A DNA stretch of 39,459 nt from Candidatus Thiodiazotropha sp. (GCA_037382065.1 JARRQF010000107.1:1-39459); one strand, 5' to 3'. Counted from the first letter of the stretch, positions 1-39,459 are shown. The notes: generated from the letters alone by a model not told the origin. Program-made: numbers and translations.

Positions 1-56
1 TTCTTTAAAATCAGAAACCTGTTATTAGAAGGGAGCGGTCAACTGATTTTTTTAGG
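1..56. mobile_element. MITE-A end (cut by window edge), nested inside a MITE-B copy
   Basis: Ends CAACTGATTTTTTTAGG then TTCAA (57-61); the following sequence matches the MITE-B interior near 28734-28758. Confidence 0.85.
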
Positions 57-159
57 TTCAAGCATTGCAACGCAGTATCCTGGCCTGAGCAGGCTTCCCT
101 TCGGGCGAGACGCTAAGCGTCACGCTATAATCGTCAATTTGTATGAAGCACCACACTAG
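57..159. mobile_element. MITE-B right part
   Basis: TIR ...TCGTCAATTTGTATGAAGCACCACA followed by CTAG at 156-159, as in other B copies. Confidence 0.85.
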
Positions 160-549
160 GTGAACTATCAGATGTGCTGTTTCTTTAGAGCTGAGTGAAC
201 GCAGTATGGGCATGCCGAATTTGATCGTTAATGATATCATCGCACCTTGTAGTGATTCTCGATGCATGCGGCTGGTATTGAGCTGACTTGTCGTGCCCTC
301 TAATATAAGAAGGCATGTCATTGGCGTATTTAGTAACCGAATGGTTTGATGAAATAGGCGGCCGTCCTTGATCGATTCTGCAAAATCAAGCAATGTCTTT
401 CGTTCGATTAGTAATTGGCCATTTACTATATAATCGCCAATTGTTAGATGCTTAATATTTGTAGATACACCATCTATAGAACGAAGATGGTCGACTATAC
501 CGCTACGAACTTCACGATCATCGATAATGATATTGACATCCTGTCGCAT
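156..549 (-). pseudogene. ERCC4/XPF-domain nuclease, 3' end interrupted by MITE-B
   Basis: IDDRE, GDY, ERKTxxDFxxSIKDGRLxxQ, LILEG motifs; after ...HLIVH the frame reads MITE-B TIR ([10 protein letters not shown]) and stops at 58-60. Confidence 0.8.
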
Positions 550-566
550 GGCTATCCTATCTTCAA

Positions 567-769
567 CCTAAAAAGATCAGTTGGGCAGCGTGAAGGGTGC
601 GTTTGTGGTGGTACAGGGCAAGGCTCGCTCCTGCCTCCATGTGCCGCCACAAGCGTGCCATTCATGCTGTAACGTGATTCACCCAGTAGGTGATCCTAAC
701 CATCGAAGCTATTTTCTTTAAAATCAGAAACCTGTTATTGGAATGGAGCGGTCAACTGATTTTTTTAGG
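567..769. mobile_element. MITE-A, internally deleted (203 bp)
   Basis: 17-bp TIRs CCTAAAAARATCAGTTG; TTCAA at 562-566 and 770-774. Confidence 0.9.
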
Positions 770-866
770 TTCAATGTTGTTTCTATCTTTCAGCTAAAGC
801 CTGCCTCATTATTCAGAATAAGGCAATATTTGTTTGGGTGATATTTTGGGAGGGTGTCCGCGATTT

Positions 867-1116
867 CTAGCCAGCGACTGAGCGATTTCTCCTAATCAAG
901 AAAAGAGGACCTCCGATAACAATAGTGGTAGTGAGAATATCCAGTATTGAATGGTATTGTTGATAGAGCATGGCGGCAATATATAGGACAAACACCCCAA
1001 TAAGCCATTGAGTCCAGTGCTTTCCAGCCGATATTGCAATACATGCAGCTATTGCAAATGCAGTGTGGGTGCTATAGTCGCACCCAAATGATTGCCATAT
1101 CTTAAGCTTAGCACTA
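867..1116 (-). pseudogene. 5'-truncated PAP2-like membrane protein
   Basis: DYSTHTA and YHSILDI motifs with TM helices; ORF start lies inside the REP repeat at 1118. Confidence 0.5.
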
Positions 1117-1117
1117 T

Positions 1118-1245
1118 TGATGCGGTTCGCACCGCTCACCACATCCTACGCAATCACGAATTTTATCGCGTATTCAAAAAGAGTGACCTATCGGTTTAAA
1201 AACACCATGGAATATCTCACTCAAATATTGGCACACGATCGAAAA
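1118..1245. repeat. REP unit plus about 95-bp flank shared with 18225-18352 and (inverted) 20633-20715
   Basis: TGATGCGGTTCGCACCGCTCACCACATCCTAC followed by near-identical flank. Confidence 0.85.
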
Positions 1246-1472
1246 CAGCTTATCGTCGTCGGTTTTATCACGCAAGTTTCAAATGGACTTGGCCGTCTGG
1301 GAAAGAGGCTGTAAACCCATCTCCAGACGTTTAACGGCCGTGTTCCCGCAAGCGGTGGAGTTTGAATCACGGTTTGAACTCCAAACTTGAGTAATAACGG
1401 CCGTTCTGAGGTTGGGTGCCACCTTCTGACTGATGGGTATATCAGCTTCTTCCTTTGCCCGTTCTACGCTTA

Positions 1473-4247
1473 TCAGCGCTTCAGATAATTCATCAACCAG
1501 GTCATGGCTGGACGCGGCCTACCATCATTGTAAATCAGTCCAGTACCGTTCTGCCAAGTGTTCCCGACAACATATCCCCACAGGGTGATTCCTGCCACAG
1601 AAGGATGGTTGTAGAACAAGGGGAACTGGGACTGCATTACCCTCAGTTGATCTTGATCGTTGGTTTTCTGGATATCGTACTCTGAAATATAGAGGGGGAG
1701 TCCAAGCTGGGCGACCTGATTCAATTTGTGTTCAATATCCGATGTTGACCAGTCCGCAAGGCCATGAGCTTGCAACCCGAGTCCGTCGACAACGCCCGCC
1801 CTGACCACAGGTGTGGCCATCGCGATAAACTCATCGGTATTCCAACTCAATACGTTGTAGTCATTCAAAATCAGAGTGGCCTTCGGACAATATTGCCTGG
1901 CCAATTGGAATGAACGGATAATCCAGTTATCGCCAAAGGCCCGTCTTGCATAGTTGGCTGGAGCATGGCCAGGCGTGGCTTCATTGACTACGTCGATCAT
2001 GTTCACATCGGGGTAGCGGTGGCAAAAGTCACGAATCCATTCTTCAATCTCCGCTGCCTGCTCGGAGGGGCTCAGAGAGTCCATCCATTGTGGGTACTGA
2101 TTACCCCATACGAGGGTGTGTTCCTTGAATGGTATGTTGTGCTGCTTGGCATAGTTATAAGCCGCATCCAAACCGCTCCAGTTATAGCCATCGCGTGTAT
2201 ATTCTACAGAACCCCATTTGCCTTCATTTTCGGGAGTTATCTGATCCCAGTACTGGATAAAATCAGACCTCACCCTTCCTGCCGTCGTGATATTGCCAAC
2301 GAAACGGCCGTGATTTGTACCACCTGGACTAGGTGCTGTGTTGGGAGCTGAATTGGGTGTGGATCCAGCGGGGATGAAAGACCACAATTGATTTGGTCCA
2401 CTCCACCAGGAATACAACTTGACGTCTGCACCAGCTGCCTTACTCATCCCCCATACATCGAGTGCTTTGTTACTGAAGGCGGAAGTTATGGAATAGAGGC
2501 CATCTCCCGCATCGTCAATATGCCAACGCTGATTGCTGGCACCTGTATAAGTCCATTGACGTAGCTCTGCTCCGTCATTTTGATTCCACTCATATACGTC
2601 AAGAGATTTTCCGCTATGTGCAGGGCGTATCGAATAAGTGCCATCTCCCAGCGCTTCGACATCGAACTGTTGATTTAGGCCGCCCGTGTTACGGTATTGT
2701 ATGATATTTGCACCATCGTTCGAGCTTTTGCCGTAAACATCCAGATACATTCCGCTCACTGAAGATACGATGTTATATCTCCCGTTATTCAATGCCTGCC
2801 CGGGCACTTGGTCTCCCGGTACCGGGTCCCCTGGTACCTGGTCCCCTGGTACTTGGTCATTGCCGTTTGCAGCGTCGGTGCGGATAAACTGATACCAATT
2901 TAAATTGTGTGAACCACCAGAGCGTAAATAGACATCGTGTACGCCTTTGACATTGCTGAATGCGGCGGATTGAGTCTGCCAGGTTTGCCAGCCACCTGTA
3001 TTGTCTATCTGGAGCGTTGAAAGCGGAGCCATATTAATGTCATCTAGAATGATTTCCAGGGCTGAGTTTCCATTAGCAGCGATGCGGACTTTGATGCCCT
3101 CAGCCCCTCCAGCGCCAAAATTAACCTGAGAAATTTTAATCCAGTCTCCATATTCCATCATAAGGTTCATGGTTCCTTCACTGGACTTCTCTGTCTCAAT
3201 GCCATTTTCAACATCAAACTTTTCAGCTTCGTTGATAGCAAAGGCGTCTACTTGCTTGATTTGCGGTGCACCAGCTGGTCCGGCAGATACTTGTTTTATG
3301 CTGCCATCACCATTGTAAAAAAGTTTATCTACGTTGGCCGAGCGCTGATAAATCGATGCGCCGCGTTGATTGGCAATAACCCGGTTATGGTAAAAGATGT
3401 AGGGTTGGTTGTCGTATTCGATGATCGATGCGTGGTTATTGTTGGAATTGTTTTCCCATGGATTGGCTAAGATCGTCCCTCGAAAGGTGAACCCGGATGT
3501 AGGGTTATTGCTGGTCATATAGTTGATATTCATCCCCGCTTCCGGATTGGATGAATAGGAGAGATAGTACATGCCATTGTGTTTATGCATGTACAATGCT
3601 TCGAAGAAGTTGGGCACGTCGATAGTTATCGCGCTGCCACTGGTACTGATCATATCGCTGTTTAGACGGATGACTCTGGCATTGCCTGGGCCGCCTCCTC
3701 CAAAATAGAGATAAGCTTGGCCATCGTCATCGATAAAAACACCGGGATCGAATAGCCAAGCTACATTGGCATTCGGCGTTCCTCTATCTACCAGTGGGTG
3801 CCCCAAAGGATCTTTATATGGTCCTTCCGGTTTATCGGCCACTGCAACGCCAATGGATCCAGCACCATCGGGGAAATAGAGATAGTACTTACCATTACGC
3901 TCGATAAAATCAGGAGCATAGGCAAGGTTGGCCCATGAGGTATTGGTCTTTGAATTCCAGATGATGCCGTGATCCTGCCAGTTCACCATATCATCTGATG
4001 AAAATAGATAATAGTCGACCAGTTTTCCATAGTCGTGCTGGTCATCCTGGTCATGGGTCATGATGACATAAACGCGATCATTAAAAACCCGTGCAGCAGG
4101 ATCCGCCGTGTAAACATGGGAGACAATTGGGTTTTCGGCAAAAGTGGATAGTGGCAGACCCATGCCACTCAATAGCATGACAACCGCGACCACTGCAGAT
4201 GCTTGGATACGCACCAAACCAAAAATAAATTTCATACAAATATTCAT
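1473..4247 (-). CDS. Secreted multidomain xylanolytic enzyme GH43-CBM6-CBM13-GH10
   Basis: Signal peptide; GH43 ADPA/FDPG/FFEA; CBM6 TGGWQTW; ricin QxW/F repeats; GH10 TPENEGKW, HTLVW, VVNEA, ISEYD. Confidence 0.9.
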   Translation of the reverse strand: MNICMKFIFGLVRIQASAVVAVVMLLSGMGLPLSTFAENPIVSHVYTADPAARVFNDRVYVIMTHDQDDQHDYGKLVDYYLFSSDDMVNWQDHGIIWNSKTNTSWANLAYAPDFIERNGKYYLYFPDGAGSIGVAVADKPEGPYKDPLGHPLVDRGTPNANVAWLFDPGVFIDDDGQAYLYFGGGGPGNARVIRLNSDMISTSGSAITIDVPNFFEALYMHKHNGMYYLSYSSNPEAGMNINYMTSNNPTSGFTFRGTILANPWENNSNNNHASIIEYDNQPYIFYHNRVIANQRGASIYQRSANVDKLFYNGDGSIKQVSAGPAGAPQIKQVDAFAINEAEKFDVENGIETEKSSEGTMNLMMEYGDWIKISQVNFGAGGAEGIKVRIAANGNSALEIILDDINMAPLSTLQIDNTGGWQTWQTQSAAFSNVKGVHDVYLRSGGSHNLNWYQFIRTDAANGNDQVPGDQVPGDPVPGDQVPGQALNNGRYNIVSSVSGMYLDVYGKSSNDGANIIQYRNTGGLNQQFDVEALGDGTYSIRPAHSGKSLDVYEWNQNDGAELRQWTYTGASNQRWHIDDAGDGLYSITSAFSNKALDVWGMSKAAGADVKLYSWWSGPNQLWSFIPAGSTPNSAPNTAPSPGGTNHGRFVGNITTAGRVRSDFIQYWDQITPENEGKWGSVEYTRDGYNWSGLDAAYNYAKQHNIPFKEHTLVWGNQYPQWMDSLSPSEQAAEIEEWIRDFCHRYPDVNMIDVVNEATPGHAPANYARRAFGDNWIIRSFQLARQYCPKATLILNDYNVLSWNTDEFIAMATPVVRAGVVDGLGLQAHGLADWSTSDIEHKLNQVAQLGLPLYISEYDIQKTNDQDQLRVMQSQFPLFYNHPSVAGITLWGYVVGNTWQNGTGLIYNDGRPRPAMTWLMNYLKR
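2800..2859 (-). repeat. 15-nt tandem repeat encoding (GDQ/PVP)n linker
   Basis: DQVPGDQVPGDPVPGDQVPG in translation. Confidence 0.85.
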
Positions 4248-4346
4248 GGCCTTCCTCTACTAAATAATTCGCACTTGCTCTGCCGATAGATAGATTGACG
4301 TTATCGACGGCTTTGCTTATTTATGCGTCAATTGCCAATGCTTAAA

Positions 4347-4485
4347 CCTAAAAAATCAGTTGACCACTCCATTCTAATAACAGGTTTCTGATTTTGAAGA
4401 AAATAGCTTCGATGGTTATGGTCACCTACTGGGTGAATCACGCTACCATGTGAATGGCACGCTTGTGGCGGTGTTGCAACTCCTT
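4347..4485. mobile_element. MITE-A partial copy
   Basis: TTAAA then CCTAAAAAATCAGTTG and A-family interior; second TIR missing. Confidence 0.85.
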
Positions 4486-4534
4486 AGACGCGTGTCAAAC
4501 ACGTATTCATGCCGCAGACCCACTCGATGCCTGG

Positions 4535-4558
4535 CAGGGTGGGGCACCGCCCCACCCT
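4535..4558. repeat. REP-like hairpin after the esterase gene
   Basis: AGGGTGGGGC-ACC-GCCCCACCCT perfect stem. Confidence 0.55.
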
Positions 4559-4609
4559 ATAGTGCCGTAATTGAGTCGTTCTATTTACGTTAGCGGCATG
4601 CAAGACAGG

Positions 4610-5938
4610 CTAAAACTGCTTGAAGAATTTCCAGATATCGACACCTGCATTGTCAGGCGATACGTGTCCCCCATTGTGAACGCACCAGATCACGGGTGCA
4701 CCTGCGTCACAGCCTTGATACTCCACGCACCAGGGAGTAGGGGCGTACGGGACTGTGTTATTCGAGCAATGGTTAGCCTTGACGTAATAGTCCCTCGCTT
4801 GGACGCCAACCGTGTTGAAGGTGACGAAGTCATCGTACCTTCCGTGGGCAATCCAGGCGGCAGTGGGTTTGCCACTATCATTGAATGGCGTAAAGAGTGC
4901 GCCTGACATTGGCGCAATTGCGCGAATGGTACCTGCCATCTCGCGTCCAACGGCAAGCGACATCATGCCACCGAAACTCCAGCCAGTTGAAAACACTCGG
5001 TTATTGTCAACGCATAATGAGCCTTTGATTTCACCAAGCATAGCGCGGAGAAACTGCATATCACGACCATTTGTATTGGGCCAGCCGTTATCGTCCTGAC
5101 CGTTTACATTATATTTATCTGGTGCGACAAGTATCGCCTCGCTACGCGCTTGGTCTCTCAATCCATAGTATCCGCCACCTGCTACGGCACCAGCATTACC
5201 ACCCAGCCAGTGCCAAGCGAAGATCAGGCGATAGGGTTTGTTTCTATCGTAGTTTTCTGGAAGGTCAATGATATACTCTCTATGCGCTCCATCGACTGTT
5301 ATGCTGCGGCGCCCGGACGAAAGACCTGGATTCTTACCACATCCCATCGATGCATTTTGGTTCGGATTGGGATTCGGGTTCGGCGCTGGGTTCGGGTTCG
5401 GCGCTGGGTTCGGTGCCTGATTCGGATTAGGTGCCTGATTCGGAGATGAACCGATAGGTACAAATGACCATAGCTGATTATCTCCACTCCAAAATGAATA
5501 CATTTTGACATCGGCGCCGACAGCCTTGCTCATTCCCCAGACATCAAGAGCCTTATTGCTAAAAGCAGAGGTTATGGAATATTTGCCATTGCCCACATCA
5601 TCGATATGCCATCGCTGGTTGTCAGTGCCATTGTAGGTCCATTGCTGCAATTCTGCTCCATCATTCGCGTTCCAATCGGATACATCCAGGGATTTTCCGC
5701 TATGTGCAGGTCGAATTGAATAGGTACCGTCACCCAGCGACTTGATATCAAACTGTTGGTTGGTACCACCAGTATTGCTCCACTGAATGACATTTGCGCC
5801 ATCGTTTGTACTTTTTCCTGTAACATCCAGATACATTCCGCTTAGCGCGGAAACGATATTGTATCTGCCGTCTTCCAGTGCATACACACTCGAAATAGAC
5901 GACATGAGTACAGCAAACGATAATAGTTTTTTTAGCAT
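4610..5938 (-). CDS. Secreted CBM13 plus alpha/beta-hydrolase (CE1-like/PHB-depolymerase-like esterase)
   Basis: Likely start ATG 5938 with GGAG; signal peptide; ricin domain; (PN)n linker; GWSFGG nucleophile, HGRYD, GGH. Confidence 0.85.
   Translation of the reverse strand: MLKKLLSFAVLMSSISSVYALEDGRYNIVSALSGMYLDVTGKSTNDGANVIQWSNTGGTNQQFDIKSLGDGTYSIRPAHSGKSLDVSDWNANDGAELQQWTYNGTDNQRWHIDDVGNGKYSITSAFSNKALDVWGMSKAVGADVKMYSFWSGDNQLWSFVPIGSSPNQAPNPNQAPNPAPNPNPAPNPNPNPNQNASMGCGKNPGLSSGRRSITVDGAHREYIIDLPENYDRNKPYRLIFAWHWLGGNAGAVAGGGYYGLRDQARSEAILVAPDKYNVNGQDDNGWPNTNGRDMQFLRAMLGEIKGSLCVDNNRVFSTGWSFGGMMSLAVGREMAGTIRAIAPMSGALFTPFNDSGKPTAAWIAHGRYDDFVTFNTVGVQARDYYVKANHCSNNTVPYAPTPWCVEYQGCDAGAPVIWCVHNGGHVSPDNAGVDIWKFFKQF
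5358..5443 (-). repeat. Pro-Asn linker tandem repeats
   Basis: PNQAPNPNQAPNPAPNPNPAPNPNPNPNQ. Confidence 0.85.
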
Positions 5939-6607
5939 ATTATGCTCCATGAAATTCATCTTAAAAACACACATTTTCTATCCACGAGACATATCCACGG
6001 TCACAGAGGGAGCATTCGATTTTCCACTGCTGATTTTCGCTGTCATAGTATCTCCATTGGAGGATATTGCCGCTCGGTTCGAGCGATGCTCTTTTCACAC
6101 CTACGACACGTCCGCTGTGTACTGCCTGTAATGTCCATTATCCATTGCTGATATCACTTATGATGATGTTCTGATTTTCCCTGGTCTTGTAAGACCAATG
6201 GGTGGTATTGGCTCCAAATGTGCTCGATATCCAATGCCATTCAGCTGTCCTGATTGATGACGCGATAGCCTTTTTTAGTAACTAGAAACGAACTGCTAGA
6301 GACCATCGCTTTTGAGAATATTTTGATAGTTGATATGTTTATTCGATCCTCGTCTTCCTTATATCGAAAAGCAATGCATTATCAATAATCGATATTTTTC
6401 TATGGTGTGAATGTTACGTAGCAAGTTCCTTGCAAACTTGAAGCTGTGTCACAAAATTGATCAAGGTAGTTGATAACTTATGCGCCTAAAACTAAAAAAC
6501 GTGTCATCGTTCAAATTAGAAAAAATATTTTTCCCTCTCACCACTATATAAGGGGATAAATCAAAAAATTTATGGGTAATAGAAAGGTGTGAATAGCAGC
6601 AGACCAT

Positions 6608-6634
6608 AAAAAACCGGGCAAGCCCGGTTTTTTT
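6608..6634. terminator. Intrinsic (bidirectional-type) terminator after PEP-CTERM gene
   Basis: AAAAAACCGGGC-AA-GCCCGGTTTTTTT. Confidence 0.85.
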
Positions 6635-6638
6635 AGGA

Positions 6639-7568
6639 TTAAGCTTGCCAAAAGCGTCTTAATGTCAGAAAACCCAATCCCATTAACAGCAGCAGATAGG
6701 TTTGGGGTTCAGGAACCGATGTTGATGGTGGTGTCGAGTTCCAGCCGGCAATGTGGATCTGACCGTTGCCCACGTAGGAATTCGCTGCCAGCGTACCGTT
6801 CAAGTCATTATCGAAATCGACCACCGCATCCACAGCCAATACCGACCCGAACCATTGGGTGGCACCGAAGTTAATGCTGTTTGCGCCATAGAAGTTCCAC
6901 AGAATATTCTCCGCGTTGGCATGGCTAAACCCACCATTGAGGTTAATGCCGCCAGCACTGGTGAGAGCGTCACCAAAGACATTGATCACCACCTTGTCAG
7001 CCGCACCGAAATCCAAATTCCAGTTACTGTTCTGGGCAAAGAGGTCGTTGCCATTGAGATTAAAGACGGCCAGATCTGTCGCAGCACCTGTGTAATTGAG
7101 ATGTTTGCCTGCGAGGTCGACATCGCCGGTAGTTGAAATCCCTGCGTAGTAGGCGGATTCCGCGTTTAGCTCGGCGTGCAGGTCTGCTGCCTTGTCAGCC
7201 AGGCCCGGTACGGCCCTCAGACAGGCACCGCCACTCAGGCCATTGCCGTTGCAGTTGACACTACCGAGATTATTCGTACCGCCGTAAGCGAGATACCCTG
7301 CCTGTACTGTCACCTGATTGGCATTCAGGTTGCCAGCCACTTCTAATGTATCCACGGTGAGAGACTTGGATAGATCGGCACCGAACTCTGGGTTCTGACC
7401 ATTGAGATCGCCACCGATAAAGGCATTGCCATGAATATGGCCACTGCCTCCCGAAGCGGCGAAATCACCAAACAGGATCAGGTTGTAATCATTAAGTGGC
7501 GTAGCCGAAGCCAGACTGGTACCACCTGCCAGCACCAAGGTTGCCAAAAGCTTGATTGATAAATGCAT
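6639..7568 (-). CDS. Choice-of-anchor-A-type domain protein with PEP-CTERM sorting signal
   Basis: Signal peptide; YNLILFGD, ILWNF, GSVLA motifs; C-terminal VPEP-TM-RR. Confidence 0.85.
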   Translation of the reverse strand: MHLSIKLLATLVLAGGTSLASATPLNDYNLILFGDFAASGGSGHIHGNAFIGGDLNGQNPEFGADLSKSLTVDTLEVAGNLNANQVTVQAGYLAYGGTNNLGSVNCNGNGLSGGACLRAVPGLADKAADLHAELNAESAYYAGISTTGDVDLAGKHLNYTGAATDLAVFNLNGNDLFAQNSNWNLDFGAADKVVINVFGDALTSAGGINLNGGFSHANAENILWNFYGANSINFGATQWFGSVLAVDAVVDFDNDLNGTLAANSYVGNGQIHIAGWNSTPPSTSVPEPQTYLLLLMGLGFLTLRRFWQA

Positions 7569-7779
7569 GTTCAGATTCCTGTATAAGGGGTTCGTGATGA
7601 GTCAATTGCTATGAGCAAGCGGTATCGTTAGCCCTGCAACACCGCCAATAGGGAGAACCCCCCTTTGTCTGGCATTCGCGTGTTTGCGTACTTCCTGCTT
7701 ACAGCATTCGATGCAGGCTACAGCGGCAGATGCGTGAATGGTCTCACGCCAAGTGGCTGTAGCCGTGCGAGGCGTTATT

Positions 7780-7795
7780 TGCAAAACACATGCCA
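7780..7795 (-). promoter_or_regulatory. sigma54 -24/-12 promoter for PEP-CTERM gene
   Basis: TGGCATGTGTTTTGCA (GG-N10-GC). Confidence 0.75.
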
Positions 7796-7859
7796 TAAAT
7801 AAAATTGCTATCTAAAATATAAGGTTACCTTATATTAATAAGGCTTTGATTTTAATGAG

Positions 7860-7876
7860 TGTAAAATAATTCGACA
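7860..7876. promoter_or_regulatory. Candidate enhancer-binding-protein (PrsR-type) site
   Basis: TGT-N11-ACA (TGTAAAATAATTCGACA) about 65-80 bp upstream of the sigma54 site. Confidence 0.55.
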
Positions 7877-7882
7877 CATGGA

Positions 7883-8114
7883 TGCAGGGCAAGGGTCGCT
7901 CCTGCACATCCATGTGCCCGCGACACGGGTGCATCCATGCACGGTGCGCAACGACGCGGAATAGACCGCTATTCCAAGGAGTTGCAACGCCGCCACAAGC
8001 GTGCCATTCGCGCTGTAGCGTGATTCACCCAATAGGTGACCATAACCATCGAAGCTATTTTCTTTAAAATCAGAAACCTGTTATTAGAATGGAGCAGTTA
8101 ACTGATTTTTTAGG
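7883..8114. mobile_element. MITE-A lacking one end
   Basis: A-family interior; ends TTTTTTAGG then TTCAA 8115-8119. Confidence 0.85.
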
Positions 8115-8144
8115 TTCAATGAGTCAGGTGCTCTGATCATCGCG

Positions 8145-9608
8145 TCACAACTCCAATCGTCTTAGGAACTCCGCCATGATCGTTTCGTACAACTCGGGTC
8201 CGAGCACTGCGTCCTCAATGCCCGCATCAATGTTTGGATTGTCGTTCACCTCGATGACCACAACACGCTGGCCAATCTGTTTGAGATCGACACCATAAAG
8301 ACCGTCACCAATCAGGTTCGCAGCCTTAAGCGCGGTCTTCACCACGGCATCGGGAGCCGCTGCCACATCCAGGGTTTCAAAACCTCCCTCTCGTGATTTG
8401 CCCTTGACGGCATGGTTTACGATCTGCCAGTGCTTTGCCGACATATAGTATTTGCAGACATAGATCACTCGCCGATTGAGTATTCCCACTCGCCAGTCGA
8501 ACTCCGTCGGAGTAAACTCCTGTGCTAGTAGCAGCTCGGAACGGCGGAAGAGTTTCTTCGCTGTCTGTCGTAGCTCCGTGCGATCCTCCACCTTGTAGAC
8601 TCCAAGAGAAAATGCCCCATCCGGGATTTTTAAAACGATGGGATAGGGCAGTTCCTGCTCCAGCTCAAGCAGCGAATTGGGCCGAATGACGACACTCTTG
8701 GGAGTCGCTACCCGGTGAGTACGCAGCAGTTCCGCCAGGAAGATTTTATTGGTGCAGCGCAGAATCGATTCAGGATCGTCGATGACCACCATACCCTCCC
8801 GGGCTGCCTTGCGAGCAAAGCGGTAGGTGTGATGATCAATGCGCGTGGTCTCGCGGATAAACAGAGCATCAAATTCAGCTAGCCTGCCGTAGTCCTGTTT
8901 CTGGATGAGTTCTGTTTCTATACTGAATTTGCGCGCTGCCTTGACCAGGGCGTTGATTGCCTTGCGATTCGAAGGCGACATTTTTTCCTTGGGATCGTAG
9001 AGGATTGCAAGATCGTAGCGAGCTGCCGAGGGCCCCTTGGGCCTGCGCCAGCGCTTGCCCAGATACTGTTCCAATGCTTTGCCAAAATCTGTGCGTTCGT
9101 ACTCCGTTAACTCCGATAGGTGGCGGGGGCGAATTGTATCGATGCGCCAATCCCCCTTTTTGATTTGAAACTCGATCAATAGCAAAGGCGCGGGAAAGAT
9201 TTCGAATACATCCCGGGCCACCAGTTGCAGATTCGCTAGCTCCGATTGCCCGAAATAGACATTAATCTTAAACGGCTGGGTATCGACTCCCGACTTGCGG
9301 CGGCTAAGAATACGATGTACCCGTTTATTCAAATTCTCAGTATCGAGGCTATAAATCGCCTTGTGGCTAAGATCCTGTATGGTGCGCACATTGGGGATCA
9401 CCCGGTGCCCACGGGCTTCTGAAAGCAATGAGGTGTAGTACCCCACACCCAGATAGCGCTGGCTCTTGCACAGATTGACTACCCGCAGATTACTGCGTTT
9501 GCTCCAATCCGGGTTTGTGAGGTAGGACTTCGCGGTGACGATCGTTAGAGATGTCGGTGCATCCGGCCAGTCATTTTCCTTGTCGGTTATAAGAAGGTAT
9601 TCACTCAT
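8145..9608 (-). CDS. RimK-family ATP-grasp ligase with RLAN N-terminal domain
   Basis: VVNLCKSQRYLGVGYYTSLLSEARGH; KIPDGAFSLGV; GVDLK; IEVNDNPN. Confidence 0.88.
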   Translation of the reverse strand: MSEYLLITDKENDWPDAPTSLTIVTAKSYLTNPDWSKRSNLRVVNLCKSQRYLGVGYYTSLLSEARGHRVIPNVRTIQDLSHKAIYSLDTENLNKRVHRILSRRKSGVDTQPFKINVYFGQSELANLQLVARDVFEIFPAPLLLIEFQIKKGDWRIDTIRPRHLSELTEYERTDFGKALEQYLGKRWRRPKGPSAARYDLAILYDPKEKMSPSNRKAINALVKAARKFSIETELIQKQDYGRLAEFDALFIRETTRIDHHTYRFARKAAREGMVVIDDPESILRCTNKIFLAELLRTHRVATPKSVVIRPNSLLELEQELPYPIVLKIPDGAFSLGVYKVEDRTELRQTAKKLFRRSELLLAQEFTPTEFDWRVGILNRRVIYVCKYYMSAKHWQIVNHAVKGKSREGGFETLDVAAAPDAVVKTALKAANLIGDGLYGVDLKQIGQRVVVIEVNDNPNIDAGIEDAVLGPELYETIMAEFLRRLEL

Positions 9609-10873
9609 TATTCCTTACCCAGCACCAGTGCCGCCTTGAGGCCCGCCTTGCCATAGCGGGACATTTTCACAAATTGGTCTTTTTGAATCGGCATGTTAAT
9701 CGAATCAGAAGGGGTTTCACCAATGGGCTCGTCGACGAAGGGGTCATGCATATAGACAAAATGGTCATCGTACCCAGTCATGATGACCCAATGGGGTTCT
9801 CGCTCTCCGTAGATCATCCAGGAGCTGATCAGCACCAGCACCATGTTGCCATGGGAGACGAACCTCTCGATATCCTCCAGCGATAACGAACCATCGTGAA
9901 GCGGTACCCCTTGCTCTAGTGTGGTGCTTCATACAAATTGACGATGATAGCGTGACGCTAAGCGGTTAGCCGCTAGGCGCGTGCCGCCGGGAATGGCTTC
10001 TCCCTTTCCAAGGCGCGCAACAACGCGGATGTCTCCTGGCCTGAGCAGGCTTCTATCATCGTCAATTTGTATGAAGCACCACACTAGCAGCTCTTCGATC
10101 ATCTCCTCCTGCACTAATCGCATTACTTCCCGCTTGTCTTTGCTGCGTACCGTTTCGGCCAGTAGAATCCCCTGGTCATTTACATACACTGCTACCTTGA
10201 ACCCCCGGCTGGCGGCGGCCAGCGCCAGCCCATAGGGACCACAGCCTCCGTGGCCTGAGGTCATGAAGATGGTGGTCGCCTCCCGCCACAGGCGCAGCTC
10301 CAGGGTGCGGTTTAGTTCCAACGACGGATTAAGGGCGTGCATTGCCATCATCAGGGCAGCAGGTCCACAGGTGAAGTCCAGGGTTTGCTGGTAGTAATCG
10401 ACCTCATTCAACTGGGGCGAGATATCTGGATGCAGGCGCTTCTCCAGACGCCAGGCATCCATGTGATCCTCGTAATAGTCTTGCCATTCCCCAATCCTAC
10501 GATAACCCTGATGTTCGAAAAGGGTTAATGAGGCGGTGTTGTCCTTACGGATCTCCGCACGCATATAGGCACGGCGATGCGCCCAGGCACTCTTTTCTGC
10601 GGCCTCTAGCAGACATGTGCCAATCTTCTTGCCCTGTGAATTGGGATCCACCGCAATGGAATAGAGCCGAGCCATGGAGGTCGCCTTACTGATGAGCACA
10701 GCCACATAACCGGTCAGGCGATCTGCGTTATGGCCCTCGTTTACCAGCAGGGTTGCCTTTCCCTTGGTTAGTAGGTATCGAAATTGGCGGCGCGAAAGCC
10801 GATCCGTGGTGAAACAGAGATTCTCCAACCGCTCCAGTGAATCGATATCAGACAATTGGGCGGAGCGAATCAT
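9608..10873 (-). pseudogene. GNAT (RimI-like) plus C39-like (DUF3335-type) fusion, split by MITE-B
   Basis: YYQQTLDFTCGPAAL, ATTIFMTSGHGGC, PHWV, HDP; removing 168 bp rejoins ...EELL-EQGVPLHDG...NMVLVLISSW in frame (365 aa). Confidence 0.9.
9920..10083. mobile_element. MITE-B full copy (164 bp)
   Basis: About 31-bp TIR TGTGGTGCTTCATACAAATTGACGATGATAG; CTAG at 9916-9919 and 10084-10087. Confidence 0.93.
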
Positions 10874-11052
10874 GGCGCCCTGCTGGGAAAGAAATCATTA
10901 ACCCATTTAATTACCATATCCAGTCACCATAGAGTGGTAAGCCGCCGAACACGATCCGGTCTGCCTCCCCACACAACGGGCCGCTCGGCGGTTCAAAGAC
11001 CCTACAAATCTCAAAAACGGGGATCCGCCATCAGATGGATGGCATGGTGAAA

Positions 11053-11196
11053 TTAGGCGGTGAAGCGGTCGCTGTCAATCATTTCCGACACGATTGGCAG
11101 TTTGTGATGAAGACGTACCGCATTGCTGTCTTGGAGTTTTAAATTTAGCTCCGGATGGGAAAATAGGAGCTGATAACTGTGATCATGGTGATTCAT
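11053..11196 (-). pseudogene. Rpn/YhgA-like (transposase_31) N-terminal relic, 47 codons
   Basis: MNHHDHSYQLLFSHPE resembles the conserved Rpn N-terminus; the rest is unrelated. Confidence 0.55.
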
Positions 11197-11209
11197 GGAA
11201 CTCGTCTAG

Positions 11210-11332
11210 TGTGGTGCTTCATACAAATTGACGATGATAGCGTGACGCTAAGCGGTTAGCCGCTAGGCGCGTGCCGCCGGGAATGGCTTCTCCCTTTCCA
11301 AGGCGCGCAACAACGCGGATGGAAGCACCACA
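11210..11332. mobile_element. MITE-B with 41-bp internal deletion
   Basis: Otherwise identical to the 9920 copy; CTAG 11206-11209 and 11333-11336. Confidence 0.9.
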
Positions 11333-11343
11333 CTAGCATCCCG

Positions 11344-12588
11344 TTAACCTTCTAAACACTGAATGGCGTCGTAGTACTTTTCGTAGTCATATGCGATAAG
11401 AAGATAGTCTACTGAGGATTCAAATGACTGTTTGATACTCTTGCAAAATCCGCGATGATAGATTGCTCCCATTGTCATATCGTCAGTGATTAAAATATTA
11501 TGCATCTTAAGCCTCTCTTTAATCAGATTATGAATAACCTTGTATGAGGTTGACACCGGATGATCAGAGTCTACAGCTGCAAGGGTGACATGGGATAACA
11601 TGACCCATGATTGGGTTGTCGTGGCCAGTCTTGCAAATGGAATGAGATCTCGGTGCCCCAACTCATCAAGCGAATCATCTAATACAGCAGCAAAATAGTG
11701 CGTATCCTCATGAACTCTCGCCAATCCTGGAAAGTGTTTCAATGTAGCTACCACACCTTCGCTTTCCAACCCTCTGATGTATTCAAGAGATACCTCCACC
11801 ACATCCAAAGGATTTGAGGATATGGCACGCGTTCCAATCAAAGTATGAAAATCAAAACCACTGGGCGGAAAATCTGGTATAAGATCCACCACCGGACTGA
11901 AATTCACCGTCACACCCAAACGCCTTAAAGATTCTCCTTGCCGCTTTCCATATTCAAACGCTGATTCTCCCTTTTGATGGATTCGTGCAAGCGTTTCCTG
12001 TTTGGCAATCAAAGGCGATAGTCTCGATACCGGGCCTCCCTCCTGATCTGTCGCCACGATCAGCGCAGGCAACCCATGAGCCTTTCTAACCTCCTGCAGC
12101 TTCGCAATAAACCCTTGCAAGGATTCAAATGTCTCTCCTTTAATGTTTCTTTGAGTTAAAAATATACCTGCTATTCCATTTTCAGCTAACTTTGTCACTT
12201 CAGTGACATCGCTATAGCCAACAATGAACTTGCGATTTAACGCCAGTATCTGCTGTGAGGGATCTGATAAGATCTGTTGCTTGGCGCTTTCATAGCAATA
12301 GTCGCTATACACAACATAGATCGCAAATACCGGGATAATCCAAGAACTTGATCGCCTCAGAAGGGATGGGCTGTAAATTCTACTCAGAGTCCATACCAAG
12401 GCAACGGCGAAAAGATATAGGGGAATTTCAAAATCGCGGATACTCATTAGAAGCGGATTTCGAAAATTAAATGCCCAGACCCCGGTCACGAGGATGAAGG
12501 CAAGCGCTATCAGATCATAGGTAATCCTAATAACTCTCAAGCCCACGGAATCTCTTAGATTAATAACTATTTTCATGGGGAGTTCCAT
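11344..12588 (-). CDS. Membrane-anchored GH3 (NagZ-like beta-N-acetylhexosaminidase)
   Basis: N-terminal TM helices; DQEGG, SPVVD, KHFPGxxxxxxDTH, ITDDMTM. Confidence 0.82.
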   Translation of the reverse strand: MELPMKIVINLRDSVGLRVIRITYDLIALAFILVTGVWAFNFRNPLLMSIRDFEIPLYLFAVALVWTLSRIYSPSLLRRSSSWIIPVFAIYVVYSDYCYESAKQQILSDPSQQILALNRKFIVGYSDVTEVTKLAENGIAGIFLTQRNIKGETFESLQGFIAKLQEVRKAHGLPALIVATDQEGGPVSRLSPLIAKQETLARIHQKGESAFEYGKRQGESLRRLGVTVNFSPVVDLIPDFPPSGFDFHTLIGTRAISSNPLDVVEVSLEYIRGLESEGVVATLKHFPGLARVHEDTHYFAAVLDDSLDELGHRDLIPFARLATTTQSWVMLSHVTLAAVDSDHPVSTSYKVIHNLIKERLKMHNILITDDMTMGAIYHRGFCKSIKQSFESSVDYLLIAYDYEKYYDAIQCLEG

Positions 12589-12667
12589 GATTTCACCCTA
12601 TCGTCGTACAAATCTAGTTCATGTGTATAGATATTCACGCAGAGAGAGAACGAGAAGGGAGGAGCAT

Positions 12668-13192
12668 TTATTCTATTTTGTCCCATTTACTTCTATGAGT
12701 TTGTATGTCTCGGTACCCAAGGTATAGTGCACTCGCAACAATCCCCATCTCGACCGCAAATGCCCAGTTGAATAAAATATTCATCCACCAGTGTCCATAT
12801 CTCATACTTGATGTGTTTAAGGTAAATGACCCGTCAATAAAAGGCGCAAACCACCAGATATCTCCAGTCATGGTGTCAAGCAATATATGCACAAAACCAT
12901 TGAGTGAAAATACGAATAAATAGAGTGAAAACCGTCTCCACAGACCGCAGGATCGCAGCCCAATAGAAACAAATAGAAACGATATCCAGACAATCGGAAG
13001 ATGGGTCCAGTAGGTATGGTGGTGCCGGTACGTATGTGCAAAAAAGTAGGCATATAATAGATCAAGATCCGGTGCAATAGAACCGAATAGTCCAGCCAAC
13101 AGTACCCACTTTAAAGTGACATTCCAAGAACCTAGCCGATAAACCACTAGTCTAGATACGAGATACCCAGCAGGTAGGTGAGCCACGATCAT
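12668..13192 (-). CDS. YdjM-like membrane metal-dependent hydrolase
   Basis: AHLPAGY, APDLD, HHTYWTH, HILLD. Confidence 0.8.
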   Translation of the reverse strand: MIVAHLPAGYLVSRLVVYRLGSWNVTLKWVLLAGLFGSIAPDLDLLYAYFFAHTYRHHHTYWTHLPIVWISFLFVSIGLRSCGLWRRFSLYLFVFSLNGFVHILLDTMTGDIWWFAPFIDGSFTLNTSSMRYGHWWMNILFNWAFAVEMGIVASALYLGYRDIQTHRSKWDKIE

Positions 13193-13445
13193 TATCTATC
13201 CCACTTATTCAAATTCTAAAACCTCGATACATGCTACCCCCTTCACTGCAAGCGGAGTGATACTTATGCACTTTGGTGCTATTGGATTCAGCAGTTATTA
13301 ATCCGTTACCTAAATATGCCTGCCTGCAGACTGCGTTATCAAAACTGGTTGTAGGGTGGCTACAGCGGTATTTTGATGCCTTGCTGTGGGCAGGCGCACT
13401 TCGGCTGAATATGCTATCTTTAGGGGCCGGATTAATAAACTTAAA

Positions 13446-13722
13446 CCTAAAAAAATCAGTTGACCGCTCCATTCTAATAACAGGTATCTGATTCTGAAAA
13501 AATAGCTTCGATGGTTATGGTCACCTATTGGGTGAGTCACGCTACAGCGCGAATGGCACGCTTGTGGCGGCGTTGCAACTCCTTGGAATAGCGGGCTATT
13601 GTGCGTCGTTGCGCGCCGTGCATGGATGCACAAGTGTCGCGGGCACATGGATGTGCAGGAGCGACTCTTGCCCTGTACCACCACAAACGCACCCTTCACG
13701 CTGCCCAACTGATCTTTTTAGG
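13446..13722. mobile_element. MITE-A full copy (277 bp)
   Basis: TIRs at both ends; TTAAA at 13441-13445 and 13723-13727. Confidence 0.93.
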
Positions 13723-15102
13723 TTAAACGTTACCGACCTCATCTGCAGCTTTCCTGACCGATAGTCTCGCGGTTAAATTATCCGTAACCTCATACCAGTC
13801 GAGTCGTCGTGTCACCACCATCACCAGACTGAGGACACCAAAGATCAGCAGGGAGCCCATCAGCAATGAACTGTCCTCTGCGCTTAGGATTCCGTAGAGG
13901 GTGCCATACAGCAGCAGCAATTCAGCGGTTAATATTCCGCCATGTTTCACTGAATTAAAAACACTACTGACATAGAAACCGATTAACAGGGTGGATGCGA
14001 GACTGGCCGTGCAATAGGCAAAGACAAAGGACATATGTTCGGACAGCGAGATCAATAGCAGATAAAACACGCTCAGTCCCAATCCCACCAATAGATACTG
14101 CATCGGATGCATACGCAGACCTTTCATGACTTCATAGAGAAAGAAGCTGCCAAAGGTCAAACCAATGAACATCAATGCATATTTTACAGAACGCTCACTT
14201 TGTTGGTAGATGTCAACCGAGTTGAATAACCTGACACCGAAACGCTCTTGAGCCAGTGCAGAGCAGTCCCCCTCCTGACAACTCTCAAGATACCTGGGCA
14301 CATCACTGGAAAATGATGAGAGATTCCATTTAGCATGGAAGCCCTCAAGATCGATCTCATGACTCGACGGCAGGTAGCGACCGATAAAACTGGGATCGGG
14401 CCAGTCTGCCTTAAGACGAATACTGGTACTCTTTCCTAAGGGCGCGAACGATAGCGTCTCCATACCATTCAAATGTAGATCGAAGCTAAAATCTGCCAAG
14501 CCCCCCTGCGCCTGTACCTGTCCTAGGTTGGCGTGCATGCCATTACGAATTCCATCCACCAGCGTATCGGGATTAAATGGTATCGTTTGATTGCGCCACT
14601 TCAGCGAAGGCTGTACCTCAACCCCACGGGTGTCGCTGATTGACACCGAAAGCTTCGCCTCCTGCCACTCGATCTGATGCTCAGTTTTGGTGGCGACTTC
14701 ATCAATTACGGATAGATCAAAGCTACCTGTCACAGCAAGCTGGCTGCGATACACCGGCACTTCATAGATTCCCCGCTTGCGGGTTTCGGTCGCCACCTCG
14801 CCATCCACCACCAAGTTTTCGGGAGCGATCAGTAAACGCCGGTCGAGAACCCGTTCCTCTTCTTCATAGCGCTTCGCCTCATTATTCCACTGCTTGACTG
14901 TGAATAGCTCTTTATAGGACAGTATCAACAGCGGCCCAAGCACTTGTTGTTCACTAGTCCAACTTTGCGCGATGCTATAGCGGGCCTCTTCCCGGTAAGA
15001 ACTGCGTTCTTTGACTACGTCTTCGATCATGATCAAGGGAATCATCAGCAGGGCGCTCAATAGCACAATGACCATAACTTTCTTAACCAATGGATGTTTC
15101 AT
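13723..15102 (-). CDS. creD: Inner membrane protein CreD
   Basis: RKRGIY, WPDPSFIGRYLP, ERSVKYA, HPMQYLLVG, LSLSEH-like, TRRLDWY; downstream of creBC. Confidence 0.93.
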   Translation of the reverse strand: MKHPLVKKVMVIVLLSALLMIPLIMIEDVVKERSSYREEARYSIAQSWTSEQQVLGPLLILSYKELFTVKQWNNEAKRYEEEERVLDRRLLIAPENLVVDGEVATETRKRGIYEVPVYRSQLAVTGSFDLSVIDEVATKTEHQIEWQEAKLSVSISDTRGVEVQPSLKWRNQTIPFNPDTLVDGIRNGMHANLGQVQAQGGLADFSFDLHLNGMETLSFAPLGKSTSIRLKADWPDPSFIGRYLPSSHEIDLEGFHAKWNLSSFSSDVPRYLESCQEGDCSALAQERFGVRLFNSVDIYQQSERSVKYALMFIGLTFGSFFLYEVMKGLRMHPMQYLLVGLGLSVFYLLLISLSEHMSFVFAYCTASLASTLLIGFYVSSVFNSVKHGGILTAELLLLYGTLYGILSAEDSSLLMGSLLIFGVLSLVMVVTRRLDWYEVTDNLTARLSVRKAADEVGNV

Positions 15103-15145
15103 TATCGTCTCCTTGTGTAACTTGGGGAGACTCTACATGGTGATT

Positions 15146-15173
15146 ATGTGGTGTTGATGTGGGGAGTGTGTGC
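15146..15173. promoter_or_regulatory. 11-bp-periodic direct repeats, candidate CreB box
   Basis: ATGTGG 15146, ATGTGG 15157, GTGTGC 15168 upstream of creD; spacing as in the cre-tag but sequence differs. Confidence 0.45.
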
Positions 15174-15196
15174 GAATCAGATTCGCAATAGGAGTG

Positions 15197-16648
15197 TTAG
15201 AATTCAGATGCAGACAAGGCGGGGTTCACGGGTATTGATAGGTGGGCAATAACCCCCCCTTCGGGATGATTCTCCAGGCGGATCCGCCCGCCATGCAATT
15301 GCGCAACTTCTTGCACAAAGCTAAGACCCAGACCACTGCTGCGGACGCCTCCGTTTGGTCTCGGCAAAGAGTAGAAACGCTCGAATATTCTGGATAGGGC
15401 ATAATCCGGAACGCCGGGACCGTGATCCCGAACCTGAAACTCCCACAGCCCATCTGTAGTATGGCTGTCGAGATGAATCGTCCCGCCGGAGGGACTAAAA
15501 TCGATAGCGTTGTCGATCAGGTTACCCAAGGCCTGTTGCAAAAGAAAGCGCTCGGCGACCAGCTTGGCCCGCCGCTCCAATTCACACTCGAAGCGGATCT
15601 CTTCCCGATCCACGCGCCACCACCGTTCTTCACATAAGGTCTCGATCAAACCGACCGTATCCACCGGTTGTGGATCGATTAACCCTTGGCGCTTCTCCAG
15701 CGCTGCCAGGCGCAATAGTTGCTCTACTACCTGTCGAAGACGTTCCGCCTCGGCTCTAATGTTGGTGATAAAGCGTTGGCGATCGGGCAATGACATCGCT
15801 TCATTGAGCAGTTCTGCGGTGCCCTGAATCGCAGCCAGAGGACTTTTTAACTCATGGGTTAAACTGTGCAGGTAGTGTTCCACGTAATCCTTACCCTCCA
15901 GCTCCCGGCGCATCGCCTCCATCGCCTCAGCCAACTGCGCCAGTTCACCCTCACGCAAGCGCGGTACCTTGGGCCGTCCACCTTCGCGCACCTGCCGCGC
16001 ATAAGCGGTAAGCTGGCGTATGGAGGTGGTGAGCCAGTAGGTGATGAGCAGCCCCAGGGCAAGGGCGGCCAGAATGATCAAGCCTCCCTTCTCTTCAATA
16101 TTATTCACAACGCTTTCCACAAACGGTTGAACCGCCACGCTGGGTTTTCCCACGGTCACTACACCGATGAGTTGGCCAGCCCGCCGTATCGGTGCTGCCA
16201 CATACATAATGCTGCTGAAAGCGTCTTTACTCACCTCCTGGGTAGTACGTGCACCGTACTCCCCGCGCAGAGTGAGGTAGACATCGTTCCATTGAGAGTA
16301 GTCTTTGCCCAGATCTCGTCCCTGAGAGTGATAACGCACGATACCCTGAGCATCAGTGACATAAACGATCAGATTGGGATCACGTTTCTTAAAAAACCAG
16401 ATACGCGCATCAAGCCGTCGCTGGGAAAAGGCCCGCATGGCGCTTTCGAAACGTCCGCCTTGCAGAGTCTCCTTATCCATTTCATCAACAATCAGCTCTG
16501 CCACCAGATTGGCGGTGTCTACCAGCACCTCTTCCAATGATTGACGCATTCCAGGCACCAGTTCCGCCGAGAAACTACGCATGACAAACCAGATGGCGAA
16601 CCCAAGGAGCAGAAAATAGGCTAAAAAGATACGTACACTAAGATTCAC
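15197..16648 (-). CDS. creC: Sensor histidine kinase CreC
   Basis: Probable GTG 16648 overlapping creB end; DYSQWNDVYLTLRGEYGAR, LTHELKSPL, FERFYSLPRP. Confidence 0.92.
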   Translation of the reverse strand: MNLSVRIFLAYFLLLGFAIWFVMRSFSAELVPGMRQSLEEVLVDTANLVAELIVDEMDKETLQGGRFESAMRAFSQRRLDARIWFFKKRDPNLIVYVTDAQGIVRYHSQGRDLGKDYSQWNDVYLTLRGEYGARTTQEVSKDAFSSIMYVAAPIRRAGQLIGVVTVGKPSVAVQPFVESVVNNIEEKGGLIILAALALGLLITYWLTTSIRQLTAYARQVREGGRPKVPRLREGELAQLAEAMEAMRRELEGKDYVEHYLHSLTHELKSPLAAIQGTAELLNEAMSLPDRQRFITNIRAEAERLRQVVEQLLRLAALEKRQGLIDPQPVDTVGLIETLCEERWWRVDREEIRFECELERRAKLVAERFLLQQALGNLIDNAIDFSPSGGTIHLDSHTTDGLWEFQVRDHGPGVPDYALSRIFERFYSLPRPNGGVRSSGLGLSFVQEVAQLHGGRIRLENHPEGGVIAHLSIPVNPALSASEF

Positions 16649-17342
16649 AAACAGTGCCGCTGATGCTGTAACCCATGCCACGATGGGTCTGGATGGGATT
16701 CTCATCCTCATTGACTTCACGTAGTTTGGCGCGCAGAGTTTTAATGTGGGTATCCACTGCGCGTTCCAGACTGTCACCCGGGTCACTCCAGACCTGCTCC
16801 ATGATCTGGTTCCGGGTGTAAATTCGTTCCGGATGTCTCAGTAGCGTTCGCAAAACCTCATACTCGTAGCGGGTTAGATCGAGCCAAACCTGATGATAGC
16901 GAATACGGCAGCGTGCCAAGTCAACCTCAAAAAGAGTTTGTTGCGCAGGCTCGACAGCTGAGGTAATACGGCCGCGCTTGAGGATCGCCTTGACCCGTGC
17001 GGTTAACTCCCTGGGACTGAAAGGTTTGCCCATATAATCATCGCCACCGATCTCAAGCCCGACGATGCGGTCCACCTCTTCGTTGCGAGCAGTGAGAAAG
17101 ATAATGGGTATTTCCGAAAAGCGCCGAATCTCCTTACAGAACTCAAAGCCATTGCCATCGGGGAGGCCGACATCCAGGATTAATAAAGTTGTCTCCGGAT
17201 GCTGACGTAGCCATGCGATACCCTCCCTCCCGAGACGATGCCACTCGGAACCGAAGCCCTCGCTTTTCAAGGCATACAGCACCATATCCGCAATAGCGGA
17301 CTCGTCTTCGATTAGCAATACAACTGGAAATGAATTATTCAT
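16638..17342 (-). CDS. creB: Response regulator CreB
   Basis: Probable ATG 17342; LDVGLPD receiver, winged helix ending THRGMGYS; synteny. Confidence 0.9.
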   Translation of the reverse strand: MNNSFPVVLLIEDESAIADMVLYALKSEGFGSEWHRLGREGIAWLRQHPETTLLILDVGLPDGNGFEFCKEIRRFSEIPIIFLTARNEEVDRIVGLEIGGDDYMGKPFSPRELTARVKAILKRGRITSAVEPAQQTLFEVDLARCRIRYHQVWLDLTRYEYEVLRTLLRHPERIYTRNQIMEQVWSDPGDSLERAVDTHIKTLRAKLREVNEDENPIQTHRGMGYSISGTVCES

Positions 17343-17445
17343 AAATCTCTCAAGTGGCTTTATCTTGCTCGGGATAAGTCGTGACACGAAAAGAAAGAAA
17401 CAGCTCGTCTCCGGTGCCAATCGATTTACTGGGACAGCACAAAAG

Positions 17446-17856
17446 CTAGAGAATTCTTAACTTCAATCGGAAGAGTCGGTAAAAATAGACCACAAATATT
17501 ACTGAAAAGATAAAGTCTCCGATAATGATGATAAGAGCGTAGGAGCTGGCAATACCTGCCAGAAAAAGCTTTAACATAGTTATGGCATAACCAACCTTTC
17601 CTATTCCTCCTACAATCACGATTCCTGTATGTCGCAAGGGATCCTTTGCGACAATAAAATAGCCAAAGAAATAGACAAGGGTTGTTCCCCAGGCTCCGTG
17701 GTAAATGGCATAAAAAAGAGGATCGGTCAATTCTCTACCAAAGAGACCCTGAAACGTATACTCCGTGTTTAGATAGCCGAAGATTACCCCAATCATATTC
17801 CAAAGGGCAGCTACTATAAAAAATATCTGGAATAATACAAACTCTTTCTTTTCCAT
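17446..17856 (-). CDS. Hypothetical 4-TM membrane protein (136 aa)
   Basis: Start at MEKKEF; hydrophobic helices; ORF extension upstream is a transposase relic. Confidence 0.7.
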   Translation of the reverse strand: MEKKEFVLFQIFFIVAALWNMIGVIFGYLNTEYTFQGLFGRELTDPLFYAIYHGAWGTTLVYFFGYFIVAKDPLRHTGIVIVGGIGKVGYAITMLKLFLAGIASSYALIIIIGDFIFSVIFVVYFYRLFRLKLRIL

Positions 17857-17916
17857 AAGGCTCTTTCTCTCTAAATTTAACAAACCGCACGAAATTCTCC
17901 ACCCATAGCGCTCTTG

Positions 17917-18003
17917 CTTCTTGATGAATTTGCTTGGCATGATGTTGGGATGCATATCCAGCAATAAATGAACGTGATCGGCTTCCCCGCCAAACTCATC
18001 AAG
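17917..18003 (-). pseudogene. IS200/IS605 TnpA (Y1 HUH) internal fragment
   Basis: LDEFGGEADHVHLLLDMHPNIMPSKFIKK with DHVH HUH motif. Confidence 0.7.
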
Positions 18004-18067
18004 GCTCGGTTTTAATTATCTCGCGTATTTTAACCTAAAAATACTGTCAGGCGCCTTCCTGGGGCAC

Positions 18068-18575
18068 CCAGGGCAATTGCACTACGTTGATCTTATGGGA
18101 CTCGTTGAGAAATCCACTCAATCTCAGAAAGCGGCAGGCATTCGTATGACACATTTAAGGAATGAAATGTAGGATGTGGTGAGGTACGAACCGCATCATG
18201 GATGTTCGTGAGCCACCCCACGATTGATGCGGTTCGCACCGCTCACTGCATCCTATGCAATCACGAATTTTATCGCGTATTCAACAAGAGTGACCTATCG
18301 GTTTAAAAACACCATGGAATATCTCACTCAAATATTGGCACAACATCGAAAATCATGATGCGGTTCGTGCCTCACCACACCCTACGACTTTTGCGAATAT
18401 TTGCGGCATGCTTTTACAACACCCTCCCTTGCGGGAGAGGGCCGGGATGAGGGGGATCCAATAACCGATGAGCTCGCTAAACTTCTCAACCAAACCTAAA
18501 TACTTCGCAACATTTTTATGGCGATTTGTTTCGATTATGCACGAAAACGAGTCCTTTGTAGTGCAATTGTCCTGG
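18068..18575. mobile_element. Composite MITE-like element D carrying three REPs
   Basis: Terminal IR CCAGGGCAATTGCACTAC / GTAGTGCAATTGTCCTGG; REPs at 18169-18198, 18225-18256, 18356-18385. Confidence 0.8.
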
Positions 18576-18681
18576 CCTGTGAAGTGAGTGGTGCTGTTAG
18601 GCGTCTTCCTGGGGCACCTTCTTTGGGCGCAACTCGGAGGCATGGGAATGAGACGCCTGGAAACCCTTCTTTAACCCTATT

Positions 18682-18698
18682 CTTAAGAAGTGTTTAAG
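18682..18698 (+). promoter_or_regulatory. PmrA/QseB-type OmpR-family box upstream of the cytochrome
   Basis: CTTAAG-N5-TTTAAG. Confidence 0.5.
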
Positions 18699-18754
18699 AT
18701 TTCTCTGGTTCAATCCAATTAGCGAATAGACAACTAACCCACTGGAGCAGGATC

Positions 18755-20602
18755 ATGAACCATCGATTTACCTGGCTGATGTTACTCATATTGAGCTTGA
18801 CCCTTTTTGGTTGCGGCGGTGGTGGTGGCAGCAGCGATAGCAAAAGCAGTGGTGGCGATAGCTATGATGATGGCGGAAGCCAGGACCCTGGCGAGTCGGA
18901 TAATGAAGATAATGAAGGTGATGAAGGTGATGAAGGTGATGAAGGTGACAACAGCGGCGGAGGCAACGGGATTACGGATGTACCGGTAAACTCAGGTTCT
19001 CACCAGGTGCTTGCCTTCAATGATCTGGGTATGCACTGTGCCGACCTGGACTACTCCACCTTTGTCATCCTACCACCGTTCAATGTCGTCCACAGCCAAG
19101 TGATTGAACGGGGCGCCACACCCCGCCTGCTCGACAGCACCCAGGCTAGCGTTAGCTACCTGGCGACAACCGATACCTCGGGATCCATCACGACTACCAG
19201 TCAAAATCTCCCCGGAAGTATCAATAAGACTAATTTCTGGAGTATCAATCCCGATACCAGCAATCCCTATGTTTATGACCTGTTTGGTTTGAATCCCGCT
19301 CCGGATGAAGGTCTGATGTTTGGCCAAACCATGCCGGGTATCAGCGCCCCCTACAATGCCAACGAACCCCAGTCCTTCAATGACTTCGACAGCAGCACAT
19401 CCTGGTTCAGCGCGCACGGCATCCCGGTTTTGCCGATCGATGATTCTGGCCAACTCAACGCCTATCCGCTCATGCGGGTTACGGCGAGCGATGTCACCAG
19501 CGGAACTTCATTAGCCAGCCTGGACGTGGTATTGCCGGTTGCCTCAGAAGCAGATTGTCAAAATTGCCATGCCGCAGGCGAAATGGCTGCCCCCATCAGT
19601 AGCAGCATTTCCTATGTATTTCCAAATGACATCACAGATGCCAACTCCGTGCTTCAAGCTGCAAAAGAGAATATCCTGCTATTGCACGATGCTCGCCACG
19701 GCACGCAACTAGTGGCCAGCAAGCCGGTATTGTGCGCCTCTTGTCACTACTCTGCGGCCCTGGATCTGACTGGCTCGGGTCCGAACGCAACCCAGCAGCC
19801 CCATGACACCATGTCGCAAGTCATGCACGGCTATCACGGACAACTGACCGATCAATCCAACCAGCCGATCTTTCCCAGCCAGGGCACTCTGGATGAAACC
19901 TGTTATCAATGTCATCCAGGGAAAACCACGAAATGTCTGCGGGGCGCCATGGGTGGAGCCGGAATCGTCTGCCAGGATTGTCACGGCAGCATGCTCGCGG
20001 TCGGCCAGCAGAGTCGCAAGGCCTGGGTTGACGAACCCCGATGCCAATCCTGCCACACTGGAGACGCCACCAATCACCTGGGTAGCACCCTACGCATGAC
20101 TCAGGCCTGGGATGGTCAGATCGATAACCCGATACCACGAACCACGACCAATACCCGGTTCGCCGAAAACGATGCCACCCTCTACCGAAATAGCCTGGGT
20201 CACGGTGGGGTTGCCTGCGAAGGGTGCCATGGTTCAACCCATGCGATCTGGCCAAATGCCAATGCACAATCCAACGATAATGTTGCAGCCACTCAGTTGC
20301 AGGGCCATGCCGGTACGATTAGTGATTGCAGCGTCTGTCACACCAGCCTGCCTCTGACCCTGGACGGCCCCCACGGCATGCATAATGTCAATAGTAGCTC
20401 CTGGAACTTGAGCCATAGCCGTTACTACCGGAATAACTCAAGCGCCTGTCGTGCTTGTCATGGCCAGAACTTGGAAGGCACCGAGCTCTCCCGGGCCGCC
20501 GAAGATCGAGACTATCTCAGTGATGATGATGGCAACCGGACCATTCATGTGGCGAAAGGCACGCCGGTGAGTTGCAATATGTGTCATCATTCGCCAGGAT
20601 GA
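18755..20602 (+). CDS. Lipoprotein multiheme cytochrome c (9 CxxCH)
   Basis: Lipobox LFGC; Gly/Ser and acidic tether; CQNCH, CASCH, CYQCH, CQDCH, CQSCH, CEGCH, CSVCH, CRACH, CNMCH. Confidence 0.92.
   Translation: MNHRFTWLMLLILSLTLFGCGGGGGSSDSKSSGGDSYDDGGSQDPGESDNEDNEGDEGDEGDEGDNSGGGNGITDVPVNSGSHQVLAFNDLGMHCADLDYSTFVILPPFNVVHSQVIERGATPRLLDSTQASVSYLATTDTSGSITTTSQNLPGSINKTNFWSINPDTSNPYVYDLFGLNPAPDEGLMFGQTMPGISAPYNANEPQSFNDFDSSTSWFSAHGIPVLPIDDSGQLNAYPLMRVTASDVTSGTSLASLDVVLPVASEADCQNCHAAGEMAAPISSSISYVFPNDITDANSVLQAAKENILLLHDARHGTQLVASKPVLCASCHYSAALDLTGSGPNATQQPHDTMSQVMHGYHGQLTDQSNQPIFPSQGTLDETCYQCHPGKTTKCLRGAMGGAGIVCQDCHGSMLAVGQQSRKAWVDEPRCQSCHTGDATNHLGSTLRMTQAWDGQIDNPIPRTTTNTRFAENDATLYRNSLGHGGVACEGCHGSTHAIWPNANAQSNDNVAATQLQGHAGTISDCSVCHTSLPLTLDGPHGMHNVNSSSWNLSHSRYYRNNSSACRACHGQNLEGTELSRAAEDRDYLSDDDGNRTIHVAKGTPVSCNMCHHSPG
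18909..18948 (+). repeat. 9-nt tandem repeat (GATGAAGGT)n encoding DEG linker
   Basis: Seen directly. Confidence 0.85.
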
Positions 20603-20632
20603 TGGTAATTATTAGCGTATTTGAGGTCCTTT

Positions 20633-20967
20633 TTTAAACCGATAGGTCACTCTTTTTGAATACGCGATAAAGTCCGTGATTGCGTAGGATGCGGTGAGCG
20701 GTGCGAACCGCATCAATCGTGCGATGGCTCACGAACATCCATGATGCGGTTCGTACCTCACCACATCCTACATTTTATCCCTTAATGGTGGGACAGAACC
20801 CCACCCTATGACTTTTGCGACACCCTCCAAGGGAAGGGGGATATAAAATAGCGTAAGCGCCGCATACACCACGATCATGAAATGTGTCATGCGAATGCCT
20901 ACCGCTTTCTGAAATTGAGTGGGTATCTCGACGAGTCCCATAAGGTTAACGTAGTGCAATTGCCCTG
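20633..20967. mobile_element. Element D arm (inverted) with REP doublet
   Basis: TIR at 20951-20965; REP doublet 20684-20771; GACTTTTGCGACACCCTC sub-end. Confidence 0.85.
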
Positions 20968-22952
20968 TATCCCTCTCCGATCTGAAGAGCGGGGTTCCTC
21001 GCATAGCATCTGATGAATAACCATAAAAAAGGCAGCAGCCAATCCAGAGCGCCAGCGCCACCCGTTTCGGAAATAACCGGGTTAATGTCAGAGTCAATAC
21101 CATTGCCGAATGCTGTAGATGCTGGGTAGGTTTTTGCCAGGGCTACGGCGGCAGCGGCATCCAATAGGCCGTAACCGCTGTCATCATCCCGGCCATGGCC
21201 ACTCTCAATATCCAGGTAATCACCGTTATTCTTGTTATTGCGTTGATCTATATCCACAGCTGTTTCCTGGAGAATGTATTTTATATCTTTCGGTTGTAAT
21301 TTCGGATTCACTTGCAATAAAAGCGCAATCAGGCCAGCGGCGTGTGGTGCTGCCGCAGAGGTGCCCATAAAATTTGGAAGCCCATCATTATCGTAATCAT
21401 TTTCAGGATGGTCAAACTGAAAAAAGGTTGTATTGTTATTGTCTGGTGCAATAATTTCTGGCTTTTTTCGGTAAATAGGTTGCGCTAATCGATGGCCTTT
21501 TGAATCAAACCAAATAGCAGTGTCTCCGCCAGCAGAAGAGAAAAATTGTAACAAGGGTGACACCATCCCAAAATAGGGTGTTTGATCGTAACTGGCAGCA
21601 CCAACTGTAATAGCCTGCGATGAATTGCTTCGACCAGTGATAGTACCTCGGTTACCGGTGTATTCAATCACGTCACCGCTAAAGCGTCCTTGAATAATAT
21701 ACTTAAAGAGTTTGGGTGAAGGACCAGACGATTTTGTGATCAAAATATTAAAATTTTTTTCTTCGGAAGAGTCAGGGTTGGCAAATTGAATAATTTCCGA
21801 AGGATCTCGTCCCGTATTAATTTGCGTAGCGGTTTCGAGAATTTCAGTGCCTTCCTGATTGACAATGAACATATCCAGATCTGATGAAGCACCTGGGGGT
21901 CCACTGACAGAATAGGCGGGATCTATCCATTGTAATTCGAGTTGCATGACACCTCCCGGCTCCAGCGTGAAAGCCTGAAAGACATCGACACCTTCTCCTG
22001 GATCAAAATCGTGTGCATGGATATCGAGATGTGGATCGTACACATCACGATAGCTAGATTGGTAGGCATTTCGTGCGCTGTTTCCAGCAGCGGACACATA
22101 AATCACGCCATTTTGCGATAATTGTTCGATCACTTGATTGATAGGGCCATCCTGAAAATAGGTCTCTAGTTCTATTGAGCTATCGTCAACAATGATGTTG
22201 ACCTGTTCATCATGGAACTGTTTAAACCCATTTATAGTGTTGGCCATGCCATTTGAGCCGGAAAAAAATAGTAGTTCTGCCTCTGGTGCAATGTCATGGA
22301 TAATTTGCATTAAAGCGCGCCCTTCGTCTGTTTTATTGCTGCAATCAAATGCTTCTTCCAATACAGTGACATTCAGCGGTAATTCTCCATTGGCAATATC
22401 TGAATCTGCACTCCTGTTAAGTTTTTCAATGTCATCGCTTTTTGCATAACAGTTATAACTATCGGACATGACTCCCACTTTGATACCTTTACCGCTCAGG
22501 CCTAGCTCAGACTGTACCGTATCAAGTGACATAGCCTGCAGGCCTTGAGAGATCACGGTGTTGTATGTCATAGTATGGCTGCGGTAAAGGTAATGTAGGG
22601 AGTTTAGTGTCGAAGCTGAATCAAGCGCAGAGATGGGAAGGAATCCGGAGACTATGCGTCCGGCCACTTGAGCATTTGTTAGTCCAATAGCCAATAAATC
22701 GTCCAGCAACTCTTGGCCATCGCGTTTTGCCACAGCATCGACCGTCACTAAAACGTCGACGGGCCGATTTGATGTTAGACTCCTCTGTTTATTGCTTTGC
22801 GCCTTGCTTAACCTGAGTAAATCAGTATCCAGTGTAGAATTGATTTTATTACGCGCTACTATTTCCCCCATCCCTTTTGTTGGAAAAGCATTTACTGGCT
22901 GAAAGTTAACTAATAATATGAAATAAGTAATAATGATAAAATAAATATTCAA
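20946..22952 (-). CDS. Secreted S8/S53-like serine protease with GlyGly-CTERM-like anchor
   Basis: Signal peptide; VGVMSDS; DEGRALMQIIHDIAP (Glu where subtilisin has His); SAAGN; GTSAAAPH; GGAGALDWLLPFLWLFIR tail. Confidence 0.88.
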   Translation of the reverse strand: MNIYFIIITYFILLVNFQPVNAFPTKGMGEIVARNKINSTLDTDLLRLSKAQSNKQRSLTSNRPVDVLVTVDAVAKRDGQELLDDLLAIGLTNAQVAGRIVSGFLPISALDSASTLNSLHYLYRSHTMTYNTVISQGLQAMSLDTVQSELGLSGKGIKVGVMSDSYNCYAKSDDIEKLNRSADSDIANGELPLNVTVLEEAFDCSNKTDEGRALMQIIHDIAPEAELLFFSGSNGMANTINGFKQFHDEQVNIIVDDSSIELETYFQDGPINQVIEQLSQNGVIYVSAAGNSARNAYQSSYRDVYDPHLDIHAHDFDPGEGVDVFQAFTLEPGGVMQLELQWIDPAYSVSGPPGASSDLDMFIVNQEGTEILETATQINTGRDPSEIIQFANPDSSEEKNFNILITKSSGPSPKLFKYIIQGRFSGDVIEYTGNRGTITGRSNSSQAITVGAASYDQTPYFGMVSPLLQFFSSAGGDTAIWFDSKGHRLAQPIYRKKPEIIAPDNNNTTFFQFDHPENDYDNDGLPNFMGTSAAAPHAAGLIALLLQVNPKLQPKDIKYILQETAVDIDQRNNKNNGDYLDIESGHGRDDDSGYGLLDAAAAVALAKTYPASTAFGNGIDSDINPVISETGGAGALDWLLPFLWLFIRCYARNPALQIGEGYRAIALR

Positions 22953-23566
22953 GGTGCTTTCACCGGGAGTGGGGGTTCATTTCTCAAGAATTCACGTAAT
23001 ATTAATAGTTCTTGACGAAACCCTGGGCGATGATAAATAGCGAGGGGGTGATTAGCAGGAAGGCCGAACCGTTTTTTACCAACAATAAGCGTTTCCCCGC
23101 TCCACTCTTCGAGAAACTTCGCAACCGACATTCTAATATTTCCCCTGCTTGGATCAGCCAGAAAGACTCTATCTTCCACAACGCCCCGTAGAATAGCAAA
23201 ATGCTTATAACCTTCTGGTTGAATAAAAACAAGCACAGGTCCCTGAAGTTGTTTTAGTGCAGTGATATTCAACCGAACACTAGCGACCTGATAACCCTTG
23301 ATTTGGCAAATTTTTTCTAGTTCTAGAAAGGACAGACCAGATTGCTTGATGGTATTTAACTCCTGTTCATCAAAAATATCGTTTATTTCATTAAGTAGAC
23401 TTTGCTCTGTCATATATTCTTTAAAATAGTAACGCAATAATGTTGCCAATGACGCCGCACCACAGGAGTAGTCGTAGCGTTGCATAATGATATTTTTTTC
23501 ATTTAGTTCTTTCCAAGATTTTATCCTGGTGGGGTGTGTTTCAACTATGTATCCACCGTTTGTCAA
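22949..23566 (-). CDS. Stand-alone C39 peptidase (FapD-like); start uncertain
   Basis: QRYDYSCGAASLATLL, KHFAIL, LADPSRGN; overlaps protease start (ATGA-type coupling). Confidence 0.88.
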   Translation of the reverse strand: MTNGGYIVETHPTRIKSWKELNEKNIIMQRYDYSCGAASLATLLRYYFKEYMTEQSLLNEINDIFDEQELNTIKQSGLSFLELEKICQIKGYQVASVRLNITALKQLQGPVLVFIQPEGYKHFAILRGVVEDRVFLADPSRGNIRMSVAKFLEEWSGETLIVGKKRFGLPANHPLAIYHRPGFRQELLILREFLRNEPPLPVKAP

Positions 23567-23604
23567 TAATGGGGCTGTGCTGCATCCACTAAAACCTAGC
23601 AGTG

Positions 23605-24612
23605 CTAGAAGTTATAGATATAGTTAAGACCAAAAGAAGTATTATTCGCATCCTCATTCAAGCCAAAATCAACAAAGGTTTCCATGCTCAATTTTTTACT
23701 TATACGGTAGATAGTTCCGAATACAAATGATATTGGTTCGTTGCTCGAGCCGACCCTTTTTTTGCCGTTTACTTCAAGCTCTTTAGAGTAGCTGCCCGAT
23801 ACTCGGCCACTCAGTGATATCGCGCTGTTTATCGATAAACCGGTACCTAAACTGTAGGAATAGGTGTTCCCAGGCTGGAGATTAAGGCCGGATTTTTCCT
23901 CTTCAAACAGGTGACTGAACCCGAAAGAGAAAAACATAACGGCTGGATCTACTGATTTCGTAAAACTAAAGCTTCCACTTAAGCCCCAATAACCTGAACT
24001 GATGGCAGGAGATTCCGAAGCGCTGTTATCATCACTATCGTCTGTTGGTGCTTGAATCTTTAACGAAGCAGTCATACTTGGAAACTTTACCGTTTCAGGT
24101 AACACTTGATATGAAAATCCCATTAAGATATCACCGAACCCTTTGTTTGTATTTTTATCTCCATCACCAAATGATGTATATTCACTTTCGGTAAAAACCA
24201 GAGGGATGGAAATGTATGATTCAAGGTTTTCAGTGACTCCAATACTGATAACGATTGGTAATGAAAGCGTTCTGTCACGGGTTTTACGGAGGTTAGAGAA
24301 TTCTTCTTCTGAACTATAGTTTACTCCAAATGTTAACTGAACTTTCCTAGGAGCAAGTAATACTTCGGACTCGCGTACAAACAAATGACTGATATCATTA
24401 TCCGGTGCCTCACCTATTGTCTCAGGTTGACTTGTTTGCTGCTGATCCGATGAATTGTCTATTTCGGTTGAATCAGTAGTAATGATTTCATTAGCCTGGG
24501 CGTTGAATAATATGGAGGAAAATAGTACAAACGTAATTAAGAGATTTCTTTGGCACGCGCTAATACTATATTTTTCATATTGCTCACTTTTGCTATGTCC
24601 ATATACGTACAT
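23605..24612 (-). CDS. Outer-membrane beta-barrel transporter (FapF/MetA-pathway-like)
   Basis: Signal peptide ending AQA; RESEVLL, GFGDI, KSVDPAVMF, alternating strands; terminal YIYNF; adjacent to C39. Confidence 0.8.
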   Translation of the reverse strand: MYVYGHSKSEQYEKYSISACQRNLLITFVLFSSILFNAQANEIITTDSTEIDNSSDQQQTSQPETIGEAPDNDISHLFVRESEVLLAPRKVQLTFGVNYSSEEEFSNLRKTRDRTLSLPIVISIGVTENLESYISIPLVFTESEYTSFGDGDKNTNKGFGDILMGFSYQVLPETVKFPSMTASLKIQAPTDDSDDNSASESPAISSGYWGLSGSFSFTKSVDPAVMFFSFGFSHLFEEEKSGLNLQPGNTYSYSLGTGLSINSAISLSGRVSGSYSKELEVNGKKRVGSSNEPISFVFGTIYRISKKLSMETFVDFGLNEDANNTSFGLNYIYNF

Positions 24613-24696
24613 ATAAGTTCTGTCGGTGGTGTTGTGGTAAATGTGGTGATGCTTTTAAATAGCTTAGCTTTAATGTAACACCAAATTACGTAATAA

Positions 24697-24714
24697 AAAT
24701 CCCCCCAAGGGGTG
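24697..24714. promoter_or_regulatory. Operator-like motif 1, copy a
   Basis: AAATCCCCCCAAGGGGTG; 16/18 identical to 25389-25406. Confidence 0.6.
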
Positions 24715-24878
24715 GTTTCTGAGTAAGCATCTGGCCAACAGCAGAATTTACCTACCCCGACTATTTGCTAAATTCAAAATTCCAGGGCATAACCGATAGC
24801 TGTGTTCATCGTACCCTTGCTACTATTTGATTTGAAAAAAGTGTTATTGGCTGGAGACTTACATTTTAGAGAGGTATA

Positions 24879-24909
24879 TTAGAGTCCCTGCGGTAAACAG
24901 GGACTCTAA
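24879..24909. terminator. 12-bp stem-loop after the precursor gene
   Basis: TTAGAGTCCCTG-N7-CAGGGACTCTAA; no clear U-tract. Confidence 0.6.
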
Positions 24910-24979
24910 CTGCTGCTTTATCTAATAAAATTAGCTAATTTTGATAAAGAATAATCGATTTCTGAGGGGTGTAAATCAT

Positions 24980-25285
24980 CTAATATGATTTAGTTATTAC
25001 GGAACCATCCCTTTTCGGGTCAACTGCCAAAGCACTGAGCCACCCCACCTTCACCCAACAAACACCACGGCCTCGGCACCACTGATAAGCCCTCGTACGG
25101 GCAGATCCGCCAAAAAAGGCTTCTCCTCGCGTGTCCGACCTTTCATTAGTTGACAGAAACGCAACTGCGTTGTCATCGATAGAATTTAGAATATTTGGCG
25201 TGGAAGAAAGTTCTCCAGCATAGGTTGTACCAATTGATGTAACTAACAATAACAATGATGCAAGTATTTTTTTCATGATTTTCAC
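24980..25285 (-). CDS. Small secreted precursor peptide (signal, acidic pro-region, cationic core)
   Basis: Sec signal to TYA; LSTNERSDTRG motif; 47-aa R/K/W-rich tail with two Cys; start GTG 25285 or ATG 25276. Confidence 0.8.
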   Translation of the reverse strand: MKIMKKILASLLLLVTSIGTTYAGELSSTPNILNSIDDNAVAFLSTNERSDTRGEAFFGGSARTRAYQWCRGRGVCWVKVGWLSALAVDPKRDGSVITKSY

Positions 25286-25388
25286 CTTAAAATATTTAAC
25301 ATGGGATAGTTATCTCTAACTAAATTTTCTGTTGGAAAGAAAAAATAGTTATTGACGTAGCAAATGTTAGCTAAGCATCTAATTTTGT

Positions 25389-25406
25389 AAATCCCCCCAA
25401 AAGGTG
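25389..25406. promoter_or_regulatory. Operator-like motif 1, copy b
   Basis: AAATCCCCCCAAAAGGTG. Confidence 0.6.
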
Positions 25407-25707
25407 AAAATTCGTAGGTCGCGTAGAAATAGCGCTAAATACCCTCCGAAACTTGAGTTACTTAAATTGCTTCTGGGCGTCTGAACGATAGTCACATCCG
25501 ATGCAAAACCAGATCTCAACTTAAAGGTGATTTTGATGAATGCCTAACTCCTTAAATTCCATCCGCCTTAGAATATTGAACACCTTATTATTGGCCATAG
25601 AGAATTTAGGAAATGACAGCCTTCATAGATTTTTGTAATAAAACATCGATTAAAACAAAAACTGATTCACAATTTCCCTACAAAGTTACGATATGAAAAT
25701 GTTATTT

Positions 25708-25740
25708 CTGTTCTAATTTAGAAATCTGGACACTTTCATT
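25708..25740 (+). promoter_or_regulatory. Operator-like motif 2, copy a (upstream of AraC)
   Basis: 29/33 identical to 27225-27257. Confidence 0.65.
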
Positions 25741-25873
25741 CTTAATAGACAATAGGTGTTTATTTTTAATTAGTAGTTACTATTGCTATATATCCAGATT
25801 CAATTGTGGCTACTTACTAATTAGCAAATTTTGTGATGCGGTTATTTAGTATACATAATTCAATATAAAGCCC

Positions 25874-26926
25874 ATGATAATAAAACTCTTGTTGCTTTGG
25901 AATTGCGGGCTACTATTTTTATTAATTATCGGTCAGTGTTTTGTTCCAAATAAAACCTGTAAAAATTTTACACTATCTTTACTGGCGATAACCTGTGGTG
26001 TATGGATTTTTAATACCGCTCTTTATTATTTCGGCTTACATAATCAATTACCACATTTAAATAAAATTCACATCCCCTTTCTCTGTCTTAGTGGAACTAG
26101 TTGGTACTTATATGTAAAGTGCTTCATAGGTAGACATATCTTCGAGGCTAAAGATTTCGCTCATTTATTACCAGCAATTATCTGTGTGCTATTGGGATTA
26201 CCCTTTTATTTTGAATCCGCTGAGTTTAAATTGAGCTATATAGAAACATCGCTTGATAGTTTGTCAGTGATTTTAATGTATATTGCCTCTCGAATTTCTG
26301 AAATAAATAGCTTTGTTTATCTTATTTTAACTCTTTTATTGGTCTATAGGCAGCTAACATCTATCAATAATTCATCCCAAAAAAAGACCTATAGGATCAT
26401 ATTATATATTACTATTATTGCCATGTTTAGCTTGGCATTGCGTACGTTGGGAGCAGTTTCCAATATCCAGTTTATTAGTATTATTATTCCATCCATTATA
26501 ATTTTATTCTTATTTACAGTGCTTTACAGTCTCAGCTATTACAATCCGTCTGTTTTATTTAATAATGTAAAAGAACAAATGGCGGTTTTTAAAGAAATCA
26601 TAGAAAGGGATAAGGTATATTTGAATTCTAATATTACATTGGCAGAGCTTGCGAGCCAATTAAATACGCAACCTTATATATTGTCTGAAGTAATTAACGC
26701 CTCTATGAATATAAATTTTAAGACATTTATTAATGGTTTGCGTATAGAGCATGCCGCCAGGTTGCTCATTCAGGAAAAAAAGACATCCATACTTGAGATA
26801 ACGTATGCGTCTGGATTTAATAGTAAATCTGTTTTCTACAAGCACTTCTTTGAGGCAAAATCAATGACGCCTGTGCAATACCGCAAAATGTGCTTAGAGA
26901 AAAAAACTTGTATGGATATCCACTAA
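25874..26926 (+). CDS. Membrane-embedded AraC-family regulator
   Basis: Multiple N-terminal TM helices; LSEVIN, FINGLRIE, SGFNSKSVFY, TPVQYR. Confidence 0.9.
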   Translation: MIIKLLLLWNCGLLFLLIIGQCFVPNKTCKNFTLSLLAITCGVWIFNTALYYFGLHNQLPHLNKIHIPFLCLSGTSWYLYVKCFIGRHIFEAKDFAHLLPAIICVLLGLPFYFESAEFKLSYIETSLDSLSVILMYIASRISEINSFVYLILTLLLVYRQLTSINNSSQKKTYRIILYITIIAMFSLALRTLGAVSNIQFISIIIPSIIILFLFTVLYSLSYYNPSVLFNNVKEQMAVFKEIIERDKVYLNSNITLAELASQLNTQPYILSEVINASMNINFKTFINGLRIEHAARLLIQEKKTSILEITYASGFNSKSVFYKHFFEAKSMTPVQYRKMCLEKKTCMDIH

Positions 26927-27224
26927 CGCTGGATATTGCTTATTCGCTTTTGTGCACTTCGAGAAGCATGTCATTTTAACTAATCTGCTAAAATTTCTGG
27001 CTTTCTATATGAGTAGACTGGAAGGTAGGTGTGTTTTTTAGGAATATTGTATTTAAGTATAATTGAGCATTAGAAAATTTTTATAATTAGCATTATAAGA
27101 ATTTCTTTTTCTCTTAAAAAAGTCCTACTTTGCAACACTAAACTTTCGAAAAATAATTCCCAGTTCGGTTATATAATAAAAAATTAAAACTGGATCACAA
27201 TTTTGATGGGAAATTGTCCTAATC

Positions 27225-27257
27225 CTGTTCTATTTTATAAATCCGGACGCTTTCATT
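27225..27257 (+). promoter_or_regulatory. Operator-like motif 2, copy b (upstream of LuxR HTH)
   Basis: CTGTTCTATTTTATAAATCCGGACGCTTTCATT. Confidence 0.65.
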
Positions 27258-27338
27258 ATCAAATTTTGATAGATTTTTCACTGTGCATTCCAAAAAAGCA
27301 ATTTGAAGTAACTATATGTTTCTATTTGGAGGGAATCA

Positions 27339-27551
27339 GTGACACCTAAAAAAGCACAGATTTATGGCATGCTACTTAAGGCTAAAAGCTATAAGGAAAT
27401 TGCTAGCGAGTTAAATATTTCAAAAGAGACCGTTAAAACGCATTGCAGAGATATTTACCGATTGCATGATGTGAAAAACCGCAGCGAGTTAATTGCGTGG
27501 GTTCTCAATAAAAAAATCAAAGGACTACGAATGACTGAGCTAATTCGGTAG
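27339..27551 (+). CDS. Stand-alone LuxR/GerE-type HTH regulator
   Basis: SYKEIASELNISKETVKTHCRDIY...VKNRSEL; GGAGG RBS. Confidence 0.85.
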   Translation: MTPKKAQIYGMLLKAKSYKEIASELNISKETVKTHCRDIYRLHDVKNRSELIAWVLNKKIKGLRMTELIR

Positions 27552-27624
27552 TAGATTTACTAGTGAATGCTTTAATGACGAATACATAAATTACTCACCC
27601 ACTATGGCTCTACGTTGGTATGAC

Positions 27625-28009
27625 GGGACTCGTCGAGATACCCACTCAATCTCAGAAAGCGGCTGGAATTCGCATGACACATTTCATGATCGTGATGTAA
27701 GTTGCGCTTACACTATTTTATATCCCCCTCACCCTGGCGCTATCCCCTTTGAGGGTGTCGCAAAAGTCGTAGGGAGGGGTTCTGTCCCACCATTAAGGGA
27801 TGAAATGTAGGATGTGGTGAGGTACGAACCGCATCATTGATGTTTGTGTGCCATCGCACTATTGATGCGGTTCGCACCGCTCACCACATCCTACGACTTT
27901 TGCGAATATTCGCGGCATGCTTTTACAACACCCTCCCTTGCGGGAGAGGGCAGGGATGAGGGGGATCCAATAACCGCTAAGTTTGCTAAACTTCTCAACC
28001 AAACCTAAA
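27625..28009. mobile_element. Element D-type composite with REP doublet
   Basis: Inverted homolog of 20683-20939; right part matches 18385-18500. Confidence 0.85.
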
Positions 28010-28237
28010 CACTCCGATCTGGAGCGCTTGAAGGACCTGGATGTTATGGTTGATTTTATAAGTCAACACCCTATCGTTGCGAGCAGGCTGGTATCGATTA
28101 ATATGAAAAGTTACACCATCTATTTTGATGATTACTGCGAAGCGGTTTTTGCTAGACAATCGACCAATATTCATCCCGGTTGGGCTGGCCCTGCGAGTGC
28201 TCTGGAATTTCAGCGTGCCACTTGCCCTGTTGACTGA
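28010..28237 (+). pseudogene. 5'-truncated small hypothetical protein
   Basis: Protein-like KDLDVMVDFI...PGWAGPA..LEF...CP; ORF start lies in the repeat. Confidence 0.5.
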
Positions 28238-28361
28238 AAAGAGAGGAGCGACAGGAATAAATGCGCAAATAACGGGTCCAGAACACGCTTTGCTCTAATA
28301 TAATATTACTCTATCATCGTACAGCGTAATGGGCAGATAAGAAGTAGTCAAACTTTCCTTA

Positions 28362-28586
28362 TAGAAACCAATCGCCACAAAAATATTGCGAAGTATTTAG
28401 GTTTGGTTGAGAAGTTTAGCGAGCTCAGCGGTTATTGGACCCCCCTCAGGATGCGGTGAGCGGTGCGAACCGCATCAATAGTGGGGTGGCTCACGAACAT
28501 CCATGATGCGGTTCGTACCTCACCACATCCTACGTTTCATCCCTTAATGGTGGGACAGAACCCTCCTACGACTTTTGCGACACCCT
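28362..28586. repeat. D-arm fragment plus REP doublet
   Basis: Matches 18450-18535 (inverted) and 20686-20826. Confidence 0.85.
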
Positions 28587-28648
28587 TGACCAGCAAGGAT
28601 GTGTGTCACGAGAAGCTTATCGGCTATTGTGGCAGAGATTTCAACTAG

Positions 28649-28821
28649 TGTGGTGCTTCATACAAATTGACGATGATAGAAGCCTGCTCAGGCCAGGAGA
28701 CAAGGCGCAATGCGCAGGGAATGGCTCGCCCTTTTCAAGCATTGCAACGCAGTATCCTGCGCGCCTAGCGACTAACCGCTTAGCGTCACGCTATCATCGT
28801 CAATTTGTATGAAGCACCACA
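28649..28821. mobile_element. MITE-B full copy (173 bp)
   Basis: TIRs; CTAG 28645-28648 and 28822-28825. Confidence 0.93.
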
Positions 28822-30687
28822 CTAGAGCTTAAAGCACTCAATCAGGGTAGTTAGCCGCTTTGTCCACTCCTGCATTCCTTGGCTGGCAGCTGAGGTCTGT
28901 CGGGCACCCACAGCACTCTGTTCGGAGATTTGCGTGATGCTGCTGATGTTGTGGCTGATCTCTTCCGCTACCATTCGTTGCTCTTCCGATGCGCCTGCAA
29001 TCTGAACATTCATTTCATTGATCGTGCTCACTGCGCGGGTAATGGTCTCTAACGACTGGCCTGTCTGATTGGCTTGCTGTACGGTATTGCTGACCTGCTC
29101 CAGGCTTTGTTCCATGGTTGTCACGGCTTGCTGTGCGCCCAGTTGCAGCCGTTCAATCATTTTCTGAATATCATGGGTCGACTTTTGAGTGCGGCTCGCA
29201 AGGGTTCTTACTTCATCGGCAACCACTGCAAAACCTCGTCCTTGTTCACCGGCCCGAGCTGCTTCGATGGCAGCGTTTAGGGCCAGCAGATTGGTCTGCT
29301 CGGCAATGCTGCGAATGACATCCAACACACCGCCGATATTATTGCTTTCGGTGTGCAGCTTCTGGATTACTTCAGTTGCATTATGGATGTTAAGAGAAAG
29401 CTGGTTGATGGAGTCAATCGTGCCTTGAACGACGCTTCTACCACTGCTGGCATCATGGTCCGCATCCCGGGCAGCATTGGCTGCCTGTTCTGCATTCCGT
29501 GCTACATCCTGAACCGTGGTAGTCATTTCGCGCATGGCGTTGGCTACCTGTTCAGTTTCAACGGATTGCTGTTCAATCCCGGATGAGGTCTGGATGGCTA
29601 TCTCTTGCATTTCAAACGCCGATTTTGAAAGATTATCTCCCATGCTTCTGAACTGGCTGACAATATCTCTTAAGCTGTCAACCATCTTTAACATGGATGC
29701 CATCAATCGACCGATTTCGTCATTTGTGGTGTGTTGAACATCATGGGAAAGGTCTCCTTCAGCAATGAATTCCAAGGTGGTTACCGCTTCCTCAAGGGGC
29801 TTAAAGGCTTTGCGGATATACCAGGTCATTCCGGCAGCGATAAGGATGAAACCTGCAAGTACAACCAGATAGCTTATGAGTTTGCTTTGTTGCTGATACG
29901 AATAGCTTTCGGTGTAATCATGTGAGCTGATTAAATTTGCGGTGGAGCTATTTGTTGAATCTAGGATTTCAGTGATAGCTAGTGCGTACGTTTTGCCCTC
30001 AGCATTATTGACCTGGAAACCCTCGTCTTCAGTCTGGATTTTCTCTATCCCTAAGTTATCAAACAGTTGTGGGTTGGTGGAATAGTCCTGTGCGCCATTT
30101 TTACCGATGATCAATACATCGGAATGAGTACTCTTCTGCAATGATATGGCTGCACTTTCCACGTTTCTAATGTAGACAGCGATACCAATCGGTTTGCCGC
30201 GGGTAACCAGTGGAAAAGCCAATACCACATCCAGTTCGCCACTCTCTCCGCGTTCAATTCCGCGCATGATTTTACCTTCTGAGAGTGTTTGTTGGACCAG
30301 TGTTGAGCGGCTTTTTCCTTGGTAGGTCTGTGGTGCTGAAAAGAGTATATTATTATCAAGATCGAGCAGCTGCATCTTGGTGATGATATTCGATGTACTC
30401 AAGCGTCTGTAGGCCGGAGCCGCGACCTTTTTCAATAGCTCAATATTCTTATTGGCTACCGCCTTGCGGATCTCCCGGTCTCGGGTAATCCCGGACATGC
30501 CTGTTTCCATAGCGTCGTGCTGGCTTTCAATGATTTTCGTCCACAGTAGCTGCTGGCTTTGTAAGGTTGCATTGACGAATCGATCCTGAATTTGGTTCTG
30601 CATGATTCTTCCTGAAATGAAAAGAACCAGACTGATAATAAGCGTGCTGACAACGGCTGTCAGGATAATTCGTGTACGCAGCAGCAT
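28822..30687 (-). CDS. Methyl-accepting chemotaxis protein (Cache-like sensor, HAMP)
   Basis: 2 TM; [34 protein letters not shown]. Confidence 0.95.
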
Positions 30688-30896
30688 GTTAGACCCTTCA
30701 ATTGTTTAGGCCAGTTGTTCGGGACTCGGAAATGCATTTCACCTAATATGCGCAGGATAAATGGCACTGCTTCTGGCGTGATAGATGTCATTCCCGTTGT
30801 GTCATCCAGGTGGTTATCGGCGTTTACTTGATTACGTGGGTTTTGTCAGGAATGATGCCTGGTTTATATCAACCCCGAACAACCGATTGTGGTTAT

Positions 30897-31307
30897 CTAT
30901 TCAGTGGGATAGCCAGCGGCTTGCCAGGCGGGAAATCCATCTCGAAAGTAGTAAACGTTGGTGTATCCCCAATCGACGGCAAGTTTACAGACTTCTGCAG
31001 AGCGTAGGCACTTGGGTCCGTTGCAGTAAAACACAATGGGATCATTTTTTTCTGCATGTTCAGCAAGGGATGCTTCGCTGAAAACGGATTTCATCTCCAG
31101 ACTTAAGGCATCCGGAATGCGTCCGGCATCGAAGTCGGAGATGCGTCTTGGATCGACAAACAGAACACCCTGATCAAAAAGCTCTTTTGCTTTGACCGCA
31201 TCCACGGTTGTGGCCCCGTCAACCTTCAACGGAGCTTCATCGGCGAACAGATTGGTTGATATGAAGATGAGCAGTAAGGTTGGAATAAGTTTAGCAAGAT
31301 ATTTCAT
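30897..31307 (-). CDS. Exported single-domain rhodanese
   Basis: Signal peptide; FVDPR, GRIPDA, FYCNGPKC, DGFPAW. Confidence 0.88.
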   Translation of the reverse strand: MKYLAKLIPTLLLIFISTNLFADEAPLKVDGATTVDAVKAKELFDQGVLFVDPRRISDFDAGRIPDALSLEMKSVFSEASLAEHAEKNDPIVFYCNGPKCLRSAEVCKLAVDWGYTNVYYFRDGFPAWQAAGYPTE

Positions 31308-31531
31308 CCTATACTCCTTATGTTGTTAAGAAAGTTATTCTTATTGCTAAAGCGCCTTGCTTTGCATTCTGTGAGCTTATCGTCAGATGTGAGATTATCT
31401 TTAGAACAGTGCAATAATTTGGTGAGTTTCATATCAAAAGGGCGTATTTATTTTACTGTGAAGTCTCGATATGACGGTGTCAGAGATTTATTTGGCTCTT
31501 CACCAGATGCCTCTGGTGGGAGGGCTTACAT

Positions 31532-31595
31532 CAACGCGCAATAGCCCGCTATTTCAAGGAGTTGCAACGCTGCCATGTGCCGCCACAAGCGTGCC
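31532..31595. repeat. MITE-A internal fragment
   Basis: AATAGCCCGCTATTTCAAGGAGTTGCAACGCTGCCATGTGCCGCCACAAGCGTGCC. Confidence 0.8.
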
Positions 31596-31772
31596 GATGG
31601 TATCAGCGTGACCTATGATAGTGATGCCATGTAGCAGATCATTCTCCTCGACACGGCATTGAGTTAATGGAATGGCACAATCCTGGTGAATTTGCACCGG
31701 CTTGTGGGTATATTGAACCAACTGACCATCCAATGATGGCGTATTGTCGTGATAGTACGCCGTTTTCCGGCC

Positions 31773-31788
31773 CGGCATGTGGTTTGCA
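31773..31788 (+). promoter_or_regulatory. sigma54 promoter upstream of the kinase operon
   Basis: CGGCATGTGGTTTGCA (GG-N10-GC); operon encodes a sigma54 activator. Confidence 0.6.
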
Positions 31789-31889
31789 AATACAATCCCA
31801 AGGTATGCCGTGAACCCATATTCACACACATATGGGGCCAGATATTCGTGATGACAGGAGTGACTCAACCCATGCAAAAGGTGAATCAG

Positions 31890-33362
31890 ATGCCTTTCGG
31901 GCGCAATGCCATGCAACGCTTTTTTTGGTTGCCTCTTGGATTCTCTGTGCTGCTGGTTGCCTTTGCCCTGACCGGACTGGTGGCGATGTCCTGGCGCAGT
32001 CTTGATCGGTTACGCCCGGTTCAGGAGCATTTGCGGTACATAAGACAGATCGAGAATGTTGGGCTGAGTCTGGAGCAGTCCCTGTTGAAGGCCCTGCAAG
32101 GCGTCTCCCTGGAGCCCCAGGAACTGAATAAACTCAGACAACAGGTGGTGCAGATATCGCGCCTGGAAGGCATTCTGCATTCCGAGACTTCGGATCTGCT
32201 CGGCCGCATCCTTACCCAGCTTGAGAACAGCGCTCCAAACCGCATGCAGATGCTGCTTGATGCGCTGAGCCAATTGCGCAAGGCGCTTGCCAATGAACGC
32301 GATGTGCATGATGGGCTTTTATCGGATGTGGTGCAGAGTACCCATCTGGAATTCCGCCTCGCCATGGTACTGATGGTGGGGCTGCCGCTGGTGGGTGGCG
32401 TTGCCTTGTTTTTGCTATTGCATCGAACTAAGCAACCCCTCAAGGATCTCCAGGATCTGCTCAACCGGCTCGGTGGAAGGGAGTTCAAACCGGTACCTGA
32501 AGATCAGTTGAATCAAACCGCCCGGCTGGCTCGCCCCGCCTTCAATAGTTACAACACCCTGGTGTCCCGCTTGCAGGAACTCGAAGCCGAACATCAGGAT
32601 CGGGAACGACTGCTGGAACAGCGGGTGCGTGAGGCCACCATGGCATTGCTGACCCAGAGCCGGGAATTATCCCGTGCGGAGCGGCTTGCGGCAGTAGGGG
32701 CGGTTTCCGCTGGATTTGCCCATGAGCTACGCAATCCCCTGGCCGGTATCCAACTGGCCTGTTCCAAGGTGCAGCAGTTTGTGGGGGAGGGAGAGCAGGG
32801 AAACCGCATCGCCGCAGTAATCAACGAACTCAAACGCATCAATAATCTACTGACCCAACAGGTGGATCTGGCACGTCATGCACCGGAGCCCTACGTGGAA
32901 ACGGTGATTGCCCAGACCGTCAATGAGCTGCTCGGATTGGTTCGCTACCAGGTTCCCGAGGGTGTGTCGCTCAGTTCCCAGATTGCGGCGGATCTGATCT
33001 GTCTTCTACCCGTTGCAGGGCTACGTCAGGCGCTGCTTAACTTGGTGCTGAATGCCGTACAGATTCAAGGTGATCAGGGCAGCGTCCACATCAGCGCGGA
33101 ATGCAAAGCGGGGCAACTGGTGATTCAGATTCAAGATAATGGTCCCGGGTTTTCCGAGGAGATGCTACGCATTGGCATCCGGCCCTTCGCCACAGGACGT
33201 GATGGAGGAAGCGGACTGGGACTTGCCATGGTGCGGCGTTTCGTGCGGGATCATGACGGTGATCTCCGTCTCAGTAATTCGTCCCACGGTGGCGGCTGTG
33301 TGACCCTACATCTACCCTGCGGTCTGCCCAAACAACCCAATGGAGAGGATACCTGTGCCTGA
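31890..33362 (+). CDS. Sensor histidine kinase (NtrB-like)
   Basis: 2 TM; AHELRNPL, NLVLNA, DNGPG, GSGLGL; start uncertain (31890 or 31911). Confidence 0.9.
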   Translation: MPFGRNAMQRFFWLPLGFSVLLVAFALTGLVAMSWRSLDRLRPVQEHLRYIRQIENVGLSLEQSLLKALQGVSLEPQELNKLRQQVVQISRLEGILHSETSDLLGRILTQLENSAPNRMQMLLDALSQLRKALANERDVHDGLLSDVVQSTHLEFRLAMVLMVGLPLVGGVALFLLLHRTKQPLKDLQDLLNRLGGREFKPVPEDQLNQTARLARPAFNSYNTLVSRLQELEAEHQDRERLLEQRVREATMALLTQSRELSRAERLAAVGAVSAGFAHELRNPLAGIQLACSKVQQFVGEGEQGNRIAAVINELKRINNLLTQQVDLARHAPEPYVETVIAQTVNELLGLVRYQVPEGVSLSSQIAADLICLLPVAGLRQALLNLVLNAVQIQGDQGSVHISAECKAGQLVIQIQDNGPGFSEEMLRIGIRPFATGRDGGSGLGLAMVRRFVRDHDGDLRLSNSSHGGGCVTLHLPCGLPKQPNGEDTCA

Positions 33363-34755
33363 TACCCTGCTGATCATTGAGGATGAGGCGCTGCTGGGTG
33401 CCGAACTGTGTGACGAATTTGCCAGCGCCGGCTGGGAAACCCATCTGGTTGCAGATCTGGCCAAAGCGGAAAGCATCCTATTCGAACAGAACATGGAACC
33501 CTTGGTGGTGCTTTCCGATATGAACCTGCCGGATGGCAATGCTCTGGATCTCTTGGAGAAGGTACGCCAGCGGAGGATTTCCGGGGAGTGGATCCTTCTG
33601 ACCGCATACGGTGGTGTACCGGAATCTGTGCGGGCACTCAAACTCGGAGCCTATGATTTTTTGGAAAAGCCTTGTGATCAGGAGCGTCTGCAACTGGTGG
33701 TGACGGGTGCTGCACGCAGTTCCCGCGCACAGCGGCGTTTGCGTGACGAGGGACGGGAGCGGGGCAGTCACTTTTCACCCCAAGCCTTTCTTGGTCATAG
33801 CGATGGGGCACAAGAGGTGCGCGAACTGCTGACTCGCTTGGCCAGAGTGCCGTTCTCGGCCGTACTGCTCACCGGTGAGACCGGCACAGGGAAAGGTTTG
33901 GTAGCAAGGATTCTTCACTACGCCAGTCCACGAGCCGATGGCCCCCTGGTTGAAGTTAACTGTGCTGCCTTGCCAAGAGAATTGCTGGAATCCGAACTCT
34001 TCGGCCATGAAGCGGGCGCCTTCACCGGGGCCAAGGGACGACGTCGCGGTCTCATCGAACAGGCCCATGACGGTACCCTGTTCTTGGATGAACTGGGTGA
34101 ACTCGACCTTGATCTGCAGGCGAAACTGCTCAAGGCCATCGAGGATCGCCGGGTACGTCGGGTGGGTGGCGATCGGGAACTGCAGGTCAATGTACAGGTG
34201 ATCGCAGCCACCAATCAGGACCTGCCATCACGCATTTCTGAAGGAGAGTTTCGCGCCGACCTGTACCATCGACTTGCGGTGTTTCGGCTTGAGGTTCCTC
34301 CGCTGCGGGAACGCAAACAGGATCTGGAAGATCTATTGCCGGTGTTCATCGAAGAGTTTAATGCCCGCTCCGGGCAGAAGGTGTCCTCGGTACCAGACTC
34401 GGTTTGGCAACGTCTGGGCGGTTACGAGTGGCCGGGCAATGTGCGTGAATTACGCAACCTTGTAGAACGTTGCGTGTTGTTGGCCGACGGGTCGGTGTTT
34501 CCCGAGCGTTGGCTGCACCTGGGTGAAACGGAGTCGATGAATCAGGTTCATCCAACGTCTTCACAGGCCGAAGGAGATCGGATCTGCCTACCTCTCGATG
34601 GCAGCGTGAGTTTGGACGATATGGAACGCTTCATTCTCACAGAAGCGCTCTCACGCCATGATGACAATGTCAGCCTGACCGCTCGGGTACTTGGCACGAC
34701 ACGTGAGAAACTTCGCTATCGGGTACAGAAGTACGGGTTGATCACCAAAGATTGA
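33340..34755 (+). CDS. sigma54-dependent response regulator (NtrC family)
   Basis: Receiver; GETGTGK; GAFTGA; WPGNVREL; Fis HTH; GTG 33355 is an alternative start. Confidence 0.93.
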   Translation: MERIPVPDTLLIIEDEALLGAELCDEFASAGWETHLVADLAKAESILFEQNMEPLVVLSDMNLPDGNALDLLEKVRQRRISGEWILLTAYGGVPESVRALKLGAYDFLEKPCDQERLQLVVTGAARSSRAQRRLRDEGRERGSHFSPQAFLGHSDGAQEVRELLTRLARVPFSAVLLTGETGTGKGLVARILHYASPRADGPLVEVNCAALPRELLESELFGHEAGAFTGAKGRRRGLIEQAHDGTLFLDELGELDLDLQAKLLKAIEDRRVRRVGGDRELQVNVQVIAATNQDLPSRISEGEFRADLYHRLAVFRLEVPPLRERKQDLEDLLPVFIEEFNARSGQKVSSVPDSVWQRLGGYEWPGNVRELRNLVERCVLLADGSVFPERWLHLGETESMNQVHPTSSQAEGDRICLPLDGSVSLDDMERFILTEALSRHDDNVSLTARVLGTTREKLRYRVQKYGLITKD

Positions 34756-34854
34756 AACGTAAATACACCATAAAATCGGAAGGTTGCTGTGAGAGCTTTG
34801 AAATCGAATCGGTCTAACCCTGTCACAGCACCTTACACTGGTGTAGGTAAGCAG

Positions 34855-35103
34855 ATGATTCTTAGGGATTTTCTAGCCATTGATCGGACCCGTCTGGCCA
34901 ATGAACGGACGCTCTTGTCCTGGTATCGAACCGCCCTGATGATGCTTGTCTCGGGTATCACCCTGTTAAAACTCTTCGAGGGTATCCTATTGATGGAACT
35001 GCTCGGGGGGATACTCATACCCGTCAGTATTGGGGTGATCATCTGGGGTTCACACCGCTATTTGCAAACCCGTAAGTCGATCCAGTCGGCAATCGATCGT
35101 TAG
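34855..35103 (+). CDS. DUF202/YidH-like small membrane protein
   Basis: LRDFLAIDRTRLANERTLLSWYRT. Confidence 0.82.
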   Translation: MILRDFLAIDRTRLANERTLLSWYRTALMMLVSGITLLKLFEGILLMELLGGILIPVSIGVIIWGSHRYLQTRKSIQSAIDR

Positions 35104-35195
35104 CGACCAGGTTTATCACCTGGTTGATACACACCAGTCAATCGAAATTTCGCAGGCTTGATTACTTGCGGTGAAACACAACAGGAGAGAGATAG

Positions 35196-36209
35196 ATGCA
35201 ACTGGGTATGATTGGATTGGGGCGGATGGGCGCCAACATGGTTTGCCGGCTGGTAGCGGATGGTCACCGTTGCGTGGTGTACGATCACTCAGCCGAAGCG
35301 GTTGAAAAGCTGAAAAGCGAATCTGTCCAGGGATGTGCAACACCGGATGAATTCGTGCAACTACTTGAGTCGCCCCGGGTGATCTGGATGATGGTTCCTG
35401 CAGCCGTGGTGGATGATCTGCTCACAGATCTCATGCCAAAACTGCAGGTTGGTGATGTACTCATCGACGGAGGTAATAGCTACTATAAAGACGATATCCA
35501 GCGTGCCCAGCGGTTGGCAAAGAAGGGTATTCACTATTTGGATGTGGGCACCAGTGGCGGGGTACATGGACGTGAGCGGGGCTACTGCCTGATGATTGGT
35601 GGCGAACCGCAGATCGTCGACGCAGTCGCACCTCTGTTCCGAACCCTGGCCCCAGGTTTTCAAGAGCCTCGCACGCCTGGAAATATGGGGAATCCCACGT
35701 CCGCAGAGGAGGGGTGGCTGCACTGTGGACCAGCCGGTGCCGGCCACTTTGTCAAAATGGTACACAATGGCATCGAGTATGGTTTGATGGCCGCTTATGC
35801 AGAAGGCTTCAACATTCTCCGGCATGCTGGTATTGGTCAGCAGGCCCAGGAGAAGGATGCGGAGACCGCGCCTGTAGCGCATCGGGGAGACTATCAATAT
35901 GATATCGATATCGCCCAGGTCAGCGAGGTCTGGCGGCGTGGCAGTGTCATTGCATCCTGGCTGCTGGATCTTACGGCTGAAGCCTTGCGTCAGGACCCGC
36001 AGCTAGAGGGATTTTCCGGAAGGGTCTCAGATTCTGGGGAAGGGCGCTGGACGGCCATGGCGGCGATTGAGACCGGGACCCCCGCCCCAGTATTGGCATC
36101 GGCCCTATTTGCTCGGTTCGACTCCCAGGGTGAGTCCGATCTTGCCCAGCGTATGTTGTCAGCTATGCGCTGGGGGTTTGGTGGGCATGAGGAGAAGACC
36201 AATACCTGA
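35196..36209 (+). CDS. gnd: 6-phosphogluconate dehydrogenase, decarboxylating (short YqeC type)
   Basis: GLGRMG, IDGGNS, DVGTSGG, KMVHNGIEYG, DSGEGRW, FGGH. Confidence 0.93.
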   Translation: MQLGMIGLGRMGANMVCRLVADGHRCVVYDHSAEAVEKLKSESVQGCATPDEFVQLLESPRVIWMMVPAAVVDDLLTDLMPKLQVGDVLIDGGNSYYKDDIQRAQRLAKKGIHYLDVGTSGGVHGRERGYCLMIGGEPQIVDAVAPLFRTLAPGFQEPRTPGNMGNPTSAEEGWLHCGPAGAGHFVKMVHNGIEYGLMAAYAEGFNILRHAGIGQQAQEKDAETAPVAHRGDYQYDIDIAQVSEVWRRGSVIASWLLDLTAEALRQDPQLEGFSGRVSDSGEGRWTAMAAIETGTPAPVLASALFARFDSQGESDLAQRMLSAMRWGFGGHEEKTNT

Positions 36210-36257
36210 AAATAGCCGGATATCAGGGAAATTATTTTTTTGACTGGTCCGTTTTAA

Positions 36258-36545
36258 CCTAAAAAGATCAGTTGGACGACGTGAAGAGTGCGCTTGTGGT
36301 GGTGCAGGGCAAGGGTCGCTCCTGCACATCCATGTGCCCGCGACACTTGTGCATCCATGCACAGCGCGCAACGACGCGGAATAGCCCGCTATTCCAAGGA
36401 GTTGCAACGCCGCCCTGTGCCGCCACAAGCGTGCCATTCACGTTGTAGCGTAATTCACCCAGTAGGTAACCATAACCATCGAAGCTATTTTCTTTAAAAT
36501 CAGAAACCTGTTATTAGAATGGAGCGGTCAACTGATTTTTTTAGG
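36258..36545. mobile_element. MITE-A full copy (288 bp)
   Basis: TIRs; TTTAA at 36253-36257 and 36546-36550. Confidence 0.93.
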
Positions 36546-36716
36546 TTTAATCTTGGCGATAAATTGATTGAGCTTAACCTCAATGCCAGGTTCGCTTCTG
36601 GATGAAACGGCAGTACTGACCTGTATGAGTTATATGGCCTTCTTTGAACCAGCAAGCTCTAGAGGAGGCTATTCTCCTCCTACAACGATAGAAATAATTC
36701 ATTATATATTGGCATT

Positions 36717-37403
36717 ATGAACCGTAAAAATAAATTAGTAGTCTTTGATATTGATGGTACGTTAGTTGACAGTAAGAAATTGCACCATTCTGCACTAATC
36801 AAAACGCTAAATGGTTATAAATTCAAAAGGCTAAATTTAGACTTCGCTAGCTATAAACACCATACTGACTCTTGGATCGTCAAGGAAATATTTAAAGAGA
36901 ATGGTAAAGAATTCAAAAGTGAAAAATTAACATTTATATCAACAATGGTTAGGCATTTTAATAATCAAATAGCAATTAATGACCTATCTGTCATTTTAGG
37001 TGCCAATGAGTTTATAGATTATTTACACCAAAATACGGATTGGGGTGTATGCTTTGCAACAGGCTCATTTGGCGATCTTGCCAATATAAAATTATCAAGA
37101 GCTTGCATAAATTACAATGAAAGTCTTTTAGTTCATGCTGATGAGCATTACTCACGTGAAGATATAGTGAATAGTGCGATTTCTAAATCAAAAAAATATT
37201 ATGGCATAGATGATTTTACTACCATCGTTTCTATGGGTGATGGCGTTTGGGATAAATATACCGCAGATAATTTGGGACTTGAATTTATTGGTATCTCTGA
37301 TTCCTGCCATTCAAAAACACTTGTCGATGCAGGTGCCAAACAGATTTTTACAAATTTTAAAAATATAAAAAATATCCTAATGGTTTTATCTGAGTTTAAA
37401 TAA
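36717..37403 (+). CDS. HAD-superfamily hydrolase
   Basis: FDIDGTL, ATGS, GDGVWD; AT-rich. Confidence 0.88.
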   Translation: MNRKNKLVVFDIDGTLVDSKKLHHSALIKTLNGYKFKRLNLDFASYKHHTDSWIVKEIFKENGKEFKSEKLTFISTMVRHFNNQIAINDLSVILGANEFIDYLHQNTDWGVCFATGSFGDLANIKLSRACINYNESLLVHADEHYSREDIVNSAISKSKKYYGIDDFTTIVSMGDGVWDKYTADNLGLEFIGISDSCHSKTLVDAGAKQIFTNFKNIKNILMVLSEFK

Positions 37404-37420
37404 TTTACATAATAAAACGA

Positions 37421-37657
37421 TTTCTGATTTTAAAGAAAATAGCTTGATGGTAATGGTCACCTACTGGGTGAATCACGCTACAACGTGAATGGCACGCTTG
37501 TGGCGGCACATGGCGGCGTTGCAACGCCTTGGAATAGCGGGCTATTGTGCGTCGTTGCGCGTTGTGCATGGATGCACAAGTGTCGCGGGCACAGGGATGT
37601 GCAGGAGCGATCCTTGCCCTGCACCACCACAAGCACACTCTTCACGCTGTCCAACTA
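37421..37657. mobile_element. MITE-A with eroded ends
   Basis: A-family interior. Confidence 0.85.
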
Positions 37658-37666
37658 AAGATTTTA

Positions 37667-37704
37667 TGCACGAAAATGGGTTCTTTGTCGTGCAATTGTC
37701 CTGG
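37667..37704. repeat. Element D right-end fragment
   Basis: TGCACGAAAA...GTGCAATTGTCCTGG matches 18538-18575. Confidence 0.7.
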
Positions 37705-37970
37705 TACGTTCTTGGGTTGGTATCTCTTGGGTGGTGTTCAGCCGTTGTAGCTCTGATATCTTATATTAAGGGTAAGAAAAGATAGCTGATAGGGTCTTGA
37801 TCTCAGATCATTTTAAACAAAGTTTATGGGACTGCATGTTGTGGTTGACGAACCTCTAGCGGAGTGTGATTTCATTATTACAAAAATTGTTTCGTTTATG
37901 TTTCACGTATACGTCTCAAAATTTGTGCAATACTTAAGCATCATAGAAAAAATCATATCCAATCTAAAAA

Positions 37971-39212
37971 ATGAATCAGCAGTCTTTTAACTTGGAGTCA
38001 AAACACCTTTCGCGGTTACCTTGCGTAGTATGGATTCTTTTAGTTCTAATTTCTTTAGGTTGGAATATTCATCACACTCGTCAAGAGCACATTAATTTCT
38101 TACAGGATAACGCCCGTCTTATTTTTAAGCATATTTTGCTAGTAAGGCGTTGGAATGCTGATCATGGTGGTGTCTATCTCCCCTTAACAGAATCGACTCC
38201 TCCGAACGAATATCTCAAGATACCAAATCGCGTGATCACAACCCAAGATGGAGTGAAACTAACGCTGATCAATCCTGCTTATATGACGCGACAGATTGCT
38301 GAACTTGCCGAATTAAGCGACGGCATCAAGTTACATATCACCAGTCTCGATCCGATACGCCCAGAAAATAAGCCCACTAAACTGGAACAGGAGGCGCTAC
38401 TCTCTTTTGAAACTGAAGATAGCAATGAGTTTGTTCGTCTTACTGAAGTTAACAATGTACAGAGTTTTTTCTATATGGCGCCACTAGTGACTACAACTGC
38501 CTGTCTTAAATGCCATGAGCAGCAGAAATATAAGGAGGGAGATATTCGGGGAGGTATTAGCGTTACTCTACCAGATGTACATCCTGCTCCCATCCGTTAC
38601 ATTATCCTCACCCATGGTGTGATTGGCGCTATCGGAATGATATTGATACTGGCACTCTCCCGAAAGCTATCAGCCAGTTATGACGAAGTTCGGCAGTTAT
38701 CTCTTTTTGACGCCCTTACAGGCATCCCCAACAGGCGCCACTTCAACCAAAGGCTGGCTTCAGAGTACAAGCGCTCCAGCCGCAGCAAATCACCACTGAC
38801 ACTACTGATATGTGATATTGACCACTTTAAATATTACAATGACCAACTCGGACATCTGGAGGGTGATAATGCCCTTGCAAAAGTAGCCTCCGCGATACAT
38901 GACTCACTACAACGTGGTGGCGATTTGTGCGCACGATATGGTGGCGAGGAGTTTACTGTGATACTTCCAGATACTGACCAGTCGGGAGGGTTTAAAGTCG
39001 CTAAACGTATCCAGCAGAAAGTTGCATCCTTGAAGTTGCTCAATCCAGCCCTGTCTGCCAGTGAATCTGTTGAATCTCTCACTGTCAGCATTGGGATAGC
39101 GACGGAATCCAATGACTACCCTTCTGAGGAGCAATTAATTAAAAGTGCCGATAATGCGTTATACCGAAGCAAAAACAATGGCCGAAATCGTATCGAGCAA
39201 GATTTCAGTTAA
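37971..39212 (+). CDS. Diguanylate cyclase with periplasmic c-heme (DUF3365-type) sensor
   Basis: RRWNADHGGVY, NPAYMTRQ, CLKCH; DIDHFK, GGEEF. Confidence 0.9.
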   Translation: MNQQSFNLESKHLSRLPCVVWILLVLISLGWNIHHTRQEHINFLQDNARLIFKHILLVRRWNADHGGVYLPLTESTPPNEYLKIPNRVITTQDGVKLTLINPAYMTRQIAELAELSDGIKLHITSLDPIRPENKPTKLEQEALLSFETEDSNEFVRLTEVNNVQSFFYMAPLVTTTACLKCHEQQKYKEGDIRGGISVTLPDVHPAPIRYIILTHGVIGAIGMILILALSRKLSASYDEVRQLSLFDALTGIPNRRHFNQRLASEYKRSSRSKSPLTLLICDIDHFKYYNDQLGHLEGDNALAKVASAIHDSLQRGGDLCARYGGEEFTVILPDTDQSGGFKVAKRIQQKVASLKLLNPALSASESVESLTVSIGIATESNDYPSEEQLIKSADNALYRSKNNGRNRIEQDFS

Positions 39213-39303
39213 AGTTTTACGTTTTTTATAGGAGTAGACTGGCAGGGAGGGGTATTTTTTAGGGTTTTCCCAGATTCATGCAAATCACAACCGCACCCTT
39301 CAT

Positions 39304-39459
39304 GCTTCTATCATCGTCAATTTGTATGAAGCACCACACTAGGGCAATTGCACTACAAAGGAGTCGTTTTCGTGCATAATAGAAACAAATCGCCACAAAA
39401 ATATTGCAAAGCATTTCGTTTTGGTTGAGAAGCTCAGCGGTTATTGGTCCCCCTCACCC
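39304..39459. mobile_element. Solo MITE-B TIR fused at CTAG to an element D end
   Basis: B TIR to 39338, CTAG 39339-39342, then GGCAATTGCACTAC and D arm to the window edge. Confidence 0.85.

What the first reader, a model, noticed from the sequence alone, without database searches (positions are those of the whole stretch)
20946..27551. Fap-like exporter (FapF plus FapD) apparently repurposed for a non-amyloid cationic peptide, with a surface protease and its own regulators
Seen: four co-oriented genes (precursor, OM barrel, stand-alone C39 peptidase, anchored subtilase) facing a divergent membrane AraC and a solo LuxR HTH. Known: barrel plus free C39 is the core of the Pseudomonas Fap amyloid secretion system, whereas double-glycine bacteriocins normally use C39 fused to an ABC transporter. 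Seen: no N/Q-rich FapB/FapC repeats and no ABC transporter here. Inference: a two-step (Sec, then barrel) export and maturation route for a peptide toxin or signal. I cannot confirm it is undescribed.
Basis: partly seen in the sequence, partly recalled or inferred. Interest (0 to 1): 0.85.

Follow-up and report, generated by a model that had tools for sequence, protein, structure and literature searches.

The report
Fap-type peptide exporter with surface protease
A salt-marsh bacterium carries a four-gene cassette whose pore and cutting enzyme are relatives of the Pseudomonas amyloid exporter; it likely exports a small, fast-changing, positively charged peptide (probably an antibacterial), and its lineage has added a predicted cell-surface protease that the known systems lack.

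Summary
Observation confirmed. The barrel is a FapF homologue (profile E 6e-41). The C39 is FapD-like but a predicted lipoprotein. The window's assembly lacks 45 nt holding its start; independent records have it. The precursor is Sec signal + double-glycine-type leader ending R-G-E (24 of 24 relatives) + a variable cationic core, usually with two Cys. A paralogous cassette lies on contig C109. Barrel-C39-S8 recurs in 11 loci that form one clade in the C39 tree; the 9 complete S8s form a matching clade, so the subtilase is a real part. Three loci put small membrane genes right after the precursors or just before the barrel, as toxin-immunity pairs do. The concept is not new: the Neisseria nap island (FapF homologue + free C39 + cationic peptides) is published, and this scan found the class before on other DNA (8 findings listed, none matching this sequence). 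What differs: Sec-plus-RGE cargo family, lipoprotein C39, co-inherited His-to-Glu subtilase. Regulators: the solo LuxR has some support (shared upstream motif); the AraC only its position. Toxin function and the S8's role are inferred. New variant of a known kind; interest 0.5.

The parts
24980..25276 (-). Precursor gene, 98 aa: Sec signal + leader + core
   Evidence: family of 24 sequences; no Pfam or NCBIfam hit; covered by RNA contigs in 4 of 4 RNA runs laid, one study
25217..25276 (-). Predicted Sec signal peptide, residues 1-20 (judged by eye: basic start, hydrophobic stretch, small-residue end)
   Evidence: sequence; no signal-peptide predictor was run
25121..25216 (-). Leader, residues 21-52, ending R-G-E; in double-glycine register L(-12), E(-8), T(-4), G(-2), E(-1)
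   Evidence: P27, R50, G51, E52 invariant in 24 of 24; register table; residues 24-54 form the modelled interface with the C39
24983..25120 (-). Predicted mature core, residues 53-98 (46 aa), cationic and aromatic, C67/C73 pair, predicted beta-alpha-beta-beta mini-fold
   Evidence: net +5 and pI 9.9 counted from E52; AlphaFold2 pLDDT 74-82 over residues 51-90
24879..24909 (-). 12-bp stem-loop between precursor and barrel; possible terminator or mRNA stabiliser
   Evidence: read from the sequence; similar hairpin after the C109 precursor; not flagged by the terminator scan
23605..24612 (-). FapF-like outer-membrane barrel, 335 aa, ends in Phe
   Evidence: phmmer to FapF 5o68 E 7e-11; family profile to 5o65 E 6e-41 over chain residues 25-333; NCBIfam FapF 60 bits against cut-off 700
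22949..23600 (-). Stand-alone C39 peptidase, predicted lipoprotein (lipobox Cys codon 23582-23584); Q29, C35, H122, D138 present (205-aa ORF numbering); true 5' end missing from this assembly at 23599/23600
   Evidence: lipobox pattern in 91 of 120 relatives, Cys invariant in the 57 full-length ones I chose to align
20946..22952 (-). Subtilase-family protease, 668 aa, Sec-type N-terminus; D164, E210 (D-E-G-R-A motif, where His is expected), N291, S532
   Evidence: PF00082; these residues invariant in 9 of 9 cassette S8s; cassette S8s one clade, SH-aLRT 100
20985..21059 (-). C-terminal Gly-rich motif + hydrophobic helix + basic residues of the S8 (GlyGly-CTERM-like anchor)
   Evidence: seen in 9 of 9 cassette S8s; TIGR03501 did not hit it; rhombosortase and GspD are in the genome above cut-off
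25391..25404 (-). Candidate operator (CCYTT-N0/1-GGGGGGAT, near-palindromic) about 115 nt upstream of the precursor
24699..24711 (-). Second copy of the candidate operator upstream of the barrel
25874..26926 (+). Membrane-anchored AraC regulator, divergent; 17 aa missing from this assembly at 26553/26554; not a conserved part of the cassette
27339..27551 (+). Solo LuxR-type HTH, 70 aa; candidate regulator
20631..20967 (.). Genome-wide dispersed repeat bounding the low-GC island on the left; related copies at 27604-28016 on the right
   Evidence: 108-214 blastn hits per segment in the genome, so not specific to this locus

Best explanation
The cassette encodes a signal-plus-leader precursor, a FapF-related barrel, a free C39 peptidase and a subtilase, and it likely works as a two-step export line for a small antibacterial peptide: Sec would carry the precursor to the periplasm, the predicted lipid-anchored C39 likely binds the leader and cuts after R-G-E, the barrel would release the 46-residue core, and the predicted surface-anchored subtilase likely protects the producer by cleaving peptide at its own surface. 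Shown: gene content and order, homologies, conserved leader against variable core, joint inheritance of S8 with C39, RNA contigs over the precursor. Predicted: leader binding by the C39, the core fold and its disulfide. Inferred: the cut site (from register with double-glycine leaders), passage through the barrel (from FapF), toxicity (from charge, variability and immunity-like genes in relatives), type II export and anchoring of the S8, and the S8's role (protection about 50%, second activating cut about 30%, other about 20%). The solo LuxR is the likely direct regulator through the near-palindromic motif.
For: Barrel = FapF homologue over the whole barrel, plug Glu aligned (plug residues from PMC5557850). 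FapD is periplasmic and its Cys is needed for secretion (PMC5557850). The leader matches double-glycine register: L/M/V at -12 in 24 of 24, E/D at -8 in 20 of 24, G at -2 and E at -1 in 24 of 24; two GG leaders of the same genome and two FapE-like proteins fall in the same register. Complex model: score 0.72, best of 3 controls 0.38 (the mark was reached by 116 of 157 solved complexes and 2 of 215 mismatched pairs; runs agree in at least 65% of contacts; partner pLDDT at least 58); the interface is precursor 24-54 against C39 residues including C35 and H122. Related C39 domains are solved, so the pass may come from memory. Leader more conserved than core in 228 of 276 pairs, medians 43% and 28%. 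Cores 43-69 aa, net positive in 23 of 24, two Cys in 21 of 24. In G016 and L025 each precursor is followed by its own 3-4-TM gene or genes, and L023 has one before the barrel; the six are 33-47% identical to each other. P0002, whose longest contig has the same length (5584) as those of a barrel and C39 99.5-99.7% identical to the window's, has a core only 79% identical plus a 3-residue insertion (same contig inferred, not seen). Patchy and low GC: 2 of 45 genomes of the genus; 29-45% GC against 47% for the genome. S8: 11 S8-bearing C39s form one clade, 100/99, among 53 rows; the S8 tree has the same main groups. Precedent for cationic cargo with killing activity: nap island.
Against: No activity was tested. 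No immunity-like gene in the window or anywhere in G000, and such genes occur in only 3 of 11 S8-bearing loci. Nap peptides, the nearest functional precedent, did not kill competitors. The core has no fold match (best Z 3.2; none at E<=0.001). Position -7 of the leader is polar (S/A/R/K/D in 24 of 24), unlike the hydrophobic residue of the two GG leaders and two FapE-like proteins compared. The barrel lacks FapF's N-terminal coiled coil (judged by eye) and the K401 partner of the plug Glu, both tied to secretion in FapF. The anchor fails TIGR03501. S8s of this His-to-Glu type also occur without a C39: none of 18 non-G000 S8 loci had one within 1.5 kb. In L026 the precursor is divergent from the barrel, and in L029/L031 it lies downstream of the S8. 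13 of the 24 precursors have no genomic context seen.
Confidence: 0.5

Rival explanations
1. Same export route, but the subtilase is a second maturation enzyme: the C39 cuts after Gly51 (or only licenses export) and the surface S8 removes the acidic N-terminal residue(s) or the whole leader, so the peptide becomes active only outside the cell and needs no immunity protein.
For: Glu at -1 is invariant in this clade (24 of 24) but occurs in 1 of 19 candidate leaders from S8-less loci; no C39 residue that explains it was found; 8 of 11 S8-bearing loci show no immunity-like gene; the S8 start overlaps or abuts the C39 stop. LanP-type anchored proteases work this way (recalled, no call).
Against: Register with GG leaders already places a single C39 cut after E52; the model has the C39 covering residues 24-54; three loci keep both S8 and immunity-like genes.
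Confidence: 0.2
2. The peptide is a secreted signal (self-recognition, or directed at a plant host), the membrane AraC senses it, and the S8 clears it.
For: Divergent membrane AraC and solo LuxR; allele variation between near-identical strains; precursor RNA contigs come from a root metatranscriptome; LuxR-type genes beside 4 of 11 cassettes, one hit weak.
Against: AraC not found beside the other 10 cassettes; in G002 a truncated AraC + LuxR pair sits without the cassette; a 46-residue folded core is large for a pheromone; per-precursor membrane genes look more like immunity than like receptors (inference).
Confidence: 0.15
3. The core is a structural subunit (non-N/Q fibre, adhesin or surface coat) exported in bulk as in Fap, with the S8 trimming or recycling it.
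For: Machinery is Fap-derived; cores are aromatic-rich with predicted beta strands; a hairpin follows the precursor; only the precursor was recovered in all four RNA runs (depth cannot rank genes).
Against: No repeats, N+Q at most 12%; no FapB/C/E family hit for the 4 precursors scanned; strongly cationic, divergent cores in tandem with cognate membrane genes are not expected of a fibre subunit.
Confidence: 0.1
4. This copy is decaying: the C39 has really lost its start and the C109 paralogue supplies the function or none is needed.
For: The window sequence lacks the start and most of the signal; the G016 barrel is split by an insertion sequence.
Against: Run X1's contig, 1 substitution different over the 2.7 kb on one side, has the 45 nt; P0140 is full length in JGI and Logan records.
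Confidence: 0.05

Closest known systems
Neisseria nap island: NapF, NapP, NapA/B/C, NapI, NapH, NapR (Poncin et al. 2025, PMC11798529; seen: passages, first part of Results, supplement S1 Fig)
   Same: FapF homologue + stand-alone periplasmic C39 + small cationic peptides with a double-glycine-type cut site, on a low-GC patchy island with a small regulator; no ABC transporter; periplasmic cleavage and barrel export proposed, not shown.
   Different: The paper notes no Sec signal for Nap peptides and invokes a holin for the inner membrane; here the cargo has a Sec signal before the leader. NapP has an ordinary signal, this C39 a lipobox. Naps are helical with GG/GA sites; here a two-Cys mini-fold after R-G-E. 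No subtilase in nap. No sequence comparison with Nap proteins was run.
Pseudomonas Fap system, fapABCDEF (Rouse et al. 2017, PMC5557850; seen: passages on FapD, plug and coiled coil)
   Same: Homologous 12-stranded barrel with plug Glu; free C39 with Q/C/H/D; Sec-first route; FapE-like proteins carry a leader in the same register.
   Different: No FapA/B/C/E, no N/Q repeats; no coiled coil seen; K401 not kept; C39 lipidated; FapF and FapD models far below cut-off (60/700, 88/330); added subtilase.
Class II microcin / double-glycine bacteriocin export by PCAT + membrane-fusion protein
   Same: Leader register, C39 chemistry, small cationic core, immunity-like neighbours in some loci. The same genome has such a cluster on C263, beside a paralogue of the solo LuxR and the same motif.
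   Different: C39 not fused to an ABC transporter; cargo has a Sec signal; -1 residue is Glu; export predicted in two steps.
Acinetobacter fil locus (NCBIfam FilA/FilB/FilC)
   Same: Free C39 (FilB 84 bits) and related barrel (FilC 30 bits).
   Different: Far below cut-offs (475, 630); no FilA-like subunit hit; a paper search for it returned nothing.
GlyGly-CTERM / rhombosortase-anchored S8/S53 proteases (Haft and Varghese 2011, PMC3237569; seen: passages)
   Same: Signal peptide, Gly-rich motif, TM helix, basic tail; the paper shows S8/S53 members with this tail; rhombosortase and GspD present in the genome.
   Different: TIGR03501 does not score this tail; a tie to a peptide-export operon was not in the passages read.

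Membership tests
Fap amyloid system | FapF-homologous outer-membrane barrel with helical plug | tested here: met
   E 6e-41 over the barrel, plug Glu aligned; below the equivalog cut-off
Fap amyloid system | Stand-alone exported C39 with catalytic Cys/His | tested here: met
   lipoprotein signal rather than ordinary signal; FapD model 91 bits of 330 for P0140
Fap amyloid system | N/Q-rich amyloid subunits FapB/FapC and FapE in the operon | tested here: not met
   no NCBIfam hit for the precursor; no FapC-type motif in the window; the same models do hit true Fap-like loci L015 and L017
Fap amyloid system | N-terminal trimeric coiled coil on the barrel | tested here: inconclusive
   N-terminal region is a short acidic linker by eye and the alignment to FapF starts at the plug; no coiled-coil predictor or model was run
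Neisseria nap island type | FapF homologue + free C39 + small cationic peptide with a C39-type site, no ABC transporter | tested here: met
   against the description
Neisseria nap island type | Helical GG/GA peptides with no annotated Sec signal, holin-like NapH, NapI | tested here: not met
   cargo has Sec signal + R-G-E leader + two-Cys core; no small membrane gene in the window cassette
Neisseria nap island type | Role in autolysis of the producer | not testable with these tools
   needs culture and mutants
Class II microcin (PCAT-exported) | C39 fused to an ABC transporter plus membrane-fusion protein in the locus | tested here: not met
   no Walker A gene in 8 of 9 loci scanned, and the one hit is an unrelated ABC operon on C109
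Class II microcin (PCAT-exported) | N-terminal double-glycine leader | tested here: inconclusive
   register matches at -12, -8, -4, -2, but the leader is internal (after a Sec signal), -7 is polar and -1 is Glu
Class II microcin (PCAT-exported) | Antibacterial activity and cognate immunity gene | not testable with these tools
   immunity-like genes in 3 of 11 loci, none in G000; no named family for them
GlyGly-CTERM protein | TIGR03501 tail | tested here: not met
   no hit, although the tripartite pattern is visible in 9 of 9
GlyGly-CTERM protein | Rhombosortase and type II secretin in the genome | tested here: met
   TIGR03902 159.6 bits (cut-off 84); TIGR02517 597 bits (cut-off 351)
Canonical subtilisin S8A | Asp-His-Ser triad | tested here: inconclusive
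   Asp, oxyanion Asn and Ser motifs kept; Glu stands where His is expected in 9 of 9; the model was too poor to check geometry (mean pLDDT 51.5)
Acinetobacter fil | FilA-type subunit with FilB and FilC | tested here: not met
   no FilA hit on the precursor; FilB and FilC scores far under cut-off; FilA does hit L018

The most novel reading that the evidence does not exclude
An undescribed family of polymorphic, disulfide-stapled mini-protein toxins of sediment and root-zone bacteria, secreted by Sec and a FapF-type pore after a lipid-anchored C39 cuts a Glu-terminated leader, whose lineage recruited a surface Glu-for-His subtilase once as a general self-protection or activation step, so that new cores can be swapped in without a matching immunity protein. 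It would be a bacteriocin class that ABC-transporter-based mining cannot see, and the simplest substrate for the unsolved FapD specificity question.
Probability: 0.3. Interest if true: 0.75.

Novelty: new variant of a known kind. Interest (0 to 1): 0.5.

Why it matters
The target of FapD-type periplasmic C39 peptidases was left open in the structural paper (PMC5557850), and export through NapF is only proposed. This cassette offers one small substrate with an invariant, unusual site (R-G-E), a natural allele series of 24 cores, and a two-copy genome, so cut site, barrel dependence and leader portability can be tested directly. If the cores are antibacterial, they are a peptide family with no Pfam, NCBIfam or fold match, missed by ABC-based mining. 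The co-inherited subtilase raises a specific new question: protection or activation by a surface protease in a Gram-negative peptide system.

Tried and rejected
Fold search of the precursor model: nothing at E<=0.001 in PDB, best Z 3.2 among 48,161 chains; this does not show a new fold. Atlas look-ups: precursor best score 0.86, unnamed; membrane protein 0.92, unnamed clusters. S8 model unusable (pLDDT 51.5), so no fold search on it. Search of genome contigs with the single C39 gave 1 distant locus. The deep profile search against protein representatives never ran, so the family size of 24 is a floor. Promoter and terminator scan at chance level (20 against 21; 6 against 4.7). Motif enrichment by genome count rejected: G432 has 5 hits but 4 lie inside genes, and G002 has the LuxR homologue but no hit. 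RNA 3' end at 24912 rejected as evidence: one study, and a DNA contig breaks at the same place. Lack of RNA cover over C39, AraC and LuxR is no evidence. Flanking repeats are genome-wide. No C39 residue explaining -1 Glu (10 against 31 rows, L017 dropped); clade-specific F80 and E84 lie in the modelled leader interface. Weak precursor-profile hits in 5 S8-less loci (E 9e-6 to 3e-4) were not counted as family members. C39 tree left out S8-less loci with under 1.5 kb downstream; S8 tree left out fragments and G063 rows. Paper searches that found no description of this S8-bearing variant: (open-access full text only; search listings seen except for the three papers read). Genome G063 is unpublished: it enters only the tallies 44 of 400, 13 of 401 and 3 of the 18 S8 loci; no other claim rests on it.
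Full report
1. Observation. The window is G000:C107, in a 5.25-Mb, 47% GC, 571-contig genome. Its DNA occurs in salt-marsh metagenomes and, in part, in root metatranscriptomes. Named close C39 relatives are Gammaproteobacteria; I did not determine the genus. The genes lie in a 29-45% GC stretch between 48-55% GC neighbours. No ABC transporter or N/Q-rich subunit is present.

2. Two gaps in the assembly. The C39 frame reads stop, then a hydrophobic stretch and a lipobox, with no ATG/GTG/TTG before it. Against the C109 and G016 copies 45 nt are missing. A 3113-nt contig of run X1 maps in two pieces around 23599/23600 with about 45 extra nt. Cluster member P0140 is 232 aa with a complete lipoprotein signal. 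The AraC likewise lacks 51 nt present in three runs and two protein records. I treat both as assembly defects.

3. Barrel and C39. The barrel hits only FapF in the PDB (E 7e-11). A 20-sequence family profile reaches E 6e-41 from the plug to the C-terminus, with the plug Glu aligned and the K401 position not kept (residues from PMC5557850). The C39 keeps Q, C, H and D in 10 of 10 clade members checked. A lipobox pattern occurs in 91 of 120 relatives, and the Cys is invariant in the 57 full-length ones I chose to align. FapD, by contrast, has an ordinary Sec signal, as does NapP. Both proteins are far below the FapF, FapD, FilB and FilC cut-offs.

4. Cargo. Searches gave 24 distinct precursors, 11 with context beside an S8-bearing cassette and 13 without context. 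P27 and R50-G51-E52 are invariant. The leader is more conserved than the core in 228 of 276 pairs. Set against two GG leaders of the same genome and two FapE-like proteins, the register is L(-12), E(-8), (-4), G(-2), with Glu at -1; this places the likely cut after E52. Position -7 is polar, a departure. In 19 candidate leaders from S8-less loci the -1 residue varies and is Glu once. Cores are 43-69 aa, net positive in 23 of 24, 13-33% aromatic, with two Cys in 21 of 24. AlphaFold2 gives the window core a beta-alpha-beta-beta fold at pLDDT 74-82, the leader being low-confidence; no fold match was found. A complex model puts precursor residues 24-54 on the C39, C35 and H122 included: 0.72 against a best control of 0.38, a mark reached by 116 of 157 solved and 2 of 215 mismatched pairs, with at least 65% contact agreement and partner pLDDT at least 58. 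It supports binding but does not show it, and may reflect solved C39 relatives. RNA contigs with no substitutions cover the precursor in 4 of 4 RNA runs laid, all from one study.

5. Recurrence. C109 of the same genome has two precursors, barrel (70%), C39 (80%) and S8 (78%). In the genus 2 of 45 genomes have the C39; in a class-wide draw 44 of 400 have some relative. Among the 80 best metagenome loci, a barrel lies within 1.5 kb in 57, or 20 of the 25 with room on both sides; an S8 follows in 8 of the 58 with at least 600 nt downstream. The 11 S8-bearing C39s (some near-duplicates, such as L029/L031) are one clade, 100/99, among 53 rows. The 9 complete cassette S8s are one clade among 21 with the same main groups. 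None of 18 other S8 loci had a C39 within 1.5 kb. So the S8 was likely recruited once from a wider free-standing family and then inherited with the C39. S8-less loci carry other leader-tagged cargoes.

6. The subtilase. It has a Sec-type start, invariant D164, N291 and S532, and Glu in a D-E-G-R-A motif where His is expected; that this resembles S53-like subtilases is recalled, not tested. All 9 end in Gly-rich motif, hydrophobic helix and basic residues. The genome has rhombosortase and GspD, and S8/S53 proteases with such tails are described (PMC3237569), but TIGR03501 does not score this tail. Surface anchoring is therefore an inference.

7. Signs of conflict. G016 and L025 (the same cassette as G164) carry tandem precursors, each followed by one or two 3-4-TM genes, and L023 has one before its barrel; the six are 33-47% identical. 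None is found in G000.

8. Regulators. No AraC homologue lies beside the other 10 cassettes. A truncated AraC + LuxR pair survives in G002 without the cassette. LuxR-type genes of different subtypes lie beside 4 of 11 cassettes, one hit weak. The solo LuxR has two paralogues in G000; one heads a canonical cluster of two GG precursors, HlyD and PCAT on C263. A near-palindromic motif, first seen upstream of the window precursor, the window barrel and the C109 precursor, was then relaxed to include a site before the C263 precursors. The relaxed form has 5 copies against 0.39 expected, 4 of them at these places; being fitted after the fact, that figure overstates. An independent copy lies between a LuxR homologue and a small secreted gene in G432. 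Of the other 31 distinct hits in the genus I inspected 17, and all were inside called ORFs, two of them short and doubtful. The motif was not found at nine other S8-bearing loci apart from one loose match. The LuxR is a fair candidate regulator in this genome; the AraC is unproven.

9. Mechanism. Most likely: Sec export, leader binding and cutting by the anchored C39, disulfide formation, exit through the barrel, antibacterial action, with the surface S8 as protection or activator. I put the export route at about 0.8, the toxin role at about 0.6, and the whole at 0.5. Rivals are listed with their tests.

10. What is known. The nap island already joins a FapF homologue, a free C39 and cationic peptides (PMC11798529). 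This locus works like it and like Fap but is a member of neither by the tests above. This scan had noted the class on other DNA (8 findings listed); none matched this precursor or C39 by sequence, or the S8 by words. Eight paper searches of open-access text found no account of this variant. Supplements other than nap S1 Fig were not read; those of PMC5557850 (FapE motifs) may bear on the leader claim.

11. Verdict. Real, recurrent and coherent; a new variant of a known kind. Interest 0.5; most novel reading probability 0.3, interest 0.75 if true.

Noticed in passing
L176 (G000:C263) 1720-6407, minus strand: Canonical double-glycine bacteriocin-type cluster: solo LuxR paralogue, two short GG-leader precursors (about 58 aa), HlyD protein, C39-ABC transporter; carries the same upstream motif as the window cassette.
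   Followed up: partly
L001 (G000:C109) 804-5520, minus strand: Paralogous intact cassette with two different precursors; transposase remnant upstream; no regulator on the part of the contig read.
   Followed up: yes
L014 (G016:C55) 3177-11353: Cassette with two precursor + membrane-gene pairs, each preceded by a duplicated upstream segment; barrel split by an insertion sequence; solo LuxR HTH convergent after the S8.
   Followed up: partly
L184 (G432:C307) 1952-4672; L003 (G000:C330) 45-2914: Solo LuxR homologue, the motif, a 119-aa secreted protein without Pfam hit, and a 412-aa protein whose relative lies near the third LuxR copy in G000.
   Followed up: partly
L177 (G000:C25) 2225-6451: Second C39-ABC transporter, 974 aa with two ABC domains, after an HlyD-like gene; no precursor looked for.
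   Followed up: no
window 18076-18535, 20631-20967, 27604-28016, 28361-28586: Dispersed palindromic repeats, over 100 genome hits per segment, often in inverted pairs between genes.
   Followed up: partly
window 18755-20602 (+): 615-aa multiheme cytochrome with lipoprotein-type start and an acidic low-complexity linker (PF14522, PF22113).
   Followed up: no
window 8145-10873 (-): GNAT + C39-like DUF3335 fusion followed by a RimK-like ATP-grasp protein with RLAN domain: a separate peptide-modifying pair.
   Followed up: no
window 1473-7568 (-): GH43-CBM6-ricin-GH10 multidomain glycosidase, a ricin-lectin esterase and a PEP-CTERM adhesive-domain protein: plant-polymer use and surface attachment.
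   Followed up: no
window 28645-28679 and 28791-28825: Perfect 35-nt inverted repeat, arms 111 nt apart, at the 3' end of the chemoreceptor gene.
   Followed up: no
L033, L034, L042, L043, L046: Lipoprotein C39 genes with no barrel nearby; in L033 and L042 followed by a small lipoprotein that carries a leader-like motif.
   Followed up: no
L139 (G322:C10) 35768-38249 in contig coordinates: Two C39 genes facing each other about 1.5 kb apart.
   Followed up: no
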